A stretch of 64,000 nt of DNA from a virus. Location: IMG/VR virus record IMGVR_UViG_3300021431_002079, positions 1,975 through 65,974 of that record, one strand, 5' to 3'. The notes beneath the pieces were generated by a model. It was not told the origin of the DNA. It saw only the letters and a list, made by a program, of their open reading frames with translations, and searched no databases. Numbering within the stretch: the stretch's first letter is position 1; every line of letters starts with the position of its first letter. A program made the translations under genes and the position numbers. This document shows, piece by piece, positions 1 to 64,000 of this stretch.

Positions 1-58
1 TATTGAGATGAAACCAAAAACATTAAATACAAAACAATTAAAAATACAATTTTAATTT

Positions 59-277
59 ATGATGAATAGAAAAACAGTTAAACTTTGGGTAGGTGTAAAT
101 AGAAATGGAAAAATATCTATGCATACTGAAGAACCAAAAAGAAATGAAATATTAGGGATATGGGAATCATCATCACCATTTGTTAATTCTGTTGTGTATG
201 AAAACTTATCTAAAATGTTTTCTAAAACATTAATTAACTTTAATAGTCCATGCGAAATAATAGAGATTAATATTTAG
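59..277 (+). CDS. hypothetical small protein (72 aa)
   Basis: ORF in track; no recognisable motif; ends with TAG. Confidence 0.3.
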   Translation: MMNRKTVKLWVGVNRNGKISMHTEEPKRNEILGIWESSSPFVNSVVYENLSKMFSKTLINFNSPCEIIEINI

Positions 278-423
278 CATTCTAGAATGTCTTAGAAGGA
301 CACTAGAATGTCCTATATTAACACGACAGCAATGTAATGATAGAATACTTTACTGCATATTTTTAAGAAATTTTGTGACGATACAGGGCACAACAGGAAG
401 AAAAAATAATTAGGAGATATTTT

Positions 424-633
424 ATGAAAATAAAAACATATGATGAATTTGAATATAAAGTTATTTCAACGTATTCTCATTATGAAGACTTACCAAGTGT
501 ATTAAATACACACGGTAAAGAGGGGTGGGAAGTTTTAGAAATAAAAACCCCAGGTATGAAAGATTATAATATAAATAATAGATATGTTTATACAATTTTG
601 TTAAAAAGAAAATTAATATCGGTTGAAGTATGA
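424..633 (+). CDS. hypothetical protein (69 aa)
   Basis: ORF preceded by AGGAGA 8 nt upstream (rare SD-like site in this window); stop overlaps next start (ATGA). Confidence 0.4.
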   Translation: MKIKTYDEFEYKVISTYSHYEDLPSVLNTHGKEGWEVLEIKTPGMKDYNINNRYVYTILLKRKLISVEV

Positions 634-950
634 AAGATTTAATAGAAGCACTTTTAATTATACAAAAGTATTTAAAAAACCCAGATTCTAAATATCCAAC
701 ATCATGCGAACATGATACATTATATGTTTGTGAAGTTAATCTTTGTGATATGTCATTAGAAGATGTTCACAAATTATATAATCTTGGGTTTATTCCTGGG
801 TCAGATGATGATTATAACATTGTTAAAGATACCTTAGGAGGAGAATTTGCATGTGAATGTAGTTATGATAGTATTTCACAAGAACAGTGGGATTTGCTTA
901 AAAATGAATTAACTGATTCATTTTATTCTTATAGATACGGAAGTTGTTAA
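630..950 (+). CDS. hypothetical Cys-rich protein (106 aa)
   Basis: ORF translationally coupled to upstream gene; several Cys (CEHD..C..C..CEC) suggest metal-binding; no family recognised. Confidence 0.4.
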   Translation: MKDLIEALLIIQKYLKNPDSKYPTSCEHDTLYVCEVNLCDMSLEDVHKLYNLGFIPGSDDDYNIVKDTLGGEFACECSYDSISQEQWDLLKNELTDSFYSYRYGSC

Positions 951-2176
951 TCATATTGTAGAAATGCTATAACACCAAGTCTTGCACTTTTGTAACATTT
1001 ATAACTAACATATCCATCTCTTATACGTATGCCCCATGCTTGAGTATGATCATATTGAGATGAAGAAAACAATATAGTACCGTTATTTGTTAAATGATCT
1101 GAAAAACAATGTGCAGGATATTTTTTATTTAATGTTGTTATTATATAATCTATGTATTTTAATGCTGGCATAATAAACATTAATTCTCCTAATGCAGGTA
1201 AGTACCAATCACCACTTTCTGTACCAAGAGTTTTATAACATGAACAACAATAAAAAGGTTTTAACTGTTCAAGTCTATTTTTATAAATAGGCTTGTTTTT
1301 ATATATTATTTCATTGCCAATTGGAGTGTTATGTATGTTTGTATAAATTTGATTAGATATAGATTTGCCAGTAATATCTTTTAATGCACAATCATCTTTA
1401 ATATTAAAGTTTTCAATAAACCATTTATTGTTTGAAGAAATAACTGGTGGTAAAAAATAACCATTATTTATTCCTTTTGTGTTTTCAATTATAATATAAT
1501 TATAACCATAGACATCATTAGAATCAAAAATAATTTTTTTATCTAAAACAGTGTCCAAATAATTATAATTTTTAATATTTTTTTCTTTATCATTAGTTAT
1601 TAACATTGTATTGAAATTATCTGAAGGGATATAATGTTTATTCATATCATCAAATAGTTTTTTCATATATATGTTATAACCAAATGATGCATAATCATAA
1701 TTAATGTTTTTCTTATCTGCTTTATAATTATTTGATCTCAAAAAATCTAATGTATACTTTGATGTTCTTGGAGAATACTCTATTGGCTCATCCCATGTCA
1801 TTATCTTATATGTTGTTGAACCATTTATTGAGTTTTGTTCATAATCACCAGTTTCGTCATTATCTTTAAAATACATATATTTCAAAGACATCCATCTACT
1901 TGGTTGGTTATCTCCTAAAAAATTCTTAGGAATAACTCTTAATCCTATTGGAACATAACCTTCAACAGGATCTAATATTGTGTGAGTTATTGTTTTAATA
2001 TCTGGGTTATCTTTCTTTACCCATAACAAATCATAAAAACCATCATCATTATGATTTATAGTCAAATCTTTAATTTTACATATATTAGGAGTATTATATC
2101 GCCATTCATATGATTTATTTAAATATTCTTCAGGTGTTTCATAATTATAATTAAACATTATTTTCTCTCTATACAT
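947..2176 (-). CDS. hypothetical protein (409 aa)
   Basis: long minus-strand ORF, N/Y/K-rich; no recognisable catalytic motif. Confidence 0.5.
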   Translation of the reverse strand: MYREKIMFNYNYETPEEYLNKSYEWRYNTPNICKIKDLTINHNDDGFYDLLWVKKDNPDIKTITHTILDPVEGYVPIGLRVIPKNFLGDNQPSRWMSLKYMYFKDNDETGDYEQNSINGSTTYKIMTWDEPIEYSPRTSKYTLDFLRSNNYKADKKNINYDYASFGYNIYMKKLFDDMNKHYIPSDNFNTMLITNDKEKNIKNYNYLDTVLDKKIIFDSNDVYGYNYIIIENTKGINNGYFLPPVISSNNKWFIENFNIKDDCALKDITGKSISNQIYTNIHNTPIGNEIIYKNKPIYKNRLEQLKPFYCCSCYKTLGTESGDWYLPALGELMFIMPALKYIDYIITTLNKKYPAHCFSDHLTNNGTILFSSSQYDHTQAWGIRIRDGYVSYKCYKSARLGVIAFLQYD

Positions 2177-2257
2177 TAATTTAATTAAAAATAGATTTTT
2201 GTTTTAATTTTAATATAAAAAATACTATAATATATTAAAGATATAAAGTATATAACT

Positions 2258-2896
2258 ATGGAACTGTATAAAATAATGAATCAATTTAGTGGCAAAAAAA
2301 TTGATGATGTTGAGATTACAGCATTGTCTGATTTGCAATATATTCTTGAACATCTTCCTGATGACGTAACATATACTATTAAGAGAGATGAAGACTTATG
2401 TATGGAAGACTATTTCTATAATAGACAAGAAGAATATTTTAATGCAACTGAAGAAGACTACAAGAAAATCATTGGTGAATGCTTCATGAATAAGGCTCGT
2501 ACAATAGTCGTAAAAGTTGTTGGCATTAGAGATGATTATGATAGTCCTTATTACGAAAGTGATCATCATGTAGATAATTTCTTGTATGAGAAATATGAAA
2601 AGTATAATGATGGAACTTGGCATAATCAAGACTATATTTGGTTGCAAGAGACAGCTAAGAATAAAAACTATCCTGATACAGCATATCTTCGTTGGTGTTT
2701 GACTAACCAAACTGATATGAACATCAATAGTGAGAATATGTTCATGCTTGGCAAAGACGGTAATTTATACGTAGATGTGTCATGTGGAGGTGACTATATG
2801 ATATATAAACCTATGAGCAAAGCTACGTTTGAACTTATACGAGAAGAAGCAATAAAGAATGATGGAGAATATGAAGTTAAAGAACGCAAATATTAA
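2258..2896 (+). CDS. hypothetical acidic protein (212 aa)
   Basis: ORF; D/E/Y-rich; no motif recognised. Confidence 0.5.
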   Translation: MELYKIMNQFSGKKIDDVEITALSDLQYILEHLPDDVTYTIKRDEDLCMEDYFYNRQEEYFNATEEDYKKIIGECFMNKARTIVVKVVGIRDDYDSPYYESDHHVDNFLYEKYEKYNDGTWHNQDYIWLQETAKNKNYPDTAYLRWCLTNQTDMNINSENMFMLGKDGNLYVDVSCGGDYMIYKPMSKATFELIREEAIKNDGEYEVKERKY

Positions 2897-2981
2897 TTTA
2901 CAAATAAATATATAAAGAGATAAAATTATGGAGATTTTAGATAACAAATGACACTATGTTGATAATGATGATTATCCACAA

Positions 2982-3173
2982 GTGTATGGGCGATATGAAA
3001 ATGAAAATTATCCACAAATTCCATGTTTAGTTGAGGATCTTGGTTTCTATGGAATACGTTATTGGAATGTTAAATCAGAATGTTGGGATGATGAAGAAGC
3101 CGATGATTTTTTCTGTGAAAAAAACAGAATCATAAGATGGAGATATTTAGATTCACTATTAAATGAAAAATAA
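2982..3173 (+). CDS. hypothetical small protein (63 aa)
   Basis: ORF only. Confidence 0.3.
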   Translation: MYGRYENENYPQIPCLVEDLGFYGIRYWNVKSECWDDEEADDFFCEKNRIIRWRYLDSLLNEK

Positions 3174-3235
3174 TTAATATATTATTTGAATTTTTTATAT
3201 TTGTTTCTATATTAGAATTGTAATTAAAAGTAAAT

Positions 3236-3652
3236 ATGAACGATAATAAAAGAAACTTAAAGATTGAATTACGTGCAGTTCCTTTCGGAGATGGTGATTC
3301 TCATGTATTAGAATACAGATTTAGTCCTAATCAAGACTTAAAATATTACAAAGAATATAATTGGTTCTGGGGATTAATCAAGTTTGGAGTTGTGAAGAAA
3401 TATAGTACAAGGTGGCATCAACCAGTTAGATTCTTTAATCGTCTTATTTCGTATAAGTATAATGAAAATAATAGTTACAGTAATAATTTCCCAATATTTG
3501 TGAATTCTAAAAGAGAATTAGAAGATCTTAAACAAAAATGGCAAACTTATGGGCAATTCGTTGATTGGTATTGGAAAGAAGATGAGAAGCAACGTTCTGC
3601 ATATCGGAGAGAACGTAACGCTTTCTTAGAAAAACGGAATATTTGGAATTAA
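3236..3652 (+). CDS. hypothetical protein (138 aa)
   Basis: ORF; W/Y/R-rich; no motif. Confidence 0.45.
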   Translation: MNDNKRNLKIELRAVPFGDGDSHVLEYRFSPNQDLKYYKEYNWFWGLIKFGVVKKYSTRWHQPVRFFNRLISYKYNENNSYSNNFPIFVNSKRELEDLKQKWQTYGQFVDWYWKEDEKQRSAYRRERNAFLEKRNIWN

Positions 3653-3688
3653 ATAATTTTTATAAATTAAAAAACAAATTAATAAATT

Positions 3689-4534
3689 ATGGGAAAGCAA
3701 AAGAGAAGTCCTAACACTTATCAGAAGATTAATACAATCTTCAAGCGCGATGCAAAGAATGTAATTATGCCTTATGCAGGTTTCACTGAACCGGAGTTTG
3801 AGTATCTTCGCAGTCTTAAGTGGCGAGCGGAGGAAAAAATAGACGGAACTTGTATGAGGATTGAGGTTACTAAGGAAATTGTTCCTTCAGAAATAAGCGC
3901 TGTACCTGGAGTTGCTGGTGTAAAGTTCAACGTTCGTATTGCTGGTAAGACGGATAAGGCTGAGATTCCAAAGAATCTTCTTAAGCATATGCAAGAGAAG
4001 TATACTAATGAGAAAATATTGGCATCTCTTGGACTTAAGGAGTTTATTCCTGTAAATGAATGGGTTGAACATAAATGGGTAGATTCTGATGGAGTTGCTC
4101 CAAATTATGATGCAATTCCTAATATCTACACTATTTATGGTGAGGGGTATGGTGATGGTATTCAATCAGGTGCTTGGTACATCAAGGGAGGAAATGAGTT
4201 CATTGTCTTTGATGTGAAGGTAAATGATATTTATCTTAAGACAGATGCTCGTGATGAAATCGCCACTAAGCTTGGTGCACCTATTGTTCCATTGATTGGT
4301 TATTTCACTTTGGATGAGGCTATTGATTTTGTTAGAAAGGGATTCCGTTCAAAGGTTGCAGAGAATCCAGATGCAAAGATGGCAGAAGGATTAGTACTTC
4401 GTACAGATCTCGGTCTTCGTAATCGTATGGGTAACCGTCTTATCGTAAAAATTAAGTATGAAGATTTTCAGAAATATCGTAATGTCTATGGAACAGATGC
4501 TCCGGTAGATCAACCAAAGAATGAAAATTATTAA
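3689..4534 (+). CDS. ATP-dependent RNA ligase-like nucleotidyltransferase (Rnl2-like)
   Basis: covalent nucleotidyltransferase motif I EKIDGTCMRIEV (KxDG) near the N-terminus as in Rnl2-type ligases; later EGYGDG and EGLVLR resemble motifs IV/V. Confidence 0.6.
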   Translation: MGKQKRSPNTYQKINTIFKRDAKNVIMPYAGFTEPEFEYLRSLKWRAEEKIDGTCMRIEVTKEIVPSEISAVPGVAGVKFNVRIAGKTDKAEIPKNLLKHMQEKYTNEKILASLGLKEFIPVNEWVEHKWVDSDGVAPNYDAIPNIYTIYGEGYGDGIQSGAWYIKGGNEFIVFDVKVNDIYLKTDARDEIATKLGAPIVPLIGYFTLDEAIDFVRKGFRSKVAENPDAKMAEGLVLRTDLGLRNRMGNRLIVKIKYEDFQKYRNVYGTDAPVDQPKNENY

Positions 4535-4606
4535 AAATAAAAGTCAGCCAGGGAGACTATAAAATTATTCACTGATGAGACCTGGACGAAAATATATTCC
4601 TCTTGA

Positions 4607-4640
4607 ATCCACTTGCTTGTGAAAGTAGGTGGATTTTTTT
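4607..4640 (+). terminator. rho-independent terminator hairpin between convergent genes
   Basis: imperfect stem atccac...gtggat followed by T7; lies between the + ORF ending at 4534 and the - ORF ending at 4646. Confidence 0.5.
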
Positions 4641-4645
4641 AATAA

Positions 4646-7600
4646 TTATGAATTATCGAATAAATCTGGTTCTTTATTAGTATTATCTATTTTTTCTGTA
4701 GGTTCATTTGTTACAAATATATTTTCACGTAATGTATTTGTGTTTTCTTGTTTTCTCATGAATCTATTATTAGAATTATCTAATTCAGAATACTCATAAT
4801 AACCATAAGGCTTATGGATTACATTTGGAAGCTCATTCTTTATATCTATTAACTTCTTCTTTTCAGTTATTGGGAATGCCTCATTTATTTCATCCTCATC
4901 CTCATTAATTTCTTTCATATCATCAACAAGTTCCTCAATAAAGAATGATTTTGTCATTTCAGAACCTCCATATAAGTCAGTAAGATCTGTCTTTTTATCC
5001 CAAAGTAATTCAAATGGTACAATACCAATATTACCATTCTTTGGACGTGATTGTAATATAATAACCTTCCATAATTCTTTAGTTAAATCAAATATTGTTT
5101 CAAGATACTCTTTATCTTCAACAACAACATCCTTAATTGAGTTTGCATACCCAACCGCATAATCAGCAAGATATTTATTAACCTCATCTTCAGTCGTTGC
5201 ACCATGAGCTCGTGCCCAGTCTTGTGATTGTTTTACAAACTTTAATACTGGGAAATCTAACCTCTTTCTTTTTCTATTTGATTCTATTTGCACAAATCTC
5301 CTGATACGATTTAACTTTGTATAATTTATTCTATTTTGTTTTTTATCTACACAATATTGAAATATATCTCGTATAGTATCACAATCATAAAATTTATATA
5401 ATCCTAATACTATTGGGATGTTCTTTTCCAGTATTTCAATATCTTTAACATATAAATTATTATCTTCACGAACCATCTTAAATTCGTCATCTTTGAACAC
5501 TTCATATGATCCTTTTAATAACTCTTTATATGTGTCTATATTACCGTCATCAAGATGATTAAGGAAGTCAAATGTTTGTGCAGTATTATAATTATATCTA
5601 TATAATCTACATTGTTTTAAGAATTCCTCAGTATGATCACGTTCACTATCTTCAACTCTTTTATCGGAATTAACTATATTTATAGTGTACCCATAATATT
5701 TCATTCCATTTTTTAACACTTCAAGTTGCTTTGAGTATTCAGTATATCTTTCCTCAAATACTTTTAACTTATATGTTGTTTCATCTATATAATAACGACA
5801 ATCATTTTCATCATATTTAAGATACCTATTTGCAGATAGTAATGACATAATTAATGGGTTATATTTTGATTCCTCATTATTACGTTCTATCATATCGTTA
5901 CATGTTTGTACCAAGTCACGAGCAAATAACAAATCCTTTTCACTAAAACTCAAATCCAATGGACTAACATATTTATAATTTATAAACACACCAGTTGAAT
6001 CTTCCTTTTCCAAAAATAGTTTAATATATAAATCATTATTACGAAGACGATTAGCAAACTGTTCAATATCTTGTGCTATCCATGTTTCATTAAAATATAC
6101 AGAAAATTTATATCTATCACATATGTCTACACCAACTGACAAATATGTTGTACAAAATATTATATCGTTTGCTCCTATGGATTTATCTATATTAATAGTA
6201 TCCATAGTTTCTTCTCCGTAGTTTGATTTTTTATAATAAAATGCATTTAACTGTTTTGTGTAATTATAGTTTTCAAGAAGATATTGTTGTATTAAACCTG
6301 TCATTTGTTCAAAATATAAATTTCCTTTATTTGTTGGAAATAATATTTTCTTACCTTCAGAGATATCTTTTGCCATAGATTTTGACATCTCAATTATTTT
6401 TTCCATATTTGTTGGAACTAAATTAATCTCAAATTCTTTAATACGATAATCTTCTTTAATTACTTTTATATGTTTAATATTTGGAAAAAACAACATTTCT
6501 CCAGTTGGTGTTCCTGTCATCATAATAATCTTAGCTTTACAGTTAGCTAATCTTTGAATAGTTGGTGACATAACATCCCTATAAGAACTTGTAAACAAAA
6601 GATGTGACTCATCAATAACTATGTATTCAAATCCTGCTTGGTCTAATTCAAACACATTAAGACGAGAGAATTTGTCTATAGTCATTGACATATTTTTATC
6701 TCCTAATATATCATCTAATGATGGTCTTTTATTTCCATAAAAATATAACCAGTCTGAAGTTTTCTCATCAGCTTCCACCTTCGCTTTAATTGTTGATGTG
6801 AACGGTAATATTAAAAGAGTTTTTGCCTTTAAACTTTTTATCATCTCTGTTTTACCATAACCAGCACCAGCTTCCAAAAGTGTTATATGAGATAAATTTT
6901 CTATTATCTTATCTTTTATATCAGATAAGTATTGTGTGTTTTTCATATGTAATATAATAGAAGATGATTTATCATTTAACACCTTCGTTGGGTCAAGCGA
7001 TGGATCACCATCAGTATCATCATTAGATTCTTCTTCATCTTTCTTTTCTTCAGTATTAAAAGTGTTATCTGCTTTAACTGATAACTTAAATCCATGATTT
7101 TTATTTAACTCTTTAACAGCCCATAAAGATATTGGTTTATCATGTATTGCTGCGGTACGAACGTCACCAGCTAACTCACGTCTTGATGTGCCTTCACATA
7201 TTTCAATCATTATCTCAAGAGCTTTATCCTCTCCATATATTGAAGTTAATGTGTTAGCTAATTGCCATCTTTGTGCGTGCTTATAGTGACGACGACCTTT
7301 CCTTTGTGCAAGATCCCTATCATTAATACCAGATATATTAGTTATTTCAACATCTTGGTTAGTGTTATTGTTAACATTAAACCACTCAAGCTTATGAAAT
7401 ATTTCTTTAAGATCTGGATGAGATATCCAATCAATACTTGTTACACCACTTTGAAATGCAGGTTCAAAATTAACATCAAGTCGTAAATCCTTAAAATTAG
7501 TATTTAATAATGCCTCATTATCTGAAGATATGAAAATACCTTGTTGAGGCTTACACATAGCCATATCAAGATATCCAAATATATCTTCTTTAGTATAATT

Positions 7601-8275
7601 AAATTCTTTTGCATGTTTCATAAGTACTATATAAATATATGAATACTTATGTCTAAAGTTACATATATACTCAATCTTACGGCTTTTTGATTCTATAGAT
7701 ATTGGAGTTATTTTTGTCCAAACGTGACATGATTTTCCTGATGCAGAAATACAACATCCTAAAAACCAATGATACTGTTTTAATTCTTCAAATAATATAT
7801 ATTTTAATTTTGTTGCTATTTCTTGATTTTTTATATCTATATCAATAATTTGTAATCCATTCCATATATTATATGAAACATCTCCAATAGGACGCTGATT
7901 TGATGATGTTGAATAAACTACTTTTCTTTTGATTTTTTCAACATTCTTATATGATGCATCGTTCATTAATTTATAAATATCACCCCAGTTCCAAACAATA
8001 CCTGATTTTTCATAGATACTATTTGTCACTAATGTCTCAATGAACTGAAGTTGGTCTCCAAAGAATTCTTCTTGCTCATTATCTGAACATTCTTTATAAT
8101 TATATGAACTATATGTTATATTAGATTCTTCATTATCATTTAGTTTATTATACTCATTACTAATTTGACTAAATGATTTAAGAATATCGGTTAACGATTT
8201 ATTTTTGCTACTATACTGGTCATTTATCTTTTTTAGATAATTACCTAATTGACTATTAAATATTGATTCAGACAC
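4646..8275 (-). CDS. large SF2 helicase-domain protein (1209 aa), possible replication/primase-helicase
   Basis: motif I LLEAGAGYGKTEMI (Walker A), motif II VIDESHLL (DExH), motif III MMTGTPTG (TGTP as in ResIII/SNF2-type SF2); large N- and C-terminal extensions of unknown function. Confidence 0.65.
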   Translation of the reverse strand: MSESIFNSQLGNYLKKINDQYSSKNKSLTDILKSFSQISNEYNKLNDNEESNITYSSYNYKECSDNEQEEFFGDQLQFIETLVTNSIYEKSGIVWNWGDIYKLMNDASYKNVEKIKRKVVYSTSSNQRPIGDVSYNIWNGLQIIDIDIKNQEIATKLKYILFEELKQYHWFLGCCISASGKSCHVWTKITPISIESKSRKIEYICNFRHKYSYIYIVLMKHAKEFNYTKEDIFGYLDMAMCKPQQGIFISSDNEALLNTNFKDLRLDVNFEPAFQSGVTSIDWISHPDLKEIFHKLEWFNVNNNTNQDVEITNISGINDRDLAQRKGRRHYKHAQRWQLANTLTSIYGEDKALEIMIEICEGTSRRELAGDVRTAAIHDKPISLWAVKELNKNHGFKLSVKADNTFNTEEKKDEEESNDDTDGDPSLDPTKVLNDKSSSIILHMKNTQYLSDIKDKIIENLSHITLLEAGAGYGKTEMIKSLKAKTLLILPFTSTIKAKVEADEKTSDWLYFYGNKRPSLDDILGDKNMSMTIDKFSRLNVFELDQAGFEYIVIDESHLLFTSSYRDVMSPTIQRLANCKAKIIMMTGTPTGEMLFFPNIKHIKVIKEDYRIKEFEINLVPTNMEKIIEMSKSMAKDISEGKKILFPTNKGNLYFEQMTGLIQQYLLENYNYTKQLNAFYYKKSNYGEETMDTINIDKSIGANDIIFCTTYLSVGVDICDRYKFSVYFNETWIAQDIEQFANRLRNNDLYIKLFLEKEDSTGVFINYKYVSPLDLSFSEKDLLFARDLVQTCNDMIERNNEESKYNPLIMSLLSANRYLKYDENDCRYYIDETTYKLKVFEERYTEYSKQLEVLKNGMKYYGYTINIVNSDKRVEDSERDHTEEFLKQCRLYRYNYNTAQTFDFLNHLDDGNIDTYKELLKGSYEVFKDDEFKMVREDNNLYVKDIEILEKNIPIVLGLYKFYDCDTIRDIFQYCVDKKQNRINYTKLNRIRRFVQIESNRKRKRLDFPVLKFVKQSQDWARAHGATTEDEVNKYLADYAVGYANSIKDVVVEDKEYLETIFDLTKELWKVIILQSRPKNGNIGIVPFELLWDKKTDLTDLYGGSEMTKSFFIEELVDDMKEINEDEDEINEAFPITEKKKLIDIKNELPNVIHKPYGYYEYSELDNSNNRFMRKQENTNTLRENIFVTNEPTEKIDNTNKEPDLFDNS

Positions 8276-8409
8276 TACTTATCTATCACAGATATATTTT
8301 TTTAAATTATTGTTAATTTTGTTTAAAATATAGTTTTGTTTTTAAAAAGATTTAATAAGTTTGTTAATTTTATTTTTAATATATAAAACATATAATTAAT
8401 ATAGAACTT

Positions 8410-9255
8410 ATGCAAAATTGTGTTCAAGGAGTACAACAGAATCAAGTTGGAATGGAAGAATTTTTAAAACAAAGGAACCAGATTGAGGATCAAATGGATT
8501 ACTCTTTTATACAAAGAATTATAAAAGAAATTACTCAATCTTGTGCATTGCCTTTACCATTACCAGCATCAGCTATTCCACCATTAATTTATCAAGCAGC
8601 TCAAAAATTTTGGGAAGACTACGATTTAGCTGTTGAGGAAAGATATTACTGTATAAAAAATAGTGATTTTACAAAATGTTGTTTAAATAATGTAGTACAG
8701 TTACCTCAACAAATAATATCTGTATTTGGAGTTTATAAGACAACAAATAACTTCAATTACGGTGTAATGGGTGACTTCTCATTAGAAAGAATGATATTAA
8801 ATAACTCAGCATTAGCGGCTGGTACTGGTGGTAGTCTATCTGATGTGTTTGGATCTGGCACAGGATATAACCTAACTGATGTAATGGGAGCTTTATATGA
8901 AGTACAAACCTATAAAGCAATGTTCGATACACCATTGACATTTAACTTTAACCCTTATTCTCATAAATTGGTTATTCTTGGTGCATTAGGTTACTCTGAT
9001 TTGGTATTACAATGTTTCTTAAGATGTAGAATACAAGATTTATATCAATTATACTACTTCTTTAGATATTGTGTTTGCCTTGGTATGAGAGGTTTAGCAA
9101 CTATAATTGGATCTTATGACTTCAAAATGCCAGGTGGAGTAACTATTAACTATCAAAGATTCCATGATATGGCCGTTGAAGAATTAGATAAAATAGATGA
9201 ATGGATAGACAAACAACATTCAGCAGATTATTTCTTAAATACTAACACACAATAA
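8410..9255 (+). CDS. hypothetical protein (281 aa), possible virion component
   Basis: ORF; Gly/Ser/Thr-rich central segment; no motif. Confidence 0.45.
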   Translation: MQNCVQGVQQNQVGMEEFLKQRNQIEDQMDYSFIQRIIKEITQSCALPLPLPASAIPPLIYQAAQKFWEDYDLAVEERYYCIKNSDFTKCCLNNVVQLPQQIISVFGVYKTTNNFNYGVMGDFSLERMILNNSALAAGTGGSLSDVFGSGTGYNLTDVMGALYEVQTYKAMFDTPLTFNFNPYSHKLVILGALGYSDLVLQCFLRCRIQDLYQLYYFFRYCVCLGMRGLATIIGSYDFKMPGGVTINYQRFHDMAVEELDKIDEWIDKQHSADYFLNTNTQ

Positions 9256-9260
9256 GACAC

Positions 9261-9500
9261 ATGGATATAAAACAAAGTACAACATATAGAAAAGACGAAT
9301 TAAAACCCTTTGAATTTACTGGTAATAATAAATATGATTATGCAAAGAATGGAATTTTAAATAAAACATTACCAAAAATATTATTCAAAGGAAATTCAGT
9401 GTTTGTAACATTTTTACAATTAATAGATTTAAGAATAATTATGTTACTTAAATATATTGATAGATTAAAAAGATTCAAATATATAACCTGGTATGATTAA
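9261..9500 (+). CDS. hypothetical small protein (79 aa)
   Basis: ORF only. Confidence 0.3.
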   Translation: MDIKQSTTYRKDELKPFEFTGNNKYDYAKNGILNKTLPKILFKGNSVFVTFLQLIDLRIIMLLKYIDRLKRFKYITWYD

Positions 9501-9503
9501 ACT

Positions 9504-10820
9504 ATGAAGAAAGTTAATATTTATGTTAGCGAATTAGGAGAGGATTTTCTAACAAAAGATAGAGAGGAATTTGAAAAACAACTTCCTATATCAGATCCTG
9601 TTCCTGTTGAGAAAAAAGAAGAAATAACACAAAGTGCATTAAATAAACGTTTATCTCGTATACAAAATTCTATTAAGACAACAACAGATAAAGCAAATGA
9701 GATAATTGAAATATCTGAAGAAGTTGAAGAGAAAATAGGTAAGGATTACTCACGAAACTACTTTACTACTGTAGTAACAACAGGTGGTAATATTTTATGG
9801 GATGGTAAATCAAATAATGCATTATCTTATTCAACAGATGGTGGTACAACATGGAGTACTGCAAGTAGTAGTATAACACTATCAGTTAATGATGGTGATA
9901 AAGTTCTGTGGAAAGGTGTAACAACACCAGTAGAATACGGCGGTATTGGTAAATTCGGTGGTGGTAGTACTAGTGTAAGATATTCTGTAGAAGGTAATGT
10001 AATGTCATTATTGTTTGGGGATGACTTTAAAGGACAGACAAGTCTTGAAGGTAAAAATTATGCTTTTTCTAGTTTATTCTTTCAGGCCAATAATTATAAT
10101 GTAACAAGTATTGAGAATTTATCATTACCTGCAACAACATTATCTAATTATTGTTATTCAGGTATGTTCCAAGGTTGCACAAGTTTAACAACAGCACCAC
10201 AGTTACCTGCTATAACATTAACACAAAATTGTTATAGCGGTATGTTCGCTGATTGTACAAAACTAACAAATGCTCCACAATTACCTGCAACAATATTAGC
10301 AAGTAATTGTTATGATAATATGTTCTCTGGTTGTACAAGTTTAACATCTGCACCAGAGTTACCTGCAACAACATTAGCAACTTGGTGTTATTATGGTATG
10401 TTCTCTGGTTGTACAAGTTTAACAACAGCACCTGAGTTACCTGCAACAACATTGGCAATGAAATGCTATAGAAATATGTTCCAAGGTTGTACAAGTCTTA
10501 CAAATGCACCTGAGTTACCCGCAATAACATTGGTATATGAATGTTATAGAAATATGTTCGATGGTTGTACAAAACTAACAAATGCACCAGAGTTACCAGC
10601 AATAACATTAGTAGATAGTTGTTATCGAAGTATGTTCGATGGTTGTACAAATCTAAAGTCAATAAAGTGTCTTGCAACAGATATTAGTGCATATAACTGT
10701 ACGAAAGAGTGGGTAAATGGTGTTGCAACAAATGGTACGTTTGCTAAGGATGAAAATATGACAAACTGGACAACAGGTGTTAATGGTATACCAGAAGGTT
10801 GGACTGTGCAAAATGCTTAA
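9504..10820 (+). CDS. BspA-like 26-residue leucine-rich-repeat surface protein; candidate fibre/receptor-binding protein
   Basis: about 8 tandem 26-aa repeats CYxxMFxGCTSLTxAPxLPAxTLxxx; N-terminal acidic coiled segment; central module SRNYFTTVVTTGGNILW...VRYSVEGNVMSLLFGDDFKGQTSL shared with ORF 17151-19166. Confidence 0.6.
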   Translation: MKKVNIYVSELGEDFLTKDREEFEKQLPISDPVPVEKKEEITQSALNKRLSRIQNSIKTTTDKANEIIEISEEVEEKIGKDYSRNYFTTVVTTGGNILWDGKSNNALSYSTDGGTTWSTASSSITLSVNDGDKVLWKGVTTPVEYGGIGKFGGGSTSVRYSVEGNVMSLLFGDDFKGQTSLEGKNYAFSSLFFQANNYNVTSIENLSLPATTLSNYCYSGMFQGCTSLTTAPQLPAITLTQNCYSGMFADCTKLTNAPQLPATILASNCYDNMFSGCTSLTSAPELPATTLATWCYYGMFSGCTSLTTAPELPATTLAMKCYRNMFQGCTSLTNAPELPAITLVYECYRNMFDGCTKLTNAPELPAITLVDSCYRSMFDGCTNLKSIKCLATDISAYNCTKEWVNGVATNGTFAKDENMTNWTTGVNGIPEGWTVQNA

Positions 10821-10830
10821 ATTAAATATT

Positions 10831-10866
10831 AAGAACACCTTATTTAAAGGTGTTCTTTTTTTCTTC
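10831..10866 (+). terminator. rho-independent terminator
   Basis: stem aagaacacctt / aaggtgttctt, loop attta, then T8. Confidence 0.6.
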
Positions 10867-10921
10867 TTTAATTTCGTTGTTAAACATTATTTTTAATATA
10901 TATAGAAGAAATAGTGATTAA

Positions 10922-13900
10922 ATGGAATTTGTAGATAACACAGGACATATTTTTAGTTTACCATCTTATGATGAGTTACCAATTGGGTATGAGTATGAAG
11001 AAAACCCATATATATTTTGGATAGATGCAACAAATACATCAAAATTATCTGTTAATAATTATTATTCAAAACCTATTTATATTTTATACAGATGTGACGA
11101 TAATTTTGATGTAGAAAAATTAACTGATGAAAATAATCCGTTATTGAGTTTTGATATTTATATTAAAGAGTCAAATGTATTTAAGTTAATATCTCCAAAG
11201 AAATTTCAAGAATGTATATCTAAAGAAGATTTTTCTTTGAATGATTATGTTAATTTAAATATGTTAGAAAAAACATCTGAAGATGGGCATATTGATTATG
11301 TTGAGAAGTATTCATTTATTAAAGAAAAATTAAATAATGATGATATTTATGCTATTAAGACATCAGAATCATTAAATGAATCTACTATTATAAATTATCT
11401 TATGATTCCTATTTATCCAATTGCTATGGCTTCTGAACCTGGTACTTGGATAACTAACATTATGATTCATATTAAAGATAATGAATCTAATCGTGATGAA
11501 TGGTGTGATATCTCCGTTGGTGGAGAATTTATTAGTGAGTATGAAGAATTAGTTATAAATGGAAAAAATATGGGTATAACATTACCTAAAGATATATTAA
11601 GATCTATTTATAATGAAAGTTTATATAATGATGAGTATAATGAAGCTCTTTATAATAAAAAGATAAAAGAGTATTTGTTTAACTACATGAACATCAAAGG
11701 TAACACTGGTAATTTTAAATCAGCTGTGGATTCATTAAAATGGTTTGGGTATGGAGATAAGTTAACTATTTCTAAACTTCTTAGAACAGATAATGAAGTT
11801 AAAGAACAATATATATTAGATTATTTCAATTTATCTAATGATATCTTAGAATCATTCAAGACATTTGTGTCAAAAGCATATGTGTCTATTATGTTGATGA
11901 TAAATAAAGAATTAGATGAATGTGAGAAATTCGATAAAGATAGTGATAATTTCTATGGAGAAGCTAAACCTAAAACATTATCATTATTAGATTATTATGA
12001 AAAGATTCAAATAGGTAATAATGATATGCCTATAGAAGATGATAAAGAAAAGTATTTTTACTGGAAACCATATTTTAATTTTTCATTCAATGAATTAGGT
12101 ATTAAGCTAATGTGTTTAGCTCATTATTATAAAAAATATTTCTTACCAATTCATTTAAACATTCATAATGCTAGTTTAGGATATAGAGTATTCACTAATG
12201 ACGTTAAATTAACTAATGTTGCTGGATCTGTTATATCTTATCCATCTATTATGTTAAATAATAAAAATGATGTCGAATTCACTGGCAGTGGTGTTCATTA
12301 TTTCACTAAGCAGATACATTTAGTTGATGAATGGTTTAATGAGTATAGCATATTTACAGATCCAGAGTATCAGAATAGCGAGATTCACCATATATATAAA
12401 ATAGATGATACATGTGTTAATATCCCAATAAGATTTAAAAACCCTGGGTATTACAATTGTGTGTTATTATTACAGAAAGCATCCGATAATAAGACTATAT
12501 ACGAAACACATTTTGCATTCTGTCAAGATGAAGATTCAAATGAGTATAAAAACTTTATTATATATCCAAAGAAATTTAATACTATTATAGATGGAGAAAA
12601 AAGAAAGTCTAAACATTTTGATTATTGGATAAATAAAGATTTTATAATAAAGTTATTAGTCAATAATACATGGTATGAGTATAACTTTACATTGAAGATA
12701 CATAAACCACAAGTTGATTTTGGAACACTTAAGTATAGATATTTCATTAATGATCATAATTTTGTTATGAATAAGTTTGAAAATAATGATTTAGCAAACA
12801 TTCATAATTTAATAATGTATGATGATAATGATAGAGATAGAGAAGGAAATTCTAAAATAGTAGATACAGATATATCAGATACTAATATATATGAAGAATT
12901 AAATAACGTAGATATTAGTATGACTGGATATGTTGGTCGTTATTTCCAACATAATCATGAAGAAAAAGATATTAATACATTCTCAATAGATTATTTAAGT
13001 GAAGAATCACTAAATGAAGATGAGTATGTTTATATAATAAATTGCGATAATATAAATAACATTAACTTAATATTAGATAATGATGGGGATGATGTTTATA
13101 AATACACATATAAGATAAAATCATTCTCTATAGATGATGTTACAGATAACACATACACAGCTATTATATATCCTGAAAGACTTGGTGAAATACAATTAAT
13201 AAAGACAGACTTATTAAATATAAATTCAATAATATATAATAAGCTACACTTGAATAGTAATATTTCATTTGTTGAATCATTTAATACAAGTTTTGAAGAT
13301 CATCTTTACCAGTATTTCAAGCAAAACTATAATCTGATTTCACCATTCAGACAGTTAAGTTATGTTGGTACTATAGATGATAAGAAAGTAGTATCATTCA
13401 ACGCATATATGCATAACAAACAGATAGTTAATGTTAATGATATTGACTATGATGTTAATATGTACGATATAATACAGTATCATTTAGATCATAACTTAAT
13501 GTATGTAGATAAAGATATGATAAATGACAAATATTATAAATACATATTATACAATGATCATATTATATATATATGCGATGAAATGATTGGTAAGACTATT
13601 GAGTTTAAAACAGATATATTAGAGAATTACCCAAATTATTTAATATATAAAGAAGGTGAACAAAAATATGTTATATCTATTAATGAAGATGGTAGTGCAA
13701 CAATTATAGAAAACAGTAATGATTCAGAAACAGTTACTTTATACTATGATGTTGAATCAAACGCATACTATAATTCAGATGCATATTATTACATCTATGA
13801 TAGATTACATAATAACATAGATTTAATAAATGATAGATATAATACAATAGTAAACCTACCAGATAACTTAAAGTATAAAAATTCAGTACACATGTTTGGT

Positions 13901-15991
13901 TTATACACTACAGATGAAGATAAGAAAAATGTCTTAGCATTCCGTAATGACATAGATATGTGGATATCTGGTTTGCACTTTACACATAAGCGAACATCTG
14001 ATTTAGAAGATAACAACCAATTGAAAATATATATAAATGGTAACTTAACTGAAAACATTGATAGTAGATATCCTGATGTGTATGGATTATATTGGAATGA
14101 TGTTGACCCTAAACCAATAATAGATATGTTATCAAATAATAATGATTATGCTATTTATATAAAAGACAATAGATTCCTTGGTAATCAAGATGAATCATTA
14201 AATTTATATGATTACGACACATCAGAATTTAGATATGTGTTCAACACAGAATTCACAACAGTATGCTACGGGTATTATGAATCATTAGATGATTTTTATA
14301 TAAATAAACCAACAAAATATGAGTATGAACCTGGATATGAAAAAATCGAAATAGAATTTGATAATGATAAATTTTATTTTAATGATTTGGCTGTTAAAGA
14401 TATAACAGATACATCTAAATATTACAAGAATGAGTTGAGTTATAATATAATATTTTTAAATTCTGATGGTAGTGAAATGGAAGAAATATCATTAAACAAT
14501 ATTGAAGATAAAACTTATACATCTATAAAAGTAGAATTTAAGTATCATGTTCCATATATAGTAAGAAATAAATTCTTTACATTACCTGATTATATTTCAG
14601 AAGTATCTCCAATTACAGATATGCTTATATATGATAGTGATGGTAAGCATTTATTCAAGTTTACAAAAGATGGAGAAGAACATATTATAGAATTGATTTA
14701 TTTAGGTAAAAAATATCAATACATAGATAACCAATACGGCAATATTATATCTAACCAAAATCCTGCTGCATATTGGTATAATGTTGATGATGGTAAAATA
14801 GAAACGTTATCTTTATATCTAAATGAGTTAGAGAGATTCTCATATGATGAAAAGATAGTTGATTTAGACACATTTGAAAATAATATGAATTTATATTTAT
14901 ACAAACACTTTATGTATAATAAATTCGCTGATGATGCAAATGAAGCATTATATAATTATCAAAACTATTTGACAAAAGAATTGACTGGAATTTCTGGAGA
15001 CTATGAAATGTACATATTATCTAACTATCAATATAAAGATAAGATAAGATTATGTATGGAAGCTATTGATGAAGATAACAACATGGAATTATATAGTGTT
15101 AATAGTTCTTTAGATGTTATTGATAGTGTAAAAATAAATTTATCAGGTAGTGAGAAATCAGTTAAAATATATGTACAGATAGCTCATGAAGATAATGAAG
15201 AGATGAATAATATATATATAATTCCAAAGTTAGATAAAATCATTAACATAGAAAAACGATTAGAGTATGTTCCTGAAGAATACTCAACAGATGTTATAAC
15301 TGTAAAAATAAATGATAAAGAATACAGCTTCGGAGATAACCAAAATGAAAAAACTGTTGAATTATATAATAAATTCTTCAAATTAAAGTATTCTATGTAC
15401 GATACATACATTCATGATAACACAATAAAATCAAATTTATTATATAGAGTATATGATAACATTAAAAAATTAAATTTAAATATGTATCTTAATTATGATT
15501 TTTATTTAATGCATGATGATAAGTATTGGTACGGATTATATATATCTCAAGAGACATGTAATTTTGTAAGAAACTTACATGATTTGAGTATTCCTGACAA
15601 TAAAAAGAAAATACAAATAAAAACATCTGGAGAGACATATGTATTTAATTATGAAAAATCTTCTAACGAATACTTGATTAACCGTTTTGAATACATATCA
15701 TCTCATGGTGTTAACCAGTTTAAGAATGATGACATAATTGCATGTTATATATATAATAATGATAGATTACCATTTGCAAGTAGAATAAATTCAAAGTGGA
15801 ACATAAAACCAATGTCATTAGGTATGTCAACATCTAAATCATTTGAATCTAATGGTGAAATGACAATATTATCTTTACCATTCAATAACAATACTTATGA
15901 AAAAGGATACTATAATGTCGATATTAGGTATTCAATAGATAGAGACATACAACACCAATTCAAACATAATACAAAAATAAGAGTATCGTAA
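10922..15991 (+). CDS. very large hypothetical protein (1689 aa), probably structural
   Basis: uninterrupted 5-kb ORF, N/Y/D/I-rich, no enzymatic motif; sits among fibre-like genes; stop 1 nt before next start. Confidence 0.55.
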   Translation: MEFVDNTGHIFSLPSYDELPIGYEYEENPYIFWIDATNTSKLSVNNYYSKPIYILYRCDDNFDVEKLTDENNPLLSFDIYIKESNVFKLISPKKFQECISKEDFSLNDYVNLNMLEKTSEDGHIDYVEKYSFIKEKLNNDDIYAIKTSESLNESTIINYLMIPIYPIAMASEPGTWITNIMIHIKDNESNRDEWCDISVGGEFISEYEELVINGKNMGITLPKDILRSIYNESLYNDEYNEALYNKKIKEYLFNYMNIKGNTGNFKSAVDSLKWFGYGDKLTISKLLRTDNEVKEQYILDYFNLSNDILESFKTFVSKAYVSIMLMINKELDECEKFDKDSDNFYGEAKPKTLSLLDYYEKIQIGNNDMPIEDDKEKYFYWKPYFNFSFNELGIKLMCLAHYYKKYFLPIHLNIHNASLGYRVFTNDVKLTNVAGSVISYPSIMLNNKNDVEFTGSGVHYFTKQIHLVDEWFNEYSIFTDPEYQNSEIHHIYKIDDTCVNIPIRFKNPGYYNCVLLLQKASDNKTIYETHFAFCQDEDSNEYKNFIIYPKKFNTIIDGEKRKSKHFDYWINKDFIIKLLVNNTWYEYNFTLKIHKPQVDFGTLKYRYFINDHNFVMNKFENNDLANIHNLIMYDDNDRDREGNSKIVDTDISDTNIYEELNNVDISMTGYVGRYFQHNHEEKDINTFSIDYLSEESLNEDEYVYIINCDNINNINLILDNDGDDVYKYTYKIKSFSIDDVTDNTYTAIIYPERLGEIQLIKTDLLNINSIIYNKLHLNSNISFVESFNTSFEDHLYQYFKQNYNLISPFRQLSYVGTIDDKKVVSFNAYMHNKQIVNVNDIDYDVNMYDIIQYHLDHNLMYVDKDMINDKYYKYILYNDHIIYICDEMIGKTIEFKTDILENYPNYLIYKEGEQKYVISINEDGSATIIENSNDSETVTLYYDVESNAYYNSDAYYYIYDRLHNNIDLINDRYNTIVNLPDNLKYKNSVHMFGLYTTDEDKKNVLAFRNDIDMWISGLHFTHKRTSDLEDNNQLKIYINGNLTENIDSRYPDVYGLYWNDVDPKPIIDMLSNNNDYAIYIKDNRFLGNQDESLNLYDYDTSEFRYVFNTEFTTVCYGYYESLDDFYINKPTKYEYEPGYEKIEIEFDNDKFYFNDLAVKDITDTSKYYKNELSYNIIFLNSDGSEMEEISLNNIEDKTYTSIKVEFKYHVPYIVRNKFFTLPDYISEVSPITDMLIYDSDGKHLFKFTKDGEEHIIELIYLGKKYQYIDNQYGNIISNQNPAAYWYNVDDGKIETLSLYLNELERFSYDEKIVDLDTFENNMNLYLYKHFMYNKFADDANEALYNYQNYLTKELTGISGDYEMYILSNYQYKDKIRLCMEAIDEDNNMELYSVNSSLDVIDSVKINLSGSEKSVKIYVQIAHEDNEEMNNIYIIPKLDKIINIEKRLEYVPEEYSTDVITVKINDKEYSFGDNQNEKTVELYNKFFKLKYSMYDTYIHDNTIKSNLLYRVYDNIKKLNLNMYLNYDFYLMHDDKYWYGLYISQETCNFVRNLHDLSIPDNKKKIQIKTSGETYVFNYEKSSNEYLINRFEYISSHGVNQFKNDDIIACYIYNNDRLPFASRINSKWNIKPMSLGMSTSKSFESNGEMTILSLPFNNNTYEKGYYNVDIRYSIDRDIQHQFKHNTKIRVS

Positions 15992-15992
15992 T

Positions 15993-16400
15993 ATGAAATC
16001 ACTAAGTGTATACATACAAGAATCTGAAAAATCACCAAATGCATTTGTTATATTAAAACCAGGATTCATAAGTCATTTTGATGAATGGAAAAATATGTTA
16101 GAAGAAAATGGTTGGGAAATATTAAAAAAGAAAACAACTAAGTTATCATTAGATGATGCACAAAAATTATATAAGATGCATAAAGATAAAGATTTCTATA
16201 AAGATTTGTGTGAATACATGTCATCAGATAAATGCATATGTATGATTTGCTATAAAGATGTTAAAGACCCTATTGATAATATGAGTAAACTAAAAGATAA
16301 AGTTAGAAACAAATGGGGTAAAAGTGAAATGAAAAATGCTATGCATAGTTCAGACTCATTAAATAATGTTGTACGAGAAAAAAACATTATTTTTAATTAA
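15993..16400 (+). CDS. nucleoside diphosphate kinase-like protein (degenerate)
   Basis: N-terminal FVILKPGF resembles NDK FxxIKPDGV; C-terminal NAMHSSDSLNNVVREKNIIF aligns to NDK NxxHGSDSxExAxREIxLWF, with the catalytic-loop Gly replaced by Ser; 135 aa as in NDKs. Confidence 0.5.
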   Translation: MKSLSVYIQESEKSPNAFVILKPGFISHFDEWKNMLEENGWEILKKKTTKLSLDDAQKLYKMHKDKDFYKDLCEYMSSDKCICMICYKDVKDPIDNMSKLKDKVRNKWGKSEMKNAMHSSDSLNNVVREKNIIFN

Positions 16401-17000
16401 ATGAGAACTATAGATTCATACATAAATGAGAAACTAAATTTATCTACTAAGTACACATGTAAAGCAAAAAATAAAAGTGACCTTAGAAAGATAATAATAG
16501 AGCGTCTTAATAAAGATAAAAATGCCAATCTAAATGATATAGATGTATCAGGTATAACAGATATGTCATTTTTATTTGATGGATTAGGTCCTCATAATAT
16601 AGATATAAGTGAATGGGACGTTAGTAATGTTACAAATATGCATTCTATGTTTTTAAATTGTGAAAAATTTAATAGCGATTTAAGTAACTGGGATGTTAGT
16701 AATGTTAAAAATATGAATACTATGTTTTATATGTGTGATAATTTTAATTCTGATGTAAGTGACTGGAATGTCTCAAATGTTACACAAATGCATGGGATGT
16801 TTTATGGGTGTTATAGTTTTAATAATGATATAAGTAAATGGGATGTTAGTAATGTTGAAGATATATCATACATGTTTTATTGTTGTGAAAAATTTAATTG
16901 TGACTTAAGTAACTGGGATGTCTCACCTAATATTAAAAAATTCTTAGCATTTAAATATTGTACTTCTTTAAAACCATTACCAAAATGGTACAAAAATTAA
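16401..17000 (+). CDS. DUF285 / bacterial-surface-protein 26-residue-repeat protein with CTS-like leader
   Basis: N-terminus MRTIDSYINEKLNLS; repeats FLNCEKFNSDLSNWDVSNVKNMNTMF etc.; C-terminal ...LKPLPKWYKN. Confidence 0.7.
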   Translation: MRTIDSYINEKLNLSTKYTCKAKNKSDLRKIIIERLNKDKNANLNDIDVSGITDMSFLFDGLGPHNIDISEWDVSNVTNMHSMFLNCEKFNSDLSNWDVSNVKNMNTMFYMCDNFNSDVSDWNVSNVTQMHGMFYGCYSFNNDISKWDVSNVEDISYMFYCCEKFNCDLSNWDVSPNIKKFLAFKYCTSLKPLPKWYKN

Positions 17001-17011
17001 AGTATTTGATT

Positions 17012-17158
17012 ATGGATATAACATGTGAAAATTGTAAACTCTTTAATGAGTTATTAGATATAAATAATTGTAACGGAAATGTGGTTGCGACTACCCATAA
17101 AGACGATATGGGGTGTTATAAGATACAAAAAAATTATAAAAATAATATATATGAGTAA
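17012..17158 (+). CDS. hypothetical small Cys-containing protein (48 aa)
   Basis: MDITCENCK...NNCNGN...GCYK; stop overlaps next start; weak. Confidence 0.25.
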   Translation: MDITCENCKLFNELLDINNCNGNVVATTHKDDMGCYKIQKNYKNNIYE

Positions 17159-19166
17159 TTATAGAATTGAAGATCGTTTAAAGGCAATGGGGTATGATCC
17201 ATCTACTTTAGAAGAAAACGATAAGATAGCTATCGCGACAAATTTGAATTACTTACATGATGAATACATAGAAGAAATTGCTGAAAATCCTTGGTATGTA
17301 CCAGGTGGTGTCATAAATATTTATGATGATAAATATGTTCCAGTAACTTCTATTATTATAAATGAAGAAATTCCAAAACTTAATGTTGGCGATACATACA
17401 CAATTAATGCAACGGTTAAACCAGATAATGCATCGTTTAAACAATTATTATATAAATCTGGAGATGAATCTATTGTTACTATAGATAAAAATGGTAAAAT
17501 AACTAGTAAAGCAGTTGGTACAACAACAATAACTGTTATATCTGATGATAATGAAGCAATAACAGCTGAAGCAACCGTTGAAGTTAAAATTGGTGTAACA
17601 AGTGTTACAGTAAGTGGTGCAGAACTTGTTAAAACAGGTAATCCACAACAATTGAGTGTAGTAGTTGAACCTGAGGATGCAACACATAAAGAAGTAACAT
17701 GGTCATCAAGTAATGAAAATGTTGCAACAGTTAATGACAACGGTTTAGTTACTGCAATCAGTGGAGGTAATGTAACTATTACAACAACATCTATCGATAA
17801 TCCAAGTGCTAAAGGAACTCATAATATGATATCTAAAATTAGTGTAACAAGTGTAGACATTCAAGAAGAATCTGTAGAAATTAATTCAGGAGATACTACA
17901 CAATTACATGTAACAGTATTACCTGAAAATGCTACAGATAAAACTGTGACATGGACATCAAGTGATACAAACATTGCAACAGTTGATGATGCTGGGTTAG
18001 TTGCTGGTGTAGGTGATGGTGAGGTTGAAATAACTGTAACATCAAAGGATAATACTTCGTTAACAGACACATGTACGATTGTATCTAAAATTAATTACTC
18101 ACGAAACTACTTTACTACTGTAGTAACAACTGGTGGTGATATTACTTGGACAGGTACAAATAATAATGCGTTATCTTACTCAACAGATAATGGTACAACA
18201 TGGAGTACGCCAAGTCAAGACATAACACTACAAGTTAATGAGAATGATAAGGTGTTATGGAAAGGAACGACAACACCAATTGAAGATGATGGTATAGGTA
18301 AGTTCAGTGGTGATACTGATGTAAGATACTCTGTAGAAGGTAATATAATGTCATTGCTATTTGGGGATGACTTCAAAGGACAAACAAGTCTTAATGGTAA
18401 GGATTATGCATTCTATGTGTTATTTAGTGGTAACACCAATGTAACAAGTACTGAGAATCTTTCATTACCTGCAACAACATTAGTAAATAGTTGTTATCGA
18501 TACATGTTTGAAAGTTGTACAAATCTAACAACAGCTCCATCAGTATTACCAGCAACAACGTTAACAAATGAATGCTATAGTGATATGTTCAATGGTTGTA
18601 CAAGTTTAACAACAGCACCACAGTTACCTGCAATAACGTTGGATGTTCAATGTTATCAGGAAATGTTCCGTAATTGTACAAGTCTAACAACTGCACCACA
18701 GTTACCAGCAACAACGTTGGCTGAAAGTTGTTATAGTGAAATGTTCAATGGTTGTACAAATCTGACAACAGCACCAGAGTTACCAGCAACAACGTTGGCA
18801 GAGTCTTGTTATGAATATATGTTCTCTAGTTGTACAAGTCTAACAACAGCCCCTGAGTTACCTGCAACAACATTAGCGGATTACTGTTATAGTAAGATGT
18901 TCCAATATTGTACAAGTCTAACAACAGCACCTGAATTACCAGCAACAACATTGGCAGTTGATTGTTATTATTATATGTTCTCTGAGTGTACAAATCTAAA
19001 CTCAATAACATGTCTTGCAACTAACATTAGTGCAACTGAGTGTACAAAGAATTGGGTAAAGAATGTTGCATCAAACGGTACATTTACCAAGGCCGCAAGT
19101 ATGACAAGTTGGGTAACAGGTACTTGGGGTATTCCAAGTGGTTGGACTGTAGTTGATGCTAATTAA
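17151..19166 (+). CDS. Big_2 (bacterial Ig-like) + BspA-like 26-residue LRR protein; candidate fibre/decoration/receptor-binding protein
   Basis: three about 80-aa Ig-like segments (VTSVTVSGAELVKTGNPQQLSVVVEPEDATHKEVTWSSSNENVATV...) typical of Big_2; then the same conserved module as 9504-10820 (33 nt identical at 18097-18129 vs 9751-9783); then about 8 LRR repeats; start chosen at MSNYRIE. Confidence 0.65.
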   Translation: MSNYRIEDRLKAMGYDPSTLEENDKIAIATNLNYLHDEYIEEIAENPWYVPGGVINIYDDKYVPVTSIIINEEIPKLNVGDTYTINATVKPDNASFKQLLYKSGDESIVTIDKNGKITSKAVGTTTITVISDDNEAITAEATVEVKIGVTSVTVSGAELVKTGNPQQLSVVVEPEDATHKEVTWSSSNENVATVNDNGLVTAISGGNVTITTTSIDNPSAKGTHNMISKISVTSVDIQEESVEINSGDTTQLHVTVLPENATDKTVTWTSSDTNIATVDDAGLVAGVGDGEVEITVTSKDNTSLTDTCTIVSKINYSRNYFTTVVTTGGDITWTGTNNNALSYSTDNGTTWSTPSQDITLQVNENDKVLWKGTTTPIEDDGIGKFSGDTDVRYSVEGNIMSLLFGDDFKGQTSLNGKDYAFYVLFSGNTNVTSTENLSLPATTLVNSCYRYMFESCTNLTTAPSVLPATTLTNECYSDMFNGCTSLTTAPQLPAITLDVQCYQEMFRNCTSLTTAPQLPATTLAESCYSEMFNGCTNLTTAPELPATTLAESCYEYMFSSCTSLTTAPELPATTLADYCYSKMFQYCTSLTTAPELPATTLAVDCYYYMFSECTNLNSITCLATNISATECTKNWVKNVASNGTFTKAASMTSWVTGTWGIPSGWTVVDAN

Positions 19167-19191
19167 TGCTTAATAATTTTATATAACTTAG

Positions 19192-19227
19192 TGGAACACT
19201 CTAACAATTAGAGCGTTCCATTTTTTT
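19192..19227 (+). terminator. rho-independent terminator
   Basis: stem tggaacactcta / tagagcgttcca then T7. Confidence 0.6.
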
Positions 19228-19273
19228 GAATACATATCAATTATTTTCTATATTTAAAAAAAGAAATTAATTT

Positions 19274-19555
19274 ATGAAGCTTTCAGATGTAAAACCCCTA
19301 ATAGATGAATGGTTTACAACTCATACTACTGAAGACCTTAAACAGGTGTTAATTAGTCTTGGTATGAAAGAAGAAGATTTTGAAGATGAAACAGTAATTC
19401 ATTATGATGATTTGCCTTTAGAAGATGCTTTAGAAACTTTGCATGAAGAAATGATAGATTACGTTAATAATGAAGAAATTTCTAAAGACAAATTTATTTA
19501 TTTTATAAACACTTTAGGTTCTATTATAAATAAACACTGGCCCTATGCTTTATAA
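19274..19555 (+). CDS. hypothetical acidic protein (93 aa)
   Basis: ORF; E/D-rich. Confidence 0.4.
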   Translation: MKLSDVKPLIDEWFTTHTTEDLKQVLISLGMKEEDFEDETVIHYDDLPLEDALETLHEEMIDYVNNEEISKDKFIYFINTLGSIINKHWPYAL

Positions 19556-19625
19556 TTTTATATATAGTATTTGAATTTTTTTATTTTTGTTCTATATTAG
19601 TTATAACTAAAAAAAAATAAATCAT

Positions 19626-19808
19626 ATGAACATTACACGTGGAGTATTAGAATTTGAGAAGTGGTTTAATTCAAAAGATTTTCCTGGGGATCTTGAAACT
19701 GCTGATGTTGAAGAATGTGTTCTTGCTTGGGCAGATGCAACAGAGACAGATCTTGGGGATAATTTAGATACTATTTGTAAGCGTATTGTTGAACTTGGAA
19801 TTTGTTAA
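19626..19808 (+). CDS. hypothetical small acidic protein (60 aa)
   Basis: ORF only. Confidence 0.35.
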   Translation: MNITRGVLEFEKWFNSKDFPGDLETADVEECVLAWADATETDLGDNLDTICKRIVELGIC

Positions 19809-19817
19809 ATTTATTAA

Positions 19818-20447
19818 ATGAGTGGAAATAATTTTTTAAGTATATTATTTTGTTTGGGAATAGTTTACCAGTTGTTTTTCAATAACTATTCTCAGGCAAA
19901 AGTTGTTAATCATCCTGTTAAAGATACAATAGTTCTTATTAAGTCTATTGATCATCTTAAGCACCCTAAGAGATATACACTATCTAAACAAGGTAAAGAT
20001 TTTATCAAGTCAAATGAGATGTGTGTACTTCATGCTTATAATGATCCAGATCCATCAAGACGTTCAGTTGGTTGGGGACATCAGATTCAACCAGGAGAAA
20101 ATCTTGAACATATATCTCAGAGTAAAGCTGATGAGTTGTTTGAAAAAGATATAGAATGGGTTAATGATGCTATTAATAGATTGATTTCACAACATGATAG
20201 CAGGTTTATTTATTCGCAAGGGTTTATAGATGGTTTAGGAGACCTTATATATAATTGTGGAGAACGTGGAGTTACTTTGACAGAGTTTTGGGACCGTTGG
20301 AACAGATGTAGATATGATAGTTCTCAACCAGGTTATATAAACAAAAATGATCTTAATTATACTATAGCAAGTATTAAAACCGCACGAATTTCAGCAAAAG
20401 GTCATATTGAACGTAGATATGAAACACATAAGATAATGTTAAACTAA
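19818..20447 (+). CDS. GH24 (T4-lysozyme-like) muramidase with N-terminal signal peptide / signal anchor
   Basis: hydrophobic N-terminus FLSILFCLGIVYQLFF..SQA; catalytic-region pattern SNEMCVLHAYNDPDPSRRSVGWGHQI matches E...AYxD...G..(T)IGxGH of phage lysozymes. Confidence 0.55.
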   Translation: MSGNNFLSILFCLGIVYQLFFNNYSQAKVVNHPVKDTIVLIKSIDHLKHPKRYTLSKQGKDFIKSNEMCVLHAYNDPDPSRRSVGWGHQIQPGENLEHISQSKADELFEKDIEWVNDAINRLISQHDSRFIYSQGFIDGLGDLIYNCGERGVTLTEFWDRWNRCRYDSSQPGYINKNDLNYTIASIKTARISAKGHIERRYETHKIMLN

Positions 20448-20448
20448 T

Positions 20449-20826
20449 ATGAAAAAGATTTTAATATTTTTAATTTCTATTGTTATTTTGTTAAGTTGTG
20501 ATAAGGCAGATAGAATAGATCATCAAGACAAAGATTACATTTATGTTTGGCAGTATAATGGAAATGATTCTTCATTAGTTAGATTTAATCAACCACGATA
20601 TGTTAAATTTAATGTTTATGGAGGGCACCACAAAAACCATCATATTAAAGTTGATTTTAATGATGGTTATTATAGATGTTATTCATTATCCTTACATAAC
20701 ATTCCAAATAGATGTGAATTAGTTAATCAAGCACAAAGGGCATACACTAATGGGCACCCTATAGTTGGGATATTTAAAGAGGTTTATTACCCGTATCACG
20801 ACTATATATTTATAAGATACGAGTAA
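20449..20826 (+). CDS. putative lipoprotein (possible o-spanin-like lysis accessory or exclusion lipoprotein)
   Basis: MKKILIFLISIVILLSC with lipobox LLSC; directly follows the lysozyme gene (1-nt gap). Confidence 0.45.
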   Translation: MKKILIFLISIVILLSCDKADRIDHQDKDYIYVWQYNGNDSSLVRFNQPRYVKFNVYGGHHKNHHIKVDFNDGYYRCYSLSLHNIPNRCELVNQAQRAYTNGHPIVGIFKEVYYPYHDYIFIRYE

Positions 20827-20831
20827 GTATG

Positions 20832-20861
20832 GTCTGTATGTTATATATTTAACATACAGAC
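20832..20861 (+). terminator. strong hairpin (11-bp perfect stem), probable terminator
   Basis: gtctgtatgtt-atatattt-aacatacagac followed by T-rich tract. Confidence 0.35.
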
Positions 20862-20916
20862 TTTGCATTTAAATATATTTTGTTTATTTTTAATTATATA
20901 TATATTTATGCATTAG

Positions 20917-23022
20917 ATGAAGTCTTTTCCAAGTTCACTTAATGAATCTAAATCATCACTTGGTATTTCAAATGCAGCGAAATATGAGAAAGCATTTGAT
21001 TTAGATAGAATTAAGTCTGGAGCTCTTAATTTAAATAAAACAGCCCCAGTTGTACAAGAATTATTAAAACCACAAAATATTAATATTTCTAACTATCAAG
21101 GTTATCAGCAAATGTATTATGTAGATAACCCTAAGCATCTTGCATCTTTAGATTCTAATACAAGTAGATCACCAGAAGATCAACCAGTTTATTATGAAAA
21201 CCCATTAGAGTTGCCAGCAGATATTATAGCATTAGCAAAAGATTATGAATGGGTTTATAAAAATGGTTTACAAACATTAATAGGAGTAAACAGAAAAAAA
21301 GATCAAGCTACAGCGACGGTTGCAACTACATCTGTATCACCATCAATGTTTAATCCAATGTATGGTGTAATTGTCAAAGGTATAACAGCTAATACCCCAT
21401 TATTAAATGATGTGACAGATAAAAGTTTAAACCCAAAAATTGGTGATTGTTCAATACGTACATTATGTGCATTATCAAAACAAAAACAAAGTGAATTAGG
21501 ACAGGCAAGATACAAGTATGCGGACTTTATGTATTGTAAAGATCTCGGTAAAATACCAAATAACCATTTAATAACATTACGTAAGTTCCCATTTCCTGTT
21601 GGAGATAATATATTTGAAGAAACGGGTCCAAAATTCTATAGAGGAAAATATGGGTATCAAATGCCTGGAGATGTAGGTAGAATGATAACATGGTTTGGTA
21701 CTGAAGAAAACAAACTTGAAAATATATGTAAGTATGATTTTCATGCAACATGGAAACCTCTTGAATCACAAATTGAACAAAAAGATACAACTGCAGATGA
21801 TCAAACAACTGGTTTTATTGGTTTATTAGAAAATTCATTTGGTGCTGGTTATAATTCTGGAGTTGCTAATGGCTCTGTTGGTACACATAGTATTTGGACA
21901 AAACTTGCATCAACAGTTACAGGAAATATCCCAATTGTAAGTAAATATTTAGATCCAACACAAGGTATAGGTAAAAATAATGAGTTGTTAAAAAACTACG
22001 ATAGAAATAAAGTTTATGAGCCAAAAAACACTATTCAATCAACACATATATATGAAGGTAAATTATTGTTTAATCAACAATTTGATTTGACTTTTACATA
22101 TCAGTTGAAAGCGTATGATAACATTAATCCTCGTTCAGCTATGTTAGATTTACTCGGTAATATATTAGAAGTAACATATCGTAGAGGTGTTTTCTGGGGT
22201 GGTTCACGTAAGCTAATTGGTCCTGCACAAGATACATCGTTATATCATAAAGTTAGTAGTATTGTAGATAAATCATTTGATGGTTTAGGAGATTTCTTTA
22301 ATGGTTTAGCATCAGGATCAATTACTATGAATTCACTTCTTGGTTCATTGTCATCAAGTGTTAAAAATTTTTTAAATGGAGTTACAGAAATAGCAAAAAA
22401 CCCATCAGATGCATTTAATAATCTAACAGGAGCATTAAAAAATGCATTATCTGGTATTAATCTAACAGGTGCATCAAAAGGTTTAATATTAAATGCTTTA
22501 GGTCGTCCAACATTATATGCATGGCAGAGTTTATTATCTGGAGATCCTGTTGGTTTATGGCATGTGACTATTGGTAACCCTCGTAATCCTATATTAGCTA
22601 TTGGTAATTTAATATTGGATAATACACAAGTGATACAGAGTGGCCCATTAGGCTTAGATGATTTCCCAACAGAATTAAAAGTTATAGTTACATTAAAACA
22701 TGCAAAGCCTCGCGATGTTGTAGATATATCAAGAATGTATACAAGAGGTGCTGCAGCAATATATCAACCATTAGGTAAAAATAGTGTTAGTAGATTTTTT
22801 GGTAAAAGCAATAGCTATATAACACCAAATAATGAAAAAGATGTCAATAAACTAGTTGAACAAGAAACACAAAATATAATGAAAGAACCTGATGAAGATA
22901 CAGAATTTTTTACAAATGGGTTATCTAATCCATTTTTAACAACAAATGATGAGGTTAGAATAAATAGAACAAATAACTGGAGTAATACAATGTTCTCTAT
23001 GGCCATGCAAGAAATAGCATAA
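20917..23022 (+). CDS. hypothetical protein (701 aa), probable virion structural protein
   Basis: long ORF; Gly/Ser/Asn-rich helical segment (GLASGSITMNSLLGSLSSSVKNFLNG...); no enzymatic motif. Confidence 0.5.
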   Translation: MKSFPSSLNESKSSLGISNAAKYEKAFDLDRIKSGALNLNKTAPVVQELLKPQNINISNYQGYQQMYYVDNPKHLASLDSNTSRSPEDQPVYYENPLELPADIIALAKDYEWVYKNGLQTLIGVNRKKDQATATVATTSVSPSMFNPMYGVIVKGITANTPLLNDVTDKSLNPKIGDCSIRTLCALSKQKQSELGQARYKYADFMYCKDLGKIPNNHLITLRKFPFPVGDNIFEETGPKFYRGKYGYQMPGDVGRMITWFGTEENKLENICKYDFHATWKPLESQIEQKDTTADDQTTGFIGLLENSFGAGYNSGVANGSVGTHSIWTKLASTVTGNIPIVSKYLDPTQGIGKNNELLKNYDRNKVYEPKNTIQSTHIYEGKLLFNQQFDLTFTYQLKAYDNINPRSAMLDLLGNILEVTYRRGVFWGGSRKLIGPAQDTSLYHKVSSIVDKSFDGLGDFFNGLASGSITMNSLLGSLSSSVKNFLNGVTEIAKNPSDAFNNLTGALKNALSGINLTGASKGLILNALGRPTLYAWQSLLSGDPVGLWHVTIGNPRNPILAIGNLILDNTQVIQSGPLGLDDFPTELKVIVTLKHAKPRDVVDISRMYTRGAAAIYQPLGKNSVSRFFGKSNSYITPNNEKDVNKLVEQETQNIMKEPDEDTEFFTNGLSNPFLTTNDEVRINRTNNWSNTMFSMAMQEIA

Positions 23023-23044
23023 TTATATATAAATGAAAAAATAA

Positions 23045-23716
23045 ATGAAAAACATAAATAGCTACATACAAGAGAAGCTAAATTTATCCACTAAGTATAC
23101 CTGTAAACCAAAAACTTTGGTAGACCTTGAAAATATAATAGGAGAGCGTCTTGAAAAAAATAAAGATGCCAACTTAAATGATATAGATGTATCAGAAATA
23201 ACGGATATGTCATATTTATTTGGTGATTTAGACCCACATAATATAGACATAAGTGAATGGGATGTGTCAAATGTTAAAGATATGCGAGCTATGTTTCAGT
23301 ATTGTGAAAATTTTAATTGTGATTTAAGCTATTGGGACGTTTCCAATGTTACAGATATGTTTGAGATGTTTTATGGATGTAAAAATTTTAACTGTGATTT
23401 ATCTGAGTGGAACGTCTCAAAAGTTACAGATATGAATGGTATGTTTTTTAATTGTGAAAAATTTAATTCTGATTTGAGTGAATGGAATGTCTCAAATGTC
23501 GAAGATATGAGATGGATGTTTAAAAATTGTATAAATTTTAATTCTGATTTAAGTGATTGGGGTGTTTCAAATGTTGAAAACATGAACAATATGTTTTATG
23601 GGTGCGAGAAATTTAATTGTGATTTAAGTAATTGGGATATATCTAATGTTAAATATAAAAATGGGATGTTTGTTGGGTGTAACTTATTAAAAAATATACC
23701 AACTTGGTACAAATGA
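23045..23716 (+). CDS. DUF285 / 26-residue-repeat protein with CTS-like leader (paralog 1 of 7)
   Basis: MKNINSYIQEKLNLS leader; 6 repeats of FxxCxxFNxDLSxWxVSNVxxMxxMF; ends ...NIPTWYK; stop overlaps next ATG (ATGA). Confidence 0.75.
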   Translation: MKNINSYIQEKLNLSTKYTCKPKTLVDLENIIGERLEKNKDANLNDIDVSEITDMSYLFGDLDPHNIDISEWDVSNVKDMRAMFQYCENFNCDLSYWDVSNVTDMFEMFYGCKNFNCDLSEWNVSKVTDMNGMFFNCEKFNSDLSEWNVSNVEDMRWMFKNCINFNSDLSDWGVSNVENMNNMFYGCEKFNCDLSNWDISNVKYKNGMFVGCNLLKNIPTWYK

Positions 23717-24312
23717 AAAACATAAATAGCTACATACAAGAAAAACTTAATTTATCTAAAGACATTATTAAACCAAAAGATAAAAAGCAACTTAGAAAGA
23801 TAATAGAAGAGCGTCTTAAAGAAAATAAAGATGCTAACTTAAATGATATAGATGTATCAAATATAACAAATATGGCATTTTTGTTTAAAGGATTAGACCC
23901 ACATAATATAGATATTAGTGAATGGGATGTTAGTAATGTTAAAGATATGAATTATATGTTTGCACATTGTGATTATTTTAATTCTGACCTAAGTGAGTGG
24001 GATGTTAGTAATGTTGAAGATATGAAATATATGTTTTATTATTGTGAAAACTTTAATTGTGACATAAGTAATTGGGATGTTTCACATGTTAAAAATATGA
24101 TTGCTATGTTTGAAGGGTGTGAAAAATTTAACAGTGATTTATCTAACTGGGATGTTAGTAATGTTGAAGATATGAGATGGATGCTTAATAAATGTCATAA
24201 TTTTAATTGTGATTTAAATGATTGGAATGTCTCTAATGTAAAAAATATGAGTTATATGTTTTATGGGTGTAACTCATTAGAAAATATACCAACTTGGTAC
24301 AAAAACAAATGA
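23713..24312 (+). CDS. DUF285 / 26-residue-repeat protein with CTS-like leader (paralog 2)
   Basis: identical leader MKNINSYIQEKLNLS (first about 30 nt identical to 23045); 5 repeats; start chosen at internal MK of track ORF 23704. Confidence 0.75.
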   Translation: MKNINSYIQEKLNLSKDIIKPKDKKQLRKIIEERLKENKDANLNDIDVSNITNMAFLFKGLDPHNIDISEWDVSNVKDMNYMFAHCDYFNSDLSEWDVSNVEDMKYMFYYCENFNCDISNWDVSHVKNMIAMFEGCEKFNSDLSNWDVSNVEDMRWMLNKCHNFNCDLNDWNVSNVKNMSYMFYGCNSLENIPTWYKNK

Positions 24313-24908
24313 AAAAAATAAATACATATATAAATGAGAAGTTAAATTTATCTGCTCATAAATATACTTGTAAACCAAAAGATAAAGATGAACTTAGAGA
24401 TATAATAAAGGAACGTCTTGAGAAAGATAAAAATGTCAATCTAAATGATATAGATGTATCAGGTATAACAGATATGTCATATTTATTTTATGAGTTAGAT
24501 CCTCACAACATAGATATAAGTGAGTGGGACGTTTCTAATGTTACAGATATGTTTGAGATGTTTTGGGGATGTAAAAATTTTAATTCAAATTTGTCTAATT
24601 GGGATGTATCAAAAGTTACAGATATGAATGGTATGTTTTTTAATTGTGAAAAATTTAATTCTGATTTGAGTGAATGGAATGTCTTAAATGTTGAAGATAT
24701 GGGATTAATGTTTAAAAATTGTATAAATTTTAATTCTGATTTAAGTAACTGGGATGTATTAAATGTTATTAATATATTTAATATGTTTAATGGATGTAAA
24801 AAATTTGATTGTGATTTAAGTAATTGGGATATATCTAATGTTAAATATAAAAATGGGATGTTTGTTGGGTGTAACTTATTAAAAAATATACCAAACTGGT
24901 ACAAATGA
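24309..24908 (+). CDS. DUF285 / 26-residue-repeat protein with CTS-like leader (paralog 3)
   Basis: MKKINTYINEKLNLS; 5 repeats; ATGA overlap. Confidence 0.75.
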   Translation: MKKINTYINEKLNLSAHKYTCKPKDKDELRDIIKERLEKDKNVNLNDIDVSGITDMSYLFYELDPHNIDISEWDVSNVTDMFEMFWGCKNFNSNLSNWDVSKVTDMNGMFFNCEKFNSDLSEWNVLNVEDMGLMFKNCINFNSDLSNWDVLNVINIFNMFNGCKKFDCDLSNWDISNVKYKNGMFVGCNLLKNIPNWYK

Positions 24909-25504
24909 AAAAAATAAATACATATATAAATGAGAAGCTAAACATATCAACTAAGTATGCATACAAACCAAAAAATAAAATGGAATTAATAGATTTAGTT
25001 TCAGACCGTATTGAACATAACCCAAATGCAAGCTTAAACGATATAGATGTATCAGGTATAACAGATATGTCATATTTATTTGAACTTGAAGATCCTTATA
25101 ATATAGATATAAGTGAATGGGATGTAAGTAATGTTACAAATATGAGTAATATGTTTAGTGTATGTGAGAATTTAAATTGCGATATATCTAATTGGGATGT
25201 TAGCAATGTTACAGATATGAGTGGTATGTTTTGGGGTTGTAAGAATTTTGATTGCGATTTAAGTGGTTGGGATGTCTCAAGTGTTGAAGATATGAATTCT
25301 ATGTTTCGTATGTGTTATAAATTTAATTCAAACATAAGTGGTTGGGATGTTAGCAATGTTAAAAATATAACTTGTATGTTTATGAATTGTGACAAGTTTA
25401 ATTGTGATTTGAACAATTGGCCTATACGAAAATATACCCGTATGTTTAGTGCATTTTATGGGTGTGATTCATTAAAAAATAAACCAAAGTGGTACAAAAG
25501 TTAA
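24905..25504 (+). CDS. DUF285 / 26-residue-repeat protein with CTS-like leader (paralog 4)
   Basis: MKKINTYINEKLNIS (5' 33 nt identical to 24309); 5 repeats. Confidence 0.75.
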   Translation: MKKINTYINEKLNISTKYAYKPKNKMELIDLVSDRIEHNPNASLNDIDVSGITDMSYLFELEDPYNIDISEWDVSNVTNMSNMFSVCENLNCDISNWDVSNVTDMSGMFWGCKNFDCDLSGWDVSSVEDMNSMFRMCYKFNSNISGWDVSNVKNITCMFMNCDKFNCDLNNWPIRKYTRMFSAFYGCDSLKNKPKWYKS

Positions 25505-25954
25505 ATGAAAGCTATAGATACATACATAAATGAAAAATTAAATTTATCTACACAGTATACTTGTAAACCAAAAGATTCAGATGAACTTAGACGTATAATA
25601 AAGGAACGTATTGAGAAAGATAAAGATGCTAATTTAAACGACATAGATGTATCAGATATAACAGATATGAATGCTTTATTTTATTCATTAGATCCTTATA
25701 ATATAGATTTATCTGAATGGGAGGTCTCAAATGTTGAAGACATGGATTATATGTTTATGAACTGTACTAAATTTAATTGTGATTTATCTTGTTGGGATGT
25801 CTCAAATGTTAAAAGTATGAACAAAATGTTTTATGATTGTAAAAAATTTAATACTAACTTAAATGATTGGGAGGTCTCAAATGTTAAGAGTATGAATTAT
25901 ATATTTGATGGATGTACATCATTAAAAAATAAACCTAACTGGTATAAAAGTTAA
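25505..25954 (+). CDS. DUF285 / 26-residue-repeat protein with CTS-like leader (paralog 5, 3 repeats)
   Basis: MKAIDTYINEKLNLS; shortest copy (149 aa). Confidence 0.75.
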   Translation: MKAIDTYINEKLNLSTQYTCKPKDSDELRRIIKERIEKDKDANLNDIDVSDITDMNALFYSLDPYNIDLSEWEVSNVEDMDYMFMNCTKFNCDLSCWDVSNVKSMNKMFYDCKKFNTNLNDWEVSNVKSMNYIFDGCTSLKNKPNWYKS

Positions 25955-26626
25955 ATGAAAGCTATAGATACATACATAAATGAGAAACTAAATTTATCTA
26001 CTAAGTATACTTGTAAACCAAAAAATAATGATGAGCTTAGGAAGATAATAATAGAGCGTCTTAATAAAAATGAAGATGTAAATTTGAACGATATAGATGT
26101 ATCAGATATAACAGATATGTCATTTTTATTTGATAGATTAGGTCCTCATAATATAGATATAAGTGAGTGGGATGTCTCAAATGTTACAGATATGAATGCT
26201 ATGTTTTATGATTGTGATAATTTTAATTGTGATTTAAGTGAATGGGATGTCTCTAATGTTACAAATATGCATTCTATGTTTTTAAATTGTGAAAAATTTA
26301 ATAGCGATTTAAGTAACTGGGATGTTAGTAATGTTAAAAATATGTATAGAATGTTTTATAATTGTGATAATTTTAATTCTGATTTAAGTGAGTGGGATGT
26401 ATCTAATGTCACAAATATGACATGTATGTTTGAATGGTGTCAAAAATTTAATTGTGACTTAAGTGATTGGGATGTCTCAAATGTTACAAATATGTATAGA
26501 ATGTTTTATAATTGTAATAATTTTAATTCTGATTTAAGTGAGTGGGATGTTAGTAATGTTGAAGATATGTATAAGATGTTTTATGGTTGTATATCTTTAA
26601 AAAATAAACCTAGTTGGTACTTATGA
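25955..26626 (+). CDS. DUF285 / 26-residue-repeat protein with CTS-like leader (paralog 6, 6 repeats)
   Basis: MKAIDTYINEKLNLS identical leader to 25505; conserved junction ...WYKS-TAA-ATG. Confidence 0.75.
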   Translation: MKAIDTYINEKLNLSTKYTCKPKNNDELRKIIIERLNKNEDVNLNDIDVSDITDMSFLFDRLGPHNIDISEWDVSNVTDMNAMFYDCDNFNCDLSEWDVSNVTNMHSMFLNCEKFNSDLSNWDVSNVKNMYRMFYNCDNFNSDLSEWDVSNVTNMTCMFEWCQKFNCDLSDWDVSNVTNMYRMFYNCNNFNSDLSEWDVSNVEDMYKMFYGCISLKNKPSWYL

Positions 26627-26994
26627 AAACAATAAACAACTACATAAATGAGAAACTAAATTTATCTAAGTATACTTGTAAACCAAAAGATAAAGAAGAG
26701 CTTAGAAAGATAATATGGAAGCGTCTTGAGAAAGATAAAGATGCTAATTTAAACGACATAGATGTATCAGGTATAAAAGGTATGTCATGGTTATTTTATA
26801 ATTTAGATCCTCATGACATAGATATAAGTGAGTGGGATGTTTCAAATGTTGAGGATATGGGAGGTATGTTTAGTGGATGTAAAAATTTTAATTCAGATTT
26901 AAGTGATTGGGATGTGTCTAATGTTGTAAATATGGATAACATGTTTGATGGATGTACATCTCTAAAAAATAAACCAAGCTGGTATAAAAGATAA
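26623..26994 (+). CDS. DUF285 / 26-residue-repeat protein with CTS-like leader (paralog 7, 2-3 repeats)
   Basis: MKTINNYINEKLNLS; start chosen at internal MK of track ORF 26614. Confidence 0.7.
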   Translation: MKTINNYINEKLNLSKYTCKPKDKEELRKIIWKRLEKDKDANLNDIDVSGIKGMSWLFYNLDPHDIDISEWDVSNVEDMGGMFSGCKNFNSDLSDWDVSNVVNMDNMFDGCTSLKNKPSWYKR

Positions 26995-27065
26995 TTAAAA
27001 TTATTTTTTAACTTTTTTAACATTATTTCTATTTTATATTTATATATAAAGCTTAAATTAAATAT

Positions 27066-28115
27066 ATGAATAATTTATTGTACATTGGTCTTAATGGATT
27101 AGCTGGTTCTGGTAAAGATACTGTAGCTAAAATGCTTAAGACTATTTTATCAAAAGATTGGGAGACATTAGAAGAATGTAAGAAATATTATTTTTCAGTA
27201 TACACTAATCCTACACAATCAGCAACATTTCCGCCAACACCAGAAGATGAACATTCTCCAGTGATGTGTATTGCATATGCAGATCAACTTAAAGAAATAT
27301 GTTCATCAATATTTGGAATTCCTATTAAAAGATTTTATCAAAACAAATCAAATGCTTGGATATGTTTTAATGATAAATTCCAGTATACTGAGATAAAACC
27401 TAATCCTGAAAATATATTAACAGCTGAAGAGTATTATTATAATGTTTCAGGTTATAGTGTTGATTCTGATGTCAAATATTGGATGTCTTTACGAGAGGTC
27501 TTAGTTTATGTTGGTACTTATGTATTACAGCAAAACGTTAACAAACATATTTTTGTTAATATTGTTAGAAACAAAATTCGTGAAGCACAATGTAGGAATC
27601 ATAATTTGAAATATGTTATTATCACTGATAATAGATTTAAACATGAATTAGATTATATTTATGAGAACAATGGAACAACAATAACTATAACTCGTAATTC
27701 TGTTGAACAACTTGATAATGTTGCTGAACATCAGTTGGATGATGAAGAAAATTATGATTATGTTATAGATAATTCAGGATCTTATGATGAATTGTTTACA
27801 ACTATATGGGATATAATTCATAATGATATAATATTTAAGAATAAAACTATTGAATTATATACTAGAGATAATATTAATAATTACTTACGATTAGTTGAAA
27901 GTAATGAACAACGAGATATATATCAGTTATGTTTACCATATAAAATTCAAAAATTATATCGAAATGAAGGTAAAATAACAATGATAGATCCGACAGGTGG
28001 TCCATTAATATGTGTTGGAGAAAAAATAGAAGGAACTGATATTATACCTAATTATATATCCATGGATGAATCAAAAATACATAATGATTTCTTACTATGG
28101 GTAACAAAGGAATAG
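27066..28115 (+). CDS. P-loop kinase, dNMP-kinase (T4 gp1)-like N-terminal domain
   Basis: IGLNGLAGSGKDTVAKML matches the GxxxSGKDT P-loop of T4-type deoxynucleoside monophosphate kinases; C-terminal about 150 aa extra. Confidence 0.5.
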   Translation: MNNLLYIGLNGLAGSGKDTVAKMLKTILSKDWETLEECKKYYFSVYTNPTQSATFPPTPEDEHSPVMCIAYADQLKEICSSIFGIPIKRFYQNKSNAWICFNDKFQYTEIKPNPENILTAEEYYYNVSGYSVDSDVKYWMSLREVLVYVGTYVLQQNVNKHIFVNIVRNKIREAQCRNHNLKYVIITDNRFKHELDYIYENNGTTITITRNSVEQLDNVAEHQLDDEENYDYVIDNSGSYDELFTTIWDIIHNDIIFKNKTIELYTRDNINNYLRLVESNEQRDIYQLCLPYKIQKLYRNEGKITMIDPTGGPLICVGEKIEGTDIIPNYISMDESKIHNDFLLWVTKE

Positions 28116-28930
28116 CGAAAGTTATTCCTTTTTTGTTATTTTTAAATAACATGCTAGATAAATCAGAAACATACATAAAAGAGTTATCTCATGCCATAAT
28201 TAACATATATAAATTATGGATAGAAGAAATGGGTTACGATTTTGGTGATACTAATAATTTTATTGAATACCGTAACTATTTAGCTAGTGAGCCTATGACA
28301 ATGACCGGTAATGATGGTCCAGATAATTTATTAGATGATTTCTCATTAGTAGGTATGGAAGATTTTTCTAATTATGAAGGCGAATTAATATCTGTAAACA
28401 AGTTATGGGAGTTATTTCCATCAGGTAATAAAAATTATATAGCAGCCGCAGTGTCAGCATTAGACAAATATGGGGCAAAAGTTGGTTTGACTAATAAAGG
28501 AAAGATAATGATACTTGGTCAGTTTGCTCATGAGTCTGGTCACTTTAACTTTACAAGAGAGATTGGTAGAGGTACAGGTAGATCTTACGGTAAACCTGCA
28601 GGTCCGTATAGACAGATTTATTATGGGAGAGGACCAATACAGATAACATGGGAACAAAACTATAAATATATAACAGAGCGATGTTTTCCAATTATTGGTT
28701 TAGATGCTGACATACATAGAAATCCTGACTTATGTTGTACAAATTTAGAGATAGGGTGTGCAGCATCATTATGTTGGTTTATGATACCAGGAAATGGCAG
28801 GCTTGGGATATCTGCAGCAAACTCTGGAGATATACGAACATTAACTAAAGCTATAAATGGTGGATATAATGGGTTAAAAGATAGAATAGAATGTACTAAA
28901 AAAATAATTGGTGCCGCAACTAAAAAATAA
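28097..28930 (+). CDS. GH19 (class I chitinase-like) peptidoglycan hydrolase / endolysin
   Basis: GQFAHESGHFNFTREIGRG ... YYGRGPIQITWEQNY matches the GH19 catalytic signature (QxAHETxxxxxxxE ... YxGRGxIQLTxxxNY); true start may be the downstream MLDKSE. Confidence 0.6.
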   Translation: MGNKGIAKVIPFLLFLNNMLDKSETYIKELSHAIINIYKLWIEEMGYDFGDTNNFIEYRNYLASEPMTMTGNDGPDNLLDDFSLVGMEDFSNYEGELISVNKLWELFPSGNKNYIAAAVSALDKYGAKVGLTNKGKIMILGQFAHESGHFNFTREIGRGTGRSYGKPAGPYRQIYYGRGPIQITWEQNYKYITERCFPIIGLDADIHRNPDLCCTNLEIGCAASLCWFMIPGNGRLGISAANSGDIRTLTKAINGGYNGLKDRIECTKKIIGAATKK

Positions 28931-28937
28931 TACACAC

Positions 28938-29549
28938 ATGGAAAAAACTAAACAAGAATCAAAAAACAATAAAAATAAAAAAATAAATGTCGAATTAATA
29001 TTAGATAAAAAAACAAATAAGTATTATACTAATGAAAGTATATTAATCGGTATTTCTCGACATGTTTTCTTAAATGCTGGTTATGTATTAGATCCAAACG
29101 GTAACCCAGTATTTGCAGGAGATGACTTAAGTCCTGGATTGTTTACTAGAAATGTTAGTGGGTGGGATATCCAAAAAGCATGTCAATGGGTGCATAATCA
29201 TGCAGGAGCATCTTCATTACATCAGTGTGCAAAATATATTAGATGTGGAATAGAAGCCGGTGGTGTTAGTACAACAGGACGACCAGCTTGGGCATGGAAA
29301 TATATAAATTTTTTACCAAGTATTGGATTTAAGTTTATAGATAAAGTGGATAATGATTATAATGGAGAACATGGATCTTATACTCCACAACCAGGTGATA
29401 TAGCAGTTTACACAAAAGGAGGAGATACTAATGCACCTGGTCATATATGTATGTGGACTGGCGCAGAATGGGCATCTGATTTTAGACAGAAAAAAATGAT
29501 AGTATACTCAAGTACTCCACAAGCATACATTTTTAGATTTGAATCATAA
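28938..29549 (+). CDS. CHAP-domain peptidase (cell-wall amidase/endopeptidase)
   Basis: Cys in HQCAKYIRCGIEAGG and His in GDIAVYTKGGDTNAPGHICMWTG, with CHAP-like spacing. Confidence 0.5.
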   Translation: MEKTKQESKNNKNKKINVELILDKKTNKYYTNESILIGISRHVFLNAGYVLDPNGNPVFAGDDLSPGLFTRNVSGWDIQKACQWVHNHAGASSLHQCAKYIRCGIEAGGVSTTGRPAWAWKYINFLPSIGFKFIDKVDNDYNGEHGSYTPQPGDIAVYTKGGDTNAPGHICMWTGAEWASDFRQKKMIVYSSTPQAYIFRFES

Positions 29550-29566
29550 TTATTTATATAGAGAAT

Positions 29567-31207
29567 ATGAACATTGAAAATTATAATAATACATGTTTAG
29601 GATCATGTAATCCCCCACAAGTTGTGTCATTGACATATGCAATAAATGATATGAGTGACATAATAATAAATAACAACTGTAATGAATACGATAAAACAAC
29701 TTTAGAGTATAGTTATAGTTTAGATAATGTATGTTGGACGTGTTATATGACATATGATGATTGTTTAGCAAGTACTGTTGACATTGATTCAGATTTTTAT
29801 ATAAAAATTAAAGTCAACGGTCCCGTATGTAGTGTATCAAATGGAGATACACCAGTATCTGATTATGATGTTAGTTTACTTCCAGGATTTAATTTTACAA
29901 ACGAACCAAATGAAAATACATATAACCCTTATGCAAATCTTGAAGGTGCATTAGCATTACAACAAAATTTAGCAGAAAATGTATCTAATATTGTTGGTAT
30001 TCCTATTTATTATTTTAAGTTAAAACCCGAAGCAAATTCTAAAGATTTGACATTCAAGGAGTATACATTATTAAACGTAGATTCTGTAAAACAGATAAAG
30101 ATGGTAATACAAGATGGACAAATGCCATCATCAAAACCAGAATTTGCAGAATGGGGATTAGATTTTCAAAATGATTGGGAACCTGAGATTACAAAACAAA
30201 CATTCGCAACAGCATTTGGTATAAATGCTCAACCATTAGAAGGTGATTTAATATATGTACCAATGATGAAACGAATGTGGATGGTTAATAGTGCATATGA
30301 AGAAAAGAATGGTAATCTCATGTGGCAAGCAACTACATTTAAGGTGTCTTTATCTAAGTATCAAGAAAAGGGTTCAGTTGAGTTAGGTGATACAGAAGAT
30401 CTTGTGGATTCATTTGTGAAAAATAAATATGAAGATTTATTTGGTGACGATAACAACCAGACACAAGATTCTGGTGAAGCATCATTAACATCTCCAATGT
30501 ATGCAGCAAATAGATTATATAATGTTTATGAATCTGACGCAACTAGAAAAAATATGACATGTGATACAATAGATATTGTAACAAATAATATATATTATAG
30601 AGGAACATTAATATCTGATTCTAAATATGAATTCCCAGTACAAGAACCACAATCAAAAATATCATACCAACAAAAATTCTGTGGTGAAGAATGCTCATGT
30701 TCATTTATTATAAATCCAATGATTGGAGAATACGATGGTGAGTTAGTGCATCTAGGTAATGTTTCTATAAATATTAGACAAACATTACAAGAATGTAAGT
30801 TATATTTAAATATAGATGAAAATATGTCATTGGCTTTAAAACCTGCAGCAACATATTTAATAGTTTTAAGATATAGTAAGTGTATGAACACTGTAGATTT
30901 TAATGCATATAAATATATATTTAATCAAAATATCCCATTATATAAACTACAGAATAATCATTATTGGTTTGATATGGATAATCCTGTGTCATCACATGTT
31001 GGAAAATACAATATAGAATACACAACACCACAAAAATCTGAAGTATATATTGCTAATCTATGTGGGTCTATAACTAATTTTAAACTATTCGATATATATA
31101 ATGATCAACTATCAGACTTATTAGAAATGTATCCAACACACCAACATCTAATGATAAATGACACGGCTAGAAAAATAGTTGGTTTACCAGGAGTTACATT
31201 AAAATAA
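29567..31207 (+). CDS. hypothetical protein (546 aa), probably structural
   Basis: long ORF after the lysin trio; no motif. Confidence 0.5.
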   Translation: MNIENYNNTCLGSCNPPQVVSLTYAINDMSDIIINNNCNEYDKTTLEYSYSLDNVCWTCYMTYDDCLASTVDIDSDFYIKIKVNGPVCSVSNGDTPVSDYDVSLLPGFNFTNEPNENTYNPYANLEGALALQQNLAENVSNIVGIPIYYFKLKPEANSKDLTFKEYTLLNVDSVKQIKMVIQDGQMPSSKPEFAEWGLDFQNDWEPEITKQTFATAFGINAQPLEGDLIYVPMMKRMWMVNSAYEEKNGNLMWQATTFKVSLSKYQEKGSVELGDTEDLVDSFVKNKYEDLFGDDNNQTQDSGEASLTSPMYAANRLYNVYESDATRKNMTCDTIDIVTNNIYYRGTLISDSKYEFPVQEPQSKISYQQKFCGEECSCSFIINPMIGEYDGELVHLGNVSINIRQTLQECKLYLNIDENMSLALKPAATYLIVLRYSKCMNTVDFNAYKYIFNQNIPLYKLQNNHYWFDMDNPVSSHVGKYNIEYTTPQKSEVYIANLCGSITNFKLFDIYNDQLSDLLEMYPTHQHLMINDTARKIVGLPGVTLK

Positions 31208-31404
31208 TTCACATGGTGTACTATATTACAAATATTATTTTTAAATATGAAGCATAATAGCATGTTAGCATCAGATTTAATTAAACAAATTCAATATTTA
31301 ATAAATCAACACGGAGATTTAGAAATCTTCAAAACAGTTAATGGAGATGCTAAGAAAATATGGGGTGTTGATTATTCACGATTAGAAAATCATTTTGAAT
31401 TAAT

Positions 31405-31593
31405 ATGAAATCATTAAAAGAATACATAAATGAAGAATTACATGATGTAATTGTTAAAGTTGGCGATTACTGGAGAATAAAAGGTCATGCGGGTAAAGGG
31501 ACAAATACTCCTAAACGAGGATACTGGAAAGCTAAATATAAAACCAGAGAAGATGCTGAAAATGCATTAAAGGCATATTTTGCTAATAAATGA
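31405..31593 (+). CDS. CTS-like-leader small basic protein (62 aa)
   Basis: MKSLKEYINEEL leader; K/R-rich. Confidence 0.6.
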   Translation: MKSLKEYINEELHDVIVKVGDYWRIKGHAGKGTNTPKRGYWKAKYKTREDAENALKAYFANK

Positions 31594-31626
31594 AAATAAC
31601 TACAAAATAATCTATAAAATTAAAGT

Positions 31627-32166
31627 ATGAAAAATATTAACGAATATATAAATGAAAGTTCAAGTTTGTTTGATGATGGGGGATATGGAGACATGGCAAC
31701 AAACTATTTAGACTATTATGATGGTGACAAGAAATTTGGTGATCTTAAGAAGGGTGATATAATATACTTGTATAAATATTCTAATGATAAGATTATAGAA
31801 GTAACTGTCAATGGAACTGTTAAGACACAAAATAATCAAGTATATATAAAGACTAAATCATTCAAAATTAAACCAAATAGTAAATATTGTAAATCTCAAT
31901 CATCATTAGTATTTGGACCAGCAAATGGTAGCAGAAGTGGTCGTAGTGAAGACGATACAAAAGTTGTTGACTATTCTCCATGGAATGTTGAAAAATCTTC
32001 TATTTGTATTAGTTTTGGTGGAGGATATGCATTTGGAACTAACAAAGATAATGTTTTAAAATATGCAAAATCTGACATTACAAGTTCAATTAATAAGATA
32101 CAATCTGATATTGAAGACCTTCAAAATGAAATAAATAAATTGAGTGAAAAATTAAATAATATTTAA
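31627..32166 (+). CDS. CTS-like-leader protein (179 aa) with C-terminal coiled coil
   Basis: MKNINEYINESS leader. Confidence 0.6.
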   Translation: MKNINEYINESSSLFDDGGYGDMATNYLDYYDGDKKFGDLKKGDIIYLYKYSNDKIIEVTVNGTVKTQNNQVYIKTKSFKIKPNSKYCKSQSSLVFGPANGSRSGRSEDDTKVVDYSPWNVEKSSICISFGGGYAFGTNKDNVLKYAKSDITSSINKIQSDIEDLQNEINKLSEKLNNI

Positions 32167-32168
32167 TT

Positions 32169-32360
32169 ATGAAAACAATTAATCAATATATAAATGAAGG
32201 AACTCAAAATAACGAAGTTTTAGATTATCTTAAAAAGTTATATGATACATACACTAAAAAATTACATTCAAACTCAACAGTAATTGCAGATGTTGACAAA
32301 TACAGTTATGTTACTTACGAATTGAAGAAGATATTAAAAAAATTTAACGTTAATATATGA
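32169..32360 (+). CDS. CTS-like-leader small protein (63 aa)
   Basis: MKTINQYINEGT leader; ATGA overlap with next gene. Confidence 0.55.
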   Translation: MKTINQYINEGTQNNEVLDYLKKLYDTYTKKLHSNSTVIADVDKYSYVTYELKKILKKFNVNI

Positions 32361-32854
32361 AAACATTAAATAGTTATATAATACAAGAATCTTTAAAAGA
32401 TAAAATCAAAGCTTTAATAAATAAATTCAAAAAAGAAAAAGTTCCTGAAAAAGTTTATAAAGAAGAAGATTTATTAGAGTATAAAGATAAAGAAATAACT
32501 TTAGAAGATGGTGATGAAATCTTCGACATCTATACAAACACTTTACCTTATAAATCTAGTAGAACATCTGAATTTGAAAAGAATGCATTTAAGCAAGGTT
32601 TGTTCGATTATGCATGGTGTAATTATTCAAAAGATGTAGATAAAAACTTCAGATTTAATGAATTTGGAGATGATTTTGCAGATTGGGGATATTCTCGAGC
32701 TAATGATGAAAGTGGATATGACTGGAATGAAGTTGGTGTTGGGATGATGTTTATGGAACCATTCTTCTGGGGTTGGAAATGTGCGAAGAAATTAAATTTA
32801 AAATATAACTCAAAGGATAAAGTTAAATTACCTTTAAATAGATTTGCAAAATAA
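32357..32854 (+). CDS. CTS-like-leader protein (165 aa)
   Basis: MKTLNSYIIQESL leader. Confidence 0.6.
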   Translation: MKTLNSYIIQESLKDKIKALINKFKKEKVPEKVYKEEDLLEYKDKEITLEDGDEIFDIYTNTLPYKSSRTSEFEKNAFKQGLFDYAWCNYSKDVDKNFRFNEFGDDFADWGYSRANDESGYDWNEVGVGMMFMEPFFWGWKCAKKLNLKYNSKDKVKLPLNRFAK

Positions 32855-32858
32855 AATT

Positions 32859-33455
32859 ATGAAAACAATTAATCAATATATTACAGAATCAAATTACAAG
32901 TCATCAAACTTAGAAGATCTTAAGAAGCAACTTCTAAAAATGCATAATGGTGATCGTATTAATTTCTTGTGGGGTGTATCTCAAAAGGCAACAGATGCTA
33001 CTCAAAAAGATAGATATGTAACATATGCAATGTCTATTGACAAAACTCTAAATAAATATTATACATTCTCTTGTGATTTTATGTTCAGTCAAGGACATGA
33101 AATGGTTAAAGAAATCTGTAAAGATTTAGGAATTAAGAAATGGGCAAGACTTTTAGATATTGCTATAGTTGTAGATTATGAAGATATGGTTAAAATACTT
33201 GATGCAATGCCTAAATATTTTGATAAATACGCTAATAACAAAAAATATTTTAGTTTTGTATCATTTGACTATAAAGAAGCTGAAGAAGAATGTGCTCGTC
33301 AAAAACGTCCATTTGAGATTACTTCATTAGAAGATGAAATTAAAGCCACTGAGCAAGCAATAAAGAATCTTGAACAAAAGAAAGAACAACTTAATAAACT
33401 GAAGAAAGCCCAAGCTGAAGAAGATATGTATAAATGGGCAAATAGTGAAAAATAA
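32859..33455 (+). CDS. CTS-like-leader protein (about 198 aa) with C-terminal coiled coil
   Basis: MKTINQYITESN leader at internal Met of track ORF 32844. Confidence 0.6.
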   Translation: MKTINQYITESNYKSSNLEDLKKQLLKMHNGDRINFLWGVSQKATDATQKDRYVTYAMSIDKTLNKYYTFSCDFMFSQGHEMVKEICKDLGIKKWARLLDIAIVVDYEDMVKILDAMPKYFDKYANNKKYFSFVSFDYKEAEEECARQKRPFEITSLEDEIKATEQAIKNLEQKKEQLNKLKKAQAEEDMYKWANSEK

Positions 33456-33465
33456 AGACAATGTT

Positions 33466-34089
33466 ATGAAGTCACTTAATACTTATATTATAGAATCACA
33501 ACAATCTCATGTAGATGATTTCATTGATTTCTTGCTAAAAAATTCTAAAGAAGGAGAACTTAAGACTAATAATAAATCATACTATGATTATTTTAATGAA
33601 TGTGACCCTTTTGATAATTCAAAGTTTTCACAAAACATTGATATGACTGCTTATGCTGAAGACTATTGTGAAGAACATGAGTTAGATTCTGTATATGATG
33701 ATAAAGAAAACTTCATTAATTATATTAAAGATATAGTTGATGAACAATTGACTTTAGACTTAGATCATAATTTGATAAAGATTGAAAGAGTCATTAGTAT
33801 TGGTGATTCATCATTTTCAAAATATAAAGGAAATATAGGTATATATTGGACTTACATAGAAGGTATGGGTGATTCACATGGTGCTGTAGGTAGTTCAAGA
33901 AACAACATAACTATATGTGCATTAGTGGATCCTAAAGATGTAAATTGGGGAGAGACTATTGCAGCTAATATTATAGATCCAGATGAATGTGAATTAACAT
34001 TAAATGAAGATGCTCCTATACAAATTACAAAGATATTAGATGTTAACAGAAAACCTATAATAGAAAAAAATTTATTATATAAAGCTTAA
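33466..34089 (+). CDS. CTS-like-leader protein (about 207 aa)
   Basis: MKSLNTYIIESQ leader at internal Met of track ORF 33445. Confidence 0.6.
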   Translation: MKSLNTYIIESQQSHVDDFIDFLLKNSKEGELKTNNKSYYDYFNECDPFDNSKFSQNIDMTAYAEDYCEEHELDSVYDDKENFINYIKDIVDEQLTLDLDHNLIKIERVISIGDSSFSKYKGNIGIYWTYIEGMGDSHGAVGSSRNNITICALVDPKDVNWGETIAANIIDPDECELTLNEDAPIQITKILDVNRKPIIEKNLLYKA

Positions 34090-34733
34090 TGAAATCTTTG
34101 CATACATATATAGTCGAAAAATCATCAGATTTATATGGGTCAGAAACTGGTTTAATAATATTTGATATAGATGATACATTAGTTAAAGCAGATTCAAGTA
34201 TTATGAAAATATATAAAAATGAGCCAGGTAAACCAGAGATTGCATTAACAACGGATGAATATGCAAAAGATCCAGATGCAGGTGATTCAAGTAAAAAATC
34301 ATGGTTTGATTATAGAGATTTCAATGATCCATTAAAAGTTTATGATTCTATAGTTAAAGGAACACCATTAATTAAGAATCTAAAAATTATGGATTCATAT
34401 ATTAAAAAAGGTTATGATTTTTGTTTTTTGACGGCTCGTGGTTGTGAAGATGTTGTTAAAAGTGCATTAGATTCATTTTTAGAATTTAGAGATAAAGATG
34501 GTGTATTAAAAAAATTAGGAAATGTATTTAAGAAATCATTATCACATGCTATAAATGATGAAATGAAAAATTATTCAGGTAATAGTGATCCTGAAAAGAA
34601 AGCACAAGTATTAAAAAATTTATGTGATAAATATGATAAAGTGATATTTGTTGATGATGATAAGAAAAATGTAGATGCGGCTAGAAAATTAAATATAAAA
34701 AATCTAACAGTTATTAAAGCTTGGGAAGAATAA
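34089..34733 (+). CDS. HAD-superfamily phosphatase with CTS-like leader (Pnk-phosphatase-like candidate)
   Basis: leader MKSLHTYIVEKS; HAD motif I LIIFDIDDTLV (DxDxT); downstream FLTARG and VIFVDDDKKNV resemble motifs II/IV. Confidence 0.6.
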   Translation: MKSLHTYIVEKSSDLYGSETGLIIFDIDDTLVKADSSIMKIYKNEPGKPEIALTTDEYAKDPDAGDSSKKSWFDYRDFNDPLKVYDSIVKGTPLIKNLKIMDSYIKKGYDFCFLTARGCEDVVKSALDSFLEFRDKDGVLKKLGNVFKKSLSHAINDEMKNYSGNSDPEKKAQVLKNLCDKYDKVIFVDDDKKNVDAARKLNIKNLTVIKAWEE

Positions 34734-34755
34734 ATAAAAAATAAAATAAATATCT

Positions 34756-35406
34756 ATGAAATCATTAAAAGAATATATTATTAATGAATCTTTATCAAAT
34801 GAAATAACTGAATTAAGAAATAAATTAAAAAATTTAGATAAACAAAAAATTTTTGATGGAAATTATAATTTAGATGATTCATTAGATCAAGAATTTTATG
34901 ATATATTAATTTCATTAAATAGTCCAAATTCATCAAATAGTACTTTAATTAGTACATGGAAAATGTTGTTTTCAAAATTAATTGTTGAACCATTAGTTGG
35001 AGAATTAATAGGAGATAACAAATGTGAATACTCTACTATTAAAGTTGATAGAACAGAAAAATGGGATATTAAATATGATAACAATATATTAATAGACATA
35101 AAAGCAACTTATAATAATTATACACATAATTTTGGATTTTCTAAAAAGGATGCAGATTATGTAATAAATTATAATAAACAAGATATTAATAAAAGATATG
35201 TATTATTCGTATACCCAGAAATTAAAACTTGGAATGATGCTACGAAATTATATAAAAATAAATCTGAAGTTGACATGAAACTAATTAGTTATTCAGATTT
35301 TAAAGATATATTAAATAACAATGATTTTGAAGAAAAAAAATCAAACATATTAATTCCATATTCTTTCATTAATGAAAATGATAAATTTAGAAAGTTTAAA
35401 AAATAA
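34756..35406 (+). CDS. CTS-like-leader protein (216 aa)
   Basis: MKSLKEYIINESL leader. Confidence 0.6.
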   Translation: MKSLKEYIINESLSNEITELRNKLKNLDKQKIFDGNYNLDDSLDQEFYDILISLNSPNSSNSTLISTWKMLFSKLIVEPLVGELIGDNKCEYSTIKVDRTEKWDIKYDNNILIDIKATYNNYTHNFGFSKKDADYVINYNKQDINKRYVLFVYPEIKTWNDATKLYKNKSEVDMKLISYSDFKDILNNNDFEEKKSNILIPYSFINENDKFRKFKK

Positions 35407-35426
35407 TTAATTATATTAAAGCTATA

Positions 35427-35459
35427 AGAAAATCTATTAATAATGGATTTTCTTTTTTA
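35427..35459 (+). terminator. rho-independent terminator inside the cassette array
   Basis: stem agaaaatc / gattttct then T6. Confidence 0.5.
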
Positions 35460-35492
35460 TTTTTAAATATAAGAAAATTTTATTAAAACAAA

Positions 35493-36638
35493 ATGAAAAG
35501 TTTAAAAGAATCATTATCAGATAAAGGTATACAAAAATTAACAGATTATCTTAAATCTGCTGAAGGTTTAGAAGATTCAAAAATTGACGAATATATTAAA
35601 GTATTATCAAAACATGCCAAAAAATCAGGTATAAAACAAGATGACTATGAAACATTCTTTAAAAATCATGGTTTATCTGAATTAAATTGGGGAAGAAAAA
35701 ATAGTGCAATTAAACAATTTGTTGATTTATTCTCTGAAAATGATCATATAGATGAATTATCAAACATAGTAAAATATAATGGAACTGTTTCTATTGATAA
35801 TGTAACAGAAACTGGTAATATATTTAAGGATTATTGTAAAGGGTGGGAAGATGAAGCAAAAACAATTGCTACATGGACCAATTCTAAATCGGCTAATGCT
35901 GGACCTTGTGAAATGCTTTTGAAATTTATACTTCATGAAGGTAATTCTAAAACTTTTGGAGATGTTGGAATAAATGATGAAGAAATGGAAGTAAAAGCTG
36001 GAACACTTAAAGGAAAATCTGGTTCAGGCGGTCATGCAGCAGGTCAAAAAGGAAACATTAGAAAAACATCGTCTATATATTATTATTTAGATAAATATTT
36101 ATTAAATATAGAAACATCTAATAAGATTGCAGAAAATAGAGAATATTTGCAAAATGAAAATGGTATTAAAGATTTTAATAATAAATTAAAAGAAGCTGGT
36201 TTACTTGAATCATCAAATTATAAAACGATTGCTAATAATATAGTTGGTGCATTATGCTTCCAATATGATGAAGCAAATACTAATACATTAAATTCTGATA
36301 AATTAGAAAATTTGCAAAAATCAACATTAAAATTTATTAAAGATAATATAAAGGCAGACGGGTTTAATAAACAAGATTTATTAAATTTAGTTGGGTGTAT
36401 TCAATTATATCTTTATTCACAAATAGAAAAATTTGATTATTTTTTCGCTGTGCTTGTAGATAAAAACATAGATAATGAATCTATTAATAATGGCTTTTAT
36501 ATTTGTGTAAAAAATTGTAAAGATAATGATAGTGATTTATTAAATTTTAATAAAATGTTAAAACATTTAAAATTTGGTGTATTAGATTCAACAACATCTT
36601 CACAAGGAAGAACTGGTAAAATATATATAGTTAAATAA
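35493..36638 (+). CDS. hypothetical protein (381 aa) with truncated leader
   Basis: MKSLKESLSD (leader lacking YI); Gly-rich KGKSGSGGHAAGQKGN segment. Confidence 0.5.
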   Translation: MKSLKESLSDKGIQKLTDYLKSAEGLEDSKIDEYIKVLSKHAKKSGIKQDDYETFFKNHGLSELNWGRKNSAIKQFVDLFSENDHIDELSNIVKYNGTVSIDNVTETGNIFKDYCKGWEDEAKTIATWTNSKSANAGPCEMLLKFILHEGNSKTFGDVGINDEEMEVKAGTLKGKSGSGGHAAGQKGNIRKTSSIYYYLDKYLLNIETSNKIAENREYLQNENGIKDFNNKLKEAGLLESSNYKTIANNIVGALCFQYDEANTNTLNSDKLENLQKSTLKFIKDNIKADGFNKQDLLNLVGCIQLYLYSQIEKFDYFFAVLVDKNIDNESINNGFYICVKNCKDNDSDLLNFNKMLKHLKFGVLDSTTSSQGRTGKIYIVK

Positions 36639-37357
36639 TGAAACAAGTAAAAGTGTGTCTAGGAAGATTCCAACCTTTCACATTAGGTCATCTTAAGATG
36701 GCTACTTATAAAGATTTAAAAGGTCCTGATAAAGAGCAGAAAGATACTTTAAGAGAACAACCTAATTTAAAAGAAATATCTAATCAAAAAACAGTCATAT
36801 TAGCTATATCTACCCCAGACGAAAAGGTAGATACTAGGCATCCTTTCAATGATAGTTTAATGAAAGATGAATTTGAATTGATAAAGAAAAACTACAAGGA
36901 TGATATTGAAGATATTATTTATGTTAAGTCAGCTGATATATGTGCATGGGGTGAATTATTAAAACAAAAAGGTTATCAAGCTTCCGTGTGGTTAACTGGT
37001 TCAGATGAGTTTAAGATGTATAAAGGTATGGCAATGAAAGTTCTAGAGTATGAAGAACATAATAGAAATAATTATGATTGCAAAGGAGCTTACACACAAT
37101 CATTTTATGTAGAAGAAATTGAACGTACAGAAGATAAAGATTTTGTATCATCAATATCCGGAACAAAAGTTCGTCAAGCTTTATTAGATAATGATAAAGA
37201 ATTATTTTCAAAGATGATGCCAAAAGGAGCAGATAAATATTTTGATGAATTTAAGAAAGCTGTTGAAAATGCTCCAGAACCTGTAAAGAAAACAAATAAA
37301 AAAGTTAAAGAAGGAATGATGTCTCTTAAGAATTACATATTAGAATCATTAAAATGA
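36638..37357 (+). CDS. cytidylyltransferase-fold adenylyltransferase (NMNAT/NadM-like or PPAT-like); C-terminus carries a leader remnant
   Basis: VCLGRFQPFTLGHL = GRFQPF + (H/T)xGH nucleotidyltransferase signature; ISGTKVRQAL resembles the ISSTxIR motif; no N-terminal leader, but the ORF ends ...MMSLKNYILESLK. Confidence 0.5.
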   Translation: MKQVKVCLGRFQPFTLGHLKMATYKDLKGPDKEQKDTLREQPNLKEISNQKTVILAISTPDEKVDTRHPFNDSLMKDEFELIKKNYKDDIEDIIYVKSADICAWGELLKQKGYQASVWLTGSDEFKMYKGMAMKVLEYEEHNRNNYDCKGAYTQSFYVEEIERTEDKDFVSSISGTKVRQALLDNDKELFSKMMPKGADKYFDEFKKAVENAPEPVKKTNKKVKEGMMSLKNYILESLK

Positions 37358-38283
37358 AATCACTTATAACATACATACAAGAATCTTTAATATTTGAAGG
37401 TGGGCATTCTGTGGATGGTGTTGAACCTATTCGTGGAGATTTAGCAAAAAAAGTTGCAGATGAGATTATTGAAAAAATAAAAAATGAATTCAATATAGAA
37501 TGTGCAGCTCTTGGATCAACAGGTAAGAAAGGTAAAAATCAAACATCTGGAGATATAGATATCGCCGTTCAAATGCAATGGGAAGATAAAGATAAACTTA
37601 TAGATTTTGTTAAAAAGGAATTTCCTGATAGTCCATTTGGAAATATCGTTAACTATCTTAATGTATTTAATATTGGATATAAATATAATGAAGATGGTAA
37701 AGATAAGTTAGTTCAAGTGGACTTTATGTTTGTTGATGATGTTGAATGGGCACAATTTGTTTATTTCTCTCCAAATTTCTTAAAGAATGAATCTCAATTT
37801 AAAGGATCATGGAGGTCAACATTATTAAGAGGTATATGTGCATGTACACCAGCAGAAAAAGTAAACAAAAAATATAAAACAGAATATTTTGATGATGGTA
37901 AGACAGTAAAATCATTTTGGAAGTTTACATTTTCACAGGCTGATGGGTTATTTGCAGATCATAAAACATATGAAGGTAATAAAAAACCTTTGAAAAATCC
38001 TAAGACAATAAAAGACGATAGAGAATACATATCTAAAAATATTGAAGAAATATTACATATGTGCTTAGGTAAAGATGCAACACGAGATGATTGTAATTCA
38101 TATGAGACATTACTTAATTTTATATCTAGTGATAGATATGAATTTAGATCTGTAGAACAGTTACAAAAAATTAAAGAATGGTTATTTGATAATACAGACC
38201 TACTTAGAGAAGCAACAGATCAAGTTAAGAAGGATGCTGAAAATTTATTCGATAATACTATAAAATATATAAAACAAATTTAA
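37354..38283 (+). CDS. Pol-beta-superfamily nucleotidyltransferase with CTS-like leader (paralog A)
   Basis: leader MKSLITYIQESL; AALGSTGKKGKNQTSGDIDIAVQ = hG[GS]...[DE]h[DE]h NTase motif; third acidic residue in VQVDFMFV. Confidence 0.6.
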   Translation: MKSLITYIQESLIFEGGHSVDGVEPIRGDLAKKVADEIIEKIKNEFNIECAALGSTGKKGKNQTSGDIDIAVQMQWEDKDKLIDFVKKEFPDSPFGNIVNYLNVFNIGYKYNEDGKDKLVQVDFMFVDDVEWAQFVYFSPNFLKNESQFKGSWRSTLLRGICACTPAEKVNKKYKTEYFDDGKTVKSFWKFTFSQADGLFADHKTYEGNKKPLKNPKTIKDDREYISKNIEEILHMCLGKDATRDDCNSYETLLNFISSDRYEFRSVEQLQKIKEWLFDNTDLLREATDQVKKDAENLFDNTIKYIKQI

Positions 38284-39158
38284 TGAAATCATTATTAACA
38301 TATATAAAAGAATCATTAATAAATGAAGGTGGCAATGCTGTAAAATCAGAACCAATTCCAGCAGTTATTGCACCAAAGGTATATGACGAAATAGAAGAGA
38401 AAGTACATTCTATATCTAAGTTTAAAGATATAGATATGGCAGCATTAGGTAGTATCGGTAAAAAACCAGATGACCAAACAAATGGAGATATAGATATTGC
38501 TGTTAAAGTTGACACAAAAGAAGAACTTAATGAAATAGTTGATACATGTTTTGATGATTGTGAAATTAACTATAACACAATGAAAACTATTACGTCGTTT
38601 GGGTATCCGTATAACATAGATGGTTATAAAGGAATTGCACAAGTTGATTTTATGATAGTTAAAAATATGGACTGGGCAAAAGCATATTTCCATTCTCCTA
38701 ATCTTAAGGCTGGTGAATCTAAATATAAAGGAGTTGTTAGAACAACATTGTTAAACGATATTATTTCATGTATACCAGTTAAAGATGCTAAAGATGAATA
38801 CTTTGAAGATGGTGTTACAGTTAAACGTCATTGGAAACATACATTTAATACTGAAGGAGTATTTATTCAATTAGTAGATTATTGTGGTAAGAATGGTAAA
38901 CCTGTAAAAAATGGTAAAAAACTTAAAGAGTTTGAAAAATTAGTTACCAATGATCCAATAAATATGGTTAAATTTATATTTGGTGATAATGGTGATATTA
39001 AAGATATAAATTCAGCTGAATCATTATGGGCAGCAATTCACGATAATAATAAATTTTCTTGGGGAGATACTATATTAAAAAATATAGAAGAAAAATTTAT
39101 TAATGACCCTCAAGTGCAAGATAAGATAGATAAAAAGGATTTTCCTTGTAAGTTTTAA
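38283..39158 (+). CDS. Pol-beta-superfamily nucleotidyltransferase with CTS-like leader (paralog B)
   Basis: leader MKSLLTYIKESL; AALGSIGKKPDDQTNGDIDIAVK; AQVDFMIV; clear paralog of 37354. Confidence 0.6.
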   Translation: MKSLLTYIKESLINEGGNAVKSEPIPAVIAPKVYDEIEEKVHSISKFKDIDMAALGSIGKKPDDQTNGDIDIAVKVDTKEELNEIVDTCFDDCEINYNTMKTITSFGYPYNIDGYKGIAQVDFMIVKNMDWAKAYFHSPNLKAGESKYKGVVRTTLLNDIISCIPVKDAKDEYFEDGVTVKRHWKHTFNTEGVFIQLVDYCGKNGKPVKNGKKLKEFEKLVTNDPINMVKFIFGDNGDIKDINSAESLWAAIHDNNKFSWGDTILKNIEEKFINDPQVQDKIDKKDFPCKF

Positions 39159-39179
39159 AAATATATAATATAATAAATT

Positions 39180-39581
39180 ATGAAAAATATAGTAGATTAC
39201 ATATCTGAAGCATTATATGTAAACGAGAGTGCTAATGGTAACCAAGTTATATTTAACGCTTGTATGGAATTAGATAATAATAAAACAATATATGAAAAAC
39301 AACTTTTGCCATTAGTTAAAAATTTAGTAAAGAAACACAAAGATGGTAAGTTCGATATTAAAAAACTTGAAGAATCATCAGTTATAGCTAAGTTATGCCA
39401 AGCATGTTTACGTGCAGTTAAAAGCTCATTAACTGGTGAAGATAGAAAGCGTTTGACTAAATTTGTTACTGGTTGTGTTATTAAAAATGTTGAAAACATT
39501 GGAGAACTAACACTAACAAAGGAAGAAGAAGATTATGCTGTTGAATGGGATTACAATAATTCCGAAAAATGTGGATGGTAA
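39180..39581 (+). CDS. CTS-like-leader protein (133 aa)
   Basis: MKNIVDYISEAL leader. Confidence 0.55.
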   Translation: MKNIVDYISEALYVNESANGNQVIFNACMELDNNKTIYEKQLLPLVKNLVKKHKDGKFDIKKLEESSVIAKLCQACLRAVKSSLTGEDRKRLTKFVTGCVIKNVENIGELTLTKEEEDYAVEWDYNNSEKCGW

Positions 39582-39584
39582 TAC

Positions 39585-40943
39585 ATGGATTATTTAGTAG
39601 ACAAATATATTAAAAAACCTGATTACGTTAAAGAATTGTTTAACAAATCAGCAACCGTATCATTAAAGATTGATGGTTCAGCATTTCAGATATTTTATAA
39701 TAAAGAAGAAGATAAAATAGAATATCATAAACGTGGTGGATCATCAAGTAAGCTTGGTCCAATTATTGATGAGTATACACAATTGTTTACAAAACATTTA
39801 AATGATGCTATAGAGTTTTTTGATAATAAAAAAGATTTATTAAAAGAAAATAAATTCTATGCTATTGAAATATTTAATAATATGTATGTTCTTTTAACTG
39901 TAATAGATAATAATGATAATATAATCACTGAAGTATCTGATATAGCAAGAAAATTAAATATTGAATCTTTACCGATTTTATTTAATGGTAAATTAAAATT
40001 TAATGACGATATTATCTCATTATTAACTTTAGATGAAAATACATCAAATGAAGATTTTATATCAGCAATTAAAGGAACATTTGGACCTGGAGATTATGAA
40101 AAATTCTTAAAAGGAGATGAAGTTGAAGGTATTGTTTTAACATGGGTTGTAGATAATAAACCATTACAATATAAAATTATTAATCCTGCATTTAAGACAA
40201 GACATGAAGCTGAACAAAAGAATAAATTAAAAGAAGCAGAAAAAGATACAAAACAAATAAACAAGTTAATAGAATCTTTATATGATAGACTAAAAGATGT
40301 TGCTAAATATAGAGATGATAACTGGATAAAAAATCTTGATTTAAATTTCTTTGAAATGTGTTCAGATCCTAATTGGTTATCAGATATTAAAAATATAGCA
40401 AAAGAGATAACTCCAAACACTAATAAATGGTTTATACTTCAAACAAATAGAGTAAGCTCAATTATAAAAGATTTATTGGATCATAATGGAAATGAAATGA
40501 AAACCATTTATGAAAAATATTTAATGACTTTCAATAAACCAAAAAAGAGAGCATTTATTATATCTAAAGAATTTCAAAATAATATAAATAACATAATAGA
40601 AAAACTACAATCGGTAAAAGAATCATTAAAATTATATACTAAAATAAATATGAAATCAATATCACAATACATAAATGAATCACAAGATAAGTATTTTACT
40701 GAACAAGAAAAAGGTAAGATACTAAAAGATATGTGGGATAAGGATGGACAATTTTATAAATTTTTAAAAGATAAAGTTAATTCATTATGTGCTGCAGATA
40801 TAAATAATTATTTTGACCAATGTTTAGATGATGAAAGATGTTTAGCAGAATTTGCCTCATATATTAGTATGGTTATCGGTCGTCATAACTTTAGTTTAGA
40901 ACAAGTTAAAAAATTTATGAATACTGAAGATCTTAAAGGATAA
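39585..40943 (+). CDS. RNA ligase-like nucleotidyltransferase (KxDG) fused in-frame to a leader-tagged C-terminal module
   Basis: ATVSLKIDGSAFQIFY (motif I KxDG at residue 28), EVEGIVLTW (motif V-like); an internal leader MKSISQYINESQ at 40650 (codon 356) begins a about 98-aa C-terminal segment that may be a separate gene. Confidence 0.55.
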   Translation: MDYLVDKYIKKPDYVKELFNKSATVSLKIDGSAFQIFYNKEEDKIEYHKRGGSSSKLGPIIDEYTQLFTKHLNDAIEFFDNKKDLLKENKFYAIEIFNNMYVLLTVIDNNDNIITEVSDIARKLNIESLPILFNGKLKFNDDIISLLTLDENTSNEDFISAIKGTFGPGDYEKFLKGDEVEGIVLTWVVDNKPLQYKIINPAFKTRHEAEQKNKLKEAEKDTKQINKLIESLYDRLKDVAKYRDDNWIKNLDLNFFEMCSDPNWLSDIKNIAKEITPNTNKWFILQTNRVSSIIKDLLDHNGNEMKTIYEKYLMTFNKPKKRAFIISKEFQNNINNIIEKLQSVKESLKLYTKINMKSISQYINESQDKYFTEQEKGKILKDMWDKDGQFYKFLKDKVNSLCAADINNYFDQCLDDERCLAEFASYISMVIGRHNFSLEQVKKFMNTEDLKG

Positions 40944-40969
40944 AATATAAAAAAATTATATAAATAAAA

Positions 40970-41260
40970 ATGAAAACAATAAAAGAAATATTATTGGAAG
41001 GAAAAAATAATTCATTACCTTGGAGTTCATCAGCAGCATGGATTTATGTATTGTCATGTATTGCTAATGTAAACGAAAGAAAATTATTTGAATCATTAAA
41101 TAAAAAGGTTTTATCTAATGATGAATCAAAAGAAATTATTAGTTTATTAAAAAGATTTGTTCCAGAAGGATTTAAACTTGAATATATTAATGATTTATTT
41201 GATATTCTTAGAGAATTAAATATTAAACCACAAAAATCTAAATTATTAATTGAAAATTAA
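40970..41260 (+). CDS. small protein (96 aa) with variant leader
   Basis: MKTIKEILLEG. Confidence 0.45.
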   Translation: MKTIKEILLEGKNNSLPWSSSAAWIYVLSCIANVNERKLFESLNKKVLSNDESKEIISLLKRFVPEGFKLEYINDLFDILRELNIKPQKSKLLIEN

Positions 41261-41266
41261 AATGAT

Positions 41267-41604
41267 ATGAAAGACATTAAAGAATATATTTTAGAATTCC
41301 AAAAAACTTGGCAAACAACAATAATAGATATTGCAAAACAATATGTTGTTTAACCTAATGGGGGTGAATATAAAAAAATCAGATATTGAAAAAATGATAA
41401 GTAGTAAGAAAATAGATGGAGAGTTAATTGCTTATTTATGTGAATATATTGCTTATTCTGTAACAAATAAATATGGGGATGATGAAGGAACCTATACATT
41501 TATTTGACAAGCAGATTTTCAATATGAAGGAAATATTGGAAAAATTAGTGTATATAAAGATTATGAAGAATTAGTAACAAAAACATTTAAAAAATATAAA
41601 TAAT
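41267..41604 (+). pseudogene. frameshifted leader-tagged cassette gene (three consecutive short frames)
   Basis: MKDIKEYILEFQKTWQTTIIDIAKQYVV* (41267-41353), then MGVNIKKSDIEK...TYTFI* in +1, then QADFQYEGNIGKISVYKDYEELVTKTFKKYK* in another frame; A7 run at 41383-41389. Confidence 0.45.
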
Positions 41605-42204
41605 ATGAAAACATTAAAAACATTTATTTTAGAATCTCAATCAGAAATTTTACCTATAATAAAAAGAATGATGGGATCAATTGATTATTCAAAACTAAAA
41701 TCATATAATGGAGAACAAGATTCAAACAAATTTGATGTTCAAAAAGAAAATGAACTTTTATTAATTAGTAATATTGATGAAGGCGATGATTTTAAGTTTG
41801 TTGGAACTGCTGAATATTATAATATTGAAACAGGAAAAGATTTCAATAGTTTATCTGATAAAGAAAAGGCAGATTATGATTCTAAAAATGGAGATATTAT
41901 TGTTTTAGATAAAGATAATAATATTAAATTTAGAATTGATGTTAAACTTAGTGATAAATATTTAGGAGCTATATCATTAGGTTCATTAACTAAATTTGAT
42001 AAAGATGGATATTATTTATTAATCTGTAAAACTGGTAAATTCTTCAAATTAGTATCTCATAAAGATGTTGTAGATAATGTTAAGAATGGAAAATTAAAAT
42101 TAAATGCTCCTATAAATAATTATAAAGGTTATGATGTAGAATGGGAAGGTGAAAAATTAACATCAGAATATTTTATTAAAGGAGCAGATTTAAGAAAAAT
42201 TTAA
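41605..42204 (+). CDS. CTS-like-leader protein (199 aa)
   Basis: MKTLKTFILESQ leader. Confidence 0.6.
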   Translation: MKTLKTFILESQSEILPIIKRMMGSIDYSKLKSYNGEQDSNKFDVQKENELLLISNIDEGDDFKFVGTAEYYNIETGKDFNSLSDKEKADYDSKNGDIIVLDKDNNIKFRIDVKLSDKYLGAISLGSLTKFDKDGYYLLICKTGKFFKLVSHKDVVDNVKNGKLKLNAPINNYKGYDVEWEGEKLTSEYFIKGADLRKI

Positions 42205-42215
42205 TAATTTATATT

Positions 42216-42530
42216 ATGAAAAACTTAAATGATTATATTATAGAAAGTGGCCCAGTTAAAGTAACAACTGGTGCAGGTTGCGTAGAAATGATTAAAATAA
42301 TTATTAATGAACTTTCAAAAAATCCTGATTACAAAGGAAAGAATAAAGAATTATGGAAATCTGCAGGACAATTTTTATATGATTATCTTAGAGAGTTAAA
42401 TAATTCTGATTATGAAAAAATTGTTAGTGAATTAGAACTACCAGATTTAAGGAATAACAAAGATGAAGAATTTTCTCCAGATACGGTACAATTTGCAATG
42501 GTATTAAAAATGAAAGACATGAAAAAATAA
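42216..42530 (+). CDS. CTS-like-leader protein (104 aa)
   Basis: MKNLNDYIIESG leader. Confidence 0.55.
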   Translation: MKNLNDYIIESGPVKVTTGAGCVEMIKIIINELSKNPDYKGKNKELWKSAGQFLYDYLRELNNSDYEKIVSELELPDLRNNKDEEFSPDTVQFAMVLKMKDMKK

Positions 42531-42568
42531 AATAAAGTGGGGAATAAACATTTATTTAATAACTTAAG

Positions 42569-42602
42569 AGTATCACAATTTAAAATTGTGATACTTTTTT
42601 TA
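42569..42602 (+). terminator. rho-independent terminator closing the cassette array
   Basis: stem agtatcacaatt / aattgtgatact then T7. Confidence 0.65.
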
Positions 42603-42712
42603 ATTAACATAAATTAATTATTTCACTAATATTTTTATATATATTGTTTTAATTTTACTATCGTTATAAGAAATTAATATTTTTAATTAAATTAATAAAA
42701 GACTATAACAAT

Positions 42713-45241
42713 ATGAAAACAATATATATAACATTACTTTGTATTTTATTAAATTTTACACCTATAAATTTTATACCTGTAAATTCTCAGACTCGTGCAG
42801 AAATGTCAAGTCAACAATGGTGTGGAGTAATGGTTGACACAATTATTGGAAATGATAAGTATCCTGATGTTTTTGATAGAGACCCACAAGGCTTACCTAT
42901 TATATTATATAATGTTGGTACTGGATGTTTTATAACCCAAGGTGGAGATTGGGCTATGGAAGGTCGTCTATTTTATTCTGATTTTGGACGAACTATGTAT
43001 TTATGTAACAATGGACGTATAAACAGTGGTATTACTGAAAGAAATGTTAATGTTAAGAAGAATAGTTTTTGTGTAAGACCACCAGCACCATTTGGAAAAA
43101 ATTGGAATGACATTAAAAACATCAATTTCACTACGTTGATGGATGGTGAATATAGAAACGAAACTTTTCAAAAATGGGAATTTGAACGTATTGAAGGTGA
43201 AACTGGAGATACTTGCACATATTATATGTATCAGAAATTTAATACTAACACAAAATACTACTTTGGTGCTGTCTATGGGGAATACAACGGTGACAAGGGT
43301 GTTGGGCAATTAATATTTCTTGATGATGATCGTTCTTGTTGGACAACAGCACCAGTTAAAGGTGTAACAACAAAATATCAATTAGAAAATGGAGATGAAG
43401 TCGAATTACAAAAACTTTATCAATGGCGCTTAGTTTCCATCGAAGAATTTTTAAGAGTATTAAATAGTGATGAAGCTGGATTAAATCCAAGTGTATCAGC
43501 ATTGATACCAGATAGAGATTTTACTCGTAATGCTATTGATTTCTTTAGTGAAAATCCTAATCATGGTTGGACAATATGCCGTTTAGCTAATCATACATAT
43601 AAAGATGGTGATGATAAACGTTATCCATACACATGGGGTAACTATAAGATGGGATCTGATGTTAATAGTAACAAACAACGTTCAAGAGAATTATTAGAGG
43701 AATCATGGGATTCTCCTGTAAGATTAAAGGCTGTATTTGATGCTGATATAACCCAAGAACGTGGTAAGAAAGATGCTAAATATGGGTTTATGGAATTTGA
43801 AGGTGTTGGATATATTTATTCAAATTTCAAAGTAACTAAACCAGGTTGGTATGAAATAACTTCTATTGCGATTAATCAAAGTGATAATAACGATGCACAT
43901 ATGTTTGCTCGTGTAATAGATGATGCAGATAGTCTAAAACAAGAAAATGAATTTGAAATACCAATAACAGATATACCAAGTTATAGTAGTATTGAATTAG
44001 ATAAAGTATCATTAGGAACATATAAAAAAGGATACGATAATAATGGAAAAGATGGATATGAGAATTGTTTAGTTATGGGTAAAGAATTACTTGCCAATGG
44101 TGAAGTTCATCAAAGAAAAGTTTGGGTATTAGTTTCTGAAAAGGATTTTAATGATGGTAAGAAAACAATTCGTGTAGGTATTAGGAAAGATAATGCTACA
44201 ATGTCTAATAAAACTAATGGTGGTTATTATGACTTAGATTGGGTATGTGTAGATGATATACGTGCAATATATATGGGTATGTCTCCAGCATTCTTTTATG
44301 AAGACATGGAAACTTTAAATTACCTTGATGATATAAATCACGAGGATCTTTACTTAGCTAATGAATACCCAAAACGTGGTCCTGAAGGTGAGTATGGAGG
44401 AGCTGTTAGTATACAACGTAAGTTCACTAATAATGAATGGAATACATTTTCATTTATATTACCATTAACTGGAGAACAAATTCGTAATGCATTTGGTGAT
44501 AAAACTGAATTATTAGAATTAGTTGGTATTGGTACATTATCAAATAATGAAAATATTATTGATTTTAAAACAGTTAATTTAATAACATTAGATCATGTTG
44601 TTGTACCAGGAAAACTTTATATGATTAAACCATCAAAGTTACCAGTGTATGGTGAAAGTCCTCGTAAGACAAGGGCGTACTATTATGACTTAGGTAGAAT
44701 GTTTTTCTCAATTAAATCTGAACCACAAGAGTATAAATATCCTGTTATAGATTTAACAAAGTTACCATATAAGAGTACTGATGTTGGTTCATATCAAGGT
44801 AGAAATAATGGAACAGAACATGTGACATACATTCAAACTCCAAATTACAGTAATTTTAGAGTTGATAGATATGGGAATGTGATGGCTAAAGTTAATGCTG
44901 TAGATAGTACATATGCACCAAAAGGAGCTTATGTAATGAGTGGTGGAAAAATGTATGAATTAGCTAAAGATACTCCACTTAAAGGATTCCGTGGATGGAT
45001 AACATTAACCCATAGCATATTTGCAAATAGTAGTGCAGCTGCTTTAGGAACACCATTTTCAATAAATGGTATATTTGATCAAGATGAAACCCCAATAGAA
45101 ACTGACACAAAAATAATTACATCTATAAAAAACACCAATACATCAATATATGATATAACTGGTAAAAAGATTACTAATTCAATTAACTCTTTATCACCGG
45201 GTTTATATATCGTAAATGGAAAAAAATTACTTATAAAATAA
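42713..45241 (+). CDS. secreted protein (842 aa) with Sec signal peptide and T9SS (Por) C-terminal sorting domain
   Basis: N-terminus MKTIYITLLCILLNFTPINFIPVNSQT (signal peptide); C-terminus ...NTNTSIYDITGKKITNSINSLSPGLYIVNGKKLLIK matches the Por_Secre_tail pattern (vYDlxGrxV...LxxGiYivk...kk). Confidence 0.7.
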   Translation: MKTIYITLLCILLNFTPINFIPVNSQTRAEMSSQQWCGVMVDTIIGNDKYPDVFDRDPQGLPIILYNVGTGCFITQGGDWAMEGRLFYSDFGRTMYLCNNGRINSGITERNVNVKKNSFCVRPPAPFGKNWNDIKNINFTTLMDGEYRNETFQKWEFERIEGETGDTCTYYMYQKFNTNTKYYFGAVYGEYNGDKGVGQLIFLDDDRSCWTTAPVKGVTTKYQLENGDEVELQKLYQWRLVSIEEFLRVLNSDEAGLNPSVSALIPDRDFTRNAIDFFSENPNHGWTICRLANHTYKDGDDKRYPYTWGNYKMGSDVNSNKQRSRELLEESWDSPVRLKAVFDADITQERGKKDAKYGFMEFEGVGYIYSNFKVTKPGWYEITSIAINQSDNNDAHMFARVIDDADSLKQENEFEIPITDIPSYSSIELDKVSLGTYKKGYDNNGKDGYENCLVMGKELLANGEVHQRKVWVLVSEKDFNDGKKTIRVGIRKDNATMSNKTNGGYYDLDWVCVDDIRAIYMGMSPAFFYEDMETLNYLDDINHEDLYLANEYPKRGPEGEYGGAVSIQRKFTNNEWNTFSFILPLTGEQIRNAFGDKTELLELVGIGTLSNNENIIDFKTVNLITLDHVVVPGKLYMIKPSKLPVYGESPRKTRAYYYDLGRMFFSIKSEPQEYKYPVIDLTKLPYKSTDVGSYQGRNNGTEHVTYIQTPNYSNFRVDRYGNVMAKVNAVDSTYAPKGAYVMSGGKMYELAKDTPLKGFRGWITLTHSIFANSSAAALGTPFSINGIFDQDETPIETDTKIITSIKNTNTSIYDITGKKITNSINSLSPGLYIVNGKKLLIK

Positions 45242-45259
45242 TTTGAATAACACACAATA

Positions 45260-45457
45260 ATGAAAAAGAAATACATACATCCAATAATAAGTATAGAGGA
45301 AATCAATAATGAAGGGTGTGGGATATTAATAGCAAGCAGAGGATATGCAAAAGATGGAGAACCTCCAATAGAGGTATTCAAAGAACCTGATAATTCAGAT
45401 GATTGGGGAGATGGAAATGATGATGAAGGTTGGGGAGATTTCATAGATATTGATTAA
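45260..45457 (+). CDS. small acidic protein (65 aa)
   Basis: ORF; C-terminal DDWGDGNDDEGWGDFIDID. Confidence 0.3.
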   Translation: MKKKYIHPIISIEEINNEGCGILIASRGYAKDGEPPIEVFKEPDNSDDWGDGNDDEGWGDFIDID

Positions 45458-45518
45458 AATTGATTAGATAATTAAACATTATGTTTTATTTTTAATATAT
45501 AAAATATAATGGTTTTTT

Positions 45519-46202
45519 ATGTTAAATATAAACACATATATAAACGAGAAACTTAACATATCCACCAAGTACACCTGTAAACCAAAAGATAAATATGAGC
45601 TTAGAGATATAATAGAAAAACGTCTTGAGAAAGATAAAGATGTAGACTTAAATGATATAGATGTGTCAGATATAACAGATATGTCAATTTTATTCTGGAA
45701 ATTAGACCCTCATAATATAGACATAAGTGAGTGGAATGTTTCAAAAGTTAAAAGCATGGAGAGTATGTTTTTTAGTTGTAAAAACTTTAATTGTGACTTA
45801 AGCAATTGGAATGTCTCTAATGTTTATAATATAACATCTATGTTTAGTGAATGTGAAAGTTTTAATTCAGATTTAAGTAACTGGGATGTTTCGAATGTTA
45901 TAAACATAGATAGCATGTTTGACAATTGTAAAAAATTTAATTGTGATTTAAGTAGTTGGAATGTCTCAAAAGTTAAAAATATGTCTTGTATGTTTTTAAA
46001 TTGTGAAAACTTTAATTCAGATATAAGTGAATGGGATGTCTCAAAAGTTACAGAGATGAGATACATGTTTTATAATTGTAAAAATTTTAATTTTGACTTA
46101 AGTGGTTGGGATGTCTCAAATGTTAAAGATATGACAAAAATGTTTGAAGGTTGTACATCATTAAAAAATAAACCTAACTGGTACCATGAAGAAGATAACT
46201 AA
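45519..46202 (+). CDS. DUF285 / 26-residue-repeat protein with leader (array 2, copy 1; 7 repeats)
   Basis: MLNINTYINEKLNIS; 227 aa. Confidence 0.7.
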   Translation: MLNINTYINEKLNISTKYTCKPKDKYELRDIIEKRLEKDKDVDLNDIDVSDITDMSILFWKLDPHNIDISEWNVSKVKSMESMFFSCKNFNCDLSNWNVSNVYNITSMFSECESFNSDLSNWDVSNVINIDSMFDNCKKFNCDLSSWNVSKVKNMSCMFLNCENFNSDISEWDVSKVTEMRYMFYNCKNFNFDLSGWDVSNVKDMTKMFEGCTSLKNKPNWYHEEDN

Positions 46203-46716
46203 TTACATACAAGAAAAACTAAATTTATCTAAGTACACTTGTAAACCAAAAGATAGATTAGAACTTTTAAGTATAATAGAAAGACGTCTTGAACGAAATA
46301 AAGATGTAGATTTTAATGACATTGATGTATCAGATATAACGGATATGTCTTTTCTATTTGAAGAATTAGATCCCCATAATATAGATATAAGCGAGTGGAA
46401 TGTTTCAAAAGTTGAAGATATGAGGAGTATGTTTAACGGGTGTGAAAATTTTAATTGTGATTTATCTGAGTGGGATGTCTCAAATGTTAAACACATGAAC
46501 CAAATGTTTAAAAATTGTAAAAACTTTAATTCAGATTTAAGTAGCTGGAATGTATCACAAATTAAATATATGTTTGATATGTTTGATGGGTGTAAAAAAT
46601 TTAATTCAGATTTAAGTGGATGGAATGTATCTAATGTTAAAGATATGTCAGATATGTTTGATGGATGTAATTCGTTAAAAAATAAACCAAATTGGTACAA
46701 TGAAAAAACTAAATAA
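46186..46716 (+). CDS. DUF285 / 26-residue-repeat protein with leader (array 2, copy 2)
   Basis: MKKITNYIQEKLNLS; 17-nt overlap with previous gene. Confidence 0.7.
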   Translation: MKKITNYIQEKLNLSKYTCKPKDRLELLSIIERRLERNKDVDFNDIDVSDITDMSFLFEELDPHNIDISEWNVSKVEDMRSMFNGCENFNCDLSEWDVSNVKHMNQMFKNCKNFNSDLSSWNVSQIKYMFDMFDGCKKFNSDLSGWNVSNVKDMSDMFDGCNSLKNKPNWYNEKTK

Positions 46717-47221
46717 TTACATACAAGAAAAACTAAATTTATCTAAACACATTATTAAACCAAAAGATTCAGATGAACTTAGACATATAATAAAGGAACG
46801 TCTTAAAAAAGATAAAGATGCAGATTTAAATGATATAGATGTATCAGGTATAACAGATATGTCATATTTATTTAATAATTTAGACCCTCACAATATAGAT
46901 ATAAGTGAATGGGATGTCTCTAATGTTATAAACATGAGCAAAATGTTTTTTTATTGTGAAAATTTTAATACCGATTTAAGTGGGTGGGATGTTAGTAATG
47001 TTAAAAATTTTTGGTTTACATTTTATGAATGTTACAATTTTAATTCTGATTTAAGTAATTGGGATGTATCACATGCTCAAGATATATCTTATATGTTTTA
47101 TGGGTGTAAAAAAATTGATTGTGATTTAAGTGATTGGGATATATCAAATATTAAATATATGGATGGTACATTTAATGGATGTAATTCGTTAAAAAATAAA
47201 CCAAGTTGGTATAAGAACTAA
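46700..47221 (+). CDS. DUF285 / 26-residue-repeat protein with leader (array 2, copy 3)
   Basis: MKKLNNYIQEKLNLS; 32 nt identical to the 5' end of 46186. Confidence 0.7.
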   Translation: MKKLNNYIQEKLNLSKHIIKPKDSDELRHIIKERLKKDKDADLNDIDVSGITDMSYLFNNLDPHNIDISEWDVSNVINMSKMFFYCENFNTDLSGWDVSNVKNFWFTFYECYNFNSDLSNWDVSHAQDISYMFYGCKKIDCDLSDWDISNIKYMDGTFNGCNSLKNKPSWYKN

Positions 47222-47243
47222 ATTAATTTTTAGTTCTTTTTTA
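47215..47243 (+). terminator. terminator hairpin after DUF285 array 2
   Basis: agaactaa / ttagttct then T6. Confidence 0.45.
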
Positions 47244-47300
47244 TGTTTAATTTTTTTGTATTATTTTCTATATTATATTTGTTATTAAATAATGTAGAAT

Positions 47301-47576
47301 ATGAATAAAAATTTGACCAAAGAATTCAATTTTGAATTATTTAAGAGCGGTAAGCCCGCTCAGACAAAGTTAGGTAATCCTGTTAAATTTATTTGTATTA
47401 CTGGTGATAAGATGCTAATTAATATCAAGCATCGTTATAATATTATCGGAGGTTCAACAAAAATATTGGCACCATCATTGTCTGGGCGTAATGAGAAATA
47501 TAACCTTAATGGAAAGAAGTATAATGGTTATAATTCTGAATACGATTTGGAAATGGTTGATTTTTATGAAGCTTAA
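47301..47576 (+). CDS. hypothetical protein (91 aa)
   Basis: ORF only. Confidence 0.4.
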   Translation: MNKNLTKEFNFELFKSGKPAQTKLGNPVKFICITGDKMLINIKHRYNIIGGSTKILAPSLSGRNEKYNLNGKKYNGYNSEYDLEMVDFYEA

Positions 47577-47578
47577 TT

Positions 47579-48055
47579 ATGGCAGAGAATTTTAGAAATA
47601 AACAATGGTTTAAGAAAATTTCTCAAGAAGAAAAAGATTACATTTGTAATGAACTTCTTATAGATGAAAAGACTCTTAAACATGCTGGAAGAGAAACAGA
47701 AGATGGTCGTGTAGTTATAAATCTCCTTAGAATAGACCATATTAATTATACTCCAAAGACTTGGGATGATTGTCTTAAATCATTAAAAAAGAATGTAGAT
47801 GTACTAAATACTACAGATTCATCATTGGAATATTACAAATCGTTGTATAAAGTATTTAAACCAGATGTAAAATATTTGTCTTATAAAGATAATGTTCACA
47901 ATAATGTTTTTTTACAACAGACATCAAAGTATGTTACATCATGGATTAATAAGTTTTTAACTAATGATGAATACGAAAAAAATTATTGTGCGTATCAAAT
48001 TTATGCACATCTATATAGATTGTTTGAGTCAGATTTGCAAATAATTAAAAAATAA
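47579..48055 (+). CDS. hypothetical protein (158 aa)
   Basis: ORF only. Confidence 0.4.
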   Translation: MAENFRNKQWFKKISQEEKDYICNELLIDEKTLKHAGRETEDGRVVINLLRIDHINYTPKTWDDCLKSLKKNVDVLNTTDSSLEYYKSLYKVFKPDVKYLSYKDNVHNNVFLQQTSKYVTSWINKFLTNDEYEKNYCAYQIYAHLYRLFESDLQIIKK

Positions 48056-48068
48056 TAACATAAAATTT

Positions 48069-48584
48069 ATGGAATGGTATAATATTTTATTTTATACAGT
48101 AATTGGTATATTTATAATTAAAACTATTTTTTCTTGGTGTGTAGGGGAATTCGATATTGATGTAGATATTGACGGAGATGATGACATGGATGTGTCTAGT
48201 CTTTTGTCTTTTAAGAGTGTACTACATTTCTTGATAGGTTTTAGCTCCGTACTTTATGGAGAAGCTCATGTATCACCAGAGTCATTGCCGTTTACAATTG
48301 GAGATTATATCTTTGCAGTTGTTACAGGTTTTGTTTTTATGGGTGTATTGTATTTTGCTTACAAACTTGTAATGAAAGCAGATAATTATTCAAAAGATCC
48401 ACATGATTTAATAGATAATTGTTATGGAATAATATATCTCAATCTTGGTGATAATAATTATTCTGTTGAAGCACATACACCAGCTGGAACTGTTAATGTT
48501 AACGCAACATCAGAAAATAGTAATTTAAAAGTTGGTGATAATGTTAAATTAAAAGTTGAAAATAACAATATTATAATTATATAA
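48069..48584 (+). CDS. NfeD-like membrane protein (SPFH partner)
   Basis: N-terminal TM helices (ILFYTVIGIFIIKTIF; FLIGFSSVLYG; FAVVTGFVFMGVLYFAY) and C-terminal beta/OB-like NLKVGDNVKLKVENNNIII, directly upstream of the SPFH gene as in bacterial nfeD-floT/yuaF-yuaG operons. Confidence 0.5.
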   Translation: MEWYNILFYTVIGIFIIKTIFSWCVGEFDIDVDIDGDDDMDVSSLLSFKSVLHFLIGFSSVLYGEAHVSPESLPFTIGDYIFAVVTGFVFMGVLYFAYKLVMKADNYSKDPHDLIDNCYGIIYLNLGDNNYSVEAHTPAGTVNVNATSENSNLKVGDNVKLKVENNNIIII

Positions 48585-48609
48585 GTTTAATTTTAAGTAA
48601 TTTTTAAAA

Positions 48610-50724
48610 ATGAGTACATTAGTTTTAACAGGTTTAATTGGATTTGCGGCATTAATATTTGTCGTAACCGTATGGGGAATTCTTTCTCGTTATCGTAGAA
48701 GTGCACCAGATGAACTTTTGGTTGTATTCGGTAAGTCTGGAAAGATTCAAGTAACAGGTGAAGATGGTAAACAGCAAACATTGGTTGTACCATCAAAGAT
48801 TATTCAAGGTGGAGGTACATTTGTTTGGCCTATTATTCAGGATTGGAAAAAGATGTCAATGAAGCCTATTCAGATTAAGGCAACAGTTGACGGTATTGAT
48901 TCTCAGGCTATTCAATTACACTTACCAGTAGTATTAACAACAGCAATTTCTCGTGATAAGGAAATTCAACAGAATGCAGCTACTCGTTTCTTGAGTGCTA
49001 CTGCTGATGAGATTGAATCACAGATTAAGGAAATCTTGATTGGTGAAACTCGTGCTATTATGGCGACAATGCTTATTGAGGAAATTAACGCTGACCGTGA
49101 TAAGTTCTTGACAAAGGTTCGTACAAACCTTGAACAGGAGTTGACAAAGATTGGTTATGATGTTACAAATATTAACATATCAGAAATTACCGATGATGCC
49201 AACTATATTAAGAACATGGGTCAGAAAGCTACAACTCGTAAGCAAGCTGAAGCTGAGGCAGATATCGCTGAACAAAGAAAGACAGGTAATGTAAAGATTG
49301 CTAATACAAAGAAGGAAGAGGAAATTCAGGTTGCTGCTGCTGAAAAGGAAAAGCAAGTAACGGTTAATCAGACTCGTCAGGAGCAGGAAGTACAGGTTGC
49401 TGCTATTGAAAGAGATAAGCAAATTCAGTTGGCAGAAGCTGAGAAGGAACGTGAATCTGGTATTGCTGACCAGGAAGCAGAAAAGGCATCTCGTATTGCT
49501 AATGCACAGGCATTGGCAGAATCAAAGAAGGCAGAAGCTAAGGCAAAGCAGATTGCAAGTGTATCTGCCGCAGAGGCAGATGCTGCATCAAAACAGGCTG
49601 AAGCTGATGCCAGAAAAGTAGCCGCTGTTGCCGCTCGTAAGGCTGAAGCTGAATCTGCAAAGGCTAAATCTGAAGCTGAACAGACTAAGGCAATTGCAAC
49701 ATCACAGGCAGATGCTGAAGCAACAGAGAACGAACAGGAAGCAAAGAAGCAAACTCGTATTGCACAAGCTAATCAGGCTAAGGAAGCAGAAATTGTAAAG
49801 GCAACTCAAGAGAAGGAATCTAAGGCCGCTGAGTATGAATCTGAGAAACGTAAGCGTAAGGCTGAGGCTGATAAGAAAGCTGGTGTTGCAGAACAGATAG
49901 CAAAGATTGAGGTAGCCCAAGCTACAGCTAAGGCAGGTCAAGCTGAAGCAGATGCAAAGAAGATTAAGGAAACCGCAATGGTTGATGCTGAAATGTCAGT
50001 TGCAAAGACTCGTCAAGAAAGACAGATAGAAGTTAATAAGGCACAAGCTAAGGCTGCTGAAGAGCAATTGAATGCTACCGAGATTGTACCTGCACAAAAG
50101 GCAAAGGAAAAGGCCGTTATTGAAGCAGAAGCAATTAAGCGTAAGGCAGAACTTGAAGCTGAAGCAGTTAAGGCAAAGTTACTTCGTGAAGCTGAAGCAG
50201 AAGCAGAAGCAACTCGTATTAAGTTGAATGCTGAAGCTGAAGGCACAAAGAATAAGTTGATGGCAGAAGCCGAAGGTAAGCGTGCAAGTTTGCTTGCTGA
50301 AGCAGAAGCAATACAGCAAAAGGAATTAGCACCTGCTATGGCTCTTGAAAGAATGGTTGCTGCAGTTGGTGGAAATCCTGACCTTGTTGTTCAGTATAAG
50401 ATGGTTGACCAATATAAGGGTATTGCTGAAGCACAGAGTCATGTCTTGGAGCATCTAAATCTTGGTCAAGTTACAGTTTATGGTGATAAGAACACTGGCG
50501 CTGATTTTGCTAAGAGTTTCATTGAAAAATTTGCTCCAGCATTAACTATGATTAATAGTGGTGTTAAGGATCAATTCAAAGGATTATTTGAAATTGGACA
50601 AAAATCAAATGCATTAAATGGCCCTAAGGATCCAGATCCTGATGGAAATGATGGTGGTTCAAATAAAAAGACTACTAAAAAGTCAAAGAAAGATGTTGAG
50701 CCAATTTTTGAGGAAGCAAAATAA
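48610..50724 (+). CDS. SPFH/band-7 flotillin-like protein (YqiK/FloT-like) with long A/E/K-rich coiled coil
   Basis: N-terminal TM LVLTGLIGFAALIFVVTVWGIL + SPFH-like core (YRRSAPDELLVVFG...QTLVVPSKIIQGGGTFVWPIIQ...), about 400-aa EA-repeat coiled coil, basic C-terminal tail. Confidence 0.65.
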   Translation: MSTLVLTGLIGFAALIFVVTVWGILSRYRRSAPDELLVVFGKSGKIQVTGEDGKQQTLVVPSKIIQGGGTFVWPIIQDWKKMSMKPIQIKATVDGIDSQAIQLHLPVVLTTAISRDKEIQQNAATRFLSATADEIESQIKEILIGETRAIMATMLIEEINADRDKFLTKVRTNLEQELTKIGYDVTNINISEITDDANYIKNMGQKATTRKQAEAEADIAEQRKTGNVKIANTKKEEEIQVAAAEKEKQVTVNQTRQEQEVQVAAIERDKQIQLAEAEKERESGIADQEAEKASRIANAQALAESKKAEAKAKQIASVSAAEADAASKQAEADARKVAAVAARKAEAESAKAKSEAEQTKAIATSQADAEATENEQEAKKQTRIAQANQAKEAEIVKATQEKESKAAEYESEKRKRKAEADKKAGVAEQIAKIEVAQATAKAGQAEADAKKIKETAMVDAEMSVAKTRQERQIEVNKAQAKAAEEQLNATEIVPAQKAKEKAVIEAEAIKRKAELEAEAVKAKLLREAEAEAEATRIKLNAEAEGTKNKLMAEAEGKRASLLAEAEAIQQKELAPAMALERMVAAVGGNPDLVVQYKMVDQYKGIAEAQSHVLEHLNLGQVTVYGDKNTGADFAKSFIEKFAPALTMINSGVKDQFKGLFEIGQKSNALNGPKDPDPDGNDGGSNKKTTKKSKKDVEPIFEEAK

Positions 50725-50745
50725 AATATTAATTTTAACTATTAA

Positions 50746-50781
50746 AAAATGAGCAATTTTTAAAATTGCTCATTTTTTTTG
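50746..50781 (+). terminator. rho-independent terminator
   Basis: stem aaaatgagcaatttt / aaaattgctcatttt then T8. Confidence 0.65.
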
Positions 50782-50840
50782 TTTAAAAAATCATAATTTA
50801 ATAATATTATTTTATTTTTAATTATAAATAAAAATTATAT

Positions 50841-51464
50841 TTGTTAACTATTATGAATTACGATGGAAAATTTGGGACTGAAGATCCGTTAGATTCAAAG
50901 GGTCAATTAGATGATTTATTTGTTAATAGTGAAGCTCCAGATTTAGGAGACACAGATGAGACATTTGAAACTCCAATATTAGTTATAGATATGGAAGAGG
51001 TCGATAAGCGAACCTTAGATAGAGCAACAGATATAACAAATAAATTGGCGTCATATTATTTTGATCAAAAATATATAGATAATCATCCATACGTAACATC
51101 AAAAATAACTCAAGAAATAGATAATATTAGAAGATTATTAAAAATGTTGGCAGTTAATGAAAAAGCTCAAGATACATTAATAATGTCAATAACAGGATAT
51201 TCTTCTAAAGGAACATTGTATTCTTCTTTAACATCTTTACAAAATTCAATGTTACAAATGCAATCACAATTAAATACATTAACAACAAATCTTGAAGATA
51301 TATTTAAAGAAATGCAAGAAAATTGTGATAAGACATTCCAAGAAAAAGAAAAAGAAGAAGCAGAAGATGGATCTATTGTTGTTCGTGGATCTCGTGATTT
51401 TATTAAAGAAATTGAAAAGTCATTACGTAATAATAAAACTCAACAGAGCGAAAATGCTGCTTAA
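50841..51464 (+). CDS. hypothetical coiled-coil acidic protein (207 aa), possible prohead core/assembly protein
   Basis: immediately upstream of the gp21-like gene (position of gp67/gp68 in T4); TATAAATA 11 nt upstream. Confidence 0.4.
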   Translation: MLTIMNYDGKFGTEDPLDSKGQLDDLFVNSEAPDLGDTDETFETPILVIDMEEVDKRTLDRATDITNKLASYYFDQKYIDNHPYVTSKITQEIDNIRRLLKMLAVNEKAQDTLIMSITGYSSKGTLYSSLTSLQNSMLQMQSQLNTLTTNLEDIFKEMQENCDKTFQEKEKEEAEDGSIVVRGSRDFIKEIEKSLRNNKTQQSENAA

Positions 51465-51531
51465 ATAATTATTATGTAAGAAAAAATTTTATTTTTATTA
51501 AATAACAAATATATTTAACATATAAAAGCAT

Positions 51532-53280
51532 ATGACAAACAAACGTTGCTTGATATATGAAACTTTGGGAAGTGTTTCAAATCTTGAAGTGTTTGAAGGT
51601 AAAGGCGATGGTTTAATGCGTTTGCATGGTGTTTTTGGTGTATGTGGTGTAAAGAATCAAAATAATCGTGTTTATGATAAAACTAATTATGGACAGATGG
51701 TTGAAGCTTTACAACAGAAAATTAAAGAATCAGGTTGTCCTGGTGAATTGGAACATCCAAATTCAATGAATATTAATCTTGAAAATGTTTCACACAAGAT
51801 TGAGGAAATTAAAATGAATGAAGATGGTACAGTAACAGGTACAATAGTTCTTTTAAATACCCCAAAAGGTCAAATAGCTAAAGCTATTGTTGAAGGTGGT
51901 TTACCACTATTTATTTCATCACGTGGTGCTGGTACAATTACTAATGAAGGACGTGTAACTTTATCTTCAATTCAAACGTATGACTTAGTTGGTACTCCTG
52001 GTTTTAGTCAAGCTAAATTAACTTTAAAGACAAATCAGACTTTAGAATGTCTTAATGAAGGTCTTGATGAAGGAAATGCAGTTTGGGCAATTGTCGAAGG
52101 TGAAGATTCTACAGATGATTTATTATCAGATGATGACGACGATAAAAAGAAAGAAGATAAGTCTGATGATAAAAAGGAAGAAGATTCTAGCAAATCAGAC
52201 GATAAGAAAGATGACGATAAGTCAGATGACAAATCAGATGAAGAAGACAAAAAACCAAAAGACAAAAAACCAAAGAAGGAAAACTCTGATAAAGAAGATA
52301 ACAAAAATAATGATGAAGATATTAATATGAAAGATCTTAAAGATGCTATAGATAAGTTATCTGAAAAGGTAACTACTCTTGAAAGTGAACTTCATGTAGC
52401 TCAAGAATCTTTAAAGGAATGTAAGTCAGTTGAACCAGTAAACTACAAAGCAATAGAACGTTGGGTTAATCAAGAATTTTCTCCAAGTTTTATGAATCAA
52501 GTTGAAGAATGTATTGATGACAAAATTTCTGAAGCTGAAATGAACACAAAAATCATGATAGATGATAAAGTATCTGAATCTTTAACTAATGTATGTGAAG
52601 GTGTTCAATCTTGGATTACTAAAGAATTTGCTCCAGAAGTACAAAACTGGATTACTGAAGAATTTGCTCCAGAAGTACAAAATTGGATCACTGAAGAATT
52701 TGCTCCAGAAGTACAAAACTGGGTATGTGAAGAATTCTCTCCAGAAGTACAAAACTGGATCACTGAAGAATTTGCTCCAAAAGTACAAGACTGGATTACT
52801 GAAGAATTTGCTCCAGTTGTTGAAGGTTGGGTTAATGAAGAATTCTCTCCAGAAATTCAAAACAAAGTAAATGAAAATGTTTCTGCATTTATGGAATCAC
52901 AAAAGGCAGGACGTTTAGATGAAATTGATAGCTTATTAGAATCAATTGAATCAAGTGGTAATAATGTTGATGTAAACAATATTATTAAAGAACAACAAAC
53001 TGCTAATAAATTCGCTGGTATTTATTGTGTAGATAATATGCCTGCTGAATATGCTCCAAAATGGAATACATTAACTGAAAGTCGTCAACAAGAAATTGTT
53101 AGATCTTCAAAGATGTATGATTTCACAAAAGAAGGTGTTTTAGAATCATTCTGGTCTAGTATTGATTTTGAAAAAGTTAACGAATCTAAGGAAACTAATG
53201 TTTTCGAAAATGATCCTATTTACAAATATCAAAACAATATTATTAAGCATATGAAATCACTACGTGGTTATAATGTATAA
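51532..53280 (+). CDS. gp21: prohead protease (T4 gp21-like) fused to acidic scaffold-like region with tandem repeats
   Basis: N-terminal about 190 aa (LMRLHGVFGVCGVKNQNNRVYDK...GELEHPNS...ISSRGAG) resembles T4 gp21 (GxFGVFGExNxNxRxYP ... GELxHP ... STRG); then a D/K/E low-complexity spacer, a coiled coil and a 7x 12-aa repeat. Confidence 0.6.
   Translation: MTNKRCLIYETLGSVSNLEVFEGKGDGLMRLHGVFGVCGVKNQNNRVYDKTNYGQMVEALQQKIKESGCPGELEHPNSMNINLENVSHKIEEIKMNEDGTVTGTIVLLNTPKGQIAKAIVEGGLPLFISSRGAGTITNEGRVTLSSIQTYDLVGTPGFSQAKLTLKTNQTLECLNEGLDEGNAVWAIVEGEDSTDDLLSDDDDDKKKEDKSDDKKEEDSSKSDDKKDDDKSDDKSDEEDKKPKDKKPKKENSDKEDNKNNDEDINMKDLKDAIDKLSEKVTTLESELHVAQESLKECKSVEPVNYKAIERWVNQEFSPSFMNQVEECIDDKISEAEMNTKIMIDDKVSESLTNVCEGVQSWITKEFAPEVQNWITEEFAPEVQNWITEEFAPEVQNWVCEEFSPEVQNWITEEFAPKVQDWITEEFAPVVEGWVNEEFSPEIQNKVNENVSAFMESQKAGRLDEIDSLLESIESSGNNVDVNNIIKEQQTANKFAGIYCVDNMPAEYAPKWNTLTESRQQEIVRSSKMYDFTKEGVLESFWSSIDFEKVNESKETNVFENDPIYKYQNNIIKHMKSLRGYNV
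52612..52863 (+). repeat. 7 tandem copies of a 36-bp in-frame repeat (W[IV]TEEF[AS]PEVQN)
   Basis: direct reading: tggattactgaagaatttgctccagaagtacaaaac x7 with few substitutions. Confidence 0.9.
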
Positions 53281-53366
53281 AAATTATCTATACGATAAGA
53301 AAAAATTTTATTTTTAATAAATACAAAAACAAAACCATTCTCTAAAAGAGAAATAACAAATAAATT

Positions 53367-55139
53367 TTGAATATAAATAATATGTTTATTAACGAACAAA
53401 ATGGCGCAGTTACATGGGAAAAGATGTTGAAGGAAAACTTCAATGTTAATGACCAGGAAAAACTTAACTGGGTTTCTCAATATGCTGCAATTCATGAAAT
53501 TCATGAATCACAAATCGGTGTTAATGGTAATGCAGTTGCTGTTAGTACAGCTCAACCTGGTGTTGGTCCAATGTATGCAACTCCATTGAATACAACTGGT
53601 ATGGGTAACCCTTATGCACCAAGTCAACTTAGTACAACAAGTACAGCACCTTATGATGCTACTAATCCAACAGGTTCATTCTGGGGTCAAACTCCAGGTT
53701 CTGGTGATATACCAGTATCTACACTTCCAATGGCTCTTAACATTGCATTGTTAACTATTGGTCTTGAACTTGTTCCAGTAATTCCTTCAAAAGGTCCTTG
53801 GGCATTATTAACATATATGGATTTCCCTTATGCTGGTGGTAAACTTGGACGTGTTAATGAAACTTCATTTGACGGTAAGGGTGAAGGTAATGAGAACAAA
53901 CCAATCTATGTTAAGATTAAAGGTTTAACACTTTCACAAATCAAAGAATTACGTGAAAGTAATGAAGCTGTTGCTGATGCTATAGTAACTGTTGGTGATT
54001 TCACAGGTAAGTGGATCGCATTCGGTCGTATGGATGCTTGCCCTCTTGTTAAGGTTGTTAGTGTTGCTAAAAAGGACAATCAAGATCAATCTCTTGCTGA
54101 AGCATTTGATGCTGCTAAAACTGTTGTAGTTGGTGGAAAGACAATTACACTTGATACAGAGACAAATCAAAAGGTTACTCCTGATTTCGTGCAAACTTCT
54201 GTAGACCTTGTTGATGGTTTCGCAAACTTCGCTACTGGTAAGAAAGAAGCAATGACACGTGCTCAAAACGAAACTGGTACAGGTAATACAATCGGTCTTC
54301 GTTTATTCAGTAAATGGATTCAAATGGGTTCATACGAAGTTACTGGTACAGTTACTCGTCAACAACTTCAAGATCTTCCACTTTATGGTGTTGATGCTGT
54401 ATCTAAGGTTATGGAAGCACTTCAAAACGAAATCTCTCAACACATTAACCAACGTATCCTTGAAAGAGTATTCGCTCTTGGTGTTACTAACGCTGTACAA
54501 CAAAAGGCACGTCAAGGTGTAGACCTTAACTTATGGATGGGTAAATCAGGTGATGTTGATTTCGCAGATGCATTCCCAGGTGTTCCACACTTCACAGATA
54601 TTTATGGACACGATTTCAAAGCTGACTGGGGTAATGTTAAGAATGCTGAAGTTAATACATCTGCTGAAAACTTATCTACTCGTCAACGTCGTATCATGTC
54701 TAAGGTGCTCGCTGCTGCTAACTTAATCCAATTAGTTGGTCGTCGTGGTCGTCCTACATGGATCGTAACAAGTGGTCAAGTTGCTACTGCATTACAAGAT
54801 GTATCAGGTTATGTTGTTGCTCCAATGCTTAACACATTATCTCAATCTAACACTCAAAACCTTTACCACGCTGGTACAATCGCTGGTCTTCAAGTTTATG
54901 TAGACCCATACATGGATTGGAACGATACTCGTATCTGTATTGGTCGTAAGGGTGATGGTAACTCACCAGGTGTTATATTCATGCCTTATATACTTGCAGA
55001 CACAGTTTCTATTACTGCAGAAGGTACAATGGCACCTAAGATGCTTGTTAACAGCCGTTATACTATTGCTGAAGCTGGATTCTATCCAGAGTTGCAATAT
55101 TTCACAATTGCTGTTGGTTCTGAATTTGGTATTATCTAA
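53367..55139 (+). CDS. gp23: major capsid protein, T4 gp23-like
   Basis: C-terminal half aligns by eye to T4 gp23: TWIVTSGQVATALQDV ~ NFIIASRNVVNVLASV; GLQVYVDPYMDWNDTRICIGRKGDGNSPGVIFMPYILA ~ GKYRVYIDQYAKQDYFTVGYKGPNEMDAGIYYAPYVAL; N-terminal propeptide contains I-x-E sites (IHEIHE); real start could be the Met at 53382. Confidence 0.85.
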   Translation: MNINNMFINEQNGAVTWEKMLKENFNVNDQEKLNWVSQYAAIHEIHESQIGVNGNAVAVSTAQPGVGPMYATPLNTTGMGNPYAPSQLSTTSTAPYDATNPTGSFWGQTPGSGDIPVSTLPMALNIALLTIGLELVPVIPSKGPWALLTYMDFPYAGGKLGRVNETSFDGKGEGNENKPIYVKIKGLTLSQIKELRESNEAVADAIVTVGDFTGKWIAFGRMDACPLVKVVSVAKKDNQDQSLAEAFDAAKTVVVGGKTITLDTETNQKVTPDFVQTSVDLVDGFANFATGKKEAMTRAQNETGTGNTIGLRLFSKWIQMGSYEVTGTVTRQQLQDLPLYGVDAVSKVMEALQNEISQHINQRILERVFALGVTNAVQQKARQGVDLNLWMGKSGDVDFADAFPGVPHFTDIYGHDFKADWGNVKNAEVNTSAENLSTRQRRIMSKVLAAANLIQLVGRRGRPTWIVTSGQVATALQDVSGYVVAPMLNTLSQSNTQNLYHAGTIAGLQVYVDPYMDWNDTRICIGRKGDGNSPGVIFMPYILADTVSITAEGTMAPKMLVNSRYTIAEAGFYPELQYFTIAVGSEFGII

Positions 55140-55191
55140 ACTATATAAGGCATTATTCTCGCCTCTATATATTAATCCGATTCGTAAGAGT

Positions 55192-55233
55192 CAAAAAATG
55201 AGAGTGATAACTTCGGTTATCACTCTTTTTTTA
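55192..55233. terminator. bidirectional terminator hairpin (A6-stem-loop-T7)
   Basis: aaaaaa tg agagtgataa cttcgg ttatcactct ttttttt; overlaps the stop of the minus-strand gene 55220-56446. Confidence 0.65.
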
Positions 55234-56446
55234 GCCATTCTTTTAGATCTTTTATATTAAAAAATTCTAAGTAATTTAATTTATTTTCTTTAGCAGTATT
55301 TCGTTTTTTAACATCCATAATTGTCCATGTTATTATTGCACTTTTATAAAATTTTGTATTTTTTAACTCCCATATATTTTTCTTGTTTATATCTGCTTCA
55401 GTATTTTCAAATGGTTTAAGACCATGAGTCCACATATAATTGCATTCTATATATAAATCTAAACATGGAACATAGAAATCACAACGCCATGGATATTTAT
55501 CACTTTTGTATTGCCTTATAACATCTGGATATTTTTCTTTTAACAATAAATAAGATTCATCTTCAGGTTTTGATGTATTAAATGTTTTATTTTTATTTTT
55601 TGTATTTTGAATTTTATTAATAACACTTGATAATTTTGATGGATGTGTTACATTATATTTTTTAATATATGTGTTTTTTGTTTTTTCAATATTATTATAA
55701 TTTTCGTCTCCGTATTTATCTAGTTTTGTCTTTTTTATTTTTTCAGTGTTAATATAATAATATCCATATTTATCTATAATTGTTTTTCTAGCTTTATTTC
55801 TATTATTATAAGTAGCATCATTATATTTTTTAATTTTTGTTAAGAAAACTTTGTTTTTTATTTCATTTGAACTCATTGGAGAATTACCTCCAAATTTTTT
55901 TATATTTGTAGTTTTTCTTTTTATTTTTGATTCTTTTGTTTTAGCTGCTTCAATTCCTTTGTTGTGTATTTCTGTAATTTTTAATACAGATTCTTCCCCA
56001 TATCGTTTTAAATTAGTTTCCTTTGCTTTATTTGTATTGTTAAATGTCTTATCTCCATATTTTTCTAATTTTGTTTGTAATGTTTTTTGTATATTATTAC
56101 ATGACCCATATTTTTCTAATGATGTTATTTGTTGTTTTTTATAAACATTTGGATCTTTTTGACGACAAGATATTGAACAGTGTTTAGTAAATATCCCTTT
56201 ATTATTTGGTTTACCGATAAACTTTAATTTATTACCACACACTGGGCATTTTGGTCTATCATATATCTTATACACAATTCTTAATAAAGACTCATAAATA
56301 CTTTCACTATCATCAAATCTATTTAATAAATAGTTATAAATATTTCTATAACACTTTTGTTTTTGATTAAATCTTCTATAAGCTTTGGTTGAAGTATTGT
56401 TATCCCAAAATAGTTCACTTATTATGTTATCATGATTGTAATTCAT
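55220..56446 (-). CDS. homing-endonuclease-like protein with Zn ribbon and KYG(V)-type repeats (copy 1)
   Basis: CPVCGNKLKF...CSISC zinc ribbon; about 8 repeats of [LI]xKYGxxxxNNxxKxKxT (homing-endonuclease-associated repeat type); conserved C-terminal domain YKSDKYPWRCDFYVPCLDLYIECNYMWTHG...AKENKLNY shared with 56430 and 62630. Confidence 0.5.
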   Translation of the reverse strand: MNYNHDNIISELFWDNNTSTKAYRRFNQKQKCYRNIYNYLLNRFDDSESIYESLLRIVYKIYDRPKCPVCGNKLKFIGKPNNKGIFTKHCSISCRQKDPNVYKKQQITSLEKYGSCNNIQKTLQTKLEKYGDKTFNNTNKAKETNLKRYGEESVLKITEIHNKGIEAAKTKESKIKRKTTNIKKFGGNSPMSSNEIKNKVFLTKIKKYNDATYNNRNKARKTIIDKYGYYYINTEKIKKTKLDKYGDENYNNIEKTKNTYIKKYNVTHPSKLSSVINKIQNTKNKNKTFNTSKPEDESYLLLKEKYPDVIRQYKSDKYPWRCDFYVPCLDLYIECNYMWTHGLKPFENTEADINKKNIWELKNTKFYKSAIITWTIMDVKKRNTAKENKLNYLEFFNIKDLKEWLKKE

Positions 56447-57389
56447 TCACATATTCTCTTGCTTCATTAACATTCCACAATTCTTTATAATTTAATTTAT
56501 TTTCTTTTGCTATGTTTCTTTTTCTTACATCCAAATCCGTCCATGTATATATAATAGAATCATATTGAGTTCTTTTATTGTTATTATATTGTTTAAGCAA
56601 ATTAGATTTATTAATTAGATTATTTAATTCATTTTTATCTTCTATAGAATTTGTAAACGGTCTCCCATGATGAAAATGACTATAATTACATTCTATATAT
56701 AAATCTAAACTACATATATAGAAATCACAATTAAATGGATACTTATCTGAAGAGTACTGTCTTATTATATCTTTTTCATCAAATATTGTTTTTAATAATT
56801 CATATGTTTCTTCTTCTGGTTTAGATTTATTAAACTTACCATTTGCCTTTATTGTATTATTTCTTTTTTCTCTAATAGATTTAACAAACATTCCATTATA
56901 AACCCCATATTTGGTTTTCATACCATTTTGACGTTTAATTTCTATAATCTTACAAGCATTATCCCATGACCCATATTTTTTAGATAATGTGTCTTTTCTA
57001 TGTTGAATCTTTTCAGGAGTATTTATGTTCCACCCAAGTACACCATTATGTTTATTTCTATCTGTGTATTGTTTCTTTTTTATTGTATTTTTATTTTTTC
57101 CAGAACATCTATTTGAACAGAATGTTGCAAATAACTTATTACCTTTACCTATGAATTTTACTGGTTTACCGCACGTTTTACATACTGGGCGAATGTTACA
57201 ATTATGACGAATTCGATATAATGTTTCCTTAAAAGATTCAGAATCATCATACCGATTTTCAATATAATTAATTATGTTTTTATATTTTGTTTTTTTCTTA
57301 TAGTGTCTTTTATATTTATTTAAATAAGATTGATTAAAATGCCAATCATCAATAAAAAATATATTAGACAATATTTTATCATAGTTCAT
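56430..57389 (-). CDS. homing-endonuclease-like protein (copy 2, fewer repeats)
   Basis: CKTCGKPVKF...CSNRC; same C-terminal domain (YSSDKYPFNCDFYICSLDLYIECNY...AKENKLNY); 17-nt overlap with copy 1. Confidence 0.5.
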   Translation of the reverse strand: MNYDKILSNIFFIDDWHFNQSYLNKYKRHYKKKTKYKNIINYIENRYDDSESFKETLYRIRHNCNIRPVCKTCGKPVKFIGKGNKLFATFCSNRCSGKNKNTIKKKQYTDRNKHNGVLGWNINTPEKIQHRKDTLSKKYGSWDNACKIIEIKRQNGMKTKYGVYNGMFVKSIREKRNNTIKANGKFNKSKPEEETYELLKTIFDEKDIIRQYSSDKYPFNCDFYICSLDLYIECNYSHFHHGRPFTNSIEDKNELNNLINKSNLLKQYNNNKRTQYDSIIYTWTDLDVRKRNIAKENKLNYKELWNVNEAREYVNELQS

Positions 57390-58689
57390 TCTTATTTATT
57401 ACAACAATATATTCATAATTTTTTTTAAAATGAGAAGTATTAACTATTTCTTCTTTAATATATTTCTTATATTTATTTAACTTATCATCAGTAACAAAAA
57501 CATATCTTTCACAATCATAATTTTTTAAACATATATCTATCCATTTATCACATGAATAATTTAATGATTTTACACCAGGCCATTCCTCAATATCTTCATA
57601 AGGAGAACATGTAAATAAACATTCATATTTTCCAGTTTCTTTTGTTGAATCTTTTTTAGAAATTACTGCAGAGTTACTAGTGTATTTTGATAAAAATTCA
57701 TATATTTCATTTGATTCATCAACGGAGTATTCACATAAATCTTGACCTATATAATTTTTATTAGATGCTAAACACCCAATCATTCTACCACTATAACCAC
57801 TAAATGGATCAAATATTGTATTAAACTTATTGAGATATTTTTCAATTATATATTTTGCAAGTTTTGGTTTAAAATATGTAACATGTGGAAACATACGAGA
57901 TGATGATAAACCAGCTCCATAACTATTTTCCATAAATACACCTCTCAAAAAATATATTAATCGTCCTTGTCCTTTAAACCAATCACTATATCTTAATCTA
58001 TTTCTATAAAATGATTTAAATACTTCAGGGTCATTTTGAATTAATTTCCACCCTTCGTATGGAGATATATTACCCTTTATGTTAGCTAATATTATACTCT
58101 GATGAAAATATGTAACTAAGTTTGATGAATACTTTGTTTTTAATTCTCCTGGATTTTTTTGAAGATTTTTAAACTCATTCTCGCATTTTTTCAATGTTGG
58201 TTGAATAAATGACAATGGAGGAAAATCTATATATTGAATTCTCTCATACTCGCGTTCCCAGAATTTTTCTACAATAATATCGCAAAATTCTTTAGAACAG
58301 TTACCTTTATATTTTTGTTGTGGTAATATATATTTCTTATCATATTCATATGCTTCATAAAATGATTTCAAATCTTTTAATTCAGAATCAAACCAAGATT
58401 CATCTATAATAGGATTACCATCATTATATATTATTTTTATATCACCAAACTCAACATCGTCATTTGAGTATAAACATTGAATCATCATATCCATTAAAAT
58501 ATGAGTTAATTGTTCTTTTGTTGGTAATTCCCAATGAATACATTCATCTTCTTCTAATTCAAACCATGTATCTAAATTATGCGATTCATAATTTGATGGA
58601 ATTGGTATTATGTACACTAAGTCATTAATTTTTTTCAATAATCCATCAATATTGTATTTAGTAATAATATCGTAAGCTTTATCTATCAT
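57379..58689 (-). CDS. hypothetical protein (436 aa), possible SAM-dependent methyltransferase
   Basis: IFDPFSGYSGRMIG resembles MTase motif I (DPFxGxG); TCSPYED weakly resembles motif IV ([DNS]PP[YF]); low certainty. Confidence 0.35.
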   Translation of the reverse strand: MIDKAYDIITKYNIDGLLKKINDLVYIIPIPSNYESHNLDTWFELEEDECIHWELPTKEQLTHILMDMMIQCLYSNDDVEFGDIKIIYNDGNPIIDESWFDSELKDLKSFYEAYEYDKKYILPQQKYKGNCSKEFCDIIVEKFWEREYERIQYIDFPPLSFIQPTLKKCENEFKNLQKNPGELKTKYSSNLVTYFHQSIILANIKGNISPYEGWKLIQNDPEVFKSFYRNRLRYSDWFKGQGRLIYFLRGVFMENSYGAGLSSSRMFPHVTYFKPKLAKYIIEKYLNKFNTIFDPFSGYSGRMIGCLASNKNYIGQDLCEYSVDESNEIYEFLSKYTSNSAVISKKDSTKETGKYECLFTCSPYEDIEEWPGVKSLNYSCDKWIDICLKNYDCERYVFVTDDKLNKYKKYIKEEIVNTSHFKKNYEYIVVINKNEL

Positions 58690-58872
58690 AATTTATATTT
58701 AACACAACTAATTAAATTAATATAGTTTTTCACTCAATATTTTTTCAAATACGTCTTAAATATTTTATTTTTATAAAACAGGTACAGATAAAAAATAGCT
58801 TATTATATTATTATTATGTACTGTGTTTGATTTATAAAGATATAAAAAATATATAAATATAATATAAAAAAT

Positions 58873-61800
58873 ATGGCAATTCCAGTACATTTGCAGCAAT
58901 TTAAAGCTGCAGGTATATACCGAGTAGTATTTGATCACTCTTCTATTGTTAATGAAGATACTCAAACATTACGTTTGGTTGTTGGTTATTCTGATAAAGG
59001 TCCTTTCAATGTACCTGTATTAGTTAAAGACCCATACGTTTTCAAATCAATATTCGGTGATATATCTAAACGATTAGAGAAACGTGGAATATTCTTCCAT
59101 CATCTTGCTCTTCAAATGTTACAAGTAAGTCCAATTCTATGTCTTAATCTTAAGAAATTTGATGGTGAAACAGTTCAAGCAGCTACTATTAGTACAGAAT
59201 TTAACAGTAAGTCCGGTATTATTGATACTGTAACACTTAATGTTGAAGATATTTATGACACAACTAGATTCTGGACACTTGATGCAGAAAAATTAAATGG
59301 ATTACGTACTGTTGAAGGTTCAACATTAAATCAATTTATTAATATTTCTGCCACAAATGTTAAAGCTACTTCATGTACATATTTTATTCGTAAAGCTTCT
59401 GGTTCAAAAGTTTCTGGTTATAACATAACTGTTAATGATTGGTATTCAGATGAAGAAATTCCTGAATTCATGATTCCTTATAGAAATAATCTTGTATCAG
59501 ACTTCTTTGCTGAAATATATGTTTTCAGAGGTAAATTTGATGCTAAACAAGTTCTTTCATCAAGCACATTAAAGAATTACTTTATTGTTACTAATGATTT
59601 AGATGAAAACGGATTACAAGTCCTTAAACTTAAAGATAAAATTATTAATGCATTTGGTGATTCTGTAGATACACTTGATGAATTATATAAAGATGAAACA
59701 TCTGGTGCAATTGGTCATTATGTTGGTGCTATCATACCACAATTTAAGAATAAACAAGGTGCTTATGCATGTCTTGATGTTTTATTCAATAGCGATATTG
59801 ACCAACATAATATGATGATGTCATTTAATGATGAATTGATTGATGAAGAAGATATTAATTTAGATCTTTCTGGTCGTTCATTAATTCCAACCGATGATAA
59901 TAATAATAAATCAGTTAATTCTTCATTAAGTCTTAATAAGTTATTTAGTGGTGAAGCTACAACATCTGTTTTAGGAAATAATGTTGCTCCTGTCGTTGTT
60001 GATAAGACAACATTCTTAGCTAATGTTTATAATGTTGAAACTGGAACTCCAATTCAACAATTAAATAATGGTAAGACACGTATAACTGGTACACTTTATG
60101 TTAAAGGTTATCAAGAAAATACTGATACCGCTAGTGAAATCTTATTAAAACAAGTTGGCTCAAATACAACAGTTAAATTATATTTTGATACAGCCGATGG
60201 TGCTAAAGAAGCTGCTAAGAAATTGGGTGTAGTATTTGATGAAGATGGTAATCCTATCGATGAGAAAGGTACTTACTTCACTGCAGAAGGCGCATTTGAA
60301 AATGCTGAAGATCCATTATACGGACCTGCACAAGTAATTACTTCTATATCACGTCTTGAAAACAAAACTGAAAATAATGATGGCATAGAGTATACAGATA
60401 TTGATGAAAATGCTAAACCAACATTAGTTGATGTTGAACCTGTAACAAAAGTTGTTTATACAAATCCTAACACTGAAAATTCTGTTTATGGTTCTTCAGT
60501 ATCATTCTTAGATTATAATGATGCTAACTGGGAATATAAAGAAGATGTTGAAATAATAAAAGGTGTTAAACAACCTGCATTTGTTTGTGATGAAGAATAT
60601 GATACAACACTTATAAGTATCCTTCAAAAGGGTGATTGCTTAGTTGGTGTTGATAATGCATATGACAAGGATAATGATGGAGATATTGAAAACGATAAGG
60701 ATGGATATTATGATACAGTAAATGTTCAAGACTTCGGCACTGTATATGATGAAAACGGTGACTTCAAGTTCCATTACATTATTGTTTCAGGTAAACCACA
60801 AGAATACCAAGATACATCTAATGCTAACAACAAATACTTAGTTCGTATCGATGCTGGTCTTAACCAAGAAATTGGTTCAATGGTCCCACAATATCTTGAA
60901 GGTTATACATATAAGAATTCACGTCCAATGGGAACAGGAATGTATGCAAAAGTAAAATGGCAAGAATTTATTCTTTCTGCAATTACTGATTATAAAGGTC
61001 TTCGTACTGCACTTCTTAGTAAGTCAGAAGTTGATTATCGTTATGTAATAGATACATTCGCATCATACCCTGTATCTAACCTTAAGAATGTGCTTTCTTA
61101 CTTATGTAAAGAAAAACAATCAGCATTCTGTATTTCAAACTTCCCTGCAGTTAAAGATTTCATTAAGTGTCCTTACACATCATTCACTGATTCTAAGGGT
61201 ATCTTCAATGTTGATTATATTATCAAGGGATATAATAAGAAGAAAGCTGCATCTGTAATGTTCAGCTTACCAACAGAAAATGATGGTGCTTCATTCATAG
61301 CATTCTATACACCACTTAAATTCACTGATGGTTATATTGATACATTAGTTCCTGCTGCAGGTTTAGTATCTAACTTATTCATTAATAAGTACATTTCACG
61401 TCAACCATATTATATCGTTGCTGGTCCAAACTACGGACGTATTACAGCACCTGGTTTAATTGGTCCTGACTATAAATACTCTGCTGATGAATTACAACTT
61501 ATCGAACCATTTGGTGTTAACGTTATGGTTTACCGTCCTAACTTCGGTACATTCATTAATGCTAACCAAACTGCAAAACAAACTCCTGTTTCTGCACTTT
61601 CTAAAGTTAATGTTCGTGAGTTAGTTATTTATCTCCAAGATGAAATTGAAAAAGTTCTTCAAGCTTATCAATGGGAGTTCAACAATACTCGTACTCGTAA
61701 CGCTATACTTGATAGAGCAAATCAAATCTGTTCTATTATAGCTGCTAATGGTGGTATTCAAGCTTATAGAAATATTATGGATGAATCTAATAACACTCCT

Positions 61801-61926
61801 GATATCATCGATAATGAAATGGCTGTTATTACTACTCATATTGAGCCTGGTATGGGTTGTGGTAAGATGGTACAAGAACTTCATATTTGGAGAACTGGTC
61901 AAATGGATGCTAATATTATAGATTAA
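58873..61926 (+). CDS. gp18: tail sheath protein, T4 gp18-like (1017 aa)
   Basis: C-terminal region aligns by eye to T4 gp18: KVNVRELVIY ~ RINVRRLFNM; QWEFNNTRTRNAIL ~ LFELNNAFTRSSFR; MDESNNTPDIIDNEMAVITTHIEP ~ CDTTNNTPSVIDRNEFVATFYIQP; TATAAATA 13 nt upstream. Confidence 0.8.
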   Translation: MAIPVHLQQFKAAGIYRVVFDHSSIVNEDTQTLRLVVGYSDKGPFNVPVLVKDPYVFKSIFGDISKRLEKRGIFFHHLALQMLQVSPILCLNLKKFDGETVQAATISTEFNSKSGIIDTVTLNVEDIYDTTRFWTLDAEKLNGLRTVEGSTLNQFINISATNVKATSCTYFIRKASGSKVSGYNITVNDWYSDEEIPEFMIPYRNNLVSDFFAEIYVFRGKFDAKQVLSSSTLKNYFIVTNDLDENGLQVLKLKDKIINAFGDSVDTLDELYKDETSGAIGHYVGAIIPQFKNKQGAYACLDVLFNSDIDQHNMMMSFNDELIDEEDINLDLSGRSLIPTDDNNNKSVNSSLSLNKLFSGEATTSVLGNNVAPVVVDKTTFLANVYNVETGTPIQQLNNGKTRITGTLYVKGYQENTDTASEILLKQVGSNTTVKLYFDTADGAKEAAKKLGVVFDEDGNPIDEKGTYFTAEGAFENAEDPLYGPAQVITSISRLENKTENNDGIEYTDIDENAKPTLVDVEPVTKVVYTNPNTENSVYGSSVSFLDYNDANWEYKEDVEIIKGVKQPAFVCDEEYDTTLISILQKGDCLVGVDNAYDKDNDGDIENDKDGYYDTVNVQDFGTVYDENGDFKFHYIIVSGKPQEYQDTSNANNKYLVRIDAGLNQEIGSMVPQYLEGYTYKNSRPMGTGMYAKVKWQEFILSAITDYKGLRTALLSKSEVDYRYVIDTFASYPVSNLKNVLSYLCKEKQSAFCISNFPAVKDFIKCPYTSFTDSKGIFNVDYIIKGYNKKKAASVMFSLPTENDGASFIAFYTPLKFTDGYIDTLVPAAGLVSNLFINKYISRQPYYIVAGPNYGRITAPGLIGPDYKYSADELQLIEPFGVNVMVYRPNFGTFINANQTAKQTPVSALSKVNVRELVIYLQDEIEKVLQAYQWEFNNTRTRNAILDRANQICSIIAANGGIQAYRNIMDESNNTPDIIDNEMAVITTHIEPGMGCGKMVQELHIWRTGQMDANIID

Positions 61927-62011
61927 TACATAATAGAAAATTAGGGATGAAATACTCCCTAATTTTCAAAATTAAATAAAGATTACAAAATATATCGATA
62001 TATATATAACA

Positions 62012-62593
62012 ATGGCTAATACTTTATCACATTTACCTCATATATTGAATGTTGAATCAGGTCGTAACAAATATGATCCAGTTCACTCAATATTTGAAGT
62101 ATATTTTACATTGCCAGCAGCAATTCAAAGTCAATTTAAAACAGAAGAATTATTACTTACAGAGCAAGTTACAAAGGTTAGTGGATTAGATGCATTACAA
62201 AAGACAACAGAGGCAGGAGAACAAAAATTCTTTGGTGTTACAGTTTCATACTTACAACCAACTCTTGATACAACTGCAGCATCTCTTGCAATGACATTCA
62301 ACCTTAACTTACGTAATGTAACTGATAACTTCGTTTTGAGAGTATTCCGCGCTTGGGAAAATCTTTCATATAATCTTGCTGATGGTACTCGTTCAATCAA
62401 GACTGGTTATATTTCAGATAACTTACGTATAGCTGAAGCAAACCGTAATGGAGATATTTGGAGAAGTTATATTTTCCATAATATTATGTTAACTAAAGTT
62501 GATGGTCTTGATGAATTAAATTATGAAGACAAAGAAGCTCGTGTATTAAACGTAGAATTACGTTGTGATTACTGGGATGATGAAACTGCGTAA
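62012..62593 (+). CDS. gp19: tail tube protein, T4 gp19-like
   Basis: IFEVYFTL ~ T4 LFQVEISY; C-terminus VLNVELRCDYWDD ~ T4 FEVTLALDYWE; size (193 aa) and position after the sheath gene. Confidence 0.75.
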   Translation: MANTLSHLPHILNVESGRNKYDPVHSIFEVYFTLPAAIQSQFKTEELLLTEQVTKVSGLDALQKTTEAGEQKFFGVTVSYLQPTLDTTAASLAMTFNLNLRNVTDNFVLRVFRAWENLSYNLADGTRSIKTGYISDNLRIAEANRNGDIWRSYIFHNIMLTKVDGLDELNYEDKEARVLNVELRCDYWDDETA

Positions 62594-62615
62594 ATCTAAT
62601 TTTAATATACAAATA

Positions 62616-62654
62616 AGAAAAAATGGAAATCATTTATTTGATTTCCATTTTTTA
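62616..62654. terminator. bidirectional terminator hairpin
   Basis: aaaaa-aatggaaatca-tttatt-tgatttccatt-tttttt; overlaps the 3' end of the minus-strand gene 62630-63709. Confidence 0.55.
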
Positions 62655-63709
62655 TTTACCCATATTTTAAAATCATTGAAATTATAAAATATAATATAAT
62701 TCAATTTGTTTTCTTTTGCTTTATTATATTTATTTACATCTAGTTTACTCCAAACATATATCGCATTATCATAATATTTTGTTTGTTTATTTTTCCAAGT
62801 ATTTAATTTGTTTACATCATCTATATTATTATTGTCAAACAAATGTTTTCCATGAGTCCAATGATAATTGCATTCTATATATAAATCTAAACACGGAACA
62901 TAGAAATCACAACACCATGGATATTTATCACTTTTATATTGTCTTATAGCATCTGGATATTTTTCTTTTAATAATAAATAAGATTCATCTTCTTCATTAG
63001 ATGTATTAAATGAATTATTTATTTTTTTAGTTTCGTATTCTTTTTGTTTTCTTATTTCTTTCAAATACTCTATTTTAGATGCATTATCTACATTATAATG
63101 TTTTAATAATGACATTTTACATTTCTCTTTAACATCTTCATTTTGAAAAACATTATCAACCCCATATTTTTCTTTAACTGTTTTTATTTTCTTTTTTATA
63201 GAATTTTCTTTTTTCTGTTTATCCGAAAAATATGAAGGTCCTCCCCAATGTTCAATATTTGTTTCTTTAGATTTTTCCCTATTCGAAAAATTTGGATCTC
63301 CATATCTTTCATACTTAATATTTTTTATTTTCTCTTTAACATCTTCGTTTTGAAAAACATTATCAACCCCATATTTTTCTTTAATTGATTTTTTTATTTT
63401 TTCATATCGTTTTTCTGTGTTAACAAATTTGGTTGCATAAATACTTGCACATCTTTGTGAGCATGTTGTCCCAAATGGTTTAATAACACTTCTATAAAAT
63501 TTAACTGGATTACCACATATTGGACATTTAGGGTGTTCTTCAATATTTAAATAAATTCTTATGATAGATTCTATTTCATCATGTGAATCGTCATATCTAT
63601 TTAATAAATACTCTGAATACTCTTTCGATAGTTTTCTTTTGTAATTACTATTAAGTTTACCGTTACATATAAAAATTTTCTTTATTATTTCATCATTTAT
63701 TGGTTCCAT
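62630..63709 (-). CDS. homing-endonuclease-like protein (copy 3)
   Basis: CPICGNPVKF...CSQRC; repeats KEKYGVDNVFQNEDVKEKIK (x2, KYGV-type); same C-terminal domain (YKSDKYPWCCDFYVPCLDLYIECNYHWTHG...AKENKLNY). Confidence 0.5.
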   Translation of the reverse strand: MEPINDEIIKKIFICNGKLNSNYKRKLSKEYSEYLLNRYDDSHDEIESIIRIYLNIEEHPKCPICGNPVKFYRSVIKPFGTTCSQRCASIYATKFVNTEKRYEKIKKSIKEKYGVDNVFQNEDVKEKIKNIKYERYGDPNFSNREKSKETNIEHWGGPSYFSDKQKKENSIKKKIKTVKEKYGVDNVFQNEDVKEKCKMSLLKHYNVDNASKIEYLKEIRKQKEYETKKINNSFNTSNEEDESYLLLKEKYPDAIRQYKSDKYPWCCDFYVPCLDLYIECNYHWTHGKHLFDNNNIDDVNKLNTWKNKQTKYYDNAIYVWSKLDVNKYNKAKENKLNYIIFYNFNDFKIWVNKKWKSNK

Positions 63710-63917
63710 TATTTAAAAAATAGAAAAGTAGTTCTATATATTAAATAATTTTTAATACAAAATATTAAAAATTTTCTATATAAATATAGTTATTTATGTA
63801 GAATTTTTTAATCTTTATATATAAATATATTAAATGTATTAAATATGATATAAAAATGTGCAAATTGTTAAACTATTATTGTACAACATTTATCGTCATA
63901 TTAAACTAAATCTATTA

Positions 63918-64000
63918 TGAAGATTCAATTAACACAACAAATTATAATAAATGATAAACATAGATGGTTTTCTATGTTAGATATGTTGTGTTTTAAGTCT
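63918..64000 (+). CDS. 5' end of an ORF running off the window (MKIQLTQQIIINDKHRWFSMLDMLCFKS...)
   Basis: ATG preceded by two TATAAATA motifs (63779-63786, 63830-63837); truncated, no call. Confidence 0.3.

Follow-up and report, generated by a model that had tools for sequence, protein, structure and literature searches.

To our knowledge, operons that combine a flotillin with an NfeD protein are nearly universal in bacteria, and their physiological role is debated. The stretch of viral DNA analyzed here (64,000 nucleotides, positions 1,975 to 65,974 of IMG/VR record IMGVR_UViG_3300021431_002079; hereafter the window) raises the question of what such an operon would do in a phage: a gene for a small membrane protein is followed by one for a long SPFH-type protein, and a sequence-only reading had taken the two for an NfeD-flotillin pair embedded beside head-morphogenesis genes. 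We find that the virus is a gut or rumen megaphage with a complete two-gene flotillin operon of its host phylum, which it has kept for a long time. With a probability of roughly 0.7, we regard the pair as the prokaryotic flotillin operon in the form that it takes in Bacteroidota, here resident in a phage and made up of an NfeD2-type partner and a FloT/YqiK-type flotillin that would act through the mechanism proposed below.

The locus

The pair consists of two intact ORFs on the plus strand, separated by a gap of 25 nt and located where they had been reported: the partner at 48069-48584 (171 aa) and the SPFH protein at 48610-50724 (704 aa). On the same strand, 20 nt 3' of the flotillin stop codon, a consensus scan and RNA folding identified an intrinsic-terminator-like hairpin at 50744-50778, with a 16-bp stem, a 3-nt loop and a subsequent T-run. 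Its predicted fold (-16 kcal/mol, z = -4.8) was matched in stability by none of 200 shuffled sequences, and the terminator-like element would close the transcription unit 3' of the flotillin gene, in keeping with the proposal that the pair has its own terminator. Further downstream follow a 207-aa ORF, a prohead protease (Peptidase_S77, phrog_207) and a Gp23-type major capsid protein, so that within this window the pair does lie upstream of head genes, at 0.8 kb from the protease and 2.6 kb from the capsid gene.

An SPFH protein of the flotillin subfamily

For the longer protein, the sequence-only reading had proposed an N-terminal helix, an SPFH core and a long coiled coil, and all three were recovered. 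The Pfam Band_7/SPFH profile (PF01145) matched aa 34-223 at 75.4 bits (cut-off 23.6) and was covered from position 6 to 175 of 176; the Band-7 core is thus present, and the region is more than low-complexity coiled coil. The core is preceded by a membrane helix at approximately aa 2-30 and overlaps at its end with a helical region of about 390 residues (aa 197-585) that is rich in alanine (26%), glutamate (17%) and lysine (14%), followed by a small C-terminal domain (aa 591-660) and, at the very end, a basic tail that is disordered. Hydropathy exceeds 2.0 over aa 1-27, with the sequence RYRR following, and the helix placed by AlphaFold spans aa 2-30; most of the protein is predicted to be cytoplasmic, solely on the basis of the positive-inside rule. 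As the AlphaFold model has low confidence (pLDDT 52), the secondary-structure pattern alone was taken from it.

To assign the protein within the SPFH superfamily, we compared its profile with solved structures. Its best matches in the PDB were flotillin-1 (99 bits) and flotillin-2 (93 bits), with E-values of 1e-17 to 1e-27, while QmcA (24 bits) and the PH stomatin (19 bits) were far weaker, and no HflK/C chain was matched at E <= 0.01. A second, weak alignment (16 bits) fell on the C-terminal region of flotillin-1. The pairing of HflK with HflC is also absent from the window, where a single SPFH gene is accompanied by a partner that is not an SPFH protein. The identification as a flotillin is based on the Band_7 score together with this ranking of flotillin-1/2 far above stomatins, and by these comparisons the protein belongs to the flotillin subfamily, not to the stomatins, prohibitins or HflK/C. 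Its sole NCBIfam match was the FloT model, at 122.6 bits, which falls short of the cut-off of 700 for this equivalog (NF058507); the flotillins of Bacteroides chromosomes likewise remained below that cut-off (141-153 bits). By its profile scores, then, the window protein is classed as a member of the flotillin family and not as a FloT orthologue.

The partner resembles NfeD2 proteins

The partner had been described as a small polytopic protein with a C-terminal OB barrel, and this agrees with its AlphaFold model, which is confident (pLDDT 83 on average and around 90 in the C-terminal blocks) and has three predicted membrane helices (aa 3-25, 48-68 and 77-104, backed by hydropathy) and a five-stranded OB barrel at aa 119-170. 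The loop after helix 1 is acidic, containing DVDIDG and several near-invariant aspartates, and helix 2 carries a conserved SFKG..HF..G motif. The Pfam NfeD profile (PF01957) did not match the window protein at E <= 10, nor any of 30 close relatives or the orthologues on Bacteroides chromosomes, and scans of Pfam and NCBIfam returned no curated family for the window protein, its close relatives or these orthologues. Among distant members of the partner family, 5 of 94 matched PF01957, all below its gathering score (best E 6e-5), and three such members scored singly reached 15-19 bits, at a cut-off of 29.1. When the family profile was searched against the PDB, the top match was YuaF (2k14), which covered the full C-terminal domain at a borderline E-value of 0.024; hhalign gave no significant alignment to E. 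coli YqiJ (E 0.15). A jackhmmer search started from the YuaF fragment within the small database of the family was set aside as circular. The earlier label 'NfeD-like' therefore stands for fold, architecture and genomic context, in which the partner resembles the NfeD2 proteins YuaF and YqiJ, but at the level of sequence the resemblance is borderline, with sub-threshold signals and no Pfam NfeD or NCBIfam match.

These assignments bear on the idea that the two proteins control a membrane protease of the host, for instance FtsH, and thereby stabilize or destroy particular proteins of phage or host. Precedents for this idea are the interaction of the SPFH proteins HflK/C and YbbK/QmcA with FtsH, and the ClpP-type protease domain carried by some NfeD proteins (PMC2636767). 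The window protein, however, is of the flotillin subfamily and not HflK/C or stomatin, its predicted orientation is cytoplasmic where the HflK/C cage is periplasmic, and its partner is the short form without a protease domain. We consider regulation of FtsH or a similar protease very unlikely.

Gene order and architecture find close counterparts in known bacterial operons. SPFH2 flotillins share operons with NfeD2 partners that are weakly conserved, defined by their structure and laterally transferred together with the flotillin (Hinderhofer et al. 2009, PMC2636767). In both yuaF(nfeD2)-floT(yuaG) of B. subtilis and yqiJ-yqiK of E. coli, an OB-domain membrane protein is followed by a flotillin, which is the nfeD-flotillin gene order that had been recognized in the window. 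The likeness extends to the flotillins, with an N-terminal anchor, SPFH domain and long Ala/Glu-rich helical region, to the partners, whose weakly conserved sequences are recognizable mainly by structure and operon position, and to the co-inheritance and joint lateral transfer of the pair. The differences are that the window flotillin is 150-200 aa longer and only 23% identical to E. coli YqiK, that the conserved acidic DxDxDG-like loop and the SFKG motif set the window partner apart from YuaF and YqiJ, and that these operons are bacterial whereas the window pair resides in a phage.

Distribution and origin of the operon

At the DNA level, 50,697 phage records contained no match to the pair, nor did a single-sequence tblastn search with the partner find one, and the distribution was therefore established with profiles. 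A gene of the partner family was found directly upstream of the flotillin gene in 77 of 78 chromosomal Bacteroidales loci for which upstream sequence is present (from Bacteroides, Parabacteroides, Prevotella and Phocaeicola). The same is true of all 80 viral loci from IMG/VR, and the operon is thus conserved both in the host phylum and in phages. At locus L004, a 153-aa ORF upstream of the flotillin was considered as the partner and rejected, the true partner lying about 1 kb further upstream. With hundreds of homologues for each protein and adjacency in more than 150 independent loci, a chance pair of ORFs is ruled out. The two proteins have also diverged in concert, as their pairwise distances correlate with r = 0.86 (Mantel p = 0.001, 137 distinct pairs).

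The chromosomal operon of Bacteroidales, as seen in B. xylanisolvens XB1A and P. vulgatus ATCC 8482, has the same gene order with immediately adjacent genes; its partners score 180-208 bits with the family HMM, its flotillins are 33-41% identical to that of the window, and the phage copies probably derive from it. Compared with these chromosomal proteins, the window flotillin has a coiled-coil insertion of about 80 aa (aa ~300-380) and further insertions at aa 41-60 and 561-580, shows phage-like GC3 and falls into a separate clade with other phage copies. More generally, its helical region is some 80-150 aa longer than that of bacterial homologues, and it is in the huge-phage clade that the coiled coil attains its greatest length.

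The phage copies do not form one group. Those of crAss-type phages share 68% identity with the chromosomal copies of Bacteroidales and are their sister group; the flotillins of huge phages and PH2 form a separate clade (41-51% identity). This placement in at least two clades suggests that the operon was captured separately, at least twice, by phages of Bacteroidota. Phage csAssE-Sib (OR575929) illustrates the crAss-type form: its genes, annotated as 'transmembrane protein' and 'flotillin family protein', make up the same two-gene unit, with a partner 28% identical (E 5e-14) and a flotillin 37% identical to those of the window, but its flotillin has 566 aa and a short coiled coil of bacterial length, and belongs to the clade sister to the chromosomal copies. 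In relatives, the operon further comprises a small soluble protein and two membrane peptides, each with a single pass.

Phage-encoded flotillins had been called rarely described. We found no paper on one, in agreement with this claim, but GenBank already contains 'flotillin' labels for csAssE-Sib, Vibrio phage KIT04 and Brevundimonas jumbo phages. A publication on phage Perkons, considered as a precedent, was rejected, as it deals with integration into the floA gene of a host and not with a flotillin encoded by the phage.

Age and selection in the phage

The G+C content of the pair (0.37) exceeds that of its flanks (~0.27), which at first sight would fit a functionless passenger, whether transferred recently from the host, decaying as a relic or joined to the phage by a chimeric assembly. 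The excess, however, sits at codon position 1, where it is accounted for by the Ala/Glu-rich composition, and GC3 is phage-like (flotillin 0.26, partner 0.15), compared with 0.13-0.27 for other genes in the window and 0.40-0.64 for Bacteroidales flotillins. Both ORFs are intact, and the same arrangement recurs in assemblies and samples that are independent of each other, as well as in related contigs by the dozen (58-90% identity). The passenger explanation is thereby largely refuted, and we give it next to no weight.

Conservation of the flotillin was compared with that of the capsid protein. Across the clade, identities are 58-90% for the flotillin and 60-84% for the capsid protein. One comparison (locus L088, 91% versus 64%) had suggested that the flotillin is far more conserved, an interpretation rejected once more genomes were included: in the wider set, flotillins are 73-87% and capsid proteins 63-84% identical, which amounts to similar conservation, with one discordant lineage. 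Phage-like GC3 and conservation about equal to that of the capsid argue that the pair is old and under selection; judged from these sequence comparisons, it has resided in phages for a long time under purifying selection.

Position relative to the head genes

Given the arrangement in the window, the flotillin cage could be a membrane platform that nucleates or tethers the initiation complex of portal, scaffold and capsid at the inner membrane. Proheads of phage T4 initiate bound to the membrane, and such a platform would explain both the position beside protease and capsid genes, at the short distances given above, and the longer coiled coil of megaphages, which reaches its maximum in the huge-phage clade. 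The 207-aa gene is also kept beside the flotillin in most clade members and beside the protease in others. The adjacency itself, however, is not conserved. Of 18 related capsid loci, only two have the pair within 10 kb, and in the closest relatives it is 14-18 kb away from the capsid gene; in csAssE-type phages it is found among replication genes, and in other phage lineages among methyltransferase, sigma-factor and NADAR genes. Moreover, the terminator stands between the pair and the head genes, and Bacteroidales chromosomes hold the same operon without a capsid. The link to head morphogenesis implied by the sequence-only reading is thus not borne out, and we consider a prohead platform quite unlikely.

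A variable, moron-like position would fit a role in conflict between phage and host or between phages, in which the pair mediates superinfection exclusion or shields the membrane against pore-forming abortive-infection effectors, either through their sequestration or by sealing the damage. Independent capture and retention by unrelated phage lineages is typical of accessory conflict genes, and an SPFH protein of B. subtilis connects PspA, which acts in membrane repair, with the membrane (PMC8581546). Yet neither protein matched PADLOC at E <= 0.01, nothing in the genomic context ties the pair to known genes of defence or anti-defence, and conservation at the level of the capsid is unlike that of fast-evolving conflict genes, which makes a conflict role rather improbable to us.

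Proposed mechanism

For the preferred reading, that of a phage-resident flotillin operon, we propose that the N-terminal helix of the flotillin anchors it in the inner membrane, with the SPFH domain on the cytoplasmic face, and that the long helical region and C-terminal domain would oligomerize the protein into a cage, shaped as a ring or dome, that covers a patch of membrane. The three helices of the partner would lie within this patch, and its OB domain, on the cytoplasmic side, would bind and stabilize the flotillin oligomer. Expressed during infection, the phage copy would supplement or replace the flotillin scaffold of the host and, through an ATP-independent holdase or a fluidity function, could keep the membrane and its proteins working through a long and demanding megaphage infection; it may also concentrate membrane-associated proteins of the phage. 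Oligomer shape, membrane topology, the binding of partner to flotillin and the role in infection are all predictions here, and the AlphaFold model of the window flotillin (pLDDT 52) gives the cage geometry no support.

Both parts of this proposal have precedents. In S. aureus, FloA and NfeD form an ATP-independent complex that stabilizes unfolded proteins, with NfeD stabilizing the oligomer (PMC11222466), and eukaryotic flotillin forms a membrane-attached cage (PMC11260169). FloA-NfeD and the flotillin-1/2 cage (9bq2/9l3g) are SPFH scaffolds that oligomerize on a membrane, which for the window protein is only proposed; flotillin-1/2 are its best matches among solved structures. FloA is a different and shorter paralogue, of about 330 aa compared with 704 aa, and the proposed role in infection is an extrapolation from Firmicutes. 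Eukaryotic flotillins, unlike the window pair, have neither a transmembrane helix nor an NfeD partner.

The additional length of the coiled coil (~80-150 residues), together with the extra membrane peptides and soluble protein in the operon of relatives, led us to a further and more tentative idea, which we regard as unlikely: that the megaphage clade has repurposed the captured cage, with a larger dome, as a phage-specific membrane organelle. If so, the dome could compartmentalize a process of the phage at the inner membrane, such as prohead initiation, the protection of phage membrane proteins or the sealing of the membrane against host suicide effectors, and an SPFH cage would then have a use in viruses for which there is no described precedent.

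Implications

A phage that keeps the whole operon under strong selection offers a natural gain-of-function context for a system whose role in bacteria is debated. Because the scaffold must benefit the virus within one infection cycle, the hypotheses narrow to maintenance of membrane and proteome, scaffolding or conflict. Bacteroidales are the dominant bacteria of the gut, and the partner family of their flotillins, which comprises about 470 sequence clusters and is recognized by neither Pfam nor NCBIfam, could be annotated as NfeD2-like. For the phages themselves, a membrane-organizing module is added to the accessory genes that crAss-type phages and the megaphages of gut and rumen have taken from their hosts.

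Identification of the flotillin gene and its partner

The 704-aa protein encoded at 48610-50724 on the plus strand is a flotillin. The Pfam Band_7/SPFH profile is matched over its full extent (75.4 bits, cut-off 23.6), so that the SPFH-like core proposed in the sequence-only reading is more than low-complexity coiled coil. In NCBIfam it matches the FloT model alone, scoring 122.6 bits where the equivalog cut-off is 700, which makes it a family-level member rather than a FloT orthologue. When all PDB sequences were searched, only flotillin-1 and flotillin-2 matched at E < 0.001, and a profile of the phage clade scored 93-99 bits against these two, 24 against QmcA and 19 against archaeal stomatin, with HflK/C absent among its PDB matches. 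The N-terminus is strongly hydrophobic and is followed by RYRR. Secondary structure was read from a low-confidence AlphaFold model (pLDDT 52), in which the chain begins with a helix, passes through an SPFH core of alpha/beta type and a near-unbroken helix over residues 197-585, and ends in a small C-terminal domain and then a disordered tail. The composition of residues 197-585 (26% Ala, 17% Glu, 14% Lys) and the hydrophobic N-terminus agree with the N-terminal transmembrane helix and long Ala/Glu/Lys coiled coil read earlier from the sequence.

The decisive evidence on the pair is its operon context. We scanned all ORFs of 80 bacterial and 80 viral loci carrying flotillin relatives with HMMs of both families. 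The partner gene, which in the window occupies 48069-48584 (plus strand, 171 aa) and is separated from the flotillin gene by 25 nt, immediately precedes flotillin, in the same orientation, in 77 of 78 assessable chromosomal Bacteroidales loci (Bacteroides, Parabacteroides, Phocaeicola and Prevotella; locus L070 was left out, as it begins too near the flotillin gene for upstream assessment). It is also directly upstream in 80/80 viral loci. Because the partner adjoins flotillin in both chromosomal and viral loci, we conclude that phages carry, in full, the flotillin operon in its Bacteroidota form. Over 137 distinct pairs, the pairwise distances among partners correlate strongly with those among flotillins (Pearson 0.86, Spearman 0.92, Mantel p 0.001). 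This shows that the two are inherited together; it need not reflect physical co-adaptation, since shared genome ancestry adds to the correlation.

Several clade relatives have one to three conserved small genes between partner and flotillin (L004 6933-7980; L006/L007 8534-9041; also L008, L088/L098 and L099). Their products are a ~45-aa soluble protein and two peptides that each span the membrane once; L004 has further small ORFs at this place. A tblastn search gave no copy of these genes in the rest of the window. The small genes may represent additional parts of the phage version of the flotillin system.

The partner is NfeD2-like, yet its membership of Pfam NfeD is not demonstrable. Searches against Pfam and NCBIfam returned no family at E <= 10 and <= 1, respectively; none of 30 close relatives (0/30) matched a curated-profile family, nor did the chromosomal Bacteroides orthologues match any Pfam or NCBIfam family. 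A confident AlphaFold model (pLDDT 83) predicts three membrane helices, an acidic loop after the first, and a five-stranded barrel as C-terminal domain. An exhaustive HMMER search delimited a partner family of 470 cluster representatives, and a profile built from 94 of these had as its top PDB match B. subtilis YuaF (2k14), the operon partner of FloT, at a borderline E of 0.024, with an alignment spanning the whole C-terminal domain. Pfam NfeD matched 5 of the 94 members (best E 6e-5), all below the gathering score of 29.1 bits; three of them, scored individually, reached 15-19 bits. E. coli YqiJ has the same layout as the partner despite giving no significant sequence match. This pattern of failed profiles with shared fold and position agrees with the description of flotillin partners as "minimally conserved NfeD homologs", recognised by structure and operon position (Hinderhofer et al., PMC2636767). 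The earlier NfeD-like assignment thus stands on the three helices, the OB-type barrel and the operon position, while all curated NfeD profiles fail.

Between residues 27 and 57, the partner family has a near-invariant acidic loop (D27, D29, D31, D33, D35, D39) that includes the DxDxDG-like DVDIDG, and after this loop the second membrane helix bears a conserved SFKG..HF..G motif containing Lys and His. Together these suggest a putative cation- or lipid-binding site, not described for NfeD proteins.

Genomic setting of the pair

The window is phage DNA, because it carries genes for a prohead protease (51532-53280, Peptidase_S77/phrog_207 domain), a Gp23-type major capsid protein (53367-55139) and a tail sheath (58873-61926). 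The capsid protein shares 30-37% identity with its counterparts in uncultured huge phages, jumbo phages of Tenacibaculum and Sphingomonas, and Prevotella Lak megaphages; close relatives of the window lie on viral or metagenomic contigs reaching 435-460 kb, and its G+C is ~27%. The pair lies within a long series of genes on one strand. A terminator-like hairpin with a 16-bp stem and T-run follows the flotillin stop codon (50744-50778; -16 kcal/mol, z = -4.8), and no promoter of the pair's own was evident in a consensus scan of the window, which gave background level.

Other features of the window were noted. The protease ORF is composite, with the S77 domain at residues 29-152, an acidic/Lys-rich low-complexity linker and then a tandem array of some six 12-aa units of the type QNWITEEFAPEV; weak Pfam matches to KilA-N and Trp-leader in or beside the repeats are probably spurious. 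Just upstream of the flotillin region, 45519-47221 encodes three tandem DUF285 repeat paralogues (PF03382; 224, 164 and 151 bits) sharing a conserved N-terminal segment of ~35 aa, preceded by an 842-aa ORF (42713-45241) with an N-terminal signal-peptide-like segment and no Pfam or PHROG match. Around and between the capsid and tail-sheath genes, three DUF7487 paralogues and one gene with a DNA-methylase match lie on the reverse strand (55220-56446, 56430-57389, 62630-63709 and 57379-58689); the G+C skew flips there, and these genes are possible mobile insertions within the structural module.

The sequence-only reading had placed the pair beside the head genes. This holds in the window, but the adjacency is not conserved: the pair is within 10 kb of the capsid gene in 2 of 18 related capsid-centred loci, both of one lineage, and in the closest relatives the two share a contig at 14-18 kb. 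A 207-aa gene 3' of flotillin is mostly kept with it, and elsewhere stands beside the protease without the pair. In csAssE-Sib the pair is surrounded by primase, helicase and exonuclease genes; in other lineages its surroundings include genes for methyltransferase, OmpA-like, sigma-factor, NADAR and formyltransferase proteins, and in L004 it is close to lysozyme genes. An OmpA-family protein, another host-like envelope component, is encoded a few genes upstream of the pair in L173 (1799-2854) and L174 (3145-4224). In the Vibrio phage KIT04, an 83-aa ORF directly upstream of flotillin (L002, 3689-3937) contains three hydrophobic segments, the first of them followed by an acidic patch, but lacks an OB domain; it is possibly a shortened analogue of the partner. 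The corresponding Brevundimonas phage ORF is unrelated.

Selection and origin

Flotillins of the huge-phage clade, the group holding the window protein, are 58-90% identical to it (SPFH domain up to 91% in several genomes), capsid proteins from the same contigs 60-84%, and partners only 34-51%. Given the similar ranges, flotillin is constrained about as much as the major capsid protein; the L088/L098 lineage is discordant (flotillin 85%, capsid 64%).

We reconstructed the history from group identities and a crude neighbour-joining tree. The crAss-type copies, csAssE-Sib among them, form the sister group of the chromosomal Bacteroidales clade (68% identity). The window flotillin falls in the huge-phage clade (78-80% identity within), with which PH2, another phage group on contigs of 90-180 kb, shares 47% identity; the two are joined in one clade, whose identity to bacterial flotillins is only 41-51%. 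This suggests that phages captured the operon at least twice, although a single capture followed by rapid divergence could also account for the phage clades. The pair is long resident in the phage and no chimera, because its GC3 is phage-like (flotillin 0.26, partner 0.15; other window genes 0.13-0.27; Bacteroidales flotillins higher, at 0.40-0.64). The excess G+C of the flotillin gene as a whole comes from codon position 1, that is, Ala/Glu codons, and the gene order recurs in independent assemblies. Median flotillin length is 548 aa in bacteria, 566 in crAss-type phages, 653 in PH2 and 685 in the huge-phage clade (window, 704), the main difference being a coiled-coil insertion of ~80 aa at window residues ~300-380.

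Phage-type flotillins also occur on contigs binned as 'Methanobrevibacter' (L008, CACYVR010000057.1; 84% identical to the window protein) and 'Erysipelotrichaceae' (L048, CADBGE010000004.1; branching outside the Bacteroidales clade, with a partner) rumen MAGs, which are probably mis-binned phage contigs.

Novelty and possible role

The pair falls within the already described SPFH2/NfeD2 operon class, and flotillin genes are already labelled as such in GenBank for csAssE-Sib, KIT04 and Brevundimonas jumbo phages; our literature search found no studies of phage-encoded flotillins. The new findings are how widely the pair occurs in Bacteroidota phages of gut and rumen, the evidence suggesting repeated capture of the whole operon and its retention under selection, the longer coiled coil of the megaphage clade, and the recognition that Pfam and NCBIfam leave the Bacteroidota partner family without annotation.

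Flotillins assemble as oligomeric cages attached to the membrane (PMC11260169), and S. aureus NfeD binds the flotillin oligomer in a complex that holds unfolded proteins without ATP and is important in energy-depleted cells (PMC11222466). In B. subtilis, SPFH proteins aid membrane repair (PMC8581546) and membrane fluidity (PMC7360373). By analogy, the phage pair would assemble such a scaffold against the inner membrane of the host, on its cytoplasmic side, with the partner helices inside the enclosed membrane patch and its OB domain binding flotillin; a cytoplasmic OB domain is favoured by the positive-inside rule, as Lys residues follow the third helix. Roles as an assembly platform, in conflict or in protease regulation are less supported. 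Most likely, such a scaffold would benefit the phage by keeping the membrane and its proteins working through a long, resource-draining infection.

Follow-up and report, generated by a model that had tools for sequence, protein, structure and literature searches.

The window analysed here is a stretch of 64,000 nucleotides from an AT-rich, huge phage. Its head module includes a gene in which a prohead protease domain continues, in one reading frame, into a long C-terminal half, followed by the gene of the major capsid protein. The features of the two genes are:

51532..53280, plus strand: protease-scaffold fusion gene, a single ATG-to-stop ORF of 582 aa (stop codon included)
51607..52026, plus strand: Peptidase S77 (T4 gp21-type) prohead protease domain, residues ~26-165 (Pfam, PHROG, AlphaFold2, Foldseek)
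51754..51756, plus strand: codon of His75, the putative catalytic histidine, in the motif GELEHP
51916..51918, plus strand: codon of Ser129, the putative catalytic serine, in the motif ISSRG
51982-51984, plus strand: codon of Asp151
52030..52320, plus strand: D/K/E-rich spacer, residues 167-263, disordered by composition and model confidence (AlphaFold2 pLDDT 31-44)
52057..52098, plus strand: L-N-E176 and I-V-E189, candidate sites of self-release where protease and spacer meet, proposed from motif conservation
52327..52329, plus strand: Met266, hypothetical internal start for a nested scaffold-only product (conservation and start context)
52327..52512, plus strand: two predicted helices, residues 266-298 and 305-327, which include an isolated copy of the W motif (AlphaFold2)
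52531..52905, plus strand: long predicted alpha-helix, residues 334-458 (~125 residues), which holds the repeat array (AlphaFold2)
52612..52863, plus strand: tandem repeat of seven 36-bp (12-aa) units (Tandem Repeats Finder)
53023..53166, plus strand: small conserved C-terminal helical domain, residues 498-545 (pLDDT 85-96; conservation)
53215..53265, plus strand: C-terminal helix, residues 562-578 (AlphaFold2)
53367..55139, plus strand: gp23-like major capsid protein gene (Pfam Gp23, E 7e-31)

The likely start of the capsid gene is the ATG at 53382, from which the product would have 585 aa, also the length of the public gene call on a contig with an identical fusion protein. In the capsid protein, ~130 residues precede the Gp23 domain, with a conserved [IV]-x-E motif (AIHE) in this N-terminal region. 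The order protease-scaffold, capsid, sheath is conserved in four related loci (L003, L004, L011 and L012), and no gene lies between the protease-scaffold and capsid genes in related loci (these four, up to five). A megablast search of the 8-kb region against cultured phages gave no match. The upstream 207-aa ORF, which is without a family match, and an SPFH/coiled-coil protein were considered as alternative scaffolds and set aside, as neither is a conserved neighbour in relatives or enriched in cleavage motifs.

The N-terminal domain, which the first-pass annotation had called gp21-like, aligns with the Pfam profile PF03420 (Peptidase_S77) at E 6.6e-12 (45.8 bits, cut-off 27), the check which that annotation had proposed, and with PHROG 207 (head maturation protease) at E 2.5e-42. 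In an AlphaFold2 model of the fusion protein built with 53 sequences, the protease domain has a pLDDT >90 over residues 30-160; its best Foldseek matches are the chains of 5jbl (T4 gp21; E 1.4e-7, TM 0.64), followed by the herpesvirus assemblins (HCMV, PRV and KSHV proteases). At the sequence level, a direct phmmer search of PDB sequences with the full-length protein found nothing useful, and the match to 5jbl was reached only with a 5-sequence profile. In that profile search, GELEHP aligns with GELNAP of 5jbl, and Ser129 with the Ala of VASRG in this inactive protein; the 5jbl positions that read Ala opposite His75 and Ser129 are presumably mutated catalytic residues. Among 53 diverse homologues, His75 and Ser129 are each at least 90% conserved and Asp151 is invariant. 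Sequence, putative catalytic residues and predicted fold all identify the N-terminal domain as a true protease of the T4 gp21 type (S77). The characterised relatives all cleave after Glu (PMC5694885).

The D/K-rich spacer described in the first pass is equally clear, with residues 166-265 composed of 27% D, 21% K and 13% E. At the candidate self-release sites, [LIVM]-x-E is kept at E176 in 34 of 52 and at E189 in 32 of 53 diverse homologues. Public assemblies often break in the spacer with N runs, which leads to gene calls that are cut off there; the fragments are mis-called as genes of 313-339 aa, some with spurious names. Homologues of this length were considered as naturally split genes, a view that was rejected for both cases examined (on long contigs), each broken by N runs inside the spacer.

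The C-terminal ~317 residues are predicted by AlphaFold2 to be nearly all helical. The pLDDT of the long helix is about 77-88 over most of its length and 75 at its C-terminal end. Within the repeats, a proline recurs each 12 residues and the hydrophobic period is 4.0 residues (repeat positions 2, 6 and 10), a pattern that does not fit canonical coiled coils, so that details of the single-helix monomer model may be wrong. In the conserved C-terminal domain, P504 is invariant, and conservation reaches at least 90% at F540 and W541; we infer that this domain is the capsid-protein-binding end of the scaffold. Searches of PDB and BFVD gave no structural match of the domain to any known scaffold or coat-binding domain; with residues 455-582, no PDB match was better than E 3, and in BFVD only other long prohead proteases and pT24 were matched.

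The array comprises 7.0 copies of period 36 with 82% matches, no indels and a score of 329 (Tandem Repeats Finder). The translated units are WITKEFAPEVQN, WITEEFAPEVQN (twice), WVCEEFSPEVQN, WITEEFAPKVQD, WITEEFAPVVEG and WVNEEFSPEIQN, and an eighth, degenerate copy, WVNQEFSPSFMN (residues 311-322, 52462-52497), stands isolated 50 residues upstream. The earlier count of seven stands, and units 1-3 and 5 are near-identical (32-34 of 36 nt shared); the description of all seven as near-perfect does not, as units 4, 6 and 7 share only 23-31 of 36 nt with other units. Across the family, 262 units from 33 proteins give the consensus W-[IV]-[TV]-E-E-[FY]-[AS]-P-E-[VI]-[QE]-[NK], with the W present in 96%. 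Copy number ranges from 4 to 11, and variants with a 16- or 28-residue period also occur; homologues on contigs of 253-466 kb all have 7 copies. The first-pass annotation had offered recent expansion or concerted evolution as the source of the near-identical copies. Recent expansion does not fit an array of 4-11 copies in family members that are only about 30% identical; the array is instead old, since it is kept across the family and homogenised within lineages. Concerted evolution agrees with the synonymous codons: in the window, the Pro codon is CCA in 7 of 7 units and the Val10 codon GTA in 5 of 6, and the L003 array uses CCT for Pro and GTT for Val10 (8 of 8 each). Uniformity within arrays combined with lineage specificity thus indicates concerted evolution.

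Tape-measure proteins have helical tandem repeats with W (and F) at fixed spacing, a variable copy number and a period of 11 (PMC3271669). Similarly, the units of the window are tandem helical repeats with W at fixed spacing and a copy number that varies in the family. The array aligns in register with the repeats of P0238, a protein confirmed as a tape measure (PHROGs 4372 and 58), and shares with them W1, P8, [VL]10 and Q11 (BLASTP E 1e-15; phmmer E 2.2e-7). By contrast, the period of the window array is 12 rather than 11, and the array is part of a head-module protein instead of a tail protein; convergence or composition could account for the similarity.

Candidate protease sites, which had been suggested for the repeats, are indeed present in them. 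Among these, [IV]-x-E at repeat positions 2-4, a motif of the T4 L/I-x-E type, shows the strongest conservation; for six of the seven units, 31-39 of ~52 homologues retain [LIV]-x-E. In the whole C-terminal half, [LIV]-x-E occurs 21 times versus 9.4 +/- 2.5 expected (z 4.6), an enrichment of ~2.2-fold. Comparable values are found for T4 gp22 (z 3.9), PA5oct gp330 (z 4.6), pT24 (z 5.2) and PTm1 (z 6.6), and no enrichment for the upstream 207-aa ORF (z -1.1) or the SPFH coiled-coil protein (z 0.4). Acidic amphipathic helices could produce part of the enrichment through their composition; counter to such an effect, the SPFH coiled coil is E-rich and not enriched.

Homologues of the C-terminal half number 1,545 database proteins, mostly of 540-557 aa with an S77 domain and on contigs of up to 466 kb, and form 175 clusters at 50% identity. 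The fusion, which the first pass set against the separate T4 genes, is the norm in this lineage, shared by more than 1,500 proteins and by the cultured Tenacibaculum jumbo phages pT24 and PTm1. Because uncultured huge phages of a large clade have it as their standard layout, it represents a genuine variant, so far uncharacterised, and no one-off. The database names are 'prohead core scaffold' for the pT24 protein (BAV39266.1, 527 aa) and 'prohead core scaffolding protein and protease' for that of PTm1 (BBI90692.1, 564 aa); no description of a gp21-gp22 fusion or of the 12-residue repeat was found in the literature. In both cultured phages, the capsid gene directly follows the fusion gene, the C-terminal half is homologous to that of the window protein (hhalign E 1e-19), and W-marked repeats and [LIV]-x-E enrichment are present. 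They differ from the window protein in that identity is only 40-48%, confined to the protease domain, and in that the acidic low-complexity stretch follows the repeats rather than preceding them; the repeats are six of 16 residues in PTm1 and only 2-3 scattered copies in pT24.

In T4, PAU and PA5oct, a separate gene lies between the protease and capsid genes (T4 genes 21-22-23 being adjacent), annotated as scaffold in T4 and PAU and as hypothetical in PA5oct. The window shares with T4 the gp21 family of its N-terminal domain and the gene order protease, (scaffold), major capsid protein; it differs in joining both functions in one polypeptide, with a ~100-residue disordered spacer between them. 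The first-pass claim of a fusion to a scaffold-like region thus agrees with what is found, as the C-terminal part of the ORF is long, acidic and helical and occupies the position of the in-between gene. Like gp22, this half is acidic (net charge -34), helical and roughly two-fold enriched in [LIV]-x-E, that is, rich in candidate protease sites; the W-marked 12-residue array and the conserved C-terminal domain are not seen in the gp22 sequence. Homology is a different matter: when the family profile of the C-terminal half was compared with T4 gp22, PAU gp152 and PA5oct gp330, hhalign gave E 0.15-0.47, the value for T4 gp22 being 0.38. The C-terminal half has no PHROG hit at E <= 1, whereas T4 gp22 hits phrog_237 at 1.6e-92, and it is not placed in this gp22-type scaffold family. 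The label 'scaffold' is used because of position, predicted architecture and cleavage-motif enrichment.

An N-terminal maturation protease and a C-terminal scaffold in one frame are also the layout of lambda C/Nu3, herpesvirus UL26/UL26.5 and P2 gpO. Lambda C/Nu3 and herpesvirus UL26/UL26.5 are nested genes that yield a scaffold-only product from an internal start, and a putative product of this kind is possible for the window gene. In P2 gpO, the protease spans residues 1-141 and the scaffold residues 195-284 (PMC7552001). The scaffold parts of all these systems are unrelated to that of the window, which is much longer and bears repeats.

Two accounts would remove the fusion or its scaffold element altogether. 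If the single ORF were an artefact, a sequencing or assembly error would have joined what are really two genes, one for the protease and one for the scaffold; assembly is difficult across the low-complexity spacer, and where public scaffolds have N runs there, gene callers give scaffold-only proteins of 313-339 aa. The first-pass annotation had itself raised an ORF split by sequencing error, yet an independent ENA contig encodes exactly the same 582-aa protein, the ORF is continuous with the same layout in hundreds of homologues from many samples and in two finished cultured-phage genomes, and in the two short calls examined the protease domain lies in frame upstream of the N runs. The artefact is effectively refuted, with a negligible chance left to it. 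Similarly improbable is a reading of the repeat region as a DNA-binding domain of the KilA-N type, or as some other domain of unrelated function, rather than as a scaffold element. Pfam KilA-N (PF04383) does match residues 305-387 above its cut-off (33 bits versus 23.8), and the same family is precomputed for several truncated homologues. The KilA-N fold, however, is alpha+beta, whereas residues 305-387 are predicted by AlphaFold2 to be all-helical; moreover, the match sits on the periodic W..EF.P units, which align equally well with the repeats of tape-measure proteins. It is regarded as a false positive triggered by the repeat, and the sub-threshold matches of the C-terminal half to Trp_leader1, MatP and DUF445 are judged to be repeat-driven noise.

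The gene product is probably a bifunctional head-assembly protein, in which the protease is tethered to a scaffold, is later released and then dices that scaffold. The C-terminal half would be an internal scaffold, positionally equivalent to T4 gp22, with the conserved C-terminal domain contacting the capsid protein and the helical rod and repeats self-associating to space the shell from the core; the tethered protease would thereby be co-assembled inside the prohead. On completion of the shell, the protease may free itself at the conserved [LIV]-x-E sites (E176/E189) and cut the scaffold at many [LIV]-x-E sites, one per repeat, into peptides of 5-30 residues, which would leave the head like those of gp22 cut by T4 gp21. 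Unequal recombination or gene conversion may keep the array uniform as its copy number drifts between 4 and 11. A competing and rather unlikely view is that the extension is a long arm for targeting or tethering, whose sole task is to bring the protease into the prohead before the arm is lost by auto-cleavage, with the true scaffold encoded elsewhere or provided by capsid-protein propeptides. phiKZ gp175 and SPN3US gp245 have short C-terminal regions for which such a role has been proposed, and the C-terminus of giant-phage proteases is thought to target the prohead and to be lost by autoproteolysis; the lack of gp22 homology is in keeping with this view, and the N-terminal region of the capsid protein could act as scaffold. 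The extension, however, is ~400 residues, far beyond the length of a targeting tail, lies at the position of gp22 with no gene left between protease and capsid genes in five related loci, and equals T4 gp22 in motif enrichment; the two upstream genes of the window are neither conserved neighbours nor enriched in the motif.

For the open question of how giant phages scaffold their capsids and set capsid size, the bifunctional protein family supplies a concrete candidate scaffold, tethered to the maturation protease and equipped with a countable, tape-measure-like repeat module that varies between relatives. The cultured relatives PTm1 and pT24 make this candidate open to direct testing. A bolder and doubtful extension of the scaffold reading is that the array is a tape-measure-like head ruler that helps to fix capsid size and that the gene has two nested products. 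The length of a radial scaffold rod would follow from copy number and period (12, 16 or 28 residues), and would in turn help to fix the very large capsid size of these megaphages; a rare full-length protease-scaffold would be accompanied by an abundant scaffold-only protein whose translation begins at Met266, at an A-rich site that is part of the spacer and lacks a Shine-Dalgarno sequence. If true, a clade of huge phages would thereby have its first identified scaffold, together with a mechanism that determines size.

For the nested product, no TATA-like motif of the kind found at many genes of the window is visible upstream of Met266 when the sequence is read by eye; with no internal promoter seen, the product would therefore need internal initiation on the same mRNA. 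A conserved boundary Met and a start-like context suggest, at the level of sequence, that such a scaffold-only product may be made. A Met is present at the spacer/helix boundary in 38 of 53 diverse homologues versus a background of 24%, both pT24 and PTm1 being without it. The start-context score of Met266 (6.3 bits) lies at the 99.6th percentile of 1,469 internal ATGs and in the upper quartile of real starts, and the region upstream of the boundary Met is A-rich even in relatives of 45-48% GC.

The protease and the scaffold-like region share one uninterrupted ORF of 582 aa, as the first-pass annotation had claimed, and its core interpretation of a protease joined to a scaffold-like region is supported. 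The ORF listing gives a single reading frame at 51532-53280, and an independent metagenome contig encodes an identical 582-aa protein; thus, sequencing error at the protease/scaffold junction, a concern raised at that stage, is very unlikely to have produced a two-gene fusion. The gene and its surroundings are:

48610-50724, plus strand, 704-aa protein, SPFH/Band-7 domain at the N-terminus (Pfam E 7e-21), second gene before the protease
50841-51464, plus strand, 207-aa ORF (publicly called as 203 aa), directly before the protease
51532-53280, plus strand, protease-scaffold ORF
52327, Met266, candidate nested start exactly at the spacer/helix boundary
52612-52863, 36-bp tandem repeat (Tandem Repeats Finder: 7.0 copies, 82% matches, no indels, score 329)
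53367-55139, gp23-type major capsid protein gene, the next gene (Pfam E 7e-31)
55220-58689, minus strand, three genes between the capsid and tail-sheath genes, the first at 55220-56446
58873-61926, tail-sheath gene (phrog_34521)

The capsid gene probably starts at the ATG at 53382, as the public gene call is 585 aa.

Because profile match, catalytic-residue conservation and predicted fold agree, the N-terminal domain is, by sequence and model, a member of the gp21/S77 family. Residues 29-152 match Pfam Peptidase_S77 (E 6.6e-12; 45.8 bits, cut-off 27), the alignment that the first reading had proposed, and match S80 more weakly. PHROG 207 'head maturation protease' matches the domain at E 2.5e-42, and a five-sequence domain profile reaches 5jbl, the crystal structure of T4 gp21 (E 1.6e-4). 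In this alignment His75 (GELEHP) and Ser129 (ISSRG) fall opposite two Ala residues of the 5jbl chain, taken to be sites where catalytic residues were mutated to give an inactive construct. Across 53 diverse homologues, conservation is at least 90% for His75 and Ser129 and complete for Asp151. The AlphaFold2 model from these 53 sequences has pLDDT >90 over residues 30-160, and in the PDB it is most similar to 5jbl chains (E 1.4e-7, target TM 0.64), with herpesvirus assemblins next.

Beyond the protease, the AlphaFold2 prediction for residues 167-578 is laid out as follows:

Residues 167-263, spacer, predicted disordered (pLDDT 31-44)
Residues 266-298 and 305-327, two predicted helices (pLDDT mostly 67-84)
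Residues 334-458, predicted helix of ~125 residues holding all seven repeats (pLDDT about 77-88, 75 at the end)
Residues 461-490, short predicted helices (pLDDT 53-60)
Residues 498-545, compact predicted helical domain (pLDDT 85-94)
Residues 562-578, predicted terminal helix (pLDDT about 77-80)

Asp makes up 27%, Lys 21% and Glu 13% of the spacer (residues 166-265), whose net charge is -19, and two smaller 15-bp repeats lie in a low-complexity stretch upstream of the 36-bp array. The full-length model agrees with a separate model of residues 455-582. The compact domain, which includes the most conserved C-terminal positions (P504 invariant; F540 and W541 at least 90%), has no significant structural match in the PDB, and its BFVD matches are only other long 'prohead core protein serine proteases' and the protein of Tenacibaculum phage pT24. 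A KilA-N domain at 52444-52692 (residues 305-387) is a false assignment, scoring 33 bits (gathering threshold 23.8) on an all-helical W-repeat; truncated homologues in public data carry the same false assignment, precomputed.

Homology of the C-terminal half (residues ~266-582) to known scaffolds is not detected by hhalign of the family profile against T4 gp22, PAU gp152 and PA5oct gp330 (E 0.15-0.47; the C-terminal halves of phages pT24 and PTm1 score E 1e-19), nor does a PHROG scan of this half find a scaffold family (the T4 gp22 control finds phrog_237 at 1.6e-92). Thus, the case for a scaffold is built from indirect points. The C-terminal half occupies the gp22 position, has a net charge of -34, and is predicted to be helical and elongated with a conserved C-terminal knob. 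Such acidic, elongated helical proteins with a C-terminal knob are the usual internal scaffold design, as in P22 gp8 and P2 gpO. This half is also enriched in [LIV]-x-E, the T4-type cleavage motif, with 21 copies vs 9.4 +/- 2.5 in shuffles (z 4.6). The corresponding z-scores are 3.9 for T4 gp22, 4.6 for PA5oct gp330, and 5.2 and 6.6 for the C-terminal halves of pT24 and PTm1; they are -1.1 for the upstream 207-aa ORF, 0.4 for the Glu-rich SPFH coiled-coil protein (48610-50724), and 1.5 and 2.4 for the capsid proteins of T4 (gp23) and the window. Cutting at every such site would hypothetically divide residues 266-582 into 22 peptides, each 5-30 residues long, among them a series of 12-mers from the repeats. 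On either side of the protease domain are conserved candidate self-release sites (I-Y-E10 in 45/52, L-N-E176 in 34/52 and I-V-E189 in 32/53 homologues), and the N-terminal region of the capsid protein has conserved [IV]-x-E motifs (AIHE, AITE, TINE). All characterised gp21-type enzymes, including those of T4 and the giant phages phiKZ, 201phi2-1 and SPN3US, cut after Glu (PMC5694885). From these motifs we infer that the window protein may be cleaved at [LIV]-x-E sites. The cleavage-motif evidence for the C-terminal half as the missing gp22 equivalent of these phages appears to be undescribed in the literature searched.

The layout is common to relatives; thus, the fusion is a clade-level trait and not peculiar to the window, and it is the norm among the uncultured huge phages of a large clade and in two jumbo phages that have been cultured. 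The latter, Tenacibaculum phages pT24 and PTm1, are the closest cultured relatives (protease domain 40-48% identical) and encode, directly upstream of the capsid gene, proteases of 527 and 564 aa, each extended by a long C-terminal half. The respective gene annotations read 'prohead core scaffold' and 'prohead core scaffolding protein and protease'. The C-terminal 318 residues alone match 1,545 proteins, most of 540-557 aa with an S77/S80 domain, on contigs of up to 466 kb. An exhaustive search of 50%-identity representatives gives 175 clusters at E <= 1e-3, of which 89 reach E <= 1e-10, with S77 domains present in those representatives that were checked. Four related loci (L003, L004, L011 and L012) share the order ~2,300-2,900-aa gene, protease-scaffold, capsid, ~1,020-1,120-aa gene, with no gene between protease and capsid; L004 is exceptional in having two genes (377 and 355 aa) between the first large gene and the protease-scaffold, and in L011 and L012, the loci that reach far enough, a 194-aa gene follows. 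By contrast, the genes are separate in T4 (21, 22 and 23, same order), in Sphingomonas phage PAU (gp151 protease and gp152 'scaffolding', same order) and in Pseudomonas phage PA5oct (a 210-aa protease, a 368-aa charged helical-looking gene, then capsid). Protease-scaffold fusion is already known as a kind from P2 gpO (PMC7552001).

Homologues of 313-339 aa that appear to be 'scaffold-only' split genes are assembly artefacts in both cases examined, where the low-complexity spacer is broken by N runs and an in-frame protease domain precedes the break. These N runs fall inside the D/K-rich spacer of the public scaffolds (L003 ~3740-3840 and L004 ~3870-3970, equivalent to window 52030-52320), so that gene callers emit the short proteins. 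Some short calls (P0016, P0113, P0119) bear spurious source names (dihydroneopterin aldolase, MgtE, MazG).

The seven repeat units translate as WITKEFAPEVQN, WITEEFAPEVQN (twice), WVCEEFSPEVQN, WITEEFAPKVQD, WITEEFAPVVEG and WVNEEFSPEIQN, and a degenerate eighth copy, WVNQEFSPSFMN, lies 50 residues upstream of the array (residues 311-322). The first-pass description of the copies as near-perfect holds for about half of the array, as units 1-3 and 5 are identical at 32-34/36 nt, whereas units 4, 6 and 7 share only 23-31/36 with the others. Its suggestion of recent expansion finds no support. Comparison of repeat number across relatives, as it had advised, gives 4 to 11 copies (close relatives most often have 7, then 8), with a 16-residue unit in PTm1 and the database proteins P0175, P0176, P0215 and P0216 and a 28-residue unit in P0125; the array, present family-wide in these varied forms, is thus ancient and under selection. 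The consensus from 262 units of 33 diverse members is W(96%)-[IV]-[TV]-E(69%)-E(76%)-[FY]-[AS]-P(66%)-E-[VI]-[QE]-[NK]. Concerted evolution, its other suggestion, is borne out by arrays homogenised within lineages with lineage-specific codon choice. The window array uses CCA for Pro in every unit and GTA for Val10 in 5/6 (only 67% and 38% of their codon families outside the repeats), related locus L003 uses CCT and GTT (8/8 each), and L004 is mixed; mean unit identity is 0.44 within and 0.39 between proteins. Hydrophobic positions 2, 6 and 10 recur with an exact 4-residue period, and on an ideal helix the Trp would turn 120 degrees per unit. This does not fit a canonical coiled coil, and the single-helix monomer model is therefore to be read only as a 'helical rod'.

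The exhaustive search also matched repeat regions of large non-protease proteins. P0238, a confirmed tail tape-measure protein (PHROGs 4372, 58, among others), has units WVQNEGLPMLQT, WFTETAIPAVQD and WFFNTFIPAAGQ in register with the window array, with W1, P8, [VL]10 and Q11 in common (pairwise E 1e-15). Tape-measure proteins have variable numbers of W/F-marked repeats, as marks on a tape, usually with an 11-residue period (PMC3271669). P0173 (1,452 aa) has dozens of WL[DN]E..... 12-mers, including WLNEEFAPARPD and RPGWLDETIDTT; its gene lies among the head genes on an unrelated phage contig of 46.7 kb (L010, 8001-12359), with terminase/lysozyme genes on one side and an 874-aa gene on the other. 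The likeness could be due to shared ancestry of a helical 'ruler' module or to convergence. The conserved W-marked module and its tape-measure likeness appear to be undescribed in the literature searched. Very similar 12-residue W repeats also occur in P0188, P0196 and P0238; one of the proteins that carry such repeats is 1,567 aa long and reads as putatively tail-fibre-like.

Abundant scaffold is made from an internal in-frame start in lambda C/Nu3 and herpesvirus UL26/UL26.5, and the T4 gene 21 annotation includes internal initiation. A Met at the spacer/helix boundary (12-residue window) occurs in 38/53 diverse homologues vs a 24% background and is absent from the most distant members, pT24 and PTm1 included. 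Genes of the window start without a Shine-Dalgarno sequence behind A/T-rich leaders. In a position-weight model of 44 real starts, the Met266 context scores 6.3 bits, which puts it at the 99.6th percentile among 1,469 internal ATGs and level with the upper quartile of real starts. Even in relatives with 37-48% GC genomes, the boundary Met follows 30 nt that are strikingly A-rich. Because the Asn/Lys/Asp/Glu-rich spacer is A-rich anyway, a nested gene started at Met266 is put forward as a tentative candidate, with somewhat under an even chance of being real; such a start appears to be undescribed in the literature searched. TATATA/ATATAAA-like strings, which may be a T4-late-promoter-like element, often lie within 30 nt upstream of plus-strand gene starts (e.g., 20917, 23045, 27066, 36638, 39180, 45519, 58873 and 62012), and none precedes Met266.

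The minus-strand gene at 55220-56446 matches a homing endonuclease PHROG (3339), and the first two minus-strand genes are clear paralogues with N-terminal Cys motifs and a C-terminal 'DKYP..CDFY...LDLYIECNY' block in common. Homing endonucleases likewise follow the capsid genes directly in PTm1, PA5oct and T4; in L003, L004, L011 and L012, the next large gene follows capsid with no gene called in between. The 704-aa SPFH protein, with a ~400-residue Ala/Glu/Lys-rich region, has no equivalent at this position in these four loci. The 207-aa ORF has an acidic N-terminus, matches no Pfam or PHROG family and is absent at the equivalent position in the related loci examined. Runs of ~200-aa ORFs elsewhere resemble tandem paralogue arrays (23045-26994, 32357-35406 and 45519-47221). 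The starts at 25505 and 25955 follow nearly identical 30-nt stretches (aaaaataaacc.aa.tggta.aaaagttaa, ATGAAAGCT; window 25475-25984), a similar string precedes the start at 46700 (window 46670-46710), and PHROGs 17273, 22899 and 3649 are matched by both 45519-46202 and 46700-47221.
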